A stretch of 63,851 nucleotides of DNA, filler included, from Hausera hauseri (taxonomy: Eukaryota): NCBI GenBank assembly GCA_046269625.1. It is 11 parts of 11 records of this genome, joined end to end, with 100 filler letters (N's around TTAATTAATTAA, not from the genome) between each part and the next. Parts side by side here need not be neighbours in the genome. Positions count along the whole stretch, not along the records: positions 27,384 to 41,668 come from JBJURY010655440.1; 10 more parts are not named here. The stretch is one strand, 5' to 3'. This document shows, piece after piece, positions 1-63,851 of the stretch (positions within the stretch are counted from its first letter, which is position 1; every line of letters starts with the position of its first letter). The position numbers were made by a program, and so were the translations under genes. A model generated the notes under the pieces. The model was given only the letters and a program-made list of their open reading frames with translations, was not told the origin of the DNA and ran no database searches.

Positions 1-341
1 AGAGAAAGAGGAGAAAGGAGGTTTATTGGGAGAGGACTCCAGCAGTAAATGAGGGTAAGATTGAGTAAGATGGAAAAGCAGCAGGAAGCCACGGTGCTTT
101 GTCGGGTGTTGTTGGGTGCTGATGTAATTGAGGCTGAACCGCACACAAACGAGGTAGAGACAAAAAGGTTTGCTTGGGATTCAGCAGGCCTCGAGTCAAT
201 AAGCTTGTTGGAGAATGCTAAATGCTAAACAGCAAAGTTTCCTCCCGGTCACTACGACTGGGTAAATGGGAAAGCATAACTCAATTAACAAGACTGATGG
301 GCCTGCCATACGCGTGGTCGCTGCCCAGCTCAACTCCTACA
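1..341 (-). mobile_element. Possible LTR fragment in an intron
   Basis: Minus strand begins TGTAGG at 341 and has AATAAA at 27-22. No coding link or second copy, so this is weak. Confidence 0.2.
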
Positions 342-883
342 CATCCTAATGGCGCTAACAATGAATTCACTCGTCAACACGCACATAGAGAAACCCAAAG
401 TTTGTGTTTTTTTTTTAATGTACAAATTAATACACGAATACAAAAACAGAGAAAAGGTTTTAGAGAAAACAAAAAGTATTTATCCTTGGGAGGTAATTGA
501 AAAAACAAACAAATCTAAGCATAGACTTTAAATTTATGACCGAATATTTATTCAATTACAAGAATAAAGATGTAATAACACAAGAATAACGTAGTCCTTT
601 TATGAGAAATCCAACACAAAAAAATAGAAAACTTAAAATGAGGAATCTTTAGCGTCTTGTGTTTTGGTTTTGTAATTAAGAAAGTACTTAATCTTTTAAC
701 GCATTAGCATCAATAACTGAACTTTGAAACAATTGAGCAAACAACTGAATATTTCAAATAAACAATCACCCAGACTGAGCTGGTCTCGTCAGACCTCCAG
801 AAGCTTTTTTTTTTTCTATGTGATGATTGTTAAAGCCCGACCAGATCTCTGTTGCTGTATCTGACACACATGTCACTCTGCAG

Positions 884-1049
884 ACACAGGGGAGTCATCT
901 GCCATTACGACTTCTCAGAGGACACGCTGTCACAGGATCACGTCTTGCCCATCTGCAGGTCTGACTACATCGAATCATACGGCTACAACTACAACATTAA
1001 CCTGGCGGTGCCCTACGACAGGCTGGCTGGCTCCCGTCCATCTCACTGA
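884..1049 (+). CDS. fbxw8: Terminal coding exon of F-box/WD repeat protein 8 (vertebrate, fish-like)
   Basis: Acceptor ctctgcag ends at 883. Peptide HRGVICHYDFSEDTLSQDHVLPICRSDYIESYGYNYNINLAVPYD resembles the recalled FBXW8 C-terminus (HRGLIRAYEF...LPVCRS...YYDLALAFPY). Confidence 0.7.
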
Positions 1050-1144
1050 TGTGCAGTTTTCAACAGAGCAGATAAAACCATGATTAGGTAACAGAATGGA
1101 CAAAATGGACAGTTAAGATTCTTCATCTGCCTATTTTTTTTATT

Positions 1145-2134
1145 TTATGCGTTCTTTCGATGTATGTTCATTATCATCATCAGTTGACCTCTGTTGATGT
1201 ACGTTTCCGTTTCTAGCTGTTCGTAGTAGTTAATTAGATGTTCGTCCAAATTGATCGGCATTCGTAGATTGGGTGGTATGTTTTTCTGAATGCTTTCTAG
1301 GATCCTCTTCAATTCTGTCGGATTCACCGCGTTTCCGTTTAATCTCTTCAAAGTTGTGAGGCTTAAGATATCTTTGATGTTATTAGCGATTCTTTCAGTA
1401 CGTCTCACCAACTCTCTACATCTACCTGCGATCGATATCAACATTCCAAGCTCATTTATTTTGACTTCAAGTTCTTTAGTTGCATTTTCTACATTACTTT
1501 CCATTTCGACTAGGTACTTTTCAATTCTGGATATATGTGTGGCATATTCATTAATTTTCTTTCGGTTTTCGCCTATTTCTCGGTTGGATATATTAATTGC
1601 TGAAACTCCACGTTCGATTACATGTTTCATGATCTCGATGTTGCCGTTAATGATGTGGACACTCTGTTTTATAGTTTGTAGTTCGTCCGCCCTTGCCGTG
1701 CCAAATAGCGTATCCAAAAGGTCACCTACAAACGGTAGTATGGCTCTCTTCTCCCTACTCCTATTAAGCCAAATCAATCTGTCCTTTATATTTCTCACTT
1801 CATTTTTCCATTGTTTCACTTCCCTCTCTGACTCTAATATCAGGTTTTGAAAATGCGTGGCATCAGTCGTTTTCTGATTTTTATTACTTATATACACCCT
1901 TGCATGTAGCAATTTACTGGCATTCTCTAGTTTCTCTTCCACCTCTAGTACTTGTTCTTGAAAGTTTCGCAGTGATTGTGTAATTACCAACTTCCAGTGG
2001 GCTTTGATTTGGTGAACCTCTTTGACTTTCATAAACACCATACCTTCATATTGGAAGAAATCTTCCTTAGCTTGTGTCGAACTGACAATTATCCAGCTTG
2101 TAACAATCGTAACCATCAACTGATGTGCCTTCAT
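1145..2134 (-). CDS. env: F-type (class I fusion) envelope protein, C-terminally truncated
   Basis: Signal peptide MKAHQLMVTIVTSWIIVSSTQA, furin site RSREKR then fusion peptide AILPFVGDLLDTLFGTA, heptad repeats. No TM reached. Acceptor-like ttccacag just before the ATG at 2134. Confidence 0.85.
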   Translation of the reverse strand: MKAHQLMVTIVTSWIIVSSTQAKEDFFQYEGMVFMKVKEVHQIKAHWKLVITQSLRNFQEQVLEVEEKLENASKLLHARVYISNKNQKTTDATHFQNLILESEREVKQWKNEVRNIKDRLIWLNRSREKRAILPFVGDLLDTLFGTARADELQTIKQSVHIINGNIEIMKHVIERGVSAINISNREIGENRKKINEYATHISRIEKYLVEMESNVENATKELEVKINELGMLISIAGRCRELVRRTERIANNIKDILSLTTLKRLNGNAVNPTELKRILESIQKNIPPNLRMPINLDEHLINYYEQLETETYINRGQLMMIMNIHRKNA

Positions 2135-2170
2135 TGTTTCCTGTGGAATTATACATCCCCGCAATTACTA

Positions 2171-4580
2171 TCATGTTAACTTCAACATAGTCTGCATAAA
2201 CAATTTCATCATACTTTCTGCTTTGTCTACTACTGCTATCTGCCCGGTTTGGCCTTTGCTCAGTGACTTGTCTTCTACTTCCCCGTTTTCTGTTTCTCCA
2301 TCTTCTTTTTGGCTCTGACTGGCCTGTGTTTTCTGCTTCATACTTTTCGTCACTACATCACATGGGGATTCTTTTTTTCTGACGACTTCCGTCAACTGCT
2401 TCCTTAGCTTGGTTATGGTCTCCGTTTTCTCTGCGTTTTCCCTTTCTAATTTGGTGGAGTGGTCTTCTGCTTCTCTTATCCTCGCTTCCCTTTCCTTTAC
2501 TCTACCCTGTAGTTTACTAATTTCCATATCTGCTTTCCGTTTATCTTCGGTCAATTTCCCAACAATTTCCTTTATATCCTTAACTTCTTTGTCTTTTCTA
2601 TCTACTGTCTTATGTACTTCTTCTATACAAGCTTCCGCTTGCCTTCTTTCCCTTTCCTGTTTCCTCCTAATTTCTTCGGCCTTTTTCATATACATTCTTC
2701 TCAACTCTGCTTGTCTTGTGACTTTTGCTCGGGGCTCATCCTCTGTCGATGTGCCTGAACCACGAAGTCTTTTTAACCTTTTCACCATCTGATCTACTTC
2801 TGATGTTTCCGTCTCCGTGTCGCCCACTAAGGTATCTGAACTATTATCATCCGGTAGCGGGTGGTCTTCTGGTTCACCTTGTGTTTCTTCATCATCTCCG
2901 TAGGCTTCTTGTGCTTCTCTTCTTTCACGATCTTCCAGGCGTCTTTTCCTTTCTAATATCGGCATGTCACTTTCTTCCGACGAATTACTTCTTATAGTTC
3001 TTCTTCTTTTCAGTTGTTGGGCACGTGCTTCTTCAAATCTTCTTCTTGCTGCCGCTCTGGTGTTCTGAAAAGGTGCCGACGTATTAGTTCCTCTGTCTAC
3101 TTTCGGTTCGGTCTCCCTTCTCGTTCGGTATGGGACTACTATTTCGTACCGTGTATCACTTTCGTCTTCTTCTTCCGACGTTTCCTCGTTGCTTCGGCTT
3201 GTTTCTGTTGAAGTTTCTGACTTACTTCCTTCTCTTGGTGGTACTACGTATCTCGATTTACGTATACTCCTACATTCTACTTTAGGTTCTTCTGGAAACC
3301 TTCGATCATCTTTTCTTAATTGACTCGTGGTAGTCGTTGCTTCATGCCCTGTCTGTTGATTGACTACTACGTAAGTTATTGGTCCCTTCTTTTCAAGTAT
3401 CTTGTAGCCAGGAAGCCAATTGTTTTCGAGCTTCGAACTTTTCTTGTTCTTACGATAATACACTTTGTCTCCAACCTCAAATTCTTGCTGTACTGTCTTT
3501 GGATCACTATACTTTTTCCTTCGCTGAAACGCCTCTCTCAAATTTCTACTGACTTTCACGGTGATTTCATGTAACTTCTGTAATAGATATTGATGAAATT
3601 CCTCTCCCTGATATTTGAGTCTTGGTTTTAGTAGGTTGTCTATGGGGAGAATTGGTTCCCTACCAAATAACATTTCAAATGGAGAGTATTTCCTGCTACC
3701 GTTTTCCATTATCCTCACTACCATCGCTGCCTGTCCTAGGTATAAGTCCCATTCTTTCGGTTGGTCTTGGGTGTGCTTTGCTATGACATCGTACAACGTG
3801 GAGTGCTGTCTTTCATTTATACCGTTTGCTCCAGGGTTGTACACCGATGTTCTTACATGTTTGACGTTCAATTCCTTCAGCGTCTCTTTCATCACGTGGT
3901 TTACAAACTCGCGACCGTTATCTGTTACGATTATTCTCGGACATCCGTATCGCGTTATAAATTTTCCTACCAAAATATCCACTATGTTCTCTGCTGTTTT
4001 GTCCGGTACGGCGTACAGCTCCGGCCATCCACTGTAGATGTCTACTATGTGTAGAATGTATTTATTCCCTGAGGCCGTTAATGGGTGGGGTCCGGAAAGA
4101 TCAAGGCTTACTTTTTCTATCGGAAACCTCGCATAATCTGGTTCTTGAATTGGGTGTTTTAGTATTTCCATATTTCTTAGTTTACAGGCTTCACAGTTCT
4201 TGATGTAGTTTCCAATTTCCTGCAACATGTTTTTCCAGTAGTATTTTCTGCTTATCAGCTCCGTTGTTCGGTCTCTTCCAAGATGTCCCACTTTGTCATG
4301 ATGTTGTTGTATCACCCATTTCTTCATGTAATGCGGTATACATAATTGAAAGTTTCTTTTTCCTTCACCTCCAACTCGATATAGGTCTTCATTGTCCAAC
4401 ATAAACTTTTTCCACTTCTTTAATTTTTCCTCCACACCTGATTTTAAGTCTTCAATGATATTGCGCAGCTCTTCGTCTTTTTGTTGTTCTTCTCTCATAT
4501 TTACTTTATTTTCATCTTCCCCACTGGGTTCTGCTTCTGATTCTTCTGTTTTGTCTCCTATTTCTTCGGTTTGAATCGAC
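2171..4580 (-). CDS. pol: Gypsy integrase with about 370-aa charged/coiled-coil C-terminal extension
   Basis: HHDKVGH...CEAC zinc finger, SLDLSGP, TDNGREF, NGINER (DDE), GPY/F-like region. Frameshifted relative to RT-RH near 4575. Confidence 0.92.
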
Positions 4581-6080
4581 TGCCGCAATTTGTAACGTAT
4601 GTTCGTCGATTTCCGGTGTGCCTTCTTCTGTGGTCTCTTCTTGTTGTTCCTCAGAGTTACTTTTGCCCGGTATTCTGGACAGTAAATCAGCAATAGTGTT
4701 CTGTGGCCCCGGGATATACTCTATATTCATGTTGTATCCCTGCAGGTTTAAAATCCAAGGTTGGATTCTCTTATTCTGTACATCCGCTCTCATCATTGCC
4801 TTCAGTGGCATATGGTCAGTTTTAATCGTAAATTTACTGTTATGGAGATAAAAGTTCAGCTTTTGCAAAGCGTAATGTATCGCATAAGCTTCCTTCTCCG
4901 TCACCGACCACTTTCTTTGGGATTTTGTTAATCTGTGAGACAGGAAGTAGATTGGTTTTTCCTTGTTAACTTTCTTCCCTTGCACTATTTCTTCGCCATC
5001 TTCCTGGGCCAGTACTGCTCCCACTGCGAACTCTGAAGCGTCTGTGTACAGTACATATTCCTTGTTTGTATTAGGGTACATTAACAAAGGTACTACAGTC
5101 AGACTTTCTTTTAAATATTCAAACGCTCTCTGGCAGTTCTCCTCCCAACGGAACCTGGCAAACTTCCTCGTCAATGCCACTAATGGCTCGGCTATCACCG
5201 AAAAGTTTGGGATAAACCTCCGGTAGTATCCACACGTTCCGAGGAATCCGCGCACTTCTTTGGTAGTTTTCGGTGCTGCCATTGACCTGATGGCCATTAC
5301 TTTTTCACTGTCGGGTTTCACCCCTTGCCTGGTTATTACGAACCCTAAATACTTCGTCTCCTCCTTCAGGAACTCGCATTTGCTTAATTTTAACTTCACC
5401 TTATGTTCCCTCAACCTGTTGAATACTTTTGCCACATGTTCTAGATGGTCTTGTACATCACCCTTGGTAAAGATCAGTATGTCGTCTATATATGCCAGGG
5501 CATACGCCTGCATCCCTTCCAGCACTATGTTCATAAGAGACATGTAGGTCGCTGGTGATCCTTTTAGGCCAAAAGGCATCACATTCCAAGCGTATAGGCC
5601 TGTATGTGTGCAAAATGCGCTTTTTTCTTTTGCCTCTGGAGACATGGGTATACACCAGAAACCAGACCTCGCATCCAGCGTCGTAAAATATGTAGTTCCG
5701 TCTAGCAATCCCAATATGTCGTCAATTAACGGCATAGGGTAACTTACGTTGCTAGTGATAGCATTCAATGCCCTGAAATCCACGCAACATCTGTGGCTGC
5801 CATCTTTCTTCGACACTATTACGACTGGGAAAGACCATTCTGATCGTGTACGTTTGATGATGCCCGCTCGTAACATTTCTTCTACCGCTTCCTCTACTAC
5901 TTCTCTATTCCCAAGCGGCGTTCGATATGGCTTCAGACTTATGGGTGTATGGTCTCCCGTCTCAATTTTCATCATTACTGTCTGAGTCCGCCCGAGCTCC
6001 ATGTCCGCTATGGCGAAAACATCGGAATGTTTTCTCACAAAATTCTCTATATAAGCCTTATGTTTCTCCTCTACTTTCAA
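4512..6080 (-). CDS. pol: Gypsy reverse transcriptase and RNase H
   Basis: CVDFRALN, LDARSGFW, MPFGLK, YIDD, YTDAS, TDH, ADLLSR motifs. Confidence 0.95.
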   Translation of the reverse strand: MKVEEKHKAYIENFVRKHSDVFAIADMELGRTQTVMMKIETGDHTPISLKPYRTPLGNREVVEEAVEEMLRAGIIKRTRSEWSFPVVIVSKKDGSHRCCVDFRALNAITSNVSYPMPLIDDILGLLDGTTYFTTLDARSGFWCIPMSPEAKEKSAFCTHTGLYAWNVMPFGLKGSPATYMSLMNIVLEGMQAYALAYIDDILIFTKGDVQDHLEHVAKVFNRLREHKVKLKLSKCEFLKEETKYLGFVITRQGVKPDSEKVMAIRSMAAPKTTKEVRGFLGTCGYYRRFIPNFSVIAEPLVALTRKFARFRWEENCQRAFEYLKESLTVVPLLMYPNTNKEYVLYTDASEFAVGAVLAQEDGEEIVQGKKVNKEKPIYFLSHRLTKSQRKWSVTEKEAYAIHYALQKLNFYLHNSKFTIKTDHMPLKAMMRADVQNKRIQPWILNLQGYNMNIEYIPGPQNTIADLLSRIPGKSNSEEQQEETTEEGTPEIDEHTLQIAAVDSNRRNRRQNRRIRSRTQWGR

Positions 6081-6082
6081 CG

Positions 6083-6182
6083 NNNNNNNNNNNNNNNNNN
6101 NNNNNNNNNNNNNNNNNNNNNNNNNNTTAATTAATTAANNNNNNNNNNNNNNNNNNNNNNNNNNNNNNNNNNNNNNNNNNNN
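6083..6182. other. Artificial contig linker (N run with TTAATTAATTAA six-frame stop)
   Basis: Identical 100-nt linkers also at 10384-10483, 14792-14891, 18905-19004, 23021-23120, 27284-27383, 41669-41768, 49589-49688, 54276-54375 and 59501-59600. Adjacent contigs are unrelated. Confidence 0.99.
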
Positions 6183-6599
6183 ATTACCACACGTTACTTC
6201 ACCAATAAAAGGAAAATACTCACGTAAAGTATAATAGTCGTCGTAGAGAAATCAGTTCAAACAATGAAAGTCGTTCAGAACTAATTTTTTGTTCTGATTT
6301 GTCATAAAATATGTACAGTATTTATAGTCTTTTAACACCCGATCCATTAAATAATGTCAATATCAAAATTTACATAACATGGGCAGAAAATTAAAAGTCA
6401 ATTTATTTTACTGTCACAATTTGCAATTATTGGGGCAGACGACGTTCCAGAAATGCAGGTAATTGATCAGTAGAGGTTTATTTATTTGTATTCAATTTAT
6501 TTTCAATTTAGAGCCAGTTTAGAATTCGATCAGATAAGTAGGTTTTGTTTATTTATTTGCTTTTTAATTTAGTTTGGTTAGTGTTTGATTAGAGTTCGA

Positions 6600-7438
6600 T
6601 CAATTCCGACGGGGGTTCGAAGAAGATTGCCCCGAATTTTCATTGATTAATGTCATTGAACGAAATATAGTTTTTCCAGATGATGATTTATATCGAAGGC
6701 CATCGGGCACATAAATTTCGCCATCCACCAATATCTCTTCCTCTATTTCGATCCTTCTTCTTTTCGATGATGGTTCCTTTGGTCTTATTAAGACCCTGTC
6801 GGAGGCCGTTGTATCGTCTATTATTTCGTCATTCCATCGTAATGTTTTGTACAAGGCATGGTAGCATTGTACCAATGCCATACTGCGGAGTGGCATTCCC
6901 TTCATTTCGTAAAACTTCTTAGCCAACTCCTTATAGGTTCTGGTTTCCAACTTGTACGTTCGAATTATGTCCTCGTGATACAAAAGATCACGTACACCCA
7001 TAATTCGACGCATAGGACAGAGGAGATGTTTCCGTAACATCTCCAAGACTCCGGCTCCAACCACTACTTTGTCATTGAGGATGGCAGAAATTTTCTGGTA
7101 GAACATATTCGCATCTGTTTGGTTGTTGATGTTGTTTTCACTGAGCCCGGTTAAGTGGGAATCAAAGTTATTAATTCTCTGTCGAGGGGTAATCAGGGTG
7201 TAATATATAATGTCTCCTTGGAGATTTGCCACTGAACATTCGATGGGTACCAACTGATTATATTGATCATAGGCTAGATTAACTGCCACTATCACAATGT
7301 CCTCTTCTGTTATTTGAGATACTCGCCGATATGCTTTCTCTGTATATTTCAGGTAATCTGGCTCTGTTAAATTAAAACATCTTCCTTGGGGCGGTTTCGT
7401 CCATATTAGTTCCGCCTTTATTAATTCAAAGTAATTTT
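6600..7438 (-). CDS. REX4/ISG20-like DEDDh exonuclease homologue with degenerate catalytic residues
   Basis: IVAVNLAY...CSVANLQGDIIYYTLITPRQRINNFDSHLTGL...ILNDKVVVG...GVRDL...YKELAKKFY parallels the REX4 motifs VALDCEM/RVSIVN/YVKP..VTDYRT.VSGI/ILVGH/IRDT/LK.LA. The frame is open from about 7438; the true start is uncertain. Confidence 0.7.
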
Positions 7439-7938
7439 CCTATTTGTATACTTTACATTTATAGAAATTAGGCTAGATTGAGTTACTATTTGGTTAATTT
7501 CTACAATGGTTGATTTGATTTTAACAGTGGTCTCCTCGGTTGACGCGCTGGCAGTGAATATTTGACGCATTTTTATTGGAATCATTTTCTAATCGGCTCT
7601 AAAACTTCTAAGTTTGATACTTTTCCGCATTTTTGACAAAAAGTATCATATAGATCAAAACATATTTAGTAAAATTTTCCCTCTGACTTTACAACATGTT
7701 TCAATTCTATATGAATTCAATTCGCAATATCATATACCTCCTGGTTTATCGTTTTCAACGCAGTAGAATCTAATACTAATTGCTCTAAATTTCGGTAAAG
7801 GTTTCCTATTTCTTACTTCCACGCAGCTTTGTCCATGCTTAACACCTAAAAAATTTTCAGTCATCATTTTAGTTTCGTTTTTTGTGCTTCTGATCATTTC
7901 ATTTTGTGTTAAACCATCCATTTCGCTTCCTGTTGGTA

Positions 7939-8298
7939 TTAATGTTTAGTTCCGGATGTAGATTTGCTTGTAATGTCATACGTGTACGAACATGAATATG
8001 ATAAACATAATTTCTTCCATAAATATATTTGACAACATTTTTGTGGTCTTTTCTTTATCAATATGCAACGTGGTAGCTGGCGTGCTATTGAGTCATATTT
8101 ATTTCCCATAAATCGTACCTCTATATTTGCAAATCCAACTGTTGGATTATCTTCGGGTGACCTGAACACTATGCATGGTTTCGATAGGTCTAATCTAACT
8201 AACTCTATCCCCTTAGCAATTTTATCATCTTGTCCTTGTTCATCGACTGTCCCTGCATCTGTTCTTTGCACGGCGGATGCAATTATCATTAAAACCAC
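7939..8298 (-). pseudogene. Decayed ORF with hydrophobic N-terminus downstream of integrase (possible env remnant)
   Basis: Signal-peptide-like IIVVLMIIASAV..DAG and cysteines, in the env position. Frameshifted, family not recognised. Confidence 0.35.
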
Positions 8299-8457
8299 TA
8301 TTATCTGTAAGTATGGAGTTGATCGTGTCGTTATAGAGGCTATTTTATGAGGTTCGTTTTCGTACCGTTTTTAAGTTCTCCTAAATTATATTTCTTTTGT
8401 GGTTTAATATCTGTCTTCAATACTTTTTTTATTGAAACAACTTCTTTTCCATTTTTA

Positions 8458-9230
8458 TTAATATACACCGTAGTGGGCGTTATCCTGACAATCTCGTAAG
8501 GTCCTATTCCCGTACGTATGAGCTTTAACGAGGTGCCTTTTAGCTACGGGGTAATGCACATAAACCCAATCTCCGTTTCTTAAATCGTGCGGTTTTGCCT
8601 TGTCGTACTGCTTCTTAAATCCTTCTTGGTATTCTAATGATAGTGTCTTCGCTACTTCCCAACACTTTTGCAGTCTGACTTGTAGAACTTCTACAAAATT
8701 TGGTTTTAGCTCTTCAATGTTTGTTTTATACGGAATCATTCTTAAGTCCTTAGGTAATGCTGCTTCTCGTCCGTACATCATGAAGAACGGTGTAAATCCT
8801 ATCGAGGGATGTCTTGTTGTATTGATGGCGAATTGTGTGCCTTCTAGAAATTTATCCCAATCCTTCTGATCCTTTGCGACTACGGTTGACAGTATTCGTA
8901 TCACAGTGGCATTCATACTCAACCATTCCATTACATTGGGGTGGTAAGCTGTCGTAGTTAATTTCGAATATTTTCGTAATTTTATCGAATAGTTCGCTGG
9001 TGAAGTTTCTCCCTCAATCAGTTAGTATCTGATCGGGCTGTCCGTATCTACAAATAATTTTTCTTACTACAGCTTCGGCTAATGTTTCTGCATTTTGATC
9101 ATATAACGCTACTAACTCTACGAAGTGAGTTAAACGATCGACGCATGTTAGTATATATCTGTTATTTCTGTGCGTCGTGGGTAATGGTTTTACGATGTCC
9201 ATTGACATGGCTTGCACCCTTTTTTGCTGA
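8458..9230 (-). pseudogene. pol: Gypsy integrase core and C-terminus, frameshifted
   Basis: SMDIVKPLP, RYILTCVDRLT, RYGQPDQILTD, TTAYHP, KDWDKFL, GFTPFFMMYGRE. Confidence 0.9.
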
Positions 9231-9461
9231 NNNNNNNNNNTGAGCCCAGTCGAATGCTGAAAAAATGAGTTGAACTGACTCAATTTTTCGACATATAAAA
9301 AGGTATTTTTTATAATAACAGAAAGTTAAACAATGATTGTAATGTCATCATCTTTATCTCTTCCATCATCATCACTGGTACTATTACCGGAATCATCTGG
9401 ACAATCATTTTCACATGTGCATTCTAAGTTAAGAGGTTGATCATAACATTTTCGCCACGCA

Positions 9462-10028
9462 TCACTCTCCTGGGAATTTTGTATTGGACTGTGCGGTGAA
9501 TCTGTAAAGAATTAAATCTTTTATCCATGAGCAAACGAAATCTCTTGGTTTAAATAAATGAAATAGTGATAAACACATAGTACATGGATTTATATTCATA
9601 TCCTCACTTGTTGCAGGTTTTTCCGATGCATTTAGGATAGCTCGATGTAAATTGTCACATATTTGTTTCACAGTTGGATTGCATTTCGGCGAATGTTTCC
9701 AAATATCATCACATTGAATGGCATTTATTTGGCCTTTAACATACATGCAGTCGGCAATTTTGTTTGTTGATGAAAATACTTGATACGCACGTATCTCTGT
9801 CATACATAATGTTTGTAAATCTGATACGCAATTACGTATATGAACCAGCGGGCTATGTTCCTCAGGTGGCAGATGCCATCGAATTCGTACGTGGCATAAG
9901 AAATCATCCAAGGCTTCTAGAATGGCATGTTGCCTTACTAGTGAAATCATTAATTCATTCCAGTGCTTAAGGTATTTTTTGGTTCCATATATGTTACAAA
10001 TAATGAATATTGAAAATTTATATCTCAA
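9462..10028 (-). CDS. Hypothetical Cys/His-rich ORF, beyond a 10-N scaffold gap
   Basis: 188-aa ORF with no recognised motif. Confidence 0.25.
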   Translation of the reverse strand: MRYKFSIFIICNIYGTKKYLKHWNELMISLVRQHAILEALDDFLCHVRIRWHLPPEEHSPLVHIRNCVSDLQTLCMTEIRAYQVFSSTNKIADCMYVKGQINAIQCDDIWKHSPKCNPTVKQICDNLHRAILNASEKPATSEDMNINPCTMCLSLFHLFKPRDFVCSWIKDLILYRFTAQSNTKFPGE

Positions 10029-10523
10029 GTGTTACTAAAAATAGAACAAAGAAATGAGTCACGAATCGTTTATTTACAATATTTCACGTTAGTTTATGAT
10101 TGAACCAGGTGGTATTTGTAGTCCATCGTACGCCAACGAATGGAAATCAACAATATTGTTCTGTAGGAAATTGTCTCTTGGTCTGCTTGTGTGATATAGC
10201 ATAAACATGCCTAGATTATAAACTAAGCTCCGTTTAATGCAGGCCTCTTTTTGTATGAGGTCTAATTTTGGTCAAAAATTGGCTTCTGAGTTGTAAGTGA
10301 ATATGACTGGGCATGTAGATGGCGCTGTAACAGATTTAAAAAGGCCTCGAATACTCCGTTGGTCGTATCTGTGGTTACTCTGTNNNNNNNNNNNNNNNNN
10401 NNNNNNNNNNNNNNNNNNNNNNNNNNNTTAATTAATTAANNNNNNNNNNNNNNNNNNNNNNNNNNNNNNNNNNNNNNNNNNNNTTGTTTAAACCGAAAGA
10501 GCACCGATTGTTTGGACGTGCGT

Positions 10524-13500
10524 TTATTTCAGCTGCCAATGTCCATACGCCCAACTCTTAATTTGCCCCACCCACTTTCGCTTAACATCGTTACATGACA
10601 AAGCGACTTTCACACTAGTTATTGTATACAGCTGGTGTTTAATTGATCTGATGATAGTTTGAGACACAACAGCCACTAATTGTCCTACTTTTGCTTCTGC
10701 TGCTTCATATATACGGCCATAATCACCGTGGCCGATTTCCATCTGCTTCAGCTGGACTACTTTTGCTCGCATTTTCGGTTCACAGTCCGTCAGAAGACTG
10801 TAGCACTTTGGACGTACGAATATCCATTCCCGATACTGAACCCGACTTTCAAGTTCATCCTTGAAGCAGCCAATTTTGTTGGTGATCGCGCTGCTGTACA
10901 ACGAATGATCCCGTGGGTAGTTGGACGTGTCCAGTAATCCATCGGACTGCATTTGCTGCAGTATCTGTTCGCGATTGACTTTTTCAGCCGCAGGAAAAAA
11001 CTGTCTGTGTCATCGGCAATTACACTAATGTCACAGCCGTCAAACATTTGCCGGTAACGTGCCAAGTCGCAATACTGTAGCTCATACATCAGCAACTTGC
11101 TTAGGTCCAATAACACTTGTCCGATGTAACTTGGCCGGTCCAGAACAACTTCTTCTCTGTTTAACAACACCGCAACCAATCCATCGGCAATGTGCATAGA
11201 CCGCCAAAACTGTGCCTTGCTAATATACGTAATCAGCCACTTTTCGCTATTGCATAAGCGTACATTAAGCCGCTTTTTCAGATTCTCCACTGTTTTTCCG
11301 TACAGGGAACTGTTTTTCAGCTTGTAATAGTTCTTTTCGAAATTTGTACAAGCTGCAGCTCGTTTCTCCTTATTTCCATCTATGCAGTCCTTGAATATGG
11401 GAGCCTGAGCAAATCGGATTGCACAATGCAGCTGTGTAACGCGAACACCGATTTGTATGTAGAACTGTAGCAGACGCCAATGGACTACATAATTCGGCTT
11501 CGGTCCATGCGTCATGAGCATTTTCTTCACTTTTGAGCCTGGTAGACATTGGTTAAATGGTGCGACCGGCAAATCGTCTAAAACGTCATGCAGCTAATCT
11601 GGTACGCTGAGATCGACCTCCATCAAGTATCCAACTGAGCCTGCCATGTCTGCTCGTAGTAGATTGACCATTATGTCGTACAGATCTTGTCTGTCGACTA
11701 CCCATTCGAATGAACCGTACGGCAAGGATTGCGAAAGCGCCCAGCCGTACAGGTTATTAACATCAATATACAGCTGTGATATGGCATCGGTAGCACTGAT
11801 CTTATGCTTGTTGACAAATGTCATGCCACCTCAAATACCAACATCAAACAGCCGGTACATTTCCGGGTCTTTCAACAGCTCAATATCTCGATCCAGTGAC
11901 ATTAGAGCTAACGCCCAGCTCATTGCCGGTATGAAATAAAAGTTGAGTGGCTCTAGCCTATCTTCAGCTAAGGCTTTAGCTCGAAATGTATTAAACACAT
12001 CGGATAATAAGTACACGTCCAGTTTTAGATACTGAAGCATGTACTACAACATGTTTCTGTAGCTGAGTTCTGTCCAACACCTCTGTGCTTTTCGGTATTC
12101 ATCCTCTACGATACCTGTCCATCGCGGCGGTAATTCCTCTGCTGTTCAGAGTCTCTCATATAATGTTGCAAAGTCATACGGGAATATGTCTTTGCTACGC
12201 GCAATGTGTGGGAAATTGAGTCAATGTTATCAGCACATCCAGCAAGGCATTTACAAGCTTTGATAGAAACTCGTTGAGAAATCGTACAGAGTCGAGGAAG
12301 CGTACCTGGAACCGGTTTATGCGTGCTGACAGGGACAGGTATTTCTCCATTGTTGTTGAGATTACTGACAGTTCCCAGTGGAAAAATCCATTAATGACCC
12401 GTTTCAGAATATGGTGACAATCATAACCCCTGAAGTTATAAAATATCACCGGCAGAAATGGCCTCACCCTTATTGTCAAATTGCATGCAGCTCCAAAATA
12501 TCAAACAGCAAAAATGATCGTAATCCGGTACGAGCCATTCCAGTGCATCAAACGGTAATGTTTTGTGGCACAGGTAACATTCATCTGTGACTGCATACGT
12601 CAGGCGTTCATCTTAATCTGTACACATCAAGGGTTTATTGTAATTTCTACTGTACCAGGGTGCGATTTCAGTTTCCACTATGGTTTGCAACCTCGGCGGG
12701 AAATCACGTGCACAGTTACAGCCGTGAAAGACGTAATACTGCGGCTGACCGACCGTTTTTATTGGGACACCCAACATACAAACGGCGAATGAAACGTGTT
12801 TTTGATCATACACGTTGCGCAGTGGTAGAATTGCCTCAATGTCGGCATATATTGCATATGCCGGATTGTCCGTTTTTGACCAGTCACTGAATCGGAGCTC
12901 ATTTTTGAGTGGCATTAAGTACATGGTTGTTCCCGTTGAATTCTGCTTGCACAGCGTCACATGTTTCTCCTATGTTGTTTTTGACCTGAATCCATGCAAA
13001 CATATAGGACACCATTTGCATACTATTCGCTTTTTGATGAACTGGTCATGCTCCATGTTAAACAGTTTATTCAGATTTGTCACTGACACGCAATGACATT
13101 TTTCGGCCTGCTCCAACAGCAACAAATTTACCGAGCGTCCATTCGGGTTCCGACTGCAATAAATTATGTCCACATGGAGGTTTTTATAAATTTCTTCGTC
13201 TTCCAGTATTTCAATTATTGTGTTGTACCGGAAAATGTTTATTGACAGCGTGGGATTACGCCGTCCAAAAGCCGGAATGGTTTTAAGTTTCATCGGCATC
13301 CAGCATTCATCAAATTGCAATTCGGAAAAAGACTGCCGATACTGATTTTGACGATTTGCATGATATATGTTCACTTCGCTGTACTTTAATACAGCCAGAA
13401 TACTGTACAGAAAACATCATTCATCGTCAGTATTTTGTACATTCACTACCGCCAGGGACTGCTTTAGAGATGCAGGTGTCGGTATAAATGACCGTCCAGA

Positions 13501-13841
13501 CAAATATACCTCGTCACTCGATTTTGTTATGATAAAGCCGAGTGCGACAATTCGTATAAATCGCTATTCAATACCCTCTTCGGTATAGTTGGCGATTTTC
13601 TCATCCAACTTTTCGCCTACATCGGTAATAAAATCTTTCGGAACGATACGGCTGGGTGTGACAGGTAACATTGTTTCCTATCATCTTCAACGTTTTCAAA
13701 TTCTGCAAGTGCATAATATTGCACTTTGCAGTTGTTGCGTTTGAATTTTTCCACCTCTAATTCCAACCGGCTGTGCACACCAGACGGAACATGTCTCAGC
13801 TGTAGTGTTGTTATTCCCGACATGTTTACTTTCATGTCCAC
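10524..13841 (-). pseudogene. Protein-primed family B DNA polymerase of a Polinton/Maverick/adintovirus, multiply frameshifted
   Basis: VNVQNTDDECFLYSILA, YADIEA (ExoI), FYNFRGYD (ExoII), YLKLDVYLL (ExoIII), YIDVNNLYGWA, YKLKNSSLYGK, DTDS, RPKCYS. Confidence 0.92.
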
Positions 13842-15296
13842 GTACGATTTGTTTAGATCGTACTTGACAGTAATGGAAGGTGTCTGCTGTTGAATCTGCT
13901 GCTGTTCGGTACTGTTTCGGATGTATTCGTTAAGACTTCTTGAGGCCTGACGTTTCCTCCTTGTTGAGGGGATACTGGTTTTTCATGTCGCCATCACTAT
14001 TTCCTTTTTGGACAATTGAAACTGGTTCAAGTGGTCCTTATGCTAGTTATAAAATTGTTCACAGTTGATTTCATCAACTATCGAACAACCGGGACAAACG
14101 TAGGCTCGGTTACTGTGCACCGTTGTGGCGCTATAGTACTGCTCCATTACACTATGGCAACCATCAACGTCATGCACTCTACTACTACAGTATCGCGGGT
14201 ATGTGGGCAATGCACAACCATCATCTTCTTTGCACGCGTAAATGGCCTAAGATAATGCTTGTGCATCGCATAAAAGTCTTGGTATGGACAAGAATCCAAA
14301 ATACTACCGCACGTTGGGCACAAATGTGAGTCCGTGCCAACAGTGTAATATTTAGCAATCTGCTGATGGCACTGTTCCTGCTTCGCATGTATGCGCGAGA
14401 CGCAATACGTGGGATAATTAGTACACTTCTGAATGGAAAATAAAATAAAATAAATGTTTTATATTAATTTATAAATACTATAAATTGAAATATGTCAACT
14501 TATTTGTCTGTTTTGAGAAAAAAAGTCTCCTTACTCCCTCATAAACAATTATTCTAAACGCTACAACAACATTAACAAAAACTAAAAATCACATGGAACA
14601 GTACACTGAAAGCGAGATTAAGAAATTGACCGATGACATTTTGACTGGACATGCGTTTGATATGCAGTTTTTGTCTGAGCTCGCAGAAATCAGAATAATT
14701 AGTCGACGGTAATATACTGAATTAATTTTTAGATCTCTATTCATACAACGTATCAAAGACAAAATGAGACGAAAACGGCAACAACGACGGANNNNNNNNN
14801 NNNNNNNNNNNNNNNNNNNNNNNNNNNNNNNNNNNTTAATTAATTAANNNNNNNNNNNNNNNNNNNNNNNNNNNNNNNNNNNNNNNNNNNNAAAAACGTT
14901 TCTATAGGACGAATCGGAACGCTTTTACATTCTACTATACGAATATTTCGTCAGGACAATGCGACATCCTTGGCTCACAAATTCGTCTTATTAGCCCTCC
15001 TCCTTTGATACAAATTCTTTTCGGCCTATTTTCAGTTTTAAGATAATCCCTATATATTTCCAATTATCTGTTATTTTTCTCCAAAGTTCAAAATAAATTA
15101 ATATCCGCAATTTTAATTAAACGACTATTCAGCAATTTACGGAATGTAGCACGTTAAGAAATTTCCATATTATTCATTACAGCATTATTACCATATATAG
15201 TCTAGATATCTAAACCGTAGACTTATTACCCATTTCTTGAATTTAATTACTGTTAAATATATTATGTTGGCCTGCTAGATTGATCAGTCAACGCCA

Positions 15297-18200
15297 ATGA
15301 CCTACACAAACTTAATTGATCGATTCAAGAAACTCAAACTATATTCAGTGTTCAAACGAATGCATCTATTCCCATTGAAATTCTCCCGATCCTCATTAGA
15401 ATTTTGTCGAACCTTGACCGATGGAGTATATGGAAAAGTGTCAAAAATTCGAAACCCATCCATTGGAAAAGTGTTCATAATGAAGGAATTCCATTCCAAG
15501 GAATCAGCAAAAAATGAAATAAAAATCCTGAAGAAAATCCAGTCCCACAAGAACATTATTTGCCTGATCGATTACTACATGTTTGATAATTCTTGGTTAG
15601 TAGTATTAGAATATGCTGATGGAGGAGATTTGTACGATTACATCATGAAATTTGACAATGGCCTACCGGAAACGGAAGCTAAACGATATTTTCGCCAAGT
15701 AATCCAAGCAATTGCTTACTGTCATCATCTGCATATCGTTCATCGGGATTTAAAACCGGAGAATGTCGTGTTTTTCGAAAAACTACAATTGGTGAAATTG
15801 ACTGATTTCGGTTTTAGCAATAAGTTTACTCCTGGTCAAACGTTGGAAACCTCATGCGGATCATTGGCGTACTCTGCACCGGAAATATTGCTTGGTGATG
15901 CGTACGACGCTCCGAAAGTTGATATTTGGTCATTGGGGATTATATTGTTTATTCTCGTTAGCGGTCATTTGCCATTTGATGAAGCTAATGATAGCGAAAC
16001 CCTGTCAAAAATCATGGATTGTCGATTTGATCTCCCTTCACATTTATCTGCTTCTTGTAAAAGTCTCATTAAAACAATGATCGTTCGTGATCCAGAAAAA
16101 CGAGCGACTCTTGACGAGATACTCGCTCACAAATGGTTGGAAATTGGTAATAAAACCAACTGTGATATCGACAATTTCTCTGTTCCACTGATTACTCAAC
16201 AGCATTTAACAATGGAAGAACATTTGGAAATTCTCACGAAAATGAGCGAGGGCAATTTGGCGAGTGTTGAAGAAATCCAATTGACACTAGATAAAAACGA
16301 ATATTCGTACATCAGTGCAACGTATTTTCTGTTGGCTGAACGGAAATTAAAACGTCGTTACATTGAGGAATATTATCGATTGAAATTTCTCGAGTTAAAT
16401 CAGGAGCCGGTTGAAAACGACGAAAATACTTTTGACGAACCGTTGCTGGCATCATCGCCAACGAATCAAAAATCTATCATATCGTCTAATCCGGTTGCCG
16501 AATCGAACGAAGAACGATTCCGGCGATTTAGTATGATTCTTGAAGATGAAGAAGACGAAGAAGAAGAAGAGGAATTCGAAGCAATGATGTCGTTAGCATC
16601 GGTCCGTGAAGAGCTCGAAATAACTTTTCCGAAATCGCAGATCTCGTCGGAAATTCTCTCACCAAGTCGATGTTCTCGTCTGAGTGATGAACAGGAAAAC
16701 AACGATGATACGGAAAATATCGTCAATATTCGATTTTCCAATTTCCGCCAGCAACAATTCACCAAACGAGTCCGTTGTCGATCGGCCGTCTACAGTCGAT
16801 CGTTATCGTCCATTCCCAGTACGAGTCAAATTTTATCCAACATTGTTGAAGAAACCATGAACAACAATGATTTCAACATATCGGCCATTCTCCGTCATTT
16901 TAAGTCGAAAGGTGGCAAAACGACAACATCCCCAACAACGTCGTCATACATTCCACGATTCTATCGGAATTCGTCGGGGACGTTTTATCGACAAACGAAT
17001 TCGATGACGTCGGCCGTTGACAACAGTTTTGACGATAACATTAGTAATAGCAGCAGTTTCCAATTTACCAATAAACAACGTGTCTCACTGCCCAATCGAC
17101 TATTGACAACCCATCTCAACACTTCCAAACGCCGCAGTTTTCCTGCACTTTATTTCCCCACCGGAAATTTGTCTCACAGTCACTCCAGTTCGGATGTATC
17201 GGACAACGAGTCAGCAGTTCGCGGATATGGCGAACAGAAGCGAGTCTCAGTACCGAAATCATTCGGCAAACATTTTCTGTCGTTCAATTTTCACCAGCGA
17301 CAGAATTCCAAACAACCGCCGGAATTGGTAACGTCGAATTCGTCAATTGCTAGTGACTGTTCTCGTTTCTTTTCCCAGTCCGGTCGTCGATTGCGAATGA
17401 AATCTTCTCGCAGTCGACCGAGTTCGATGGGAGCGAGTATGGCGTTCCAGCTCGATGATTTCCAATTCGAAGAGAAGTCGAACAATTCGGTGCCAATGCC
17501 GGTGAACAACAGTCCGACAGTAACGAACATGACGATGCATCGGGACATCTGTGCACCGATTCATGAGGAGGAAGAGTTGATCAGATCCCGGAGTTACATT
17601 GACAAAGAGACCAGCGTGGAGAATCCTTATCATAAAATATATTCATCCTATCGCAGCATTTCTGTCGATTGCCGTCGAAAGTCGGACAGTGCCGAAGGGA
17701 CTCCATCGAAAGTATTCATCAGCATTCCCAACAAAAATCTGTCGCTATCAAAACGCAGCAGTGCAACAACATCGACATTCGTCAACGGTCCCCTTCAACC
17801 TTGTCACAAAACGAACAGTTTCAGTCTATCTAGTCATTTAACCCAATCCAATTTCAGTTTGAGTTCGTTCGCCAGCAGTTTACGTGAATCCAAGGCCATT
17901 ATGAACGTCATTCGTGGTGCATTCGAACTCCAATGTCTGGCAAATCGAATCAAACTCGGTGACCATTCGACCGATGGACGTTGCATGTCCGATGTCTGTG
18001 CGTCAGCTGATGTCAGCGGACGAGAAAGTCGCTGTGAATTCGCATCGATAACCAGTCTCCCACTCGGTCACAAAACCCACTCGCCGGACGATAGCGAATC
18101 CGTGACGTTACTCGCCAAAAACCAATCGCCGTGCATGGGTAATTTCATTATCAATTCTACCGTCCCATCGGATCCCAGTCCGATCGGCGAGTCCACAAAA

Positions 18201-18353
18201 ACCGATTCCCATGCAATCAGTCTCAACAACATGAAGAATCTCAGTTGGAATCACACACCGGTAGCGAACAATTCAACGAATTCGTTGTTGAGAACGTCGA
18301 ATAACGTCAGTAAAAAAGCTAGATCTATTTTTTCTTGTTGCAGAACGTCCTAG
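15297..18353 (+). CDS. SNRK: SNF-related serine/threonine kinase, intronless, atypical N-lobe
   Basis: HRDLKPENVVFFEK, KLTDFGFSNKF, TSCGSLAYSAPEILLGD, EANDSETL and UBA ISATYFLLAE are SNRK-diagnostic. Long Ser-rich tail ending CCRTS. Confidence 0.9.
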   Translation: MTYTNLIDRFKKLKLYSVFKRMHLFPLKFSRSSLEFCRTLTDGVYGKVSKIRNPSIGKVFIMKEFHSKESAKNEIKILKKIQSHKNIICLIDYYMFDNSWLVVLEYADGGDLYDYIMKFDNGLPETEAKRYFRQVIQAIAYCHHLHIVHRDLKPENVVFFEKLQLVKLTDFGFSNKFTPGQTLETSCGSLAYSAPEILLGDAYDAPKVDIWSLGIILFILVSGHLPFDEANDSETLSKIMDCRFDLPSHLSASCKSLIKTMIVRDPEKRATLDEILAHKWLEIGNKTNCDIDNFSVPLITQQHLTMEEHLEILTKMSEGNLASVEEIQLTLDKNEYSYISATYFLLAERKLKRRYIEEYYRLKFLELNQEPVENDENTFDEPLLASSPTNQKSIISSNPVAESNEERFRRFSMILEDEEDEEEEEEFEAMMSLASVREELEITFPKSQISSEILSPSRCSRLSDEQENNDDTENIVNIRFSNFRQQQFTKRVRCRSAVYSRSLSSIPSTSQILSNIVEETMNNNDFNISAILRHFKSKGGKTTTSPTTSSYIPRFYRNSSGTFYRQTNSMTSAVDNSFDDNISNSSSFQFTNKQRVSLPNRLLTTHLNTSKRRSFPALYFPTGNLSHSHSSSDVSDNESAVRGYGEQKRVSVPKSFGKHFLSFNFHQRQNSKQPPELVTSNSSIASDCSRFFSQSGRRLRMKSSRSRPSSMGASMAFQLDDFQFEEKSNNSVPMPVNNSPTVTNMTMHRDICAPIHEEEELIRSRSYIDKETSVENPYHKIYSSYRSISVDCRRKSDSAEGTPSKVFISIPNKNLSLSKRSSATTSTFVNGPLQPCHKTNSFSLSSHLTQSNFSLSSFASSLRESKAIMNVIRGAFELQCLANRIKLGDHSTDGRCMSDVCASADVSGRESRCEFASITSLPLGHKTHSPDDSESVTLLAKNQSPCMGNFIINSTVPSDPSPIGESTKTDSHAISLNNMKNLSWNHTPVANNSTNSLLRTSNNVSKKARSIFSCCRTS

Positions 18354-19029
18354 ATTATTTTTGCATTTATTTAATGTTATTCAAGGGGGGTCTCCACACA
18401 AACATTCATTCTGGTCTTCATATTCGTCAACGAATTTTTATACTGTTTAAATATACCGTCTTTCAATTGCTTCTTCGATAATTCGTTATTTCTATCCACC
18501 GGTCGATTGTGATCCGTCGGTCGGGCCGGTTTTGTTTGTCGAATAAATGTGCCGGACTTTTTTTTGCCTTTTTATATATATCTACAAGTTTTTCGTAACA
18601 CTTAAACCGTAAATTTGACAATTTTTTTTTTAACTTTGATTTGATATTTAGTATGCCTGCTTAATACCACGCCATCTGTTCCAAAAAATTTAGGAATGCT
18701 GAAAAAAATGAGTAAATAAAAGTTGAAAATTTATTATAAATATAATTCCATAAACAATTTACACGCCAACTCATGACAATACTAACTCATTTGCATACCG
18801 ATAAACACAAGTGCAGTAGACATACGTAAAATTTTTTCAAAATTCACCGTTAAATGGATCAAAGTTTATTTAACCAAGAATTTCTGTAAAATAACCATGA
18901 AAAGNNNNNNNNNNNNNNNNNNNNNNNNNNNNNNNNNNNNNNNNNNNNTTAATTAATTAANNNNNNNNNNNNNNNNNNNNNNNNNNNNNNNNNNNNNNNN
19001 NNNNGTCACCGCTGCTGCTGCTGCTCATT

Positions 19030-20033
19030 GAATCTGCGATGCAAATATCCAACTCGGTTCACTGTATCCATGCCACTTGACAAGATATTGTTTATTCATA
19101 CCTTTACCGCGTGAACGTAGAATTTCCTGAATACGATATACATCAGGTTTCTCGGGGAGTACCTGCAGTTCCTGTTCTTAGAATTAACCACGTATTTCCT
19201 CGCCGTTTTTATCCTCTAAAACGTACATGACAAGTGTTTGTTTTATCTTGATTGCCGAAATGCGAAAAACCTCTTCGCTCCTGTTCTGATTGAATTTCTT
19301 AATAAATAGCGTCGTACTTATTTTTGAAATACGTACATAATCACTGGTTTTATATTTTGGGCCTTTAATTGCCTGTCGTCCTCGTCGGTTTTGATAAAGC
19401 CACATGTCTAAATCATCGATTACATCAACCGGACGCATTCCGTCGATTTCACGATGTGTCGAATGATTGTATGCATGAATAATATTAGGTAGTACATCTA
19501 CCTAGCGTTTGTTGTCTTGCGTCGTAAAGAATTTGTTTAGACGACCGCGCAATGTTCGATTAAATTGTTCAAAGAGTGCAGCTTTGTATTGGGAAAACAC
19601 CGAGTAGTGGTTTTCGCCGAACTGTTTCAAGACCGCTGTAACGTGGGCGTTGTAGAATTCCTTACCCAAATCCGTTTATATATGTTTCGGTGGCTGCTGT
19701 TGTTGTATCAGTGTTTAAACAGCGTCGGCAATCTCTTTACCGAATTTAGATTTCACGGCAATTGCACGTGCAAAACGACTAAACACATCAACGCATGTCA
19801 GTACGTACCGATACCCATCGTTGATGCTGGCGTACGGAATAATTTTCATCAGATCCATTTGCCATACATTATTTACACTGGAATAACGGTATGCACGAGT
19901 TGGAAACCGCCCTCCTATCGGTTTGTTTAGGCTGTTTGCTAACTGTTTCCGGAGCCAACGTTAAGTCTGTTGCCGAGTCTGTTTGACAGTCTTTGCCGAC
20001 GGGATGACGCCGGTCGAACCACACGTCGCGCAT
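19030..20033 (-). pseudogene. Polinton-type retroviral-like integrase with C-terminal chromodomain
   Basis: WQMDLMK..YASINDGYRYVL.CVDVFSR, TDLGKEFYN, KAALFEQFNRTLR, EEVFRI, EQELQ-like, YLVKWHGY. Several stops. Confidence 0.85.
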
Positions 20034-20062
20034 CGTCGGTGTTGTCGTCGATTTTGCTTGCA

Positions 20063-20748
20063 TTACAACAATTTGAACGAAGCGTAAATGAAAGATTTGG
20101 TAAACTGGGACAGAAAGATGAAAACCATGCACCCATATCGCCTAATCACCATATATTTACCGTCATTGTTTATACTGTGATGTTGTTTCAGTCGTTTACT
20201 AGGGGCGTTGGCAAGGCCAATGAGTCGTTTTCGATACTTTAGTAAATTGCGCTTTTCATTACCAATTTCAACGTGACCCACAACGATATTGTACAAAATT
20301 TCCATCAAATCGTCTACTAAAAACTGTGGAAATGATCGTAGCATGTTCCGCTTATGTCTCATAGGTGCCTTAATCAAAGCAATAAAGTACGGCTGACTAC
20401 ATTTGAATCGCATCCTTTTTTGTGGAAGTATTGATACTGCTGATGAAATGTAGTTGTTTATAACCGTTGCCATTTTGACAATAATTTGCGTCCAGCTACT
20501 GTTGTTCGATGCACCGAATTGATTAATCGCTTCACTGTAGCGGCGCTTCGTTTTGATACTCGTTTCTTGCCGCCGGGGACCTGCTTGGTAGGTTCTTTAC
20601 GTTTAACAATTGTTTTTCGGAAATTTTCATTTTCATGTCGTCGTGGTCGTCGATTTTCCAATTTGTTTATAGACACATACACCGCCTTCCTGAATGAAAA
20701 TGTCTGTTCGTACATGCATGTCGTCGGGACACTGTTGTGTAAAGTCAA
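20063..20748 (-). CDS. Two small basic Polinton-like virus genes between ATPase and integrase
   Basis: ORFs 20458-20748 and 20063-20473 have recognisable homologues at about 51958-52520 in the second copy. Confidence 0.55.
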
Positions 20749-21141
20749 TTAACATAATCCATGCTGTTTGTTCGTAGCATCATGATATGCATCTATCAAG
20801 TAGTCTCGGTTGTGAGGAAATGCTTGTCGTGCAACATAATCAATGATAGCCTGATCACGGGGATTTTTGAACAATACCAAATAGTGTACGTTGAGATTTC
20901 GTGTTCGATGCTGGCCGCCATGATGGAACATGTTTTGCGTAACGAAAATAACCGTTACGCCACGATGTCGTACAATCTTCGTGAACAGGTTGTTGAAGTC
21001 CGATTGTTTTGCGGCTTCGTGAAATAAATCGTCGATAACAATAACTTCACCGCTGCGTAATCTCTCTGACCAGTTTTCATCAAACCCAGAAATTATTGTT
21101 ATCGATGATTTCAGTTTACAAAATTCCCGATGTGTCAGACA
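20690..21141 (-). pseudogene. Packaging ATPase (A32/FtsK-like), C-terminal half
   Basis: Walker B VIVIDD, RHRGVTVIFVTQN, YLVLFKNPRD. The N-terminus is replaced by an insertion. Confidence 0.88.
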
Positions 21142-23020
21142 GTAGGGGAAAAATGGCGGTCCGATTCCACCCCCAGGAATCGATTCTGCACATGTGCCAC
21201 TCGATAGTGCACACGGAGCACTATCGACCGATAGAGTGCTAGGCGACGGTACTGATAGGCACATTTGCTAGGTGCACTTTTGCACATTTCACAAATCGAT
21301 CGCTGCACAGTGCAGTATTGATCGAATCGATCGGAACAAAGTGCTAATCGATAGCGCACATTAGTGCGCTTCGATTGTTGCACATTCCAGGTGTGCAGCA
21401 CATGTGCAAGTGTGCAAAAATCAATAATATTGAATTTACGATGATCCCAATAATGGTAATTATCACTCGGCACCGGGTGAAATCGGTAGCACACATGATG
21501 CGCTATGTGAATGTGCAGTTAGAATTTAAACCGGTTGATTGGTTTTCGAATAATTTCCAAGCGGGACCGAATCGCCACATGCATTTCCGCTATAAATTTT
21601 AAATCAATAATATCAATATGGCACATATACTAGCAGGTGAAGTACTTGATGTACTTTCGATTGGTGCAATATTGAGTGAGGTGTGCTCTTGGATACAATT
21701 GCGAGGGCACTTTTGCACTTTGCACATTTTTGCAGTTGTGCAGCGTAGGATTGATGGAATTAATCGGGGTCAAGTGCTATTGGATAGAGCACATCGAGAA
21801 GCACGTTGATATGTGGTGCGCAGTGCAAAAACTTGTGCAAAAATCAATAATATCGAATTTCCGATATTTCCAATATTGATGATTATGACATGTTATCGGG
21901 TGCATTTGATAGGAAACTTGGTGTAGTATATGAATGTGCAGTTAGAATTTAAATTTTTCGACTAGTTATCGATTAATATCGATCCAAAGTGCCAAATTAA
22001 GCGATTTAGCATATGTTTTTTACGCTCTAAGGAAGCAAAATTTGATATAACATTGAGCGATGACAGATAAAAAATCGGCTATGGCGATCTCGAATCTCGA
22101 GTCGAAAATTCGAATATTTTTTGGCTCGAATATAGAATATCGAACTATTCGAAAAATCTAACAGCGGAAATCGATTCCTCGTATTCGAAAACCCCTATGT
22201 ACATAAAATTATTCCATGAAAATGTACAATATAGGTATAAAATCAATTTTTCGAATTAAGCAAAATGTGTATTTAAAGCCCAGTAAAGCGGAAATGTGTA
22301 AATCTAATAGCGAGACTAAATAGGAAAGCATATATGCCGAATCGGAATATGATATTAGATGATCTATTACATTATTCGAACTCGAAGAATTATCGATTCG
22401 AACTCGAATATTCGGTCAAGCATGCATTATTAGAAGAATCTAATGGAGGCATGTGATTCCTCATGGTAGAATACTTATAGATCAATCAATATTAGTGCGG
22501 TGCAGTGCACCTCTCTGTATAAAAACAAGGTTTTCCCAATATGGTAAAAGTACTGGTTAAATGTTAAGTAATTGTTATGTTGATTAAGAAATTGAGGTGA
22601 ATTTGAAGGTAAAGCACATTGAAATCAATAAATCTTTAAGCGCACACAGATAGAAAAGCATATATGGAGAATTTGAGTCCGGTATCATATATTCGAATAC
22701 ATTATTCGAACTCGAATAATTATCAATTCGAACTCGAATATTCGGTCAAGCATGCATTATTCGAAGAATCTGGGGGCTTTAATCGATTCTGCATATATGA
22801 AAACCTATACGAATATGGCGCCCCATATATTTAAATCATTTGATGCAATAAAACAAACGCATGATGTTGACAGGCAATACGATAGCATAATTACGTGACA
22901 AGTTCACGCATTTGATGCATTAAAACAAACGCATGCAGTGCCAAATTTACCCCACCATTAAAATTATTTCCTTACATGTGTTTTGTTTTACTGCATCAAT
23001 TATCAAAATTAGACAGTGCA
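21142..23020. mobile_element. Non-coding repeat-rich insertion, probably a non-autonomous DNA transposon
   Basis: Interrupts the ATPase. Internal duplications (22321-22441 vs 22651-22771; about 21400-21540 vs 21820-21960) and direct/inverted TTGATGCA.TAAAACAAA motifs. Confidence 0.5.
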
Positions 23021-23120
23021 NNNNNNNNNNNNNNNNNNNNNNNNNNNNNNNNNNNNNNNNNNNNTTAATTAATTAANNNNNNNNNNNNNNNNNNNNNNNN
23101 NNNNNNNNNNNNNNNNNNNN

Positions 23121-23700
23121 TTTGATTTTAGGCGTATAACTTAGTGACATTATAGAACAATACTTTCTGTGATCGCTTCTCCAATTCGTAGAAATCTACG
23201 ACTACCGCGTTTGCTTGCAATCCCTTTCCGGTGTCGTATTCCGCTCCGCAACAATGTCCGCTATGCACATCTAACCTTCCGACCACTACGTTGTATGCCC
23301 TAATTATCTTTCCTGGTTGCATTTTTAATTGCATACTGTCCCATTGTACCTTTTCAGTCTTCTTGGCTTGTTTTTAGTGCTGGCGTTCTAAATTCATTAA
23401 AATTAGAGGACTAGTTGGTTTGGTTATTGAAGAATGTCCGTATACTAACCAAAAGTGAAAAGGCTGCCAGATCGCCTCAGAATACATTCCATTCCATCTA
23501 ACGGTATCAATTCTTGTTGTTGATACTGGAAGTAATTTTCCTCCCTTGTTTCCAACTTGTGCGGCCTGGCATCTTCGCACACTTCTATATCAATTAGGGA
23601 ATATCTCTTCCTTAGTTTGAATTTATCGCAATCGTAGAAAGTAACAGCGCCTATTTGCTTTATTAAAATTAGCAGGATGAGAAGGTTAATTAGCCAGTTT
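23121..23700 (-). pseudogene. env: Chuvirus-type (gB-like, class III) glycoprotein, N-terminal part, frameshifted
   Basis: Hydrophobic signal, then FYDC...YSLIDIEVC, YQQ, MECILRR and GHCCGAEY...AVVV. Matches the AYDC/SLLDVGEC/GKCSG.Y pattern of chuviral G and retroelement-captured gB-type env. Confidence 0.7.
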
Positions 23701-24138
23701 GATTCACCTTTCCGGTGACCGATATCCGTCGTTGTCAAATTACGTAGCATATTGTCCAGTCTATTACTATTACTAGTCCATTTGTCTTCTTCCTTGTCAA
23801 ATAGTTTTGACCAAGTTAATTTGCAAGGCAACTTCCTCGCCGCTCTTCGTGCTAAGCTTATAGCTTTGTTGATTTCGTTCTCTCTATTAGGATTTATTTT
23901 GATAGCTAAGTATAGTAATACTTTTCTTAACTCTATTGGTGTTTTCTATTGGTGTATACCATACATTAAATATTACTTTTTTTTTATCAACTAGTGCATC
24001 ACCTCGAAGGCTCGAATAATTTACCATTTGTATCAAATTCTTCATTAACTCTCTTAATTCCTCATTGTTTGTACTGACAGTCGGAATCGACATTTGTCTC
24101 AATTCTCTAATTAATTTCCCAGTATAATCAACTTCTTC

Positions 24139-25018
24139 TCATGTCTTTTTAGGTCTACCGACTGGGCGTTTCTGTCTTGGGACATTGACTATCGTTTCAC
24201 TCAGCGGCACTAAATTCTTGTCGTATTGTTCCTTGTCCTCATCCGTATGCAAATACTCGAAATACATTGCAGCATTTCGGACTTCCATAATTTGTCCTAC
24301 GCATTGTTCTGCCTTGGCCTTACGCATGGCTTTTTCTTTTGTTTGTTCATAGGCTATTATTGCTATTATTCGATTCGTTTCATCGGAGTAATCCCGACAT
24401 CTATTAGTTGTTTTAGATCATCAAGTATTCTACCTCTAAAGTGAAATCTATAATTTAGCTCATCTGTTCCACCAATATTCAATAACCATTCTCTTATGTC
24501 CCTCACATAGGAATATGTAGTGAACTCGCATTCTTTTCGTCCATCCACTCGGTTGATACTATTACTTTCATCGTTACCTCAGGTTTAGCCCTAAAAATTT
24601 TAGCATATTTTCTTATCAGAAGTTTTGGCACCGTACTATAAATTGTATTTTCACTCGATAATTTAGTTAAGGTTGGAATAAGTTTTCTTAACTTACTTTC
24701 GGTAATGTTTACGTTAATTAGTTCAATTAAATCCTTTTCAGTTAGCACTGAATCTAGGAGCATCTCCACATTAAATTTCCTGTTCTGCGGACACGTTTCT
24801 ATTTCTTTTAGCTGTACTGAGGTCACAGGATTCTCGGCCGTTATCGCATCTAAGTACGCATCCCATTCCGGTTCATTACCAATATCTGGAAATCCATAGT
24901 CTACTAAGGCTGTATTCGTTCTTTGAACATTTTCTCGAATTTCTTCCAACCTTGGTTGTATTTCTTTCATCTGCGTAGTTCTGAATCCTATTCCGTTTCC
25001 ACAGGCATACTGAATCAT
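24139..25018 (-). pseudogene. Frameshifted ORF containing a ubiquitin-like domain
   Basis: Joined frames give MKVIVSTE-DGRKECEFTTYSYVRDIREWLLNIGGTDELNYRFHFRGRILDDLKQLIDVGITP, alignable by eye to ubiquitin. Ends RPVGRPKK. Confidence 0.6.
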
Positions 25019-25105
25019 TTTCAGTAATTCGCCTAATTCATTAGAATTAATGAATTCCTTTTGGTGGTAATTGCTTAGTTCGATAAATACATTTATTTTC
25101 CATCT

Positions 25106-27283
25106 TTATACAAATTCTCGCTTATTTCTGATTTCTAATTCCGTAAAGGCGTATTTATTCCGGTAGCTTTTGAACTCATTTGCCAGTTCATCTAGTCTCA
25201 TTGCTCTTTGTTTTGTTCTGATGCACGTTTCTTCTACTTGCTGTAATTTGAGCATTAGTTGTCTCATCCTCTCATCATTAATCCCCGCCATTTCTACTAA
25301 TAAGTAGGGTAATTTTTGAGTTGGTATCTATTGCATCTGACAATTTCTTTACGAACTTAGATTCCTGAAAACTAAGATGTTGGTTGTTTCCTATCTTTAT
25401 CAATTCGGTATGGCGGTTCTGATCTGATTTAGTCATCCGTTCTTGAGGCTTATGCAGAAATTTTATTGTGTCCGTTAAAGTGGCTCGGTGTTCCGGACAA
25501 ATGTCTAGGGTTTCGATGTCTTGGACAGGGATTTCGTCGATAGGCTTTTCTGTTAAATGTTGAACTCCTAATCGGATATTTCTCAGTTTTGGATAAAAAT
25601 TGCAAGTCATATTTCGCTTTACTGTAAAATTCGTCTCTTCGACAATTTTATAGATCTCTTCCAGTATTGTTGCTTCTTGTTTCTTCTTCATAAAATTGAG
25701 CCACCGTAATGCTTCGAATCGCGTTCGGATATCTATTTATGCTAGTATTGTATCTAAATTACGTGCGCTTCTAGAAATTATTTTTTCCGGTTTTCCACTA
25801 ATTTGCTTAATCGCATTACTAATTCGGACCATTCCGGCAATTGATTGGCGATTATTGGATTTGCCATTATAGCCTTATCTAGCATCTTATATGCATCTTT
25901 TAACTCATCGTCTGGTCCTCTTAGGAATTTCATAATCCGGCCGGCATAACTAAACTCGTCTTTATATTCATCCAATTCTACGATACAAGCCTTTACTGCG
26001 TATTTGGTTTCTTCGTTGTTTGGAGACATAATCCGATTTCTTAAGGTATAAATCTGTGCTCGCTTTTCATTTTCTATTTTGATCCGATTCTCTAGGTTTT
26101 TATATTGTTTGGGTACAGTAAATGTGAATTTTATCATCTCCATCAGGGCAGGAATATCCATTGAGTCTATACCCAATATTTCAAATCGACATCACTTCGA
26201 CTACTTACCGGTTTTTCCCTAAGCCGATTAATCATCACACCTTGTATTTCATCCATCATACCTTCTAAATTTCGGACTACTCTCTTCAGTTTTGTTTTTG
26301 TTTCTAAGGTAAATAGTGGCGCCTGAGACTTAGCGACTTTTATGTCGACGCTGTCTTCATTTTTATCCCATCCTTCTGAAAATTCGATTCCACTTTTAAT
26401 CCATGATTCTAATTCATGTTTTTATTTTAATAAGGTCTCAGGTGATACCTCTTCAGGTTGTCTCAAGTCGATTGCTTCGGCGAGTTTTCCTTCACTACAT
26501 AGTTTCAAACTTCTATATAACCTCTCAGTGCACTGTTGTTCCTTTCCGGATATATCGACCTGTTCGCTAATCTGTTTAAGCCTTTTTAAATTTCGCTGCA
26601 ATATCTCCGGATCATGGCATCTAATTCTCATTTTCTTTAATTCATCGGCATTTTTCCACAAACGTCGAACATTCCATTTCTTTGGATCGAAATCATCAGT
26701 ATTCTCCGTTTCTTCCTCACTAATAGGAAGTGGGCAAATCTTGTTAATTTCATTAATTGACTCTATAGACTCCGCTACCCCGATAGGTGTGAGTGAACCG
26801 ATCTCTGGTGTATTCAAACTATGATTCATGTCGCCTTTTGCAACGATATTCGGGTTTTCTGTTTTTTCAATTTTCTCTAATTATTTTGGAGCGTGAGCGA
26901 CTTCTACTTTTCGTTTTTAAAGAAGGGCTACGGCCTCTATTTTTCGTAATTTTAAGTATTAATGGCTCCATAAATTCTTTTTCTGCAGTGTCGTCATCAG
27001 TAGACTTAGCTACTCTTTTAACCGTAAACTCAGGCGCTTTATCTAAGTCGACTTCTGTCGAGGTGCCTGGTTTATCAGGTTTATTACTAGTCGGAACACT
27101 TTTTTTTCGTGTCATATCAATTCGTTTTGGTGTTATCGCGTGCTCGTAATCAGTTTATGGTTCTGCTAAACCATAATATACTTCTGGTAGTCTAAGTTTA
27201 TCTCCGTATTCTTTTCTAACCATCAGAATTTGTGGGTTAATAGTTTCAGGTTGAGCATCTAGAAGTTTTTCGTATGTCTTGTA
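25106..27283 (-). pseudogene. Run of co-oriented helical/charged ORF fragments of unknown function
   Basis: ORFs 26867-27115, 26422-26829, 25778-26176, 25278-25691 and 25106-25291, same strand and A-rich bias. Probably one or a few decayed long ORFs. Confidence 0.45.
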
Positions 27284-27383
27284 NNNNNNNNNNNNNNNNN
27301 NNNNNNNNNNNNNNNNNNNNNNNNNNNTTAATTAATTAANNNNNNNNNNNNNNNNNNNNNNNNNNNNNNNNNNNNNNNNNNNN

Positions 27384-27854
27384 TTTGCCCCTGAAGAAAT
27401 TATGTTTGGCCACAGGTTAGAGAACAGATACACGTTAGTGGACCTACCGTCCACTGACGAGAATCCCAAAACTAATGAGGAAGCCATCGAAGCATTTCTG
27501 AAACGCATTATTGAAATAAGACAAAAGTATGACAATAATAAAAATAAAAAGCATGCAGCAAATGCGACTTTTAAAAATAAGCATGCGAATGAGAAATGCT
27601 TTGCACTAGGCGACCTCGTTTTACATAGACAATTGCAGGTAAGCACTGGTACTGCCTCCAAGTATCGACCTCAGCTCACGGGTCCGTATGTCGTCCAAGA
27701 GATCGCCGGGATAACGGCGACGTGCAAGCATTTAGAATCGGGAAGAATAATCAAGGCTCACTTTTTGAACCTTGCACCATACAGGTACGACGAAAATACG
27801 TTCTACCCCCCCAGAGAGGCTCTTGGGCAGACCCTCGGGGGACAAAATATATAA
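27384..27854 (+). CDS. pol: Integrase C-terminal region
   Basis: FAPEEIMFG, FALGDLVL, KYRPQLTGPYVV (GPY/F motif). Confidence 0.88.
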   Translation, partial: FAPEEIMFGHRLENRYTLVDLPSTDENPKTNEEAIEAFLKRIIEIRQKYDNNKNKKHAANATFKNKHANEKCFALGDLVLHRQLQVSTGTASKYRPQLTGPYVVQEIAGITATCKHLESGRIIKAHFLNLAPYRYDENTFYPPREALGQTLGGQNI

Positions 27855-27960
27855 AAAGCAGCATTTTTGCTACAAACGGTACAGTCATTTGACTACCGTC
27901 GAAGTAGCAACATTCCTCCACAGAATAATACTGAAGTTCATCAACAACCAACAAGGTAAG

Positions 27961-30468
27961 ATGACATTTAAAGCTCTTGCTCTTGCTCTTGCTCTCACCC
28001 TTCTCGTGACTGCTTCGATAATTAAGAGTGAGGTTCTGTCAAAAGCTAATTTAATTTACATCAAATCAGACAGAACAGCTACAATTAACCCAACCTTTGT
28101 TAACTTCCATAGAACTTTTGATTACGCAGCCATAGAACTTAGCATGAAAACACTAGATGTTTTCCTGGGACTATATCGGTCGTTTTGCAGTAACACTGAT
28201 AGAGTATATTATGAAACACCTGAAATTAACTTCGTAAAATCCACGACTTTTCAACAAGCACAATACAGATGTAACGATCTTCAAGCTAACCTTCCTGAAG
28301 TAAATTCAGAAGAGGACGCAAGATTCCTAATAGATCAAATGAGAAAGTACTCAGTCGGACGCATATATGCAGGCATCGGATATTCCGAAGGCCGACATGT
28401 CGCACTATCAGACATTTCCGACATTAAATACAAAAAGACCATCCTTTGTGAAAATTGTACGGTCCTAACACAAGGACTCACACAAAGCGAATATGACAGA
28501 ATAGTAACACAACACGGTTCAGAAATCCATTTTTTATATGGCATTCATAAAGAACAATTAGTTATAATACCAAAAGCTCACGACCCTAAAAAAGATTGTC
28601 CCCAATATCCAGTCATTTGCTATGGTAGACGAAGACAAATGTCTAATTCATTACAATTAATAGCGAAGCAGTCATGCAAAAGGGATGAACTAGAAATGGC
28701 TCGAATCAACGCCAACCTAAAAGAAGAAATTTCGCAGTTCGTAACACCTTCTTCAAGATTTAAAAGAACAGTCAATGAACATTTATACAATGAATTAAAT
28801 ATAGAGCCTACTAGGGAAAAGAGAGCGACAAGAGCAAAGAGAGCTATTGGTTTAATAGGAGCTGGAATCGGAGCAGGTTATTTAGGGATTGAATCCCTAA
28901 ATAGCATGATCAATAACCTGAATCCATTCTCATTAATGGGAAAGGGACTCGCAGCAATTTTTGGGTTTGCAACAAGTCAGGATTTGCAATTAACACAAAA
29001 ACAATTAGAATTACATTCTCAAGCAATTAAAAACATTTCCATCAACCAAAACATGTTAATTGCCTCTCACCTTCAAGTCACAAAAGACATCGATCAATTA
29101 CAAAAAGCTTATAGAAAACAAGAACATGATATCGCAGTTCTTTTTACAAACCTTGACAATAAGATGTCTGTACGCAATCTCCAGACTTTGTTGCAAACCA
29201 CGCTATTAAAGATGTCGCAGGCTATTGCATCAGCCTTACAACATCAGCCGTCCCCTTACGTATTCGGAGTTGCAGATCTCAAAAACCTCACCACTCTTTT
29301 TCAAACAAACTATGTGCCTTTAACTAATAAGTTACAAGATGTTATTACAACCGTCGCTATCATTGAAAACATCATCACATTTGTTTTTTCGGCACCAATT
29401 TTAAACCCTAAAAATGACTTATTTCTTTACGAAATTAGAGATCTTCCAGTATACACTAATAATTTACAATACCGATCTAAATATCATAATAGATATCTTG
29501 CAATTAGTTTTAAAGATGATCAATATACAACTTTAACCGACTCCGAATACTTTAATTGTCGACAATATTTTGTTTGCACGGCTGCGACACCTTTCTTAGC
29601 AATTGGCCCAGACTCTCCATGTGAGATTCTGACGTTAAAATATGATACCCCGCACTGTGAACTTGAACTGTACAACGGGCCAGTGCAAAACTTTTTGACG
29701 TATGGCAACGTCACTTACTATTCTATAAAAGAACAAATTGAAGTCCACATTGTTTGCGAGGACTCCTCCCAGGCTCCCTTTAATAAACACCAAGTAATAT
29801 ACGGCGCTGGCAAATTACAAATTGCACCAGGATGCAACGTTAAAATATCTAAATTTGCAAACATTCGCCCGAGTTATATAGTCAGTCGCCATAATCTTGA
29901 TAGTGACACTTTCTTTAAATTCCTTCAGGTGCCTGGTCATTTGCCACACAAATACCCCACAACAATTGCACCTAGTAATGTGTCACGACCACCACTTCAT
30001 CTCAATGAAGTAAAAACTGTAGGAGAAGCTATAAACATAGTTTTTAACCAGGATTCGACTTTCTCAGAAATAATACGAATTTCTATTTACATAATTACAA
30101 TTGCATCGATCCTGGCAACAATTTACTGCTGCATTCCCCGATTCAGACTCTGGTTTAACGGTTGTTGTTTTATTGAAAAACCTACTAAATATTGGCGTGA
30201 CATTAAAGGATATAAAGTTCCTGATTTTATAAGTCGACACAGACAGTTGGAAGCAGCCAACACTTGCATAGAAATGGAAAAAGTCGACAACAATATTGAA
30301 AAAGTCACGGCCCCGGAACCAGAGAATAACCCAAAGCCTGAAAAAGATCCCAAAGAGGACATTTTTGAACCCCGCCCAGTAGAGGATGTGGCCCCTCCCT
30401 ACCCGTTCAACAGGCTTAATAGACTGTACAGTCCATTATTAATATCGCAAATAAGACGATTCCAATAA
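27961..30468 (+). CDS. env: F-type envelope glycoprotein with C-type-lectin-like insertion
   Basis: Signal MTFKALALALALTLLVTAS; furin sites RFKR, REKR, RAKR; Gly-rich fusion peptide; heptads; Cys-rich region; TM IIRISIYIITIASILATIYCC; cytoplasmic tail with PPYP. Confidence 0.88.
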   Translation: MTFKALALALALTLLVTASIIKSEVLSKANLIYIKSDRTATINPTFVNFHRTFDYAAIELSMKTLDVFLGLYRSFCSNTDRVYYETPEINFVKSTTFQQAQYRCNDLQANLPEVNSEEDARFLIDQMRKYSVGRIYAGIGYSEGRHVALSDISDIKYKKTILCENCTVLTQGLTQSEYDRIVTQHGSEIHFLYGIHKEQLVIIPKAHDPKKDCPQYPVICYGRRRQMSNSLQLIAKQSCKRDELEMARINANLKEEISQFVTPSSRFKRTVNEHLYNELNIEPTREKRATRAKRAIGLIGAGIGAGYLGIESLNSMINNLNPFSLMGKGLAAIFGFATSQDLQLTQKQLELHSQAIKNISINQNMLIASHLQVTKDIDQLQKAYRKQEHDIAVLFTNLDNKMSVRNLQTLLQTTLLKMSQAIASALQHQPSPYVFGVADLKNLTTLFQTNYVPLTNKLQDVITTVAIIENIITFVFSAPILNPKNDLFLYEIRDLPVYTNNLQYRSKYHNRYLAISFKDDQYTTLTDSEYFNCRQYFVCTAATPFLAIGPDSPCEILTLKYDTPHCELELYNGPVQNFLTYGNVTYYSIKEQIEVHIVCEDSSQAPFNKHQVIYGAGKLQIAPGCNVKISKFANIRPSYIVSRHNLDSDTFFKFLQVPGHLPHKYPTTIAPSNVSRPPLHLNEVKTVGEAINIVFNQDSTFSEIIRISIYIITIASILATIYCCIPRFRLWFNGCCFIEKPTKYWRDIKGYKVPDFISRHRQLEAANTCIEMEKVDNNIEKVTAPEPENNPKPEKDPKEDIFEPRPVEDVAPPYPFNRLNRLYSPLLISQIRRFQ

Positions 30469-30546
30469 TATCGCAATAAGACGATTAATAATGTATGAAA
30501 ACACGTGTATAAATAAATTTTTCAATTTTCCATTTGTTAATTTAAG

Positions 30547-32556
30547 ATGCATCAATCAACGACGAATCAATCAAAGACGAAACAATCAAAGACGAAGAAG
30601 AAACATGCTCCGGTCAGCGCAGCCAACCCTGTTTACGATTGGGATGACACTAGCCCCTTCAATCTCAAGCTCCAATATCCCAAGAACAAGTCAAGATTCA
30701 TGCAACTTGATGACCACTCAATGAGCAGCCCCATCATGTCTACGGTGGACAAAAAGCAGGAATGTCCACATAACCACACCACAATGCGTGAAGCAGGATC
30801 TAACATGTTTATAACCTTTCCTTATAAACCATCCCTCATGACACTTCTAAGACGAGTCATGACCACTCCAACTGACAAAACCATAAGTGCCTTTGTCCCC
30901 GATCCTCCACGAGTCTATGCAGGCTATCAAAACCACTGGAACATAGCAGTGGACACACCGGTCCTTTCCATCGTTGGTGCTTGTAATACCAACATTTCAT
31001 CACTCATCGTCACGAGAGAAACGTACGAATACGCCATGGTGAAAGTCATGGCATCCACTGCAAGAGAGCAGCACATCGTTGAATTCAAGGTACCATTAAT
31101 TCAACTCATTGAAACTGCTCCACACAGGATTGTTGTCGAGACGGCCTCCGCACTCGACATTGACGACCATCTCATCACGTACATCATCCATGCCCAAAAT
31201 CCGAAGGAGCCCTTAGCCATGATCAAGCTATGGAATCTTTCAACCTATGGATGCTCCAAACTCCATCTACAATCCGTGTACCAAGTCCCTCGTGTAGAAG
31301 TTACCGACGAACTACACATTCTCGGTCTCTCAGGTGACAGACTTACAACATTCAATGTCACTTTTCCCTACATCAAAGACCCAGTCATGACGATGCTGGA
31401 AGAACTAGACCTTCAAGCTATTGGGTATAGAACAAAGAAGACCTCAAAACCCAATTTCTCCCTCACAACCTTCGAGAAATTGCCCAACTGTGCCGACCTC
31501 AACCTCATGGCACGGATGACACCCCAGAAACCGACCTTCAGACACCCGTCTGAATGGGCCAACACCATCGTATTGCCAACACGTTCGGTCACCTACCAAG
31601 GCAAGATCCCAACGAAGCCATTCTTCTACCCTCCAGCAATCCGACACAGACCAGGAACGCCATACGGGGTAATCAAACCAGTCTTATTCCCCGCAGGTTT
31701 CCAATCCTATAGGAACCTATCAACAAACAAATTGACATCTGTGAAAGATGTCATCAACGATGTTGCGTTCAGCATTGGTTCTGATCAATTAGAGGATGGC
31801 TTAAAAGAATTCGCTCAGCAGTATGCCATCACACAAGAGTTTGTACGAGACAGCCTCTTGATGCCCTTTGAAGAATTCTACAAGAAGATACCCAAATGCT
31901 ATTACAACAAGCACAACCAACCTTACTTCATTCGATCGCCAGTGAAAGAAATCATGCCCGTCGACTGGATACACTCGACCAAACATCCAGCCGTTTCGGA
32001 TCGGACCACACAAGTAAAAATAATTGGTGAAAATGAAAACTTTGATTTTCCTGTTTGCAGTGACGACTGCAACCCAGAAGAATCCACCATTGCAATCAAC
32101 GGTGACGTCGAAACCGAAATCCTGCCGGACGACATCATCGACCCCGATTTCTGGTTCTCAGATGACCCACTATTCCCATCTGCAGACGAATCAGACGCAA
32201 CCATCAGAATGGACATGTTGCCGGCCGCTCCTTTACCTTCAATCCCGATTGAAGAACCTTCCAGAGTTAAACCCAGAAAAACGAAAGCCTCACGCAAGCA
32301 GGTTGCCCAAGATCCCATGTTGAGTGATGCCGCACTCCCTGATGACTTCCCTGACGCTTTAAAGATGATCATCGAAAGACTGAAACAAGCCGAGGCCAAG
32401 CCATTCAAATCTGAACAGCCGGTTGACGCGCACAAGACCATGTTTGAGAGCATTCCAGAAGATATGAAGAAGAAAATACAGAAGACTGCTATTGAAACTA
32501 TTATTAAGGCCGATAAAGATATCATTCATAGTATTAACATGAAACTTAAAAAGTAA
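30547..32556 (+). CDS. 669-aa orphan accessory ORF between env and LTR
   Basis: Long intact ORF: basic N-terminus, globular middle, acidic/Pro-rich C-terminus. No recognised domain. Confidence 0.8.
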   Translation: MHQSTTNQSKTKQSKTKKKHAPVSAANPVYDWDDTSPFNLKLQYPKNKSRFMQLDDHSMSSPIMSTVDKKQECPHNHTTMREAGSNMFITFPYKPSLMTLLRRVMTTPTDKTISAFVPDPPRVYAGYQNHWNIAVDTPVLSIVGACNTNISSLIVTRETYEYAMVKVMASTAREQHIVEFKVPLIQLIETAPHRIVVETASALDIDDHLITYIIHAQNPKEPLAMIKLWNLSTYGCSKLHLQSVYQVPRVEVTDELHILGLSGDRLTTFNVTFPYIKDPVMTMLEELDLQAIGYRTKKTSKPNFSLTTFEKLPNCADLNLMARMTPQKPTFRHPSEWANTIVLPTRSVTYQGKIPTKPFFYPPAIRHRPGTPYGVIKPVLFPAGFQSYRNLSTNKLTSVKDVINDVAFSIGSDQLEDGLKEFAQQYAITQEFVRDSLLMPFEEFYKKIPKCYYNKHNQPYFIRSPVKEIMPVDWIHSTKHPAVSDRTTQVKIIGENENFDFPVCSDDCNPEESTIAINGDVETEILPDDIIDPDFWFSDDPLFPSADESDATIRMDMLPAAPLPSIPIEEPSRVKPRKTKASRKQVAQDPMLSDAALPDDFPDALKMIIERLKQAEAKPFKSEQPVDAHKTMFESIPEDMKKKIQKTAIETIIKADKDIIHSINMKLKK

Positions 32557-32942
32557 AAAGGCTCTTACAGCCAAAGTAAAAATTGAAAAATTCAAAAGCT
32601 CTTAAAGCAACAAAAACAAAACGCGCACAATTCACAATTTTTGGATCCAAACTTTCTTTAGATTTAAAATTACATGCACCAATTTTTGAAAATCCATTGT
32701 TCCTTTTAACGCGAATAGGAATCTTTTATTATAAAAAGTAACCATGTATTTGTAACTCCCATACTCCCTTTTAGCGCGAATGTTTAATTAAAAAGTGACT
32801 ATGGAAATAACGCGAATGTTTTACAAACTTATTACAATTCAATTTCAATTCACAAAATGTTACTATTTTAATCATGTCATTTTGTCTCCAAAGGAGCAAA
32901 CCCCAGCGAGTGCACCCTGTTCTTTGCCCCTTTGAACGCGAA

Positions 32943-33428
32943 TGTAGAAAACATATTAAAATACGTAACTTACTTACATTTTGGACAAACTATGACTCAT
33001 CCTTTTTGCTAAAATCATGGTGAAATACCAAACCATGACTCATCCTTTTGCTAAAATTATGATGAAATACTTCCCCCAATTCAATTAAAAAGTTAATTGG
33101 ATTTTGCAGACATCGCATGTCAAACACCAATAAATCATTGCTGGCAGTAAAATCTCTGCCAACCTATAAAAGCCCAGCTTTCTTGTCATAGTTAAGTCAT
33201 AACAAATCCAGACTCTGATCCGCTAACTTGCCCCCTCCAACTTGTAAGTACCAAAACTAACTTTTCATTATCTGTAACTTAGCATAAGCTGAATAAAGAT
33301 ATGATCTGTTCTTGGACTTGTAAATCGGGAGGGATACAACTAAGAGAACACAGGAAGACTAGAGAATCATTCGCCTAGAATTTTTCTCCTCTTTGAGGTT
33401 TTATTCTAAGTCGAAAATCTAGCCTACA
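32943..33428 (+). repeat. Putative LTR (about 486 bp)
   Basis: Inverted termini TGTAG...CTACA, duplicated TGACTCA-containing block (32992-33028, 33035-33070), TATAAAAG 33165-33172, AATAAA 33292-33297. Only one copy, so the boundaries are inferred. Confidence 0.6.
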
Positions 33429-33628
33429 TTTTTTTCCTTTTTCATTTCAATTTTTTCCACAATGGATATTTTTTACGGAATAGCAACTCTGATAGCGTGT
33501 TTTGCTTGCTGTTTCGGACTGATGGTAACCTCCATTTAAACTGAGCTTTTATCATTGCACCATATTTCATGTCGCACGTTTAAATATGCCATTAGAACAT
33601 TTTGCATGCACCATATTTCATGTTATTT

Positions 33629-33708
33629 CACGAGTAGCCCATTGCACTCGTTATATTTCTATGTTATTTTAATATATAAATAACACGAGTAGCCCATTGC
33701 ACTCGTTA
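33629..33708 (+). repeat. Two identical 25-nt hairpin-forming repeats in the leader
   Basis: CACGAGTAGCCCATTGCACTCGTTA at 33629-33653 and 33684-33708, with an ACGAGT/ACTCGT stem. Confidence 0.85.
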
Positions 33709-33775
33709 ATTTTTCATATATTTCATGTGTAGACGGCATATTTAAACACATTTTGAAAAGCTCAGTTATATTTAT

Positions 33776-35338
33776 ATGTTGCACACCTCACCGTGGCTAT
33801 GCACAATTCCTTGCCACAATTACCGAATGTCCATTACAGCAGCAAACCGCAATCGTAAATTCAAGTGTAAAATTCACGGCCAGATTACTAGACGATGTCT
33901 ATACCTCACCAGAGAATTAGATCACGTCAAAATACTGAATTTAAGTATAGAACTTTTACTGCTACAGTTTCTGACTCTTTGTGCATTCCTATTGTCGCTA
34001 TAGCCAATATTTTGAATACGTTTAACGAAGCAAATAATTCCCTGTTAAACGATAGAGAATTGAGACATTTAACTCAGGCATTAGCTATCCTGAGCCGTAG
34101 TGGACTGGAATTTATCTCGCGTCACAATCGCCAACGAGATATTGAAAACAATAATGCCAGTTCCACTCCCTAATGGTATTGTAGGAAGACCTATAACAGA
34201 CAGAGAATTGAACATTCTTGTCGATAAAGTTATGGTCCTCACTGATTATCTCCAAGAAATAAGTAATTACGATAAACAAGACCCCATTGATCAAGATACT
34301 CATTTTTACATTACCTTTGCTCTCAGACTATTAGCAAATCGCATTGATGGTTTTGCATACCGTCATGACATCGTGCTGATACAGCGCGAATAATTCCCCT
34401 ACACAGAAAACTCTTGATGAAACTTTTTCTGCCTGGCCAACAGATTCTGTTTCGTTAATTTTTTTCCTGTGTTTCAAATAAGGTTTATATTAAAAAGTAG
34501 AATGCCCAATCACAGTAGTCCATCAAGAACTCTATTTTTCATCAAAGTACATTTGTTTAAAACAATCCAATTACTTCAGCAAATTAATAGATCAAGACTA
34601 GTTGACCATCATGAACAAAATATTGTAGAAATTGTTCATCTTGTTTTTGAACTCGCAAATCACCTTAATGTTTTTTACACCACCAATGGACTTGCCAATT
34701 TTGCATATTGACATTCCCTCAGCCCATACCTTATTTTCCATCCAATTAAAATGGAAAATTTTCATCGCAGCATTAACGAGAGAATACTCTTTGCTACGAT
34801 TAGAGCTAATATTAGCAGACTCAACGATTTGGCAACAAACATTTCGTATATCAGTCCGTCAAACTTAACTACTGAAATTTACGACATAATTGATTCAGTC
34901 ACAGACTCCCTTGCGACATTAGAGAATGAACCAAGAGCCACAACAAGCTCCAACTTTACCGTTCAGACAGGGACAAAGAGACCTGCAAAGAACGGTCGCA
35001 CTTATTGAATGCACACTTCTTATTCTAACTGATCTCCTAATTAAATTTGATCAGCACAATACCATAGATAGATGGGACGTAATAATCTTCCTGTTACGAC
35101 AAATAAGTGACGCTCAATTTCAGCTTTTAATGATTTTATAAAAATGGAAGAAGCACCAGTAGCTACTCCATTTGCTCTGTTACAAAGATCTGCAGAGAGA
35201 CTCCGCGATCTCATAGTCTATTATCATACACTAACTCTTGAGGAAATCAGACAAAGCCTGATCCTCACGCAAAGAGACATTTACGAAACTCTCATATTTT
35301 ATACAAACGAAGATAGACCACATATTCCCCACTTTTAA
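33776..35338 (+). CDS. Array of about 7 small (64-92 aa) co-oriented ORFs between LTR and gag
   Basis: ATG ORFs at 33776-34003, 33895-34173, 34154-34393, 34502-34711, 34751-35008, 34926-35141 and 35144-35338. Tightly packed, amphipathic, partly self-similar. Confidence 0.55.
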
Positions 35339-35579
35339 TTAAAGGACAGAGTTCAGGACATTTTCTTTATTTATGTGAAGTGAAAAGAGACACTGCAACT
35401 TTTGCTGTTTTGCCGACGAAAATAAAGACATTACCGGCAATTCACCAACCATTCTGGCTGCTTCCTCGTCCAAACGCCGGGAAGCAATTCTGAACGCGAA
35501 CACACGTGAGTATGAACAATTTTTCCAGTTGTAAAAATTGAAATGTTATTTTTTTGACTCTTGTGTTCTCTGACCTGTT

Positions 35580-38240
35580 ATGGCAAACGCGGGAATAGAT
35601 AAAGATCACCCCATATACCAAAATGTCCTAAAAAGTCTAAATAATTTGAGAAAAGAAGAAGGAAGAGAGCAAATTACAAATTTACCACCTTGGTGGACGG
35701 TTTTACCACAACGCCACCTTTTATCTCTTATTTTTCGTTTCAATAAGGAAATTGACTGGCATAAACAAAATCAAATAGCCAACAAACGTCTAGGTCTCCC
35801 ATACAAAAATCAGATTTATCTAAATGAAACAGAGCACCAACTCTGGTTATATAATCATAGACAATTACGCATTGGACAAAATCAAGTCCAATCAGTTCCT
35901 TCTGTTCTCATTGACGAATTTGATGAAAAACTCTATTTTCCTGACGGTAAAATCACCGATCAAGTAGTTTTCATCACAGATACTGATTGCCGTTTAATAA
36001 ACACTCCCACATATGTTGAGTCTCAACAAATTTATAGAGCTACTCATTCACTTAAGGGATATGTTCCCCCGAGTGTTGTTTCATCTGTTCAATCCTCTAT
36101 ACCAGATTTTGCTGGAATACCATCTTCTACTCCGCTTAATTTAACTAGAGACATTGAAGGATTAGATTTAGAAGGTTTAAATCTCGATCCTGAAAGAAAG
36201 GGAAGTCTCCCTCTACAACGCAATAACAGCGATTCCATACTGTCTGTTTCCAATTCGTCTATAGAAACTGTTCATATAAATCCTGAAGTCGACAATCCAT
36301 TTATTCCAACAGACGACTCCAATATAGCACAAGGTGCCATTCCAAAATCTACACCAACCAAAATAGAAGGAGAAGACGATTTTGACAAATCTATTCTCTC
36401 ACCTCCGTTTATTCCACCAATCGTAAAGTCTCCTCTTTATAAACCTCGCATAAGCTTTCCACCAAATTTAGACAAAAATCCATTAACAGAAAAATTATTT
36501 GAAAGAAGGGGACGAACAAAATTGCCTCCCCTTAATATTGAAGCAGCAGAACAATATAGACAGCAAGAAATGGAAGACGCAATTAGAAAAATTCAAACCC
36601 TAGAAAGAGAGAAGGCTGCTCTAGCAGAAAGCCTTCGTAAAGCGGCTATTCAACCAGCCGCCGTAAAAACAGAAAGGCAAGAAATAAGCGACTTGAAAAA
36701 TCAAATGGGAGATTTGATGAATATGGTAAAACTAATGACAATAGGCAACCAAATGAATGTAACCACAGATTCAGAAAGAAAATTGGTAGATAAGTTCCAA
36801 GATGTCACCATGGACACCAATCCTCCATGTCTATTCATTACGTTGGATAGACCAACAAATATCATTCCCGTTTCTGAACGACGATTTCCTGAAACATTGT
36901 CATGCCTTAAACCAACGACGATTATCAATACCGTTGGAACATTTGATCCCACCACCTCACCGGAGGTTGATTTCCGATGTATTTGGGACAGAATTTTAGA
37001 TCAAACTAGAAACTATTCATTGTACGAACATGAATATGTTATGTGTCTCAGAATCGTAATGAAAGGATCAGCAGGCTCAGATCTAGACAGAATGATTAAA
37101 CAATATCAAGGCGATCTTAACCAAATCTTAGACGCCATTCAAGATCTGTATATTCCTCAAAATACGATATTTGATGAAATCATTGAGTTGAACACGTTTA
37201 AACGACGTCCAAACGAACACATGAAATCAATGGTTCGTAGAGCGTCTCTTTTGATTGGAAAACTGAAGCCGACAGTAGCGCCGGCAGCTTGGGACGATCG
37301 TCAACACCACCTTTTGAGTCAAATTATCAAACAAGTAATTGATAAAGAAACTTTTGTCTATCTCAAGGCAGAAGAAATAAAATGCGCACAAATGGGACAA
37401 ACTCTATCAATAGAAGCAATTACGAACATTGTAGATTTTTTCGAAGTCTCTCATAGCCGTGTCCCTACAACAGAAGTAAAATTACAGTATGATGTTCATT
37501 CATGTCGCATTATTACTCAAACTGACGATCAAAATAATAAAACTGAAATTGACGAATTGAAAAATGAAATAAGCAATCTTAAAACATCCATCAATGTACT
37601 TGCCCCCAAGCGTCGTAAAATAGATAACGCAGTGAACAAACCGCTGAATACAGCAAACAGTTCACAACAACGCAAACAAATTTTGCCTAAACGCCGTTTT
37701 CAGCCAACTGAAAAGATGGATACGTCTGAAACGTCTCTTGTAGTCCCACAAAATAATCCAAACAAGAGATCATTTGATTCCAACGTTGGCAAACAGTATA
37801 GTTATGGCCAACCACAGACACCATCACAAAAGCAAAATTATCAAAAGGCAAAAACGAGATTCGTTCCTTCCTATCCTGGGAGTGGCTCACAGAGTACCAA
37901 GACCACTCCCATTCCGTCGCAATATCGCTCGTTGGATTACTACAACGATCACGATAGAACGACGAATTTTTATAAGGGGAAATATTCTTACAAAGGAAAT
38001 AATTACTATCGCTCTAGATCAAAAAGCCCCTATAGAGGAAGATCGCAATATGGTTATTCTAGAAATAGAAGTCAATCCCCTTACAGGAATAATGGCAAAC
38101 CAAAGAAAAGTTATCACTTCAGAGGGAAAAGACATGACGTCGCATTGAATTTTTACAAATGTTCCATTTGTCCTGACGCTCATGAAACTGGTACTTCATG
38201 TACCACGTTTAAGGCGTTGCCATATTCCCCAAACGCATAG
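35580..38240 (+). CDS. gag: Gag-like polyprotein (886 aa)
   Basis: Position before pol, coiled coil plus helical capsid-like core, RS/Y-rich basic C-terminus and CSICPDAHETGTSC knuckle. Confidence 0.82.
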   Translation: MANAGIDKDHPIYQNVLKSLNNLRKEEGREQITNLPPWWTVLPQRHLLSLIFRFNKEIDWHKQNQIANKRLGLPYKNQIYLNETEHQLWLYNHRQLRIGQNQVQSVPSVLIDEFDEKLYFPDGKITDQVVFITDTDCRLINTPTYVESQQIYRATHSLKGYVPPSVVSSVQSSIPDFAGIPSSTPLNLTRDIEGLDLEGLNLDPERKGSLPLQRNNSDSILSVSNSSIETVHINPEVDNPFIPTDDSNIAQGAIPKSTPTKIEGEDDFDKSILSPPFIPPIVKSPLYKPRISFPPNLDKNPLTEKLFERRGRTKLPPLNIEAAEQYRQQEMEDAIRKIQTLEREKAALAESLRKAAIQPAAVKTERQEISDLKNQMGDLMNMVKLMTIGNQMNVTTDSERKLVDKFQDVTMDTNPPCLFITLDRPTNIIPVSERRFPETLSCLKPTTIINTVGTFDPTTSPEVDFRCIWDRILDQTRNYSLYEHEYVMCLRIVMKGSAGSDLDRMIKQYQGDLNQILDAIQDLYIPQNTIFDEIIELNTFKRRPNEHMKSMVRRASLLIGKLKPTVAPAAWDDRQHHLLSQIIKQVIDKETFVYLKAEEIKCAQMGQTLSIEAITNIVDFFEVSHSRVPTTEVKLQYDVHSCRIITQTDDQNNKTEIDELKNEISNLKTSINVLAPKRRKIDNAVNKPLNTANSSQQRKQILPKRRFQPTEKMDTSETSLVVPQNNPNKRSFDSNVGKQYSYGQPQTPSQKQNYQKAKTRFVPSYPGSGSQSTKTTPIPSQYRSLDYYNDHDRTTNFYKGKYSYKGNNYYRSRSKSPYRGRSQYGYSRNRSQSPYRNNGKPKKSYHFRGKRHDVALNFYKCSICPDAHETGTSCTTFKALPYSPNA

Positions 38241-38297
38241 ACGCTTCGGAAGTCGCTGCACCGAAGCTAACTCTCGGATTGACGGACACATCAGCGA
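38228..38297 (+). other. -1 programmed ribosomal frameshift signal (slippery heptamer and pseudoknot)
   Basis: C CCA AAC in gag frame; stem GCTTCGG(38243-49)/CCGAAGC(38261-67); loop TCGCTG pairs with CAGCGA(38292-97). The -1 frame is open into pol. Confidence 0.75.
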
Positions 38298-41200
38298 GTG
38301 TCCCTTTCAATTGTTCTGTAATCAAAATGAGTAAACTGGCTATTCGTAAAACTTTTGAACCAAAACTTTACTATATCACCCTAATCTTGCAAACTGAAAA
38401 TTCTACATGCAAAGTAAATGCTCTTGTAGATATTGGTTGTGCCAAAACTGCAATGTCCAAAATTACTTTTCGGAAACTACACAACAAAGACAGTACTCTA
38501 CAACTCGAACAAAGCGAAGTAAAGATCCAAACTTGTGACGGTACAAACCATTCTATCATGGGATTCATCCAAATTGATATTCATTTTTCTGGTTCCGACT
38601 TCAAGCTACGTCAACAACAAATAATGGTTGTTGAACAACTCAGTGATGAATTCATCATTGGTTCTGACATTCTTGGTAGCGAAGTTGTCTCAAAAATACA
38701 ATCACCTTTCATTTATTTTCACAACTCAGGAAAAGAAATAAAACAGGAAATGAATCTAGTCACATTTCCCCAACTCACTTTACAGTCAATCAAAAATCTA
38801 ATTATCCAACCTTTCCAACAATTTTGCATTTCCACAAAAATTAAAGGAATAAAAGTCCTCGAGACTCCCCTAATATTCAAGTCAGTATTCCCCCACCTCA
38901 AATTGACAAAAATTGCATTTGAGGATGATAACATTTTTGCTTCCATAGAAAATGATTCTAACCACCAAATTGAATTGCAGTCAGGCAATCCAATTATAAA
39001 CATACACAAACCTCCAATGTTAATAGCAACCCCACATGATGATTATATGGATGATGACGAAAAACAATTCTGCATAGAAACTTTTAAACAGGAAGGGTCT
39101 TATCAACCCTCTATCACTGCCTTTATTGAAGAACGTTCCAACATTACAGAAGCAGACAAAATAGATATCCCAGAAAACGTCACAGAGGAAGATTTTATCG
39201 CTATGTTCGAACTTTCCCATTTTAATGAAAAAGACAAAAATTATCTGATAGACATTCTCAAATCAACCAGACCAGCTTTTTCCGTTCACAAATATGACAT
39301 TGGAAAAACTCATTTGATTACCATGGACATTGAATTAATAAAAGATGATGATATCAAAGTCCAAAAGTACGTTCCTATTTCCATGAATGTAATTGACAAA
39401 GCTAATGAAATTCTTGATCAGATGGAGAAATATGACATTATTAGAGAATGTCACTCTCCATCACAATATTGCTCTAACATTTTAGTCATACCTAAGAAGG
39501 ACAAAAATGCAGTCCGATTATTGTTTGCTGGTAGACTACTGAATTACAACACGAAAAGATTACCCGTCGCTATAATCACGAAGGCAGAAATTTTGGCCCA
39601 CCTTGTAAATAAATCTCACTTATCGTCTCTTGATTTTGCCGACGCGTTCTTTCATATTCCGCTTACAGAGAAAGCGCAGAATCTTACAGCGTTTTGGACG
39701 CCAAATCACGCTAAAAAGATGTGTTTTAATCGAGCCCCACAGGGACTCCGTAATTCTCCCATGTATTTAAAAACTTTGCTTGACTTAATATTTTTTGATC
39801 TCAGTGAAAATGTTCTATTTTATGCAGATGATCTTTTGATAGCCACTAATGGAACACTCAAGGAACACTTTGAATTCCTTCGATTAGTACTAGAAAGACT
39901 AGTCACTGCGGGTCTGAAACTTAGACCGCAGAAACTTTTGATTGCACGAGAAACCATAAATTTTCTCGGAATGGTATTTTACAAAAACACACTTTCAATT
40001 CCTGAGCTGAAGCTCAAAGCATTTCGTGAATTACCAGTGCCAAACACCGCGAAAAGGATGAAATCAGCTTTATGCGCCTTTTCATATTATCGACATTTTG
40101 TTCCAAACTTTGCACATATAACTCGTACTTTACATGAGAAGGCCTCATGTAAAACAACATTTAAATTTACATTAACTGATGAGGATATAAGTCAATTTAA
40201 GTCTATAGTGAAGACAATTTGCGACAACGCAATGACTTACTATCCAGAAAAAGATAAACCTTTTTATGTACAGACCGACGCCTCACTATATTGTGCTGGC
40301 GGTCGTTTATTTCAACGCAATGAAGACGGCCATGAAATGCTCATCGCCGCAGTAAGTCGAACCTTTACAAAAACCGAAAGAAATTACACCATTTATAAAA
40401 AAGAGGCACTAGCATTGTTGTACACTCTCCGAGCATTTGATTATTTCTTAAAATATGCTCCAAAATTAATCTTGCTAGTAGACGCCAAAGCACTTACTTA
40501 TATAAGATTGGCTAAAGAAGGTGCCCCTATTCTGCTTCGATTCTCGTTGGAACTTAGTAAATACGAAGCAGACCTCATTCATGTTCCAGGAGAACAAAAT
40601 GAAATTTCCGATCTCCTAAGCAGACAACATAAACATATTCCTGCAATTGAGATGGAAAAACTTGATAGACCGACCATTAGTGAAAAAGACACCATAAAAA
40701 TCATCGACGCACTCACCATTCCGTCAAACTTCTCTTTGACAAAATCTCAATTATTTTTTCTCCTTAATGGTCCCTCTCCAGTTGATGACATAAAGGTTGT
40801 AAAACAAACAAAAAGTAAAGCTCAACCTGGATTGAAAAACGTGAAAAACACGCCAGTTACGTTGCATAAAAGAAAAATCAAAATGCCCCGAACAGTAAAA
40901 GTGTCAGTCATAAAAACTAACAAGAAAATCCAATTCGATGACAATGTCACGTATATAAACGTAATTGAACCACCTCTAATTGAAGGTGAAGATAATCAAG
41001 AAGTCAAATCTTACACAGATGTTCAATCTCATTGCATTATTTCTAATGGTAATAAAATTTCCCCTAAGCAATTTCATTCTCTGCAAATGGCAGACCCCAC
41101 GATTGTGGCTTGCATTGACAATAAAGATAAGAATCTCTCATTGAAAAATGGCATTTTTTATAAAATATGCAACGGAAGTAAAAAGATTTTTCTACCAGAA

Positions 41201-41668
41201 AGTTTGATGGTACCCCTTATTACGCTACATCATTATGTAGCACCTGGGATTCATAAGACCAAACAACAAATTTCACGTGACGTCCGTGAAACTTATTACG
41301 TATCTCAGTCTAAATTCGATCAATGCATCAAAGAACAAATTAACAACTGCCACATTTGCCAGATATTTTCAGATGGTAAACAACATCTTAAGATACTACA
41401 ACTTCCACGTCATAGCACAACCAGGCTCTCGTGGTCAGTTGATCTTGTAACCGATCTGTCAGTATCCGACAACGGCTACAAAATTCTTCTGATAGCAGTA
41501 GACGATTTTTCTAACTACATTGTGGCCATACCACTTAGAACAACAACAGCTAAAGAGCTAATTCAGGCAATTAAGAACCATTTGATTAGCCCTTTTGGCA
41601 TACCTAAGTTCATAAGATCTGATGAGCAACCTGGTATTTACAATTCCAAAGAATTTTTCGCATTTTTC
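38279..41668 (+). CDS. pol: Pol polyprotein: protease, RT, RNase H, integrase N-terminus/core (cut by contig end)
   Basis: LVDIG and IIGSDIL (PR); LDFADAFF, APQGLRNSP, YADD (RT); TDAS, KKEALA, VDAK, SDLLSR (RH); HH..H..CHIC, WSVDL, RSDEQ (IN). Confidence 0.93.
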
Positions 41669-41768
41669 NNNNNNNNNNNNNNNNNNNNNNNNNNNNNNNN
41701 NNNNNNNNNNNNTTAATTAATTAANNNNNNNNNNNNNNNNNNNNNNNNNNNNNNNNNNNNNNNNNNNN

Positions 41769-44700
41769 CGAACCACATTTGCAAGACGTGCCGTAAAATA
41801 AAAAATGCATATGGCGAACCACTTATGCAAGAAGTGCAGTAAAACACTACATTCATATGGTGAACAACATTTGCCGGAAGTGCCGCAATATAGAAACTGC
41901 ATATGGCGAACCACATCTGCGAGAAGTGCCTCAAAATAGAAGATATATATGCTGAACAACATGTGCAAGAAGTGCCGTAAAATAGGAGATGTATATGCAG
42001 AACTACGTTTGCAAGATGTGCCGTAAAACAAAAAATGCACATAGCGAACGACATGTGCAAGAAGTGCAGTAAAACACTAGATGCATTTGGAAAAACACTT
42101 GCCAGAAGTGCCGCAAAATAGAAAATCCATTTGCGGAACCACATTGGCAAGAAGTGCAGTAAAACAGAAGATGCATATGGCAAACCAGATTTCAAGAAGT
42201 GCCATAAAACGGAAGATGCATATGCGGAACCATGTTTGCAAGAAGCGATGTAATATAGAAGGTGCATATGACGATAGAACCACTGCATTTGAAAGAAGCG
42301 GCGTAAAATAGAAGATCCAAATGCGGAACCACATTTGCAAGGAGTGCCGTAAAATAAAATATACATATGGCGAGCTACATTTGAAAGAAAGCGCCTTAAA
42401 ATAGAAGAAGCAAATGAGGAAGCGTATTTGCAAGTAGCGCCGCAAAACAGAAGATGCATATTGCGACCCACATTTGCAAGTAGTGCCGCAAAATAAAAGA
42501 TGCATATGCGGAACCACATGTGCAAGATGCGCCGTAAAATAGAAGTTGCATATGCGGAACCCCCTTTGCAAGAAGTGCGTAAAACAGAAGATTCCCATAG
42601 CGAACTATATATGCAATAAGTGCCGTAAAACACTACATAAATATGGGGAAACACATTTGTTAGAAGTGCCGCAAAATAGAAGATGCATATGCGGATCCAC
42701 ATTTGCAAGAAGTGCCGTAATATAAAAATAGCATATGCGGAAATATGTTTGTAAGAAACGCCGAGAAACACAAAATACATATGGCGAACCACATTTGCAG
42801 AAGCGCCGTAAAATAGAAGAGGCAAATGCGGAACCACATATGCAAGAAGTGCCGTGAAATAGAAGACGCATATAGCCAACTACATATGCAAGAAGTGCCG
42901 TGAAACATTAGATACATATGGGGAAACACGTTTGCCAGAAGTGCTGCAAAATAGAAAATGCATATGGCGAACCACATCTGCTAGATGTGCCGTAAAATAG
43001 AAGACGCAAATGCCGAACCACATTTGCAAGAAGTGCCGTAAAATATTTTATGCATATGCGGAAGCACATTTGCAAGAAGCGCCGCAAAACAGAAGATGAA
43101 TATGCAGAAATATATTTGCAAGAAGTACTGCAAAACAGAAAAACCATATGCCGAACCACATTACCAATAAGTGCCGTAAAATTGAAGATGCTTATGCGGA
43201 ACCACATTGGCAAAAAGTGCCGTAAGACACAAGATGCACATAGTAAACTACATATGCAAGCAGCGCCGTAAAACACTAGATACATATGGGGAAACACATA
43301 TGCCAGAAGTGTCGTAAAATAGAAGATTCCCATAGAGAACTACATATGCAAAAAGTGCTGTAAAGCACTATCTACATATAGGGCAACACATTTGCCAGAA
43401 GTGCGGCAAAATAGAAGATGCATAAGCGGAACCATATTTGCAAGAAGTGCCGTAAAATAGAAGAAGAATATGAGGTACCATATTTGTAAGAAACGCCGCA
43501 AAACACAATATACATATGGCGAACCACATTTGCGAGAAGCGCCATAAAATAAAAGATGAAAATGCGGAACCACATTTGGAAGAAGTGCCGTAAAATAGAA
43601 GAAGTATATGCCGAACCACATATGCGAGAAGTGCTGTAAAATAGAAGACGCAAATGCGGAAGTGCCGTAAAACATTAGATAAATATAGGGAAGCACATTT
43701 TTCACAAGTGCGCAAAATAGAACTTGCATATGCGAAACCACTTTGCAAGAAGTACCGTAAAATAGAAGAAACATATGCGGGACCATATTTGTAAAAGCGC
43801 CGCAAAACAGAAAGTACATATCGCGAACCACGTATGCAAGAAGTGCCGTAAAACACTAGATTCATATGGGAAAAAAAATTTGCCAGAAGTGCCGTAAAAT
43901 AGAAAATCCATATGCGCAACCACATTTGCAAGAAATGCCGTACAATACAATACGCATATGCCGAATTATATATGCAAGAAGCGCTGAAAAACAGAACATA
44001 CATGTGGCCGTCCACAAGTGCAAGAATTGCCGTAAAATAGAATATGCATATGCAGATTCACATATGCAAGACGTGCAGTAAAATATGAGATACATATTGC
44101 CAACCACCTTTGCAAGTAGATTCGCAGAATAAAAGATGCATATTCCGAACCGCATATGCAAGAAGTGCCGTAAAATAGAAGATGAATACGCGCACCCATA
44201 TTTGCAAGAAACGGCTTAATATAGGAAATGCATATGGCGAAGTGCGTTTTACAAGAAGCGCGTAAAATAGAAGTTGCATATGCGGAACCACATTTGCAAG
44301 GAGTGCCGTAAAATAGAAGATGCATATGCTGAACGACATATGCAAGAAATGCGCCAAAATAGAAGAGGCATATGGCGAACCATATCTGCGGGAAGTGCTG
44401 TAAAATAGAAGAAGCAAATGCGGAACCTCATTTGCAAAAGTGCCGTAAAACAGAAGATTCACATAGCGAACTGCATATGCAAGAATTGCTGTAAAGCACT
44501 AGATACATATGGGGAAACACATTTTCCACAAGTGCGGCAAAATATATGATACGTATGCCGAACCACATTTGCAAGAAGTGCCGTAAAACACAAGACGCAT
44601 ATGGCGAACCATATTTTAAGAAGTGCCATAAAACGGAGGTTGCATATGCGGAACCACATTTGCAAGAAATGCCGTAAAACAAAAGACGCATATAGTGAAC

Positions 44701-47700
44701 CACATTTCAAGAAGTGCCATAAAACGGAAGATGAATGTGCAGAACCATCTTTGCAAGAAGTGCTGTAAAATAGAAAATGCATATGCTGAACCACCTTTCC
44801 AAGAAGCGCTGTAAAATAAAAGTGCCTATGCGGAAGCACGTTTGCAAGTAGTGCAGTAAAATGCATGATACATATGGCGAATTACATTTGCAAGAAGCCC
44901 GGTGAAATAGAAGACACAAATGCGGAACCACATTTTCAAGATGCGCCGTAAAATAGGAGGTGCATATGCAGAACCACATTTACAAGGAGTGCAGTAAAAT
45001 GCAAGATATATATGGCGAACTACATTTGCAAGAAATGCCGTAAAATAGAAGATACATATGCGGAACCACATTTACAATAAATGCGCCAAAATAGAAGAGC
45101 TATATGGCGAACCATATATGCAGGAAGTGCTGTAAAATAGAAGAAGCAAATGCGGAACCACTTTGCAAGAAGTGCCGTAAAATAGAAGATATATATGCAG
45201 AACCACATTTGCAAGAAATGCCTTAAAACAGAAGATTCACGTAGCGAACTACATATTCCAGAATTGCTGTAGAGCACTAGATACATATGGGGAAACACAT
45301 TTGCCAGAAGTGCGGCAAAATAGAAGATCCGTATGCCGAACCACATTTGCAAGACGTGCCGTGAAATACAAGACGCATATGGCGAACCACATTTCGAGAA
45401 GTGCCATAAAACGGAGGGTGCATATGCGGAACCATATTTGCAAGAAGTGCCGTAAAATAAAAGATGCATATGGCGAAACACATGTGCAAGAAGTGCAGTA
45501 AAACACTACATACATATGGTGAACTACATTTGTTAGAAGTGCCGTTAAATAAAAGGCGCAAATGCGGAACCATTTTTAAAGAAGTGCAGTAAAACAGAAG
45601 AAGCACACAGCGAACTGCATATGCAAGAAATGCAGTAAAACACAAGATAGATATGGTGAACAACATTTGCCAGAAGTGCCGCAATATAGAAACTGCATAT
45701 GGCGAACCACATCTGGGAGAAGTGCCTCAAAATAGAAGATGCATATGCTGAACAACATGTGCAAGAAGTGCCGTAAAATAGGAGATGTATATGCAGAACT
45801 ACGATTGCAAGATGTGCCGAAAAACAAAAAATGCACACAGCGAACGACATGTGCAAGAAGTGCAGTAGAACACTAAATGCATATGGAAAAACACTTGCCA
45901 GAAGTGCCGCAAAATAGAAGATCCATTTGCGGAACCACATTGGCAAGAAATGCAGTAAAACAGAAGATGCATATGGCGAACCAGATTTCAAGAAGTACCA
46001 TAAAACGGAAGATGCATATGCGGAACCACATGTGCAAGATGCGCCGTAAAATAGAAGTTGCATATGAGGAACCCCCTTTGCAAGAAGTGCGTAAAACAGA
46101 AGATTCCCATAGCGAACTATATATGCAATAAGTGCCGTAAAACACTACATAAATATGGGGAAACACATTTGTTAGAAGTGCCGCAAAATAGAAGATGCAT
46201 ATGCGGATCCACATTTGCAAGAAGTGCCGTAATATAAAAATAGCATATGCGGAAATATGTTTGTAAGAAACGCCGAGAAACACAAAATACATATGGCGAA
46301 CCACATTTGCAGAAGCGCCGTAAAATAGAAGAGGCAAATGCGGAACCACATATGCAAGAAGTGCCGTGAAATAGAAGACGCATATAGCCAACTACATATG
46401 CAAGAAGTGCCGTGAAACATTAGATACATATGGGGAAACACGTTTGCCAGAAGTGCTGCAAAATAGAAAATGCATATGGCGAACCACATCTGCTAGATGT
46501 GCCGTAAAATAGAAGACGCAAATGCCGAACCACATTTGCAAGAAGTGCCGTAAAATATTTTATGCATATGCGGAAGCACATTTGCAAGAAGCGCCGCAAA
46601 ACAGAAGATGAATATGCAGAAATATATTTGCAAGAAGTACTGCAAAACAGAAAAACCATATGCCGAACCACATTACCAATAAGTGCCGTAAAATTGAAGA
46701 TGCTTATGCGGAACCACATTGGCAAAAAGTGCCGTAAGACACAAGATGCACATAGTAAACTACATATGCAAGCAGCGCCGTAAAACACTAGATACATATG
46801 GGGAAACACATATGCCAGAAGTGTCGTAAAATAGAAGATTCCCATAGAGAACTACATATGCAAAAAGTGCTGTAAAGCACTATCTACATATAGGGCAACA
46901 CATTTGCCAGAAGTGCGGCAAAATAGAAGATGCATAAGCGGAACCATATTTGCAAGAAGTGCCGTAAAATAGAAGAAGAATATGAGGTACCATATTTGTA
47001 AGAAACGCCGCAAAACACAATATACATATGGCGAACCACATTTGCGAGAAGCGCCATAAAATAAAAGATGAAAATGCGGAACCACATTTGGAAGAAGTGC
47101 CGTAAAATAGAAGAAGTATATGCCGAACCACATATGCGAGAAGTGCTGTAAAATAGAAGACGCAAATGCGGAAGTGCCGTAAAACATTAGATAAATATAG
47201 GGAAGCACATTTTTCACAAGTGCGCAAAATAGAACTTGCATATGCGAAACCACTTTGCAAGAAGTACCGTAAAATAGAAGAAACATATGCGGGACCATAT
47301 TTGTAAAAGCGCCGCAAAACAGAAAGTACATATCGCGAACCACGTATGCAAGAAGTGCCGTAAAACACTAGATTCATATGGGAAAAAAAATTTGCCAGAA
47401 GTGCCGTAAAATAGAAAATCCATATGCGCAACCACATTTGCAAGAAATGCCGTACAATACAATACGCATATGCCGAATTATATATGCAAGAAGCGCTGAA
47501 AAACAGAACATACATGTGGCCGTCCACAAGTGCAAGAATTGCCGTAAAATAGAATATGCATATGCAGATTCACATATGCAAGACGTGCAGTAAAATATGA
47601 GATACATATTGCCAACCACCTTTGCAAGTAGATTCGCAGAATAAAAGATGCATATTCCGAACCGCATATGCAAGAAGTGCCGTAAAATAGAAGATGAATA

Positions 47701-49588
47701 CGCGCACCCATATTTGCAAGAAACGGCTTAATATAGGAAATGCATATGGCGAAGTGCGTTTTACAAGAAGCGCGTAAAATAAAAGTTGCATATGCGGAAC
47801 CACATTTGCAAGGAGTGCCGTAAAATAGAAGATGCACATGGCGAACTACATTTCCAAGACATGCCGTAAAGTAGAAGATGCTTATGGTGTAATATATCTG
47901 AGGGACGTGCTGTAAAATAGAAAACACAAATGCGTAACAATATTTGCAAGAAGTGCCGTAAAACACAAGATGCACATAGCAAACTACATATGCAAGCGGC
48001 GCCGTAAAACATTAGATACATATGGGGAAACACATTTGCAAGAGGTGCCGTAAAATAGAAGACGCATATGGCGAGCCACATTTCCAAGAAGTGCAATAAA
48101 ACGGAAGGTGCATATGCGAACTATGTTTGAAAGAAGTGCCGTGAAATAGAAGATGTATAGGCAAAAGGACATATGCAAAAAGTGCCGTAAAATGTGAGAT
48201 ACATATGGCGAACCAACTATGTAAGAAGTACCGTAAAACGGAAGATGCATATGTCGAACCATATTTGCAAAAAGTGCCGTGAAATTGAAAATGCATATGG
48301 CGAACCACATTTGAAGAAGTGCAACAAAAAGGCAAATATTTATGGCGAACTATATGTGCAAGAAATACCGTAATATAAAATATGCATATGGCGAAGTACA
48401 TTTGCAACAAGCCCCGTAAAGCAGAAGACGCAAATGAGGGAACCACTATAGCAAGAATTGCTGTAAAATAGAAGATGCATATGCGAACCACATTTGCAAG
48501 GAGTACCGTAAAACACTAGATACAGATGGCAAACAACATTTGCCAGAAGTGCCGCAAAATAATAGATGCATACGGCAAACCACATCTGCGAGAAGTGCAG
48601 TAAAATAGAAGACGCAAATGCGAAACCATATTTTTAAGAAGCGCCGCAAAAGAAAAAATACATATGGCGAACCACATATGCAAATAGTGCCGCAAAACAC
48701 TACATACATATGGGGAAACACATTTGCAAGAAGTTCCGTCAAATAGAAAATCCATATGCGGAACCATATTTGCAAGAATTTCCGTAAAATAGAAGATATA
48801 TACGAGAAACACGTGTGCAAGAAGTGCCCGAAAAATAAAAGATGAATATGCGAACCATTATTGCAAGTAGCGCCGCAAAACAGAAGATGCATATGCAGAT
48901 ACATATATGCAAGAACTGCAGTAAAATAGAAGATGCAAATGTGGAACCGTATTAACAAGAAGTGCTGTAAAATAGAAAATGCATATGCAGAACCACATAT
49001 GCAAGAAGTGCCGTAAAATGTAAGATACATATTGCTAACCACGTTTGCACGAAGCGCCGCAGAATAAAAGATGCATATTCCGAACCGCATACGCAAGAAG
49101 TGCAGTAAAACACTAGATTCATATGGTGTACTACATTTCCCAGAAGTGCCGCAAAATAGAAGATCCATATGCGGAACCACATTTGCAAGAAGCGCCGTAA
49201 AATAGAAGATACATATGGGGAACCACATTTGCAAGAAACGACGTAAAATAGAATACGCTAATGGCAAACGACATCTTCTAGAAGTGGCGTATAATAGAAG
49301 ACGCAAATGTGGAATCACATTAGCAAGAAGTGCTGTAAAATAGAATATGCACATGCAGAACCACATATGTAAGCAGTGCCGTAAAATGTGAGATACACAT
49401 TGCTAACCACGTTTGCACCAAGAGCCGCAGAATAGAAGATGCATAATCCAAATCGTATATGCAAGAAGTGCCGCAAAACACTAGATTCATATGTGGTGCC
49501 ACATTTGCCAGAAGTGCCGTAAGGTAGAAGATGCATATGGCAAACCACATTTGCGAGAAATGCCGTAAAATAGAAGACGCAAATGCGG
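41769..49588. repeat. Tandem satellite, about 46-bp diverged monomer, with higher-order duplication
   Basis: Consensus near GCGGAACCACATTTGCAAGAAGTGCCGTAAAATAGAAGATGCATAT. Near-identical block repeated at offset 3512 (e.g. 42605-42871 vs 46117-46383). Confidence 0.95.
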
Positions 49589-49688
49589 NNNNNNNNNNNN
49601 NNNNNNNNNNNNNNNNNNNNNNNNNNNNNNNNTTAATTAATTAANNNNNNNNNNNNNNNNNNNNNNNNNNNNNNNNNNNNNNNNNNNN

Positions 49689-49936
49689 CTGAATCAATGA
49701 CGCTGCCGCCCACAACCGTCAGTCCGAGCTTTGCCAGTCCGCTTTTCGTTAAAAGTTGGTCATAGTAAATGGGTGGAATCGCCAATCGAATCCCAATCCT
49801 TATGCATTTGATTGTGCTCTCTGCAATTGTCGCATTAACATTAGAAAACACATCGTAGCCTGCACTGTTTGCTGCAACGTCTCAGAACCAAGGCATTTTC
49901 GTCTGTTATTAAAACCTTTACATCGTTCATTATCAT
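49689..49936 (-). pseudogene. dut: dUTPase, N-terminal part, one frameshift
   Basis: ENALVLRR/AANSAGYDVFS (motif I), IGIRLAIP, KSGLAK (motif II), GSVIDS (motif III). Confidence 0.85.
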
Positions 49937-50049
49937 TATTCTTATGCCAATATTAAAATTACACGTCTATTTATACTCGTTAATTGGGTTAATGAAAGAA
50001 AAAGAACGGTAAAACAAAACAACAACAATAACAATATTTATTGATAATT

Positions 50050-50744
50050 AAAATGTGCTTTAGCTACACGCAAAATCGGACTTTTGATACCGGCTTTTCC
50101 CTTGTAACCTTGAAATTCAATGTTCAGTCAACATTTTAAACCATCGTCATCGGGTACATTACATATTTCGCAAACTATAAAATCAAAAACTTTCGTTTTC
50201 TGCGCCAGTAAATCGACAGATTTCTGTTGCACGGTCGTTTCGCTTAACTTTAAATCCACCCTTAAGTGATGTAGAACATCAGGAAGTTCATCCAAATTTT
50301 CACCCGAAAGCCGTTTTATACGACAACTGTACTTGGGTGCGCATAGAGACACGGGATTATTCAATGAAATCAGTACAAGCCTTCGCAGAAAATGCATTTA
50401 ATACTTGCCGAAAATTCGTTTGGGTAAAAATGTCTGTGTTTGGCGCGACGGTTTTGATTTTCGTTTACGCATTCCAATCATTGCATTTTGCATTTTAACG
50501 TCGGTTTTGCTGTTGCTGATTTTTGAGCAAGTTCCTTTTTCGTTTACAGACAATCGCCCTGCAGACAATGGCCATTAAAAGGTTTTTCTAATTGTTGGAC
50601 AGGTTCTGTTTTCGTTTCCAGCAGTTTGACATGAGAATTGTCCTTTTTGTAGCCAAACAACCACGTCCAATCTGAACTTTCGTCAATCTCACAACCACCA
50701 TCATCATCATTGAGTAGAATCGTTTTGTCGTCGTCGTCTTGCAT
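50050..50744 (-). pseudogene. Possible TFIIB-like gene, decayed
   Basis: EIDESSDWTWLF resembles the B-reader ID.SSEWR.F. LPDVLHHLRVDLKLSETTVQQ...IVCEIC...AGIKSPILR resembles a cyclin repeat. Own TATAAATA upstream. Multiple frameshifts and no zinc ribbon. Confidence 0.35.
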
Positions 50745-50789
50745 GCCAGTAATGTGTGAATGAGCATGGGAATGGTATTTATAGTTTGT

Positions 50790-51270
50790 TGTGCAATGTA
50801 CATTATGTTGATTTACTAAAACATTTATGTGGTTTTTAATTTGATTAACAATCCGTTCATAGTCTACTGTCCGAATACCGAGTACAACAATTTTTCCACT
50901 GCTAAACACATTGACACAGAGTGGGCAAAACGATGTCTGTTTCAGTGCAGGAAACAGTTTTGGTTCATATGTACATTCAGTGACCATTGCTAATTTGTAC
51001 AGATTGATTGTTTGGTAGTGTAACTGAGTCGTTACCGTTATTAATTGGATTTGGTCAATGACAATTCCGAATGGTAGTAGTTTACTGTTACTGTTGTCAG
51101 CTGTGATTGGTTTGCGACAACCCATAATACGACACTTTCCAGATTGAAATATGATGCATGTAAAATCTAGTGGACACTTGAGGACATACTGCCTCGGCTT
51201 CCTTTGATTAAAAGGTAGTGTGTTAATGTCACACTCGGTAACGTCCGCGATCTTTGATATTAGCTACCAT
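50790..51270 (-). pseudogene. TATA-binding-protein-like gene
   Basis: Two TBP repeats: TCIIFQSGKCRIMG and INLYKLA...YEPKLFPAL...VNVFSSGKIVVLG. Probable start MVANI at 51270 with one frameshift. Confidence 0.8.
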
Positions 51271-51321
51271 TATGGTAACAGTGTATATACTATAGCTATT
51301 TATATATGTGCATGTAACACA

Positions 51322-51955
51322 ATGATAAACAAATCATGTGAGGAATGGTTGTATTATTATTAGATGAAGCTGCAGAATGATTCCATTTTCCAGATTGTAG
51401 GGCCCAGTGGAAGTGACAAAACACACTTTGTATGTAAACTATTGCAGAACTACCGTAACATGTTCCATTCACCGCGGTACAATCACATTTACTGACATCA
51501 GAGTGTTGGTGATGATGGTGAGTCCGGTTTGGCACATCAGGAATTTTGTATACTGAAATCGATAACAGTAATTGATGGGTTTGATGAGAACTGGTCATAG
51601 AAATTATGCAACGGTACCGTTATTGTCATTATCGATTTATTTCAGGAAGCTGCGAAACAATCGTACTTCAACAACCTGTTCACGAAGATTGCACGGCGGA
51701 CAGAATCGAACACGAAATCTAAACGTACACTATTCGGTGTTGTTCAAAAATCCCCTTGATCAGACTATCATTGATTATGATGCGTGACAAGCATTTCCTC
51801 ACAACCGAGCCTAATTGATAGATGCATGTTATGATTCTACGAACAAACCGCATGAATATCTGTTTATTGACTTTACACAACAGTGTCCAGATGGAATTCT
51901 TGTACTAGCAGATATTTTCAATCAGAAAGGTGTACATATCTATAAACAAATTCGA
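51322..51955 (+). pseudogene. Polinton packaging ATPase, decayed
   Basis: GPSGSDKT (Walker A), VIVIIDLFQEAAKQ, LFKNPLDQ, YLFIDFTQ. Homologous to 20690-21141. Confidence 0.85.
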
Positions 51956-52573
51956 AAATGGACGACATAATTGTGATAAAATGAAGAATTTCCGAAAACA
52001 ATTGTTAAACGTAAACCTATCAAGTGTGTGTCCGGCAAGAAACGTGTATCAAAACGAACCGTTACAGTCAAGCGATTAATGAATCTGTGCTTCGAACAAC
52101 AACAGCAGCAGCAGCAGCAGCAACTAGACGCAAATTACCGTCTCAGTGGCAACGGTTATAAATAACTACGTCTCAGCATCAATACGTCCAAAAAATGCGA
52201 TTCCAACGTAGTCAGCCGTACTTTATTGCTTTGCTCAAGGCACCTACGGGACATAAAAGAAACATGCTGCGATCATTTCCGTAATTTGTAGTAGACGATT
52301 TGATGAAAATTTTATACAATATCGTTCACGTTGGTATCAGCAAAGATGGCGGATTCCTTGGTGCAATTCTACCAAGTGTCACGTCATAACTTGGTGGACT
52401 CATTGGTGGAACAGTTTAGTATAAACAATGACGGTAAGTATATAATGATTTAGCGATATGGGTGCACGGTTTTCATTATTTTGACCCAGTTTACCGAATC
52501 TTTCATTAACATTTCGTTCTAATTGCTGCAATGCTAACAAAAACGACATCATCGACAACACCGAAGACAACGA

Positions 52574-53605
52574 TTGGCGACGTGTGATTCGACCCGCGTC
52601 ATCCCGTCGGGTATACTGGCATCGACAAACTGTCAAAGACTGTCAAACAGACTCGGCGACAAACCCAACATTAGTTGGGGAAACAGTTATCATACAGCCT
52701 AAACAAATTGATAAGAATGCGGTTTCCAACTCGTGCATACCGTGCTGCCGGTGTAAATAATGGATAGCAAATGGACCTGGTGGAAATGATTCCGTATGCC
52801 AGCATCAACGATGGGTATCAGTACGTGCTGACATGCATTGATGTGTTTAGTCGTTTTGCACGTGCAACTGTTGTCAAATCCAAATCTGGTAAAGAGATTT
52901 CCGACTCTTTTCACAGATTAATAGAACAACAACAACCACCGAAACATATACAAACGGATTTGATTAAGAAATTTTACAACTCCAATGTCTCGTTGGTTTT
53001 GAGGCGGTTCTGTGTACGCCACTATACGGTGTTTTCACAATACAAGGCTGCACTCGTTGAATGATTTAATCGAACCTTACGCGGCTGACTGACCAAATTC
53101 TTTACCAAGCGGAGCAATAAACGCTGGGCAGATGTACTGCCGGATATCATCCATGCATACAGTCATTTGACACATTGTGGTATAAATGGATTACGGCCGG
53201 TGGATATAATCGATGATTTGGACATGTGACTTTACCAAAACCGAACACAACGACCACCAACTAAACGTCCCAAGTATAAAATCGGTGATTATGTACGTAG
53301 TTCAAAGCTGAGTACGACACTATTCATTAAGAATTTCAATCAGAACAGGAATGACGAGGTTTTCCGAATTTGGGCAATCAACACAAAGCAAACACCTGTC
53401 ATGTACGTTTTAGAGGATGAAGGCGGTGAGAAAATACGCGGTAAATTCTACGAACAGGAACTGCAGGTACTGCCCGAGAAATCCTATGTATATCTTATTA
53501 AGGGAATTCTACGATCACGTGGCAAAGGTTTGAATAAACAATATATCGTCAAGTGGCACGGATACACTTGCAGCGAGTTGGATTTTTGCATCACACATCC
53601 AATGA
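52574..53605 (+). pseudogene. Polinton integrase with chromodomain, decayed
   Basis: MDLVEM, VLTCIDVFSRFA, IQTD, KAALVE, GKFYEQELQ, YIVKWHGY. Confidence 0.88.
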
Positions 53606-54275
53606 GTAGCATTTACTTGGTACTTCATAGTAACAGACAATGGCAATAATGCTAAATAGTTTACCATGCACTTAGACCAACCGGTCGATTTACACCAGGG
53701 AGCCTGGGAAGTGGCTTTGACGGAATTCACATTTACATTTTCACCAATGACAAAACGTCAGGACAGTGGTATTTACTTTACCCCACAAGAAACGTACCCT
53801 ATTTCAAGTCGTTTGTGTATAATCCGACGCAATAACCGATATACCTTTCTCAATTATTCGCGACAACATTTCTCGGTGTATGCTTATTTTTCAAACTGCC
53901 GTATGAAACTAATGCATCGAAATCCCATTGAAATGCAGTTTAAATCTATAACTGATGCTCATGCATGGGGTGTTCAATCAGTCAATGTACATTCAAAACG
54001 TCTACGACTAGGTAGACATGTTATAATTGGTAAAAAATTGAACCTTTCATCCAATGCGGAATCCGGTATTATAATAAAGTGGACTAAATCAAAATCAGTC
54101 TTCCGCTCACACATTATGCCACACGATTTATTAATGGAAACGGAACTGGAATTGTGTGAATATCAAGAAAATGGCTACATTAGCTGTAAAGACATGTGAA
54201 ATAAACGCAGATGGTCATATTTCGATTATACTATATGACAATGTTACATATTTTGCCTTTGATGAATTATTGGCT
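53602..54275 (+). pseudogene. Polinton/adintovirus minor capsid (penton)-like gene, N-terminal part
   Basis: IYLVLHSN...HLDQPVDLHQGAWEVALTEFTF matches the F..LPSN / WEVAL.E penton N-terminal motif. Follows the integrase. Confidence 0.7.
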
Positions 54276-54428
54276 NNNNNNNNNNNNNNNNNNNNNNNNN
54301 NNNNNNNNNNNNNNNNNNNTTAATTAATTAANNNNNNNNNNNNNNNNNNNNNNNNNNNNNNNNNNNNNNNNNNNNGCGATTTTTATCTGACTCATAACGG
54401 TTTCATTTTAACCGACCTTCCACGCGTC

Positions 54429-55583
54429 ATGGTCTCACATAACTATCTATGTATACATTTCAATTCTGGAATCCGCGGAGGTATTATTTCTCAACCAACT
54501 AGTGACACCACCGATAAGGTGACCACAAAACCCAAGTCCATTCTCTACTACCCTAAATCAAGCCATCCACCTACTTCAATCGATACAAATTCTTCTCACA
54601 AAAATCATATCAGTACTTCACCGCATTGTTCTAAATATTTTATAGACAATGAGAAGTATAGCAAAACTTGGCTCCACATCCATCAACTCTGGTTACAGTC
54701 CAACGGTATTACAGACTCGTTATTCAAAGCCCATAATCTACTTTACCTTCTGCGAAATTCCATAAAGGCCTCAATCTACAACTTATTGGACATCTTTCAA
54801 CACTCTGACCCTTATACCCAGTTGTTTAATGCTGTGTTAAAACTGACAGAACCACCAATTGACTCCACAATTCAACGCCTCTTTAACGAAAACGCAATAG
54901 GGACACAAAAACCTAGTGATTTCCTACGCACCTCGTTGGCTCACTTACGTACTCTAGGCGTCACCAAGGAACACAATCCGGATCTACTTCGACGATATTT
55001 CCTTAATGCTTTACCCATTTAAATTAGGGCTTTACTTACCGTTGTCGAAGATTCTACAGCCTTACATTAACTGGCTGAATTGGCAGATAAAAAACACGAA
55101 GTCTTACAAATCCAGTCACAACCCATCATATCAGCCGCTATTACGACCGATGACAACCAACGATATACATTCATCGAGCACCAATTGAACCAATTACGCG
55201 CCGAAAATGCAGCACTACAACACACAATCAACACCATCAATGATAAGCTGAATGACCTTTCTTTACACAGACGGAATACTCCCTCGCCTCATAAAACACG
55301 TTCTCCTTCAAGAAATCGGAAACCGTCACCAACGCGGTCATTCATATATTATTACCACAACAAATTTAACAACAAAGCAAATAAATGTTGTTTAGGGTGC
55401 AGATATTATTCATCGTATCTACACTCTGATAATATAATTTGCATTTATAATGCAAAATTCGGATCTAATGCTCGAAATTGTATTTTCGGATGTAACTATA
55501 AAGCTAACATAAACTACACCACTGATAGACGTCCCAACTTCTCTAACAGTAACCGTTATAACTCATCAAACCACAAAAGCTAA
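54429..55583 (+). pseudogene. gag: gag (premature stop at 55020-55022)
   Basis: KPSDFLR, FLNALP, LAELADK, and two CHCC-type Cys/His boxes. Confidence 0.75.
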
Positions 55584-55689
55584 TTTCGCCTCCAGTATTC
55601 TCGGCAGATTCTGGAAAAGGCAACTTATCTAATTCCTTTTGCCGACAAACTTCATTAGCAGTTTTCACACTAAAAGCTGCTATCTCTAA

Positions 55690-58600
55690 TCTTAACATTC
55701 AATCCATAGATTTTCTCATCGATACTGGCGCAGCGATCTCACTACTCCCACTTTCTTTTCCGGTTCAACATTCTTCTAAAATAAATCCTTTATACACTGC
55801 ATCTAATCAATCTCTCCGTATTACCGGAACTTGCAAATTATCTTTCATTCTACTAAACTTTTCCTCTTCATTTCATTGGACGTTTACAGTCGCTAACGTC
55901 CAGACAACAATACTGGGCTCAGATTTCCTTTCGCACTATAACTTGCTAGTCGATTGTTACCGACGCTGCCTGAAAACGAATACACTTGTTGACCGTAGTA
56001 CAAGTATAGACAGCATCCCAATGACACAGCAGTCAACAGTAAATAAGCAATCTATTTTAAAACAGTCAGTACCTCGTTCTAATTCCAATAACTATCACGT
56101 TTGACACCTTAAGTTTCAAAAAGACAATGTCGACAGCTAATCACAGCTCAATGTCGACACCTACAATTTGGTATTTTATGTAAAATCATGGAACAATAAC
56201 ACTATTCAAATACGGTCCTGGACCCGACCATCCTACTCCAAACTCCACTTGATTCCTCATCAACACCCAATCACCATATACCAATCACTACTAGCAACTT
56301 CTGTTTATCGTCAGTTACAACATTCCAGCAACTCCTCGCAAGTTTACGACAATTCGTCCATACTTCTTGTCCTCGTATACTTCAAAAAGATAGGAATTTT
56401 ACCCCAGTAAACAACATTTACCACCGTATAATTACAAGACATCAAAGGCCAATTAGATAAAATGTCCGTCCATTGTCACCGCGACGCAGACAGGCAGTAG
56501 AAGCTGAATTTATGGAACTCGAGCAATCAGATATCGTCCGCAAGTCTAAATCACCATGGTCTTCGCCCCTCCACGTTGTACAAAAAGGTGGATCCTTCCG
56601 ACCATGCGGCGATTACCGCCAACTACCATTAATCAAAGACATATTACATGGGCTTAATACTACTTCAGTTTATTCGAAAATTGATTTAGCTAAAGCTTAC
56701 CACCAAATTCCTGTCGCACCGGACGCCATTGAGAAAACTGCAGTTACCACACGTTTTGGTCTTTATGAGTACTTGTATATGCCTTTCGGTCTCCGGAATG
56801 CTGCGCAAACTTCTCAACGACACAGATTCAATACTTTCAGATTTTACCTTTGCGCATCCATATATTGACGATATCTTGGTTGCTTCCTCATCAGTTAAAC
56901 AACACGAAGAACATCTACGACCCATGTTTAAACGCCTTAACCAGTTCAATCTACAGATCAATTTTGCGAAATGCAATTTCTTTCAAAAACGCGTTAATTT
57001 CCTCAGAAATATTATCTCATCAGACGGCCATTCGCATTAGCCTGATCGAATTAAGACTCTTAAAAATGTCCAACTACCTAAGACAACCACAGAAATGCGC
57101 AGTTCCCTTGGTACCTTGCATTTTGTTTACAAATATATTCCGTATTGTTTAGAACTCACGGCACCTTTTGCACACTTAAGCGGAGGAAAGAAACATCAGA
57201 AAATCATGTGCACACCACAACTCGTTAATGATTTTGACAGGTTACGTGAAGGACTAAAGACTGTGGAAATATTGGCATTTCCTAAACCTGACGCTGAGTT
57301 AATTTTAACTACAGATGCATCAAACATCGCAGTATGTGCTGTACTACACCAGCTATACAAAGGAGAAAAAACCGCTAGAATTTTTTTCCACGATACTTAA
57401 CGCCACCAAAAACCAGATATCAACTTTCGATCGGGAACTGTTAGCAATAGTCCTCGCCTTAAGACATTTTTCTCATTTACTTACAGCCCGCCGTTTTGTT
57501 ATACAGACAGATCATAAGCCGCCGACTAATATAATGCCTATGAAACATCCTTAAACTCGACAAGAACGGAAAATTTCATATTTTTCCACATTCAACTTTG
57601 ACATCAACATATCGAGGGTGCTGACAATCTAGTTGTCGATTTCCTATCTAGATCAGTCGGTTCGATCAATTTTTCACCAATCTTCTGTCAGACAAAGCTC
57701 CAAGAAAATCAACCATCGCAAGATATTCGCAATTCGTTCAAATCCCACCAGATAATCGACGGCGTGGCCTTAGACTGCTCTAAACCAGGACAATCCATGG
57801 TAATTCTTGCTTTATCATTACACAAACAAGCATTTCAAAACGTACATTCGTTACATCATCCTGGTGCCAAAGCAACTTTCCGCTTACTTCAACGACAAGT
57901 AATATGGCCTACTATGCGTTCTTATGTGCAAGCGTGGGTTAAGGAGTGCGCGGCTTGCCAAAAATTTAAAATCACCAAACATTTGAAGTCACCCTTATAC
58001 TACTTCCATTGCACATCACGTTTCGAGTCTGTTCATATTGATCTCGTTGGCCCTTTTCCTCTTGATAACAGTCATCAGTTCATTTTGACCATGATGGATC
58101 GTTCATCACGTTGACCAGAAGCCGTTCCACTACGGAGCAACAATACGTACACGATCGTCGACGTTTTCATAAGCACGTGGATCAGTAGATTTGGATCCCC
58201 TAGATTCATTATTACAGACCAAGGTACCCCGTTTGAGTCCAATTTGTTTAAATCTCTTGTTAACCGATTAGGAATTGGCCATATCAACACATCACCGTAC
58301 CACCCTCAATCGAATGGTCTGCTAGAGAGATTCCTCAAAACACTAAAAACGTCATTGAGAATCCTCGCAGAATCCAATAGCATTTGGACTACTTTCCTTC
58401 CACTTGTTCTTCTAGGTTGGCCTAATACACCTTCTACTTCTACAGGCTGTTCACCTGCAGAAGCCCTTTTCGGAATACCTGTACGCTCATTGTTCGAGTT
58501 AACGGCCTTGAAAGATACACCGACAGACAAAGCTATTCGATCAGCACATGACCATTTTGTTTCCGTCAGCAGAGATTCTTTCTGTAGGATCTTGAATAAC

Positions 58601-59095
58601 AATAAAACATACCTACCAGAGGATCTATACTCGGTGAAATTCGTCTGGTTGAGAAACCAGACACCGTGCGGTTTCCAACCACGGTATTTAGGACCTTACA
58701 AACTAGTTCAGTTGCACGCCCATAATGCCATTATTTTTAAAGATGGAAAAGAACTAGAGGTGCACATCAACAACGTAACGCCCGCCTTTTTCGTCAATGA
58801 TGCACCTCAAACTGAACCTTCTACACCTTCTTTGACGCCACCGCTTTTTCCAATTTCTATTCCTCCAAACCCTTCACCTACCCCGCTACTAGAACCTACC
58901 CGTAAAACTCCTACCACTAATCTCCCCAATTTTCTCCCAGTTTCTCCTACATTTTCCCTTCCAGCCCATTCCTCGTCGCTGAACGATGCAATCCTCAACA
59001 ACAATGTCCGACATAGTTTTATCTCCATCGACGTGTCAACCAGATTCAACGATACTAAAAAAAGGCAAATCGGTCACTTTCAGTACCTACAGTAG
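55690..59095 (+). pseudogene. pol: pol (PR-RT-RH-IN), many frameshifts
   Basis: DTG, SPWSSPLHVV, KIDLAKAYHQIP, YIDD, TDAS, FDRELLA, HHPG..CAAC, HIDLVGP, TDQG, HPQSNGLLER, GPY. Confidence 0.9.
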
Positions 59096-59313
59096 AGTGA
59101 TAATACTGAAGGTATACAACGCATTGTACATACGAAGACCGTATAGTTAGTTCACATTATTTCGCTTTACGTTCATTTCGTATTTCCTTTTATCTCTACA
59201 GTTCATCAATCGACACAAATCCATCTAATAAATACCACATAGTTGTTCCAGACTGTTCCGTTTTTGTGTCCCTTTAGTATTTCCTCTTAACTGTATAGTT
59301 CACACTTTGCCAC

Positions 59314-59500
59314 GGGGGAGTGATGTTGTGCCCAACAATGATTCTTAAATACTCTGTTTCATTCTCCCCATTTGTTATGCTTTGTTATGTATTCGTCGAC
59401 GAATTGACAACGTTTTGATGCTTTTGTTTTATCGTGTCGAAGTACTTCATCATGATCACAACAATCTGTATTTTGTAAATCCCTTTGTTCGAGATTTGAT
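59314..59500 (+). repeat. Polypurine tract and beginning of 3' LTR
   Basis: GGGGGAG at 59314-59320 followed by TGTTG at 59324. Confidence 0.65.
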
Positions 59501-59600
59501 NNNNNNNNNNNNNNNNNNNNNNNNNNNNNNNNNNNNNNNNNNNNTTAATTAATTAANNNNNNNNNNNNNNNNNNNNNNNNNNNNNNNNNNNNNNNNNNNN

Positions 59601-60038
59601 GTAATTCTTGTTGGCTTGGATATCAACGGATACAGATTTAAACTATACATTGAATTTATAAATGTACTGATGTTATTTGAATCTGTTTTATTTCCCAGGT
59701 CAATATTAAAGTCTCCACACAAAAAAACTTTTTTATTAAAACTCTTTTCCAATAGCTCCATGATTTTATCAGTGAATATTTCTATATTTGATCCTGGTGA
59801 TCTATATACACAACTTATTATTATGTTTTTATCATTCTTGTTTATTATTTCTATTGTTATCATTTCCATAATATTGTCAACAAATATTGACATTTCACTA
59901 ATTAATTTACATTTTATTTCATTATTAACAAATAGAGCGACTCCACCACCCCTTTTATTATTTCTGTTCATATGATATAATTCATACCCTTCGATGTGAA
60001 CATTATTTGCGTTTTCATCACTGAGCCATGTCTCTGAC
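59601..60038 (-). mobile_element. Non-LTR retrotransposon (CR1/L2-group) AP-endonuclease fragment
   Basis: SETWL, RGGGVALFV, VYRSP, CGDFNID, PTR motifs. Interrupted by the LTR at 60039. Confidence 0.88.
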
Positions 60039-60529
60039 TGTCAGAGTGGCACGTGCTGCAGCTCTAAGATGGCCGCCAATTACCCTCAGCTGACGGCCAT
60101 CCACCTGATGAGTTCCAACCCTACTTAAGGCTGCAGTCGAGTCCCACTCTTCGCTGGAACATTGATTCCTACTCATGCCCTCTCGTCAATTGTTGGGTCT
60201 GGTCACGGTTCTCCTGGATCCACATCTTCATGCCTCGTGCTTTGCCCTCCAGCCACTAGCCTGCCTCGGTTGCCCTCTGGAAATCTCCATCGGATCCATC
60301 CCTCTGCACCGACTGTAAGAACAAACAACACCATATCAATTATCACAGAAAACCTCTTGGCCTAGCCCTCCTGACGCTCTGCTTCCCCTTCCAGGATTCT
60401 CCGGAGGAACCACAGATTTGCATTGCATTTGAGTGTTATCACTGTAAATAATAAACACTGTTAAATTTCACTTCAGAGTCTTGTCGTTCCGGGTCTCGTT
60501 TCAATCTGGGTTTACCACAGATTCTGACA
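60039..60529 (+). repeat. 5' LTR of fish-type (sushi-like) Gypsy
   Basis: TGTCAGA...TCTGACA inverted termini, AATAAA at 60450, directly upstream of gag. Confidence 0.8.
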
Positions 60530-60532
60530 GAA

Positions 60533-63133
60533 TGCTCCAGCCAAACAAAACCCAGAACGAGACCAGGAGCGAACAGGCCTGTTCCTCACAAGCGGAGCGC
60601 GTAGACCAACTTGAAGTAATGTTAAAACAAGTGTTAAGCCAACAACTCAAGACTCAGTCTAACCTACAAGAACTCGGAGGTATGGTTTATTCAATTAATC
60701 AGAGACTTGCACCTGCTCCTCCTACAGACTCAGCGCCTCCCCAAGCGGCAAGTTCGAGTTCGGCAAACCTCAGCCCTGAAGGTGACTATTCTTCCCCTCA
60801 ACAACTGTTGGTCAAACCCTCTGAACTTTTTTCAGGAGATCCAGCTCAATGCGAGGGTTTTCTCTTCCAGTGCAAACTCGCTTTCAAGGGAGCACCCCAA
60901 TTATATTCTTCAGACATCAAAAAGATTACGTATTTCATCAGTCAACTAAAAGGTAATGCTCTCCAGTGGGCGGCCTCTTACCTTCATCACCATGAGTTGG
61001 ATTCTGTTTCGTTTGCCCTTTTTCTCGATGAGTTCCGCAGAATTTTTGACCGGCCGCTACAACAATCCAATGCTGAGAAGCGATTGACGGGGTTACAACA
61101 GTGTCGACGTCCGGTCTCCGAACACGCCCTGGAGTTCCGCATCCTCGCAGCCCAAACGAGTTGGAATGACAGGGCACTACAAGGTACTTTTTTAAATTCC
61201 CTATCTGATTATATCAAGGACGAAATTGCAGCAAGAGATGAACCAGCTAACTTCGATGCACTGATTAATTTGGCTATCTCTATTGACGAACGCTTCCGGG
61301 AACGCCGCCGAGAGCGCGACTACAACTCCCAGAGATCCTCCACTTCTGGTTTCTTGATGTCATCAGATAGAGGTCACCACTTCAATGTTAAACCTCGTAG
61401 TCCTCTAGCACCATCTTCTGGCCCTTCATTAGTTACGACTGAATCAGAACCCATGCAGATTGGGAGTACCTGTTTAACATCTACTGAGAGACAAAGGCGT
61501 AAGATGGACCCAATTCCTATAGCCGGAGTGACTGGGGAGACTTTGGCACAGGTACATTTCAAAACTATTAACCTACATTTAATCACCTCTGGCAATCATC
61601 ATGAGGAGGTTAGTTTATTTGTGGTTGATTCACCTTCAACGCAGCTTATTTTAGGTTACCCTTGGTTACGGGATCATAATCCTCATTTTAATTGGGAACT
61701 TGGTAGGGTAGAACGATGGAGTGACAAATGTTTAAAGCTTTGTCTCCGCTTTGGTGTCTCCAATCCTTCTTTAAGTATACAGAACACAGAGAACATTGAC
61801 CTTTCTAGCATTCCCTCTGAATATCATGATTTGGCTCTGGTGTTTAGTAAACATAAGGCTCTTTCTCTACCTCCTCATCGCCCTTATGACTGTTCCATCA
61901 ACCTACTCCCTGGAGCCCCCTTACTGACTAGTCGCTTATTCCACCTTTCTGGTCTTGAACGTGACTCTGTGAGGTCTTACGTTGAGGAGTCCCTGGACTC
62001 GGGGATCATCTGTCCTTCAACTTCTCCGGTGGGGGCAGGTTTCTTCTTCGTCACTAAAAAAGATAAGACACTAAGTCCATTATTGATTATCGAGGGCTGA
62101 ACAACATAACAATAAAGAACAAATACCCACTACCATTAATCGACTCCATCCACAAACAGTTATTACCTGTCACCATCTTTACAAAACTGGACCTCCGCAA
62201 TGCCTATCACCTTGTCCGAATCAAGGAAGGTGATGAGTGGAAAACAGCATTCAAGACACCTCTTGGTCATTTCGAATACCTCGTCATGCCCTTTGGCCTC
62301 ACTAATGCCCCCACAGTTTTTCAGGCACTCATGAATGATGTGTTAAGAGACTTTATTGGAGATTTTGTATTTGTCTATTTGGATGATATTCTTGTCTACT
62401 CCAGAAACAGGACTGAACACATTTCCCATGTCAGGCAAGTTCTCCAGAGACTTTATGAAAACCAACTTTTTGTTAAGGGAGAAAAATGTGATTTCCATAC
62501 ATCCTCTGTTTCTTTTTTGGGATTTATCTTCGGTGAGGGGCACTACAGGACAGACCCTAAAAAGATTAAGGCAGTGGTGGAGTGGCCGGTTCCAGACACC
62601 AGGAAACAGTTACAACGTTTTTTAGGTTTTGCAAACTCCTATTAGGCCCTGTGATGGACTTGCGACCCGTCCAGGGTGTACCCCGCCCCTCGCACTGTGA
62701 TTGCTGGACATGGGCACCGGCGACCCCCGTGACCCAAAAAAATGGAAGAAACGGGTAAAGATAATGGATGGATGGAAACTCCTATTGTCATTTTATTAAA
62801 AACTACAGTCGCATTGCGGCACCTCTGTCTTTGCTTACCTCCATTAACAGAGCTTTCAAATGGACTCCAGAAGCTGACTCTGCTTTCGGTAAGCTCAAAT
62901 AACTTTTTTCGTCCGCACCCATCCTCTGCCATCCAGACCCAACTCATCAGTTTATCCTCGAGGTTGATGCCTCTGACACCGGGGTGGGTGCAGTACTGTC
63001 CCAGAGATCACCTATGGACAATAAGGTACATCCATGCACCTTTTTTTCTCACCAGTTGTCTCCGGCTGAAAGAAACTATGACATAGGCAACAAGGAGTTA
63101 CTCGCCGTAAAACTGGCGTTGGAGGAGTGGAGG
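60533..63133 (+). pseudogene. sushi-like Gypsy gag-pol with internal deletion, frameshifts and a SINE insertion
   Basis: Gag FSGDP..CEGFL, EPMQIG; the zinc knuckle and protease DSG are deleted; [24 protein letters not shown]; [26 protein letters not shown]. Confidence 0.88.
62644..62775 (+). mobile_element. 5'-truncated fish SINE (V-SINE-like) with 11-bp TSD
   Basis: CCCTGTGATGGAC..GCGACC.GTCCAGGGTGTACCCCGCC body, (TGGA)n tail, TSD AAACTCCTATT at 62633-62643 and 62776-62786. Confidence 0.8.
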
Positions 63134-63851
63134 CTCTCTCCGGGGTCGTCTTTCTCCTCGCCCTGGCCTGGACAGCAGGGGCAGGGCGTGAAGTACAGGT
63201 AGATGATGACCATAACTATGCTGATCAGGCACGCCACCAGGGTGGTGTAGGCTGTTTTTAGGTTCTCCAGTCCGCCGCGCAAGGTGGAGTTAAACACCAC
63301 CACAGTTATGTGCAGAGTCTGGTTGAGAGAATCGCCTGTAGCGTAGCAGGTGTACAACCCAGAGTGCTCAAACCTCAGGGGCCCTATTTGAAGGTTGCCA
63401 TTGCTAAGGATTTCAGCTGTCTTATTCGCTAAAGACAGTGAGGTATTTTCTGGCAGCTCCCATCTTTTCATCACGTTTCTCTGCCTGGTGTCACAGTCCA
63501 GCCTAATGGACTGCTCCAGGTAAGCCTCCTGTTTCAGAGCCTTGACCTCGCTGCAGTTCAGATAGGCCTTGTCCAGATCCAGTATCAGCATTACCTCCCT
63601 GTGCACACCTGGTATCACACAAGTGTGGTTGCTCCTGAAGTCCACAGCCGGGCTGAGCTTCTGGAGGTGCCACTGCGCCACAAACTCGTACAGCTCGCAG
63701 CTGCAGGTCAGAGGGTTGTTGTGGAAGTAGATGCCGTTCTTGATCCAGGCACGCAGAGCCTGAAGCTCCTGCAGCTGCAGGGCTTTAAACCTGTTGGAGG
63801 AAACGTCCAGCAGGCTGAACCTTTCCAGACGGCGTTTCTCCTTCAGCACCT
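63120..63851 (-). CDS. amigo1: Amphoterin-induced gene 1 (LRR-CT, Ig, TM), partial
   Basis: [24 protein letters not shown], Ig domain [35 protein letters not shown]. The cytoplasmic tail is replaced by Gypsy sequence. Confidence 0.82.

Follow-up and report, generated by a model that had tools for sequence, protein, structure and literature searches.

What kind of gene is the 669-aa open reading frame (ORFX; 30547..32556) that lies between env and the long terminal repeat (LTR) of a retroelement in the Hausera hauseri assembly GCA_046269625.1, and from which RNA would it be expressed? The window, meaning the whole stretch of DNA analysed, is 63,851 nucleotides long, and the contig holding the element covers its positions 27384..41668; all features given below lie on the + strand. 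The first-pass annotation had described ORFX as intact, and it was found to run from 30547 to 32556 with no internal stop.

The element is an LTR retroelement of Ty3/gypsy build, ~14.5 kb long, in which ORFX is the fourth large gene after gag, pol and env. Its contig is circularly permuted, with ~190 nt of integrase missing between 41668 and 27384; in runs X1 and X3 contigs join 41668 back to 27384, and tblastn against five complete relatives puts an interval of 192 nt between the pol piece and the C-terminal part of integrase (27384..27854) that follows it. The gag gene (35580..38240; 886 aa) overlaps a pol frame (38213..41668, cut at the contig end) in which Pfam and motif positions place protease, reverse transcriptase (RT), one RNase H and integrase, and between them stands a -1 frameshift signal, a CCCAAAC slippery heptamer with a hairpin (38228..38267), which is present in all 5 elements examined for it, L012 not being among them. 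The RNase H motifs occupy pol residues 649-762, directly after RT, Pfam gave no second RNase H before integrase, and the RT-RNase H region scored 101.6 bits to Ty3 versus 92.7 to Pr125Pol, a small margin. Foamy virus Pol is made from a spliced mRNA. As Pol has a frameshift signal and a single RNase H of gypsy type, the identity of the element as a foamy virus was rejected and ORFX is therefore not a foamy virus gene, so that the earlier comparison with foamy tas/bet stands for the place of the ORF, after env and before the 3' LTR, and is a likeness of layout only.

The env gene (27961..30468; 835 aa) encodes a protein with a hydrophobic N-terminus, a C-type lectin domain, a transmembrane segment near residue 707 and a hydrophobic peptide that comes after a basic cleavage-like site. 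Its layout is class-I-like by eye, the profile matches being C-type lectin domains only, and hhalign against an F-like Env from another part of the window gave a probability of 2.6. Downstream of ORFX, a 3' untranslated region (32557..32942) holds four CGCGAA copies, the last of which abuts the LTR; 5 of 7 elements have 3-6 copies there and the other 2 have one, with a shuffled mean of <0.1. The single LTR (32943..33428; TGTAG...CTACA) has TG...CA ends, a TATA box at 33165, an initiator-like sequence at 33195, a splice donor at 33244 and the poly(A) signal AATAAA at 33292, and its depth in run X1 was 11.5, about double that of other contigs among those listed (about 4-6). No target-site duplication was seen at this one LTR of the permuted contig. 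After the LTR a tRNA primer site beginning TGG is absent, with a T-tract there in 5 of 6 elements (the sixth ends after 6 nt), and before it a purine tract is absent, with a conserved pyrimidine-rich motif instead (8/8). The 2-kb leader carries a run of small ORFs (33895..35338; 64-92 aa), four of them with relatives in other elements, and a splice-donor-like site (35504..35511) 74 nt before the gag ATG, with similar sites between -48 and -80 in all 6 elements compared. Rfam and ARAGORN searches gave no matches, and no eukaryote name occurs among the 120 pol clusters listed.

ORFX is a genuine, selected accessory gene of this element, placed between env and the LTR. Homologues in related elements, which the first-pass annotation had proposed to look for, numbered 47 at E<=0.001 among 50%-cluster representatives, all from metagenome-type collections; in the loci fetched, env lies directly 5' of ORFX in 12 of 12 (~9 distinct elements). 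None was found in viral contigs or GTDB genomes, the window held no second match, and ORFX showed no likeness to the element's own Gag. That ORFX is under purifying selection is seen in its core, where synonymous and non-synonymous changes in four close pairs numbered 9/3, 11/5, 5/4 and 8/1 and the L004-L006 comparison gave a pS of 0.76 versus a pN of 0.16; ORFX and RT identities also correlate (Spearman 0.67; 15 non-independent pairs). Insertion of a host gene, or of a mobile fragment unrelated to the element, into one copy only, which the first-pass annotation had named as the outcome that would overturn its reading, is scarcely credible given this selection and the position after env in all 12 loci, across RT identities down to 64%. 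No evidence for such an insertion was found, and it is refuted for the near relatives, the distant relatives P0088-P0125 lying outside the loci examined.

The conserved TATA, initiator and donor signals stand just before env, 2.6 kb upstream of ORFX. A TATA box at the pol stop (27848..27856) marks a conserved putative internal promoter, all 7 elements having TATA between -109 and -147 relative to the env ATG, and an initiator-like ACAGTC (27881..27886), 31-33 nt after TATA, is the inferred start of the internal transcript; the pair at 30-33 nt was recovered by strict pattern in 5 of 7 elements, compared to 29 of 1568 background windows. Directly before the env ATG lies a splice donor, AAG/GTAAG (27953..27960; GT at 27956), and in 6 of 7 elements GGTAAG is found no more than 6 nt from that ATG. 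Among 1490 ATGs in six elements GGTAAG occurred at 5, which equals the number of their env starts having it, and the first exon is without an ATG in 6 of 7 elements. At the other end, the pyrimidine tract noted earlier is T-rich and ends TAAG at 30546, directly at the ORFX ATG, giving a candidate acceptor (30518..30546); an AG near the ORFX start preceded by at least 60% pyrimidines was present in 12 of 13 sequences, a count without a background figure. The env gene is likely removed as one intron (27956-30546) in the ORFX mRNA, in keeping with the spliced mRNA that had been offered as one option, and because env is removable in this way a single internal promoter could yield either Env or ORFX. 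The basis of this transcript model is DNA motifs alone. The LTR has the same TATA/initiator build as the internal promoter, with its donor upstream of AATAAA; among the 4 elements compared, the internal promoter region and U3 had no recurrent motif in common, and their overlap was only marginally above shuffles in two elements (7 and 17 of 300).

Transcription of ORFX from a promoter of its own at 30502..30515, the other option offered, is distinctly improbable. The motifs are where they were reported, CACGTG at 30502-30507 and TATAAATA at 30508-30515, and shuffling the 78-nt spacer 20,000 times produced CACGTG in just 0.16% and TATAAATA in 3.7% of cases. They are not conserved, however: CACGTG lies within 150 nt of the ORFX start in 1 of 13 sequences, the window's own, and TATAWAW, found within that distance in 5 of 13, is expected in 30% of shuffles and in none of the 13 is paired with an initiator at promoter spacing. 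The start site would moreover fall ~10 nt before the ATG. The short tandem duplication across the env stop (30441..30486) is also as reported, its copies at 30441-30461 and 30467-30486 spanning the stop codon at 30466-30468, and was not seen in other fetched elements.

Structure prediction and Foldseek, both proposed with the first-pass annotation, gave a confidently folded core but no significant match for it in PDB or viral models. In the AlphaFold2 model residues 60-490 (30724..32016; mean pLDDT 85, pTM 0.85) form a core of ~440 residues consisting of a beta-rich domain, a basic linker and a small helical subdomain. Core cysteines and histidines are conserved (C73, H75, H130, C146, C236 and H240, in 39-45 of 40-45 rows), and R157, E255, C146, C236 and H240 show no variation in any of the 45 rows; the stretch from residue 261 to 390 is basic (pI 9.95). 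The helical subdomain (residues ~394-460; 31726..31926) has a weak Cro/XRE helix-turn-helix likeness, with 26 of its matches among the 50 rows listed titled repressors, controllers or antitoxins. The acidic segment that follows (residues 491-560; 32017..32226) is modelled with low confidence (pLDDT <50) and contains 20 acidic and 2 basic residues around a conserved aromatic motif at W536, the W being present in 22 of 23 proteins and I[DE]xxFW[FL] in 13 of 23. The acidic aromatic tail described earlier is thus borne out for this segment and not for the last 69 residues, which are net basic and include a partly conserved C-terminal helix (32458..32550; model helices 638-668 and alignment). Similarly, the start of the protein is basic, as had been claimed, and is lengthened by a 15-nt repeat (3.1 copies, 30551-30596), but the NLS-like signal is not conserved. 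ORFX is without signal peptide or membrane segment, with a peak hydropathy of 1.33 versus 2.25 for Env.

Among the libraries searched, the predicted ORFX protein resembles nothing described. Pfam, PHROGs and PDB, by sequence and profile, yielded no family, at E<=0.1 no Pfam family was common to any two of the 45 members, and ESM Atlas returned no usable match, a result informative neither on absence nor on novelty. The model gave 0 Foldseek matches at E<=0.001 against PDB and viral models, and best VIA-align Z scores of 4.0 and 4.3, with none >=5; these fold searches covered PDB and viral models, and novelty of the fold can be claimed no further than that. No description of the element or of ORFX was found in the literature, subscription papers being mostly outside the search.

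We consider ORFX to be probably a regulator that acts early and in the nucleus on the expression of the element itself. The internal TATA/initiator promoter at the pol end would give an RNA with a ~75-nt first exon, from which splicing of the 27956 donor to the 30546 acceptor (junction 27955 to 30547) would remove env and allow ORFX to be made, retention of the env intron giving Env instead. ORFX, nuclear and probably zinc-binding, would then increase the element's structural RNAs or change the timing of their expression. On this proposal activation of transcription is likelier than RNA export or splice control, if itself held tentatively and at less than even chance: the folded core would bind DNA and the acidic-aromatic segment would recruit co-activators, as in foamy Tas, a transactivator role being plausible. 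Against a regulator, the helix-turn-helix likeness is at noise level (Z 2.7-4.3), some relatives, P0012, P0014 and P0021 among them, have a weak acidic segment, a K-K/R-x-K/R signal before the core occurs in 0 of 23 aligned proteins, and the known retroviral activators are smaller than ORFX. Core divergence is as fast as that of Env (core identity 31-53% versus RT 64-95%), which is also compatible with a host-conflict protein.

The second branch of the regulator proposal, in which ORFX is a Rev- or CERV-like factor made from fully spliced RNA that exports the intron-retaining env, gag and genomic RNAs, we regard as doubtful. Donors directly before env (6/7) and gag (6/6) mean that both proteins need intron-retaining RNA, the CGCGAA repeats recur in the 3' untranslated region of 5 of 7 elements, residues 261-390 offer a basic region, and CERV is described as a 517-aa nuclear precedent for genomic RNA export (PMC10309623). 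However, folding of the 3' untranslated region was no better than shuffles (z -0.36), the repeats would be in spliced RNAs as well, and the acidic-aromatic segment would be left without explanation. A host-defence antagonist, whether a Bet/Vif-like adaptor or a silencing suppressor, with a zinc-stabilised core and tail motifs recruiting host machinery, is likewise unlikely, though it would account for the rapid divergence relative to RT, the conserved Cys/His and the short conserved motifs within a variable tail, and foamy Bet and Tas are described as coming from the same internal promoter (PMC3185757); close pairs are nevertheless under purifying selection without excess amino-acid change, and some of the small leader genes could fill such a role instead. 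Lower still we place a metal-dependent enzyme whose fold is undescribed. Its role would resemble that of the enzyme genes captured by LTR elements of rotifers, with GDSL and DEDDy third genes as the precedent (PMC5408684). The invariant polar residues (R157, E255, C146, C236 and H240) and the single compact, confident fold suit it, but the lack of a Pfam family common to more than one of 45 members, an esterase or exonuclease Pfam family in 0 of 45 at E<=0.1 and the absence of any enzyme name among the matches listed speak against it. Captured enzymes usually keep detectable cellular relatives, which also counts against an enzyme.

Complex retroviruses of vertebrates are characterised by having genes dedicated to regulation. 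If the regulator proposal is true, a gag-pol-env-X layout with a second promoter and a splice choice between Env and regulator would represent the same logic in a Ty3/gypsy lineage, and the design would bear on how complexity arose in retroviruses. A broader possibility, which we put forward with considerable reserve, is that enveloped retroelements of a complex kind form a clade outside vertebrates, with a two-promoter early/late programme that arose independently of foamy viruses, a splice switch giving either Env or a zinc-binding transactivator whose fold is undescribed, small leader genes and priming maybe without the usual tRNA site. The core itself offers structural study a new, confidently modelled 440-residue protein family.

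Foamy viruses, as described, share with the element an additional gene placed after env and ahead of the 3' LTR (PMC3185757), a second promoter besides the LTR, and an LTR donor upstream of the poly(A) signal (PMC3185757, PMC3694450). Their internal promoter lies inside env, whereas that of the element would lie before env and serve Env and ORFX by alternative splicing, and the two also differ in Pol. No sequence or fold match of ORFX to Tas or Bet came up, whether by Pfam family or by Foldseek against viral models at E<=0.001, in libraries that may lack Tas/Bet. The 'ancient errantiviruses' have the same gag-pol-env order, PR-RT-RH-IN with one RNase H then a bridge, and LTRs; the available text describes three ORFs only, with 'accessory' and 'extra' occurring 0 times in the main text, and that study left out LTR pairs >14 kb apart (PMC13524379). 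The element differs in adding ORFX, small leader genes and an Env lectin domain, and in showing no tRNA-type primer site. In Oikopleura Tor3b/4b 5' RACE showed that env is likewise transcribed from a promoter inside the element, but those env transcripts lacked signs of splicing, and the available text mentions no post-env gene (PMC4402516). Lokiretroviruses and Odin retrotransposons are likewise retrovirus-like, the former with a Mononegavirales-like Env, but have a tether and second RNase H where the element's Pol has one, directly after RT (PMC9040795). Likened by description, CERV of C. elegans Cer1, which is made from a spliced mRNA and needed for genomic RNA export, is like ORFX a large regulator in the 3' position of a Ty3/gypsy element, with a cysteine-rich region and no outside homologues; in this invertebrate case the regulator stands where env would be and has exons in common with gag, whereas ORFX is a single exon that comes in addition to an intact env (PMC10309623).

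The element sits in a 14,285-nt piece of the window (27384-41668; N spacers separate the window's contigs), which begins with the integrase end (from 27384) and continues through env (27961-30468), the 669-aa frame that we term ORFX (30547-32556), a 3' UTR, a single LTR (32943-33428), a leader of 2 kb that carries small ORFs, gag (35580-38240) and pol, which breaks off mid-integrase at 41668. This order is that of a single, circularly permuted element of about 14.5 kb: a gap of 192 nt separates the integrase halves in five complete relatives, and contigs of sequencing runs X1 and X3 joined 41668 back to 27384. The simplest reading of the permuted piece is a collapsed two-LTR element, with a one-LTR circle as a possible alternative; LTR contig depth in X1 was 11.5, compared to about 4-6 for the other X1 contigs listed.

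ORFX is a genuine gene of this element. Relatives numbered 22 at E<=0.001 among 4016 candidates (90% collection) and 47 among 50% representatives, 25 of the latter at E<=1e-30. A metagenome scan, with a reach of relatives of 35-50% identity, confirmed 12 ORFX loci (about 9 distinct elements) out of 255 pattern matches; env was directly upstream in all 12, and gag, pol, env and ORFX were visible together in the five loci long enough. Synonymous to non-synonymous changes in the confidently folded ORFX core were 9/3, 11/5, 5/4 and 8/1 in close pairs, with pS 0.76 and pN 0.16 for the pair L004-L006, and identity across six elements was 64-95% for RT-RH, 31-61% for Env and 31-53% for the ORFX core. 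The window pol differs from 46/46 relatives at two positions (residues 401 and 578) and its ORFX departs from near-invariant columns at about two, so this copy may be slightly decayed despite its open reading frames.

The full-length ORFX model was poor (pLDDT 54.6, 23 sequences), whereas residues 52-498 gave pLDDT 85 and pTM 0.85 (45 sequences). The predicted core has a beta-rich domain joined by an extended basic linker to a small helical subdomain. C146, R157, C236, H240 and E255 were invariant in 45/45 sequences, C73 and H75 were retained in 39/40 and H130 in 42/44; hydropathy showed neither a signal peptide nor a membrane segment, so zinc binding seems more probable than disulphides. The helical subdomain aligned weakly to many Cro/XRE helix-turn-helix proteins (26/50 rows by title, Z 2.7-4.3, a range that the tool rates common). 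The acidic tail proposed in the first-pass annotation exists, but at residues 491-560 (20 acidic, 2 basic; low confidence) rather than at the extreme C-terminus; a tryptophan is kept there in 22/23 sequences and I[DE]xxFW[FL] in 13/23. Acidic activation domains share this acidic-aromatic make-up.

All of the features listed by that annotation were present where it had placed them. The duplication across the env stop was absent from the other fetched elements, and a 15-nt repeat extends the basic N-terminus of the window ORFX. The promoter proposed at 30502-30515 did not hold up in relatives: at up to 150 nt from the ORFX start, CACGTG occurred in 1/13, TATAWAW in 5/13 and a TATA-initiator pair in 0/13, and TATAWAW arises in 30% of shuffled versions of the env-ORFX spacer. 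The conserved promoter and donor set lies before env, not at ORFX. A TATA box was found at -109 to -147 relative to the env ATG in 7/7 elements, followed 30-33 nt on by an initiator-like motif in five by strict pattern (background 29/1568 windows) and aligned at the same column in the remaining two; the TCAGT-type initiator, we presume, weakly suggests an arthropod host. In 6/7 elements GGTAAG falls no more than 6 nt from the env ATG, and in the related element L012 GGTATGT overlaps it; in six elements 5 of 1490 ATGs were preceded by this GGTAAG donor, equal to the number of env starts that have one. Before ORFX, an AG with at least 60% pyrimidines ahead was present in 12/13, a raw count without background in an AT-rich spacer, and the implied intron (27956-30546, 2591 nt) runs from GT to AG. 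Judged from these DNA motifs, a single internal promoter would supply unspliced RNA for Env and spliced RNA for ORFX. Donors are kept in the LTR (33244) and before gag, each in 6/6 elements, so LTR-started RNAs could share the ORFX acceptor. An acceptor-like TTCCTCCACAG is also present within the short internal exon (27913-27923), and in related element L001, and LTR-started RNA might therefore splice there to make Env.

The LTR flanks and leader showed further features. A conserved pyrimidine-rich motif ending CGCGAA just precedes the LTR (32917-32942; 8/8 elements), and a T-tract, on the minus strand a purine tract abutting the LTR, follows it (33429-33454) in the place usually taken by a tRNA primer site. 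One contig (L003:3201-3207) terminates with the LTR end then TTCGCG, the reverse complement of the pre-LTR motif, and LTR contigs start 2-3 nt ahead of TG in three runs; these ends may reflect a preference for certain target sites or DNA ends that were not processed. The LTR end with the tract after it (33330-33460) is predicted to pair with sequence immediately ahead of the gag ATG (35530-35585), with shuffles pairing as well in 0/300 cases in L001 and L005 and 14/300 in the window; this pairing, if formed, would loop out the 2-kb leader. The leader carries about six small ORFs of 64-92 aa (33895-35338) that often overlap; four have relatives at 39-69% identity in L001, L004, L005 or L010, and those scanned gave no significant Pfam or PHROGs match. 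Env contains a C-type lectin domain at residues about 90-160 (profile E 1.7e-8 to LY75; Pfam Lectin_C in 6/7 Envs), perhaps a receptor-binding module, and no paper combining such a domain with Env was found in the literature searched.

Elsewhere in the window, a second, different Ty3/gypsy element (1145-6002, minus strand) encodes RT, RNase H and integrase as well as an Env that weakly matches Baculo_F (E 4.6e-5). The contig at 41769-49588 is almost entirely a diverged 46-nt tandem repeat. Two separate contigs (19019-21140 and 51527-53611) have about 2.2 kb in common at 77% identity in opposite orientation, the former with a 171-aa ORF (20749-21264) that we take to resemble a Polinton/Maverick-type ATPase fragment. 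An uninterrupted 1018-aa ORF (15297-18353) has what looks by eye like an N-terminal protein kinase domain of SNF-related-kinase type.

We favour, with some reserve, a role for ORFX as a nuclear regulator that acts early and controls the expression of the element itself. Such a regulator could tentatively be a transcription activator, as the LTR and internal promoters are of the same build, ORFX has the acidic-aromatic segment, and a foamy precedent exists in which internal-promoter Tas switches the LTR on (PMC3185757, consulted in part); however, no motif common to U3 and the internal promoter region was seen repeatedly in the four elements compared, a classical nuclear signal is absent before the core, and some relatives have only a weak acidic segment. 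That the regulator acts instead in RNA export or splice control seems rather unlikely, although both Env and Gag need RNA in which the donor immediately ahead of their starts is retained, and CERV of Cer1 offers a precedent (PMC10309623, in part). Antagonism of host defence is marginally less likely again, and an enzymatic function improbable. The first-pass interpretation stands in part: the conserved gene of the element and the candidate splicing signals are supported, the ORFX-proximal promoter is not, and the likeness to foamy virus tas/bet is one of layout only.

The element is not a foamy virus. Its Pol combines protease, RT and integrase with a single RNase H of gypsy type, and a CCCAAAC heptamer with a hairpin lies at the gag stop in 5/5 elements tested. 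RT-RH gave similar scores with Ty3 (101.6 bits) and with Pr125Pol, which we take to be foamy (92.7 bits), and the element is therefore distant from both. No account of this element was found in the literature searched, where the odd LTR flanks and the gag-pol-env-X design with its putative Env-or-X splice choice appear undescribed, as does the ORFX protein family in the literature and databases searched. Lokiretroviruses and Odin have a dual RNase H, unlike this element (PMC9040795), and env-bearing Ty3/gypsy elements agree with it in gene order, with no comparable fourth gene mentioned in the portions of main text consulted (PMC13524379). In the parts of the sources consulted, precedents exist separately for accessory genes, as ORFs downstream of env in general (PMC6431247) and third genes coding enzymes in other elements (PMC5408684), and for internal promoters, as that of env in Oikopleura Tor elements (PMC4402516), and foamy viruses likewise carry a splice donor in the LTR (PMC3694450).

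Follow-up and report, generated by a model that had tools for sequence, protein, structure and literature searches.

A cassette of eight small open reading frames upstream of gag in a Ty3/gypsy-type element from the Hausera hauseri assembly

Introduction

LTR retrotransposons are commonly thought of as two- or three-gene elements, and the best-studied exception carries two small ORFs. The closest known system is formed by sORF1 and sORF2 of Drosophila MDG1, which are conserved, translated small ORFs located upstream of a Ty3/gypsy gag; in the available text of that report, both are carried on unspliced LTR-to-LTR RNA, and sORF1 is a predicted helix-turn-helix protein of nuclear location (10.1101/2025.03.14.642691). 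MDG1 has these two ORFs and no env, whereas the element described here has eight small ORFs (sORFs) and, besides an env-like gene, a fourth long ORF. The "ancient errantiviruses" of metazoans (PMC13524379) share with our element a Ty3/gypsy gag and pol and an env-like third gene. As far as the main text of that survey goes, they have three ORFs and mostly tRNA primer sites, in contrast to the 12 ORFs and the lack of a TGG-starting site in our element, and accessory ORFs are not mentioned there. Members of the present lineage may be listed among the 1512 elements of the survey's supplement.

Other systems share single traits with the locus. In the available sections on Oikopleura Tor3b/4b (PMC4402516), env is expressed from an internal promoter after pol, as we predict for our element, and no sORF cassette or ORF4 is described. 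Walleye dermal sarcoma virus has an accessory ORF 5′ of gag (orf C, presumed in the accessible part of PMC3185748 to be translated from genomic RNA), further accessory genes and a complex-retrovirus layout; it is a retrovirus of vertebrates and has only one ORF upstream of gag, whereas the RT studied here is closest to that of Ty3. Overlaps of the UAAUG type are shared with rhabdovirus accessory genes, caliciviruses, influenza B and SART1, and the tandem duplicated accessory genes of rhabdoviruses, whose role is not established in the portions of these sources at hand, resemble the cassette (PMC4334499, PMC10275272, PMC5902531). No matching layout was found in the available text of PMC5408684 and PMC7998251, and an incomplete literature search, falling short of most subscription journals, Repbase and the 1512-element supplement of PMC13524379, found no such cassette. 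The view of the initial annotation that an array of this kind upstream of gag is not a standard feature of LTR elements was upheld.

In what follows, the window is the whole 63,851-nt stretch of DNA that was analysed, whose parts are separated by N linkers; the 102-nt repeats detected in it are these linkers between contigs and not biological repeats. The finding concerns the part at positions 27384-41668 (JBJURY010655440.1).

Organization of the element

The order of features along this part is pol end, env-like ORF, ORF4, LTR, sORFs, gag and pol start, and the natural order deduced from the sibling contigs is LTR, sORFs, gag, pol, env and ORF4. Since the siblings show this order and two of them are circular, with end overlaps of 94-99 nt, the sequence indicates that the part is a circular permutation of a Ty3/gypsy element of ~15 kb. 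A gene order with env before gag was ruled out, as the contig is circularly permuted. In total, the element has 12 ORFs, that is, the eight sORFs plus gag, pol, the env-like gene and ORF4. All its features given below are on the plus strand.

The LTR was localized, as a collapsed single copy, at 32943-33428, with the ends TGTAG...CTACA that are the same in the five elements including an LTR. It contains a TATA motif at 33165, a donor-like GTAAGT at 33244, within R, and AATAAA at 33292. In three of four public runs, contigs begin at 32940-32941, beside the LTR start. As the contigs are collapsed or circular, they do not show paired LTR copies with a target duplication. A tRNA primer site starting with TGG is absent after the LTR in 5/5 elements, and a U-rich tract, T6-7 C T5-6 in all five, lies where such a site is expected (33429-33455). 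Read on the minus strand, this tract resembles a purine tract before TGTAG. A plain purine tract before the LTR is likewise absent; a mixed CCCCTTTGA(A/G)CGCGAA motif stands there instead in 5/5 elements. Up to five extra GCGAA-TGT copies were observed upstream of this motif, which lies at 32922-32942 in the window, when L002, L003, L004 and L008 were compared.

The gag-like ORF (35580-38240) encodes 886 aa with a C-terminal Cys/His knuckle; it has 16 relatives with 43-61% identity and belongs to no Pfam family. A slippery heptamer followed by a hairpin (38228-38234) predicts a -1 frameshift into pol, and the heptamer is in the right phase in the seven elements examined; on account of this site, a separately translated, foamy-like pol was rejected. 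The row of L005 was left out of the pol frame comparison. The pol gene (38327-41668, continuing at 27384-27854) runs off the contig end and encodes PR, RT, RNase H and IN. Its domain order according to Pfam, PR-RT-RH-IN, is of the Ty3/gypsy type, and in comparisons with solved structures the best matches were to Ty3 (E 3e-36, for Gag-Pol, and 1e-29), ahead of foamy and HIV RT. Based on the pol order, the Ty3-type RT and the TG...CA ends of the LTR, we assign the element to Ty3/gypsy (Metaviridae). At E<=1e-60, its pol falls among 186 clusters, nearly all of metagenome sequences.

Right before the env AUG, a predicted internal promoter and a donor-like GTAAG (27848-27960) are present in 6/7 elements, with a TATA motif followed ~31 nt on by an initiator-like motif, also in 6/7. 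The initiator-like motif in this position resembles the arthropod consensus. The env-like ORF (27961-30468) encodes a putative glycoprotein of 835 aa with a signal, a furin site, a TM segment and 18 Cys, features found in six elements; the furin site and the C-terminal hydrophobic segment are present in 6/6 and the N-terminal hydrophobic segment in 5/6. The protein has no solved-structure match at E<=1, the F and gB fusogens included, and a sub-threshold C-type lectin match near its N-terminus (Pfam, E 0.016). ORF4 (30547-32556; 669 aa) shows 27-47% identity in five siblings and has an acceptor-like AG within 10 nt of its AUG in 7/7 elements; no family, fold or usable ESM Atlas match was found for it, with a model of low confidence (pLDDT 49) and a best Z of 4.0. 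We propose that env and ORF4 would be expressed from the internal promoter, ORF4 by splicing from the donor just before the env AUG.

The other parts of the window contain another Ty3/gypsy element, not related to this one, in which pol is accompanied by an env resembling baculovirus F (E 5e-5; 1145-6002, minus strand), a Ty3-type gag fragment of a third element (60532-62100) and a 46-bp satellite of ~170 copies on its own contig (41769-49588). Additionally, ~2 kb are common to two contigs in opposite orientation, with 82-89% identity (19063-21106 and 51558-53566), and an intronless Ser/Thr kinase ORF of 1018 aa is located at 15297-18353. This kinase is presumably SNRK-like.

The small ORFs upstream of gag

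Between the LTR and gag, at 33776-35338, the initial annotation had described a tiling by plus-strand ORFs of 64-92 aa, by implication the seven here named a to g. All of them, with their quoted motifs, are present, and an eighth, x, had been overlooked. The eight ORFs of at least 60 aa (60-92 aa) fill 93% of these 1563 nt. Dinucleotide shuffling (1000 runs) gave 0.44 ORFs on average, with maxima of three ORFs and 50% cover, so that none of the shuffles reached the observed values; the minus strand has one ORF of at least 60 aa. The distances at the junctions, with overlaps as negative values, are -109 (a/b), -20 (b/c), +108 (c/d), -26 (d/x), -118 (x/e), -83 (e/f) and +2 nt (f/g). The near-continuous tiling by overlapping or abutting codons that had been described is thus real except at one 108-nt break, between c and d.

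The first ORF, a (33776-34003; 75 aa), is basic and then hydrophobic; its C-terminal stretch of 19 hydrophobic residues is a predicted membrane anchor, with a hydropathy of 2.0-2.2 in 3/3 sequences. A helix of the pattern L-x2-L-x6-F-x3-H is found in b (33895-34173; 92 aa), and c (34154-34393; 79 aa) has the same helix at its C-terminus. After the non-coding, fast-changing c-d spacer (34394-34501), recognized from substitutions among near-identical copies, follows d (34502-34711; 69 aa), whose slot is conserved and whose sequence is not alignable to siblings; no stop was gained in d among near-identical copies. From its conserved AUG, x (34686-34868) has 60 aa (66 aa if read from 34668), and it overlaps e in a different frame. 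Amphipathic helices characterize e (34751-35008; 85 aa), and f (34926-35141; 71 aa) has two helices with invariant His44 and Arg58. The best conserved is g (35144-35338; 64 aa), with 45-56% identity, which begins just past the f stop. A donor-like splice site (35503-35511; GT at 35506) lies between the cassette and gag, 68-80 nt upstream of the gag AUG in the seven close elements.

From 146 pattern matches in contigs of metagenomes, a gag profile picked out eight loci, our sibling set; no relatives of the element were found in the viral contigs searched. In a pol tree of seven, L001-L006 are close, and L007 and L008 are distant. For seven of the eight sORFs, homologues are present in siblings and are arranged in the same order. 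Counting the element in the window, e, f and g occur in 7/7 members of the close group, x in 6/7, c in five and b in three of the four that cover its slot; c was found afresh in L006 (E 7e-21), and the L001 contig begins after the c slot. Four of the sORFs, a, b, c and x, are missing from L004. Profiles from which the window sequences had been left out recovered, among 3474 peptides, b (E 8e-19), c (1e-12), x (4e-17), e (9e-15), f (6e-25) and g (7e-28). Regarding a, a homologue was found in L002 (E 8e-10), and the a slot of L003 is not alignable. The profile of d from L003, L005 and L006 gave no match to the d of the window at E<=20 among the 3474 peptides. The distant elements carry four (L007, 127-1218) and five sORFs (L008, 4534-5862) in the same place, with equally tight junctions and no detectable similarity to a-g.

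Refutation had been tied by the initial annotation in part to broken frames and a dN/dS near 1 among related copies. On the contrary, pN/pS was below 1 in 23/23 family-pair comparisons, with a bootstrap interval that excludes 1 in 17; the intervals including 1 are those of b, d, x and e between the window and L002, x between L003 and L005, and e between the window and L001. The values were 0.58 for a, 0.83 for b (interval including 1), 0.59 and 0.17 for c, 0.47-0.83 for e, 0.25-0.42 for f, 0.20-0.34 for g and 0.24-0.30 for the d of L003, L005 and L006. Synonymous sites are near saturation among siblings, with amino acids conserved. Third-position divergence drops within the x/e overlap, for e from 0.67 to 0.44 and for x from 0.64 to 0.46, and both frames are therefore constrained. 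Near-identical copies from four runs were compared as well. Of the 40 substitutions listed for them, the 110 non-coding nt contain 13 (Fisher p 1e-6), almost all within the c-d spacer, where two 1-nt deletions also occur; each of the three indels affects either this spacer or the stop codon of c. Among the substitutions listed, single-frame codons show nine synonymous versus eight nonsynonymous changes, and no stop is gained.

Searching 1.84 billion proteins, the f profile found 19, of which 17 are stand-alone proteins of 39-96 aa, and His44 and Arg58 are invariant in 18 aligned sequences. The identity of f and g (42-57%) equals that of gag (45-59%). Judged by these comparative data, the sORFs are real, conserved protein-coding genes under purifying selection, and the proposal that accessory proteins are encoded in the leader of this retroelement is borne out by the homologues as well as by the pN/pS values.

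Relationships among the small ORFs

The array had been proposed to be a duplicated family of paralogous two-helix hairpins, three of which share a C-terminal helix. For b to g, a hairpin is suggested by the sequence pattern; it does not extend to x, predicted as a four-stranded beta-meander (model pLDDT 81), or to a, with its hydrophobic tail. In all-versus-all comparisons of the sORFs in the window, the b/c pair gave p=0.0025, and the other 27 of the 28 pairs did not reach p<0.01. Comparison of family profiles by ungapped profile score also gave one of 28 pairs at p<0.01, which was c/d (p 0.0025), with 0.08 for b/c and 0.11 for b/d. The profile alignments of b, c and d all end on the same His; their whole-profile scores (15-22) do not exceed those of unrelated gag helices (maximum 21-25).

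We also scanned ~26,000 windows with the 22-residue C-terminal helix, leaving out one family at a time, with an anchor that was picked after the motif had been seen. The top three matches were d, d and c for b; d, d and d for c; and b, c and b for d. The d proteins with the helix motif are those of L003, L005 and L006, and the motif of the window d was not recovered by any cross-family test. The mutual top matches of the helix suggest, weakly, that duplication accounts for the b, c and d slots, which probably derive from an ancient event of this kind. No significant kinship to other sORFs was found for a, x, e, f and g. A single paralogous microprotein family for the whole array is not supported, as the signal is limited to the b/c/d slots and x is all-beta. 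In view of the predicted meander fold of x and the membrane-like tail of a, we consider the array a mixed cassette.

Expression of the small ORFs

Reinitiation and alternative splicing had both been suggested as means of expression. We analysed 43 junctions in nine elements, which are related, so that the events are not independent: the stop and start codons lie within -1 to +2 nt of each other in 12/43 and within -30 to +15 nt in 28/43. The tight junctions span at least seven different junction types, and the counts include the L007 and L008 arrays; in the window itself, one of seven junctions abuts. Strict splice acceptors precede two of the 43 sORF AUGs, and relaxed ones precede 32/43, versus 111/210 background windows, with none ahead of c, x, f and g of the window, unlike ORF4, which has one at its AUG in 7/7 elements. 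The array has 20 AUGs versus 23 expected; this lack of a depletion counts against pure leaky scanning. Since the junctions are tight, the acceptors before the sORFs are not conserved and AUGs are not depleted, termination-reinitiation is the better supported of the two suggestions. Our somewhat favoured reading is that the cassette would be a polycistronic accessory set read by termination-reinitiation, with gag reached through a bypass.

Under this proposal, the a/b and x/e pairs, with AUGs 60-120 nt apart, would be sorted by leaky scanning, and the series b, c, d, x/e, f and g would be read by termination-reinitiation without a general TURBS. This absence is the weakest step of the model. 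The TURBS core UGGGA, 40-80 nt upstream, occurs in only 4/40 cases, all before g (4/7 elements), where Trp-Asp codons force it; with variants included, the count is 5/40, against 35/315 in the background. In the available text of the sources, termination-reinitiation is reported for caliciviruses, influenza B and SART1, with UAAUG coupling in SART1 and viruses (PMC10275272, PMC5902531), and reinitiation after ORFs of this length usually requires a helper element (PMC10275272). The known cases couple two ORFs or depend on the viral protein TAV, whereas this cassette has up to seven junctions in series and no general TURBS. Six or seven rounds of reinitiation would leave g at a very low level, unless there is internal ribosome entry as well. 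A cassette mRNA without gag-pol would be possible through the donor that follows g.

Regarding gag, 31 AUGs precede its start for a scanning ribosome. The 50 nt upstream of the gag AUG are complementary to U5 and to the tract that follows the LTR, forming two nested helices: an outer helix of 13 perfect pairs between 33343-33355 (U5) and 35559-35571, and an inner helix between 33443-33455 and 35533-35545. The 3′ arms of both (35533-35571) end 8 nt before the gag AUG. A short uORF (AUG 35543) lies within these arms, 36-37 nt before the gag AUG in 7/7 close elements. The inner helix beats shuffles in 5/5 elements (reached in 0, 6, 0, 0 and 0 of 200) and the outer helix in 2/5, being reached in 57/200 shuffles for the window, 2/200 for L002 and 6/200 for L004. 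Compensating changes were observed in two elements: the outer helix persists in L004 with both arms altered in sequence, and each of the two helices carries one double change in L003. Arms of different elements, however, pair nearly as stably as those of the same element. A U5 uORF of 11-25 codons is in the same place in 5/5 elements; its end coincides with the stem base in L004 alone (1/5).

Given the 31 AUGs, we infer that these helices probably serve as a shunt, by which ribosomes would reach gag over the base-paired arms, looping out the 2.07 kb that contain the cassette. Shunting is described for plant pararetroviruses and foamy virus in the available text of PMC5902531; in the CaMV, RTBV and foamy virus cases, a basal stem folds out the leader, whereas here the looped-out segment is coding. 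The helices may also act in packaging.

It is unlikely that the same proteins come instead from a set of RNAs spliced in alternative ways, as in HIV, from the donor in R (33244) to acceptors ahead of the sORFs and of gag, with the helices serving packaging only. The donor-like GTAAGT is indeed found in R of the window element, L002 and L003, the donor after g is present in 7/7 close elements, AG sites occur in the g-gag spacer of all seven at a loose threshold, and pairings between U5 and gag are reported to act in packaging in MPMV and FIV (PMC4878616, PMC2987497). Nevertheless, the acceptors before the sORF AUGs are not positionally conserved, and splicing leaves the abutting stops and starts in unrelated arrays unexplained. 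A spliced gag-pol mRNA is possible. We regard it as quite improbable that the cassette has an internal promoter of its own, whose transcript would be divided up by spliced-leader trans-splicing or read by reinitiation. Such a promoter would fit the TATA-like motif at 33739 and the initiator-like motif at 33762, just ahead of a in the window, the TATA-like site in L002 and the initiator-like site in L003, as well as the TATA and initiator before env in 6/7 elements, an arrangement like that in the available description of Oikopleura Tor3b/4b (PMC4402516). However, the motif pair is not kept in L003, L004 and L008, and abutting ORFs leave no room for trans-splicing acceptors.

Possible functions of the encoded proteins

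Returning to the cassette as a reinitiated accessory set, its proteins have 57-108 aa across elements, are mostly neutral or acidic and show strong helical amphipathy. Neither catalytic nor myristoylation motifs were found in them, and none of 43 begins with Met-Gly. Pfam gave nothing above curated cut-offs for seven sORFs of the window (a to g) or 18 f proteins, and sequence searches of solved structures with the g, f, x and c profiles gave a best E of 0.12. Fold searches for x reached a best Z of 5.3, a generic meander, and a best E of 0.14 in the viral library; the ESM Atlas had no usable match for g. For the anti-silencing or decoy role considered in the initial annotation, known suppressors were compared in sequence and fold, and none matched. 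The sORFs are gained, lost and, in L007 and L008, wholly replaced as modules, which is why we read them as accessory genes of host interaction. The favoured though tentative assignment for these small, seemingly soluble proteins, which we place slightly below even likelihood, is that they would be host-facing regulators (of counter-silencing, RNA export or transcription) acting as oligomers.

That they are virion or membrane parts, with a as a FAST-like fusogen or viroporin and the hairpins as a capsid-bound hetero-oligomer, seems improbable or at best unlikely. The hydrophobic tail of a in 3/3 sequences, the fixed stoichiometry that coupling would give and the gag-like conservation of f and g all agree with such a role. 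Against it, the Met-Gly start is lacking throughout, an env-like gene is already present and L004 does without four of the sORFs. The layout of MDG1 sORF2 and FAST proteins, with N-myristoylation, a central TM segment and a polybasic patch after it (as given in the text available), was found in none of the 43 sORFs; only a has a TM-like stretch, which is C-terminal, with the basic patch ahead of it and no cytoplasmic tail. The weakest alternative, regulatory uORFs or chance frames with irrelevant peptides, draws on the window d without alignable homologue and on the commonness of uORFs in long leaders; it is scarcely credible overall, and for b, c, x, e, f and g it has been largely refuted by amino acids conserved at saturated synonymous sites, invariant residues, dual frame constraint and the shuffles.

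Conclusions

In its most far-reaching form, which is doubtful at present, the interpretation would be that an undescribed, widespread Ty3/gypsy lineage of ~12 genes runs a true eukaryotic operon, in which ribosomes bound for gag jump a 2-kb loop whose five to eight microproteins, a modular counter-defence kit against the host, arise through serial reinitiation, with priming that does without a standard tRNA site. The lineage members examined carry four to eight selected microproteins plus env and a fourth gene, which would place retrotransposons on par with complex retroviruses. The cassette would give at least seven new protein families as candidates for host conflict, and it would allow the number of ORFs that animal ribosomes can translate serially from one RNA to be examined in a natural setting.
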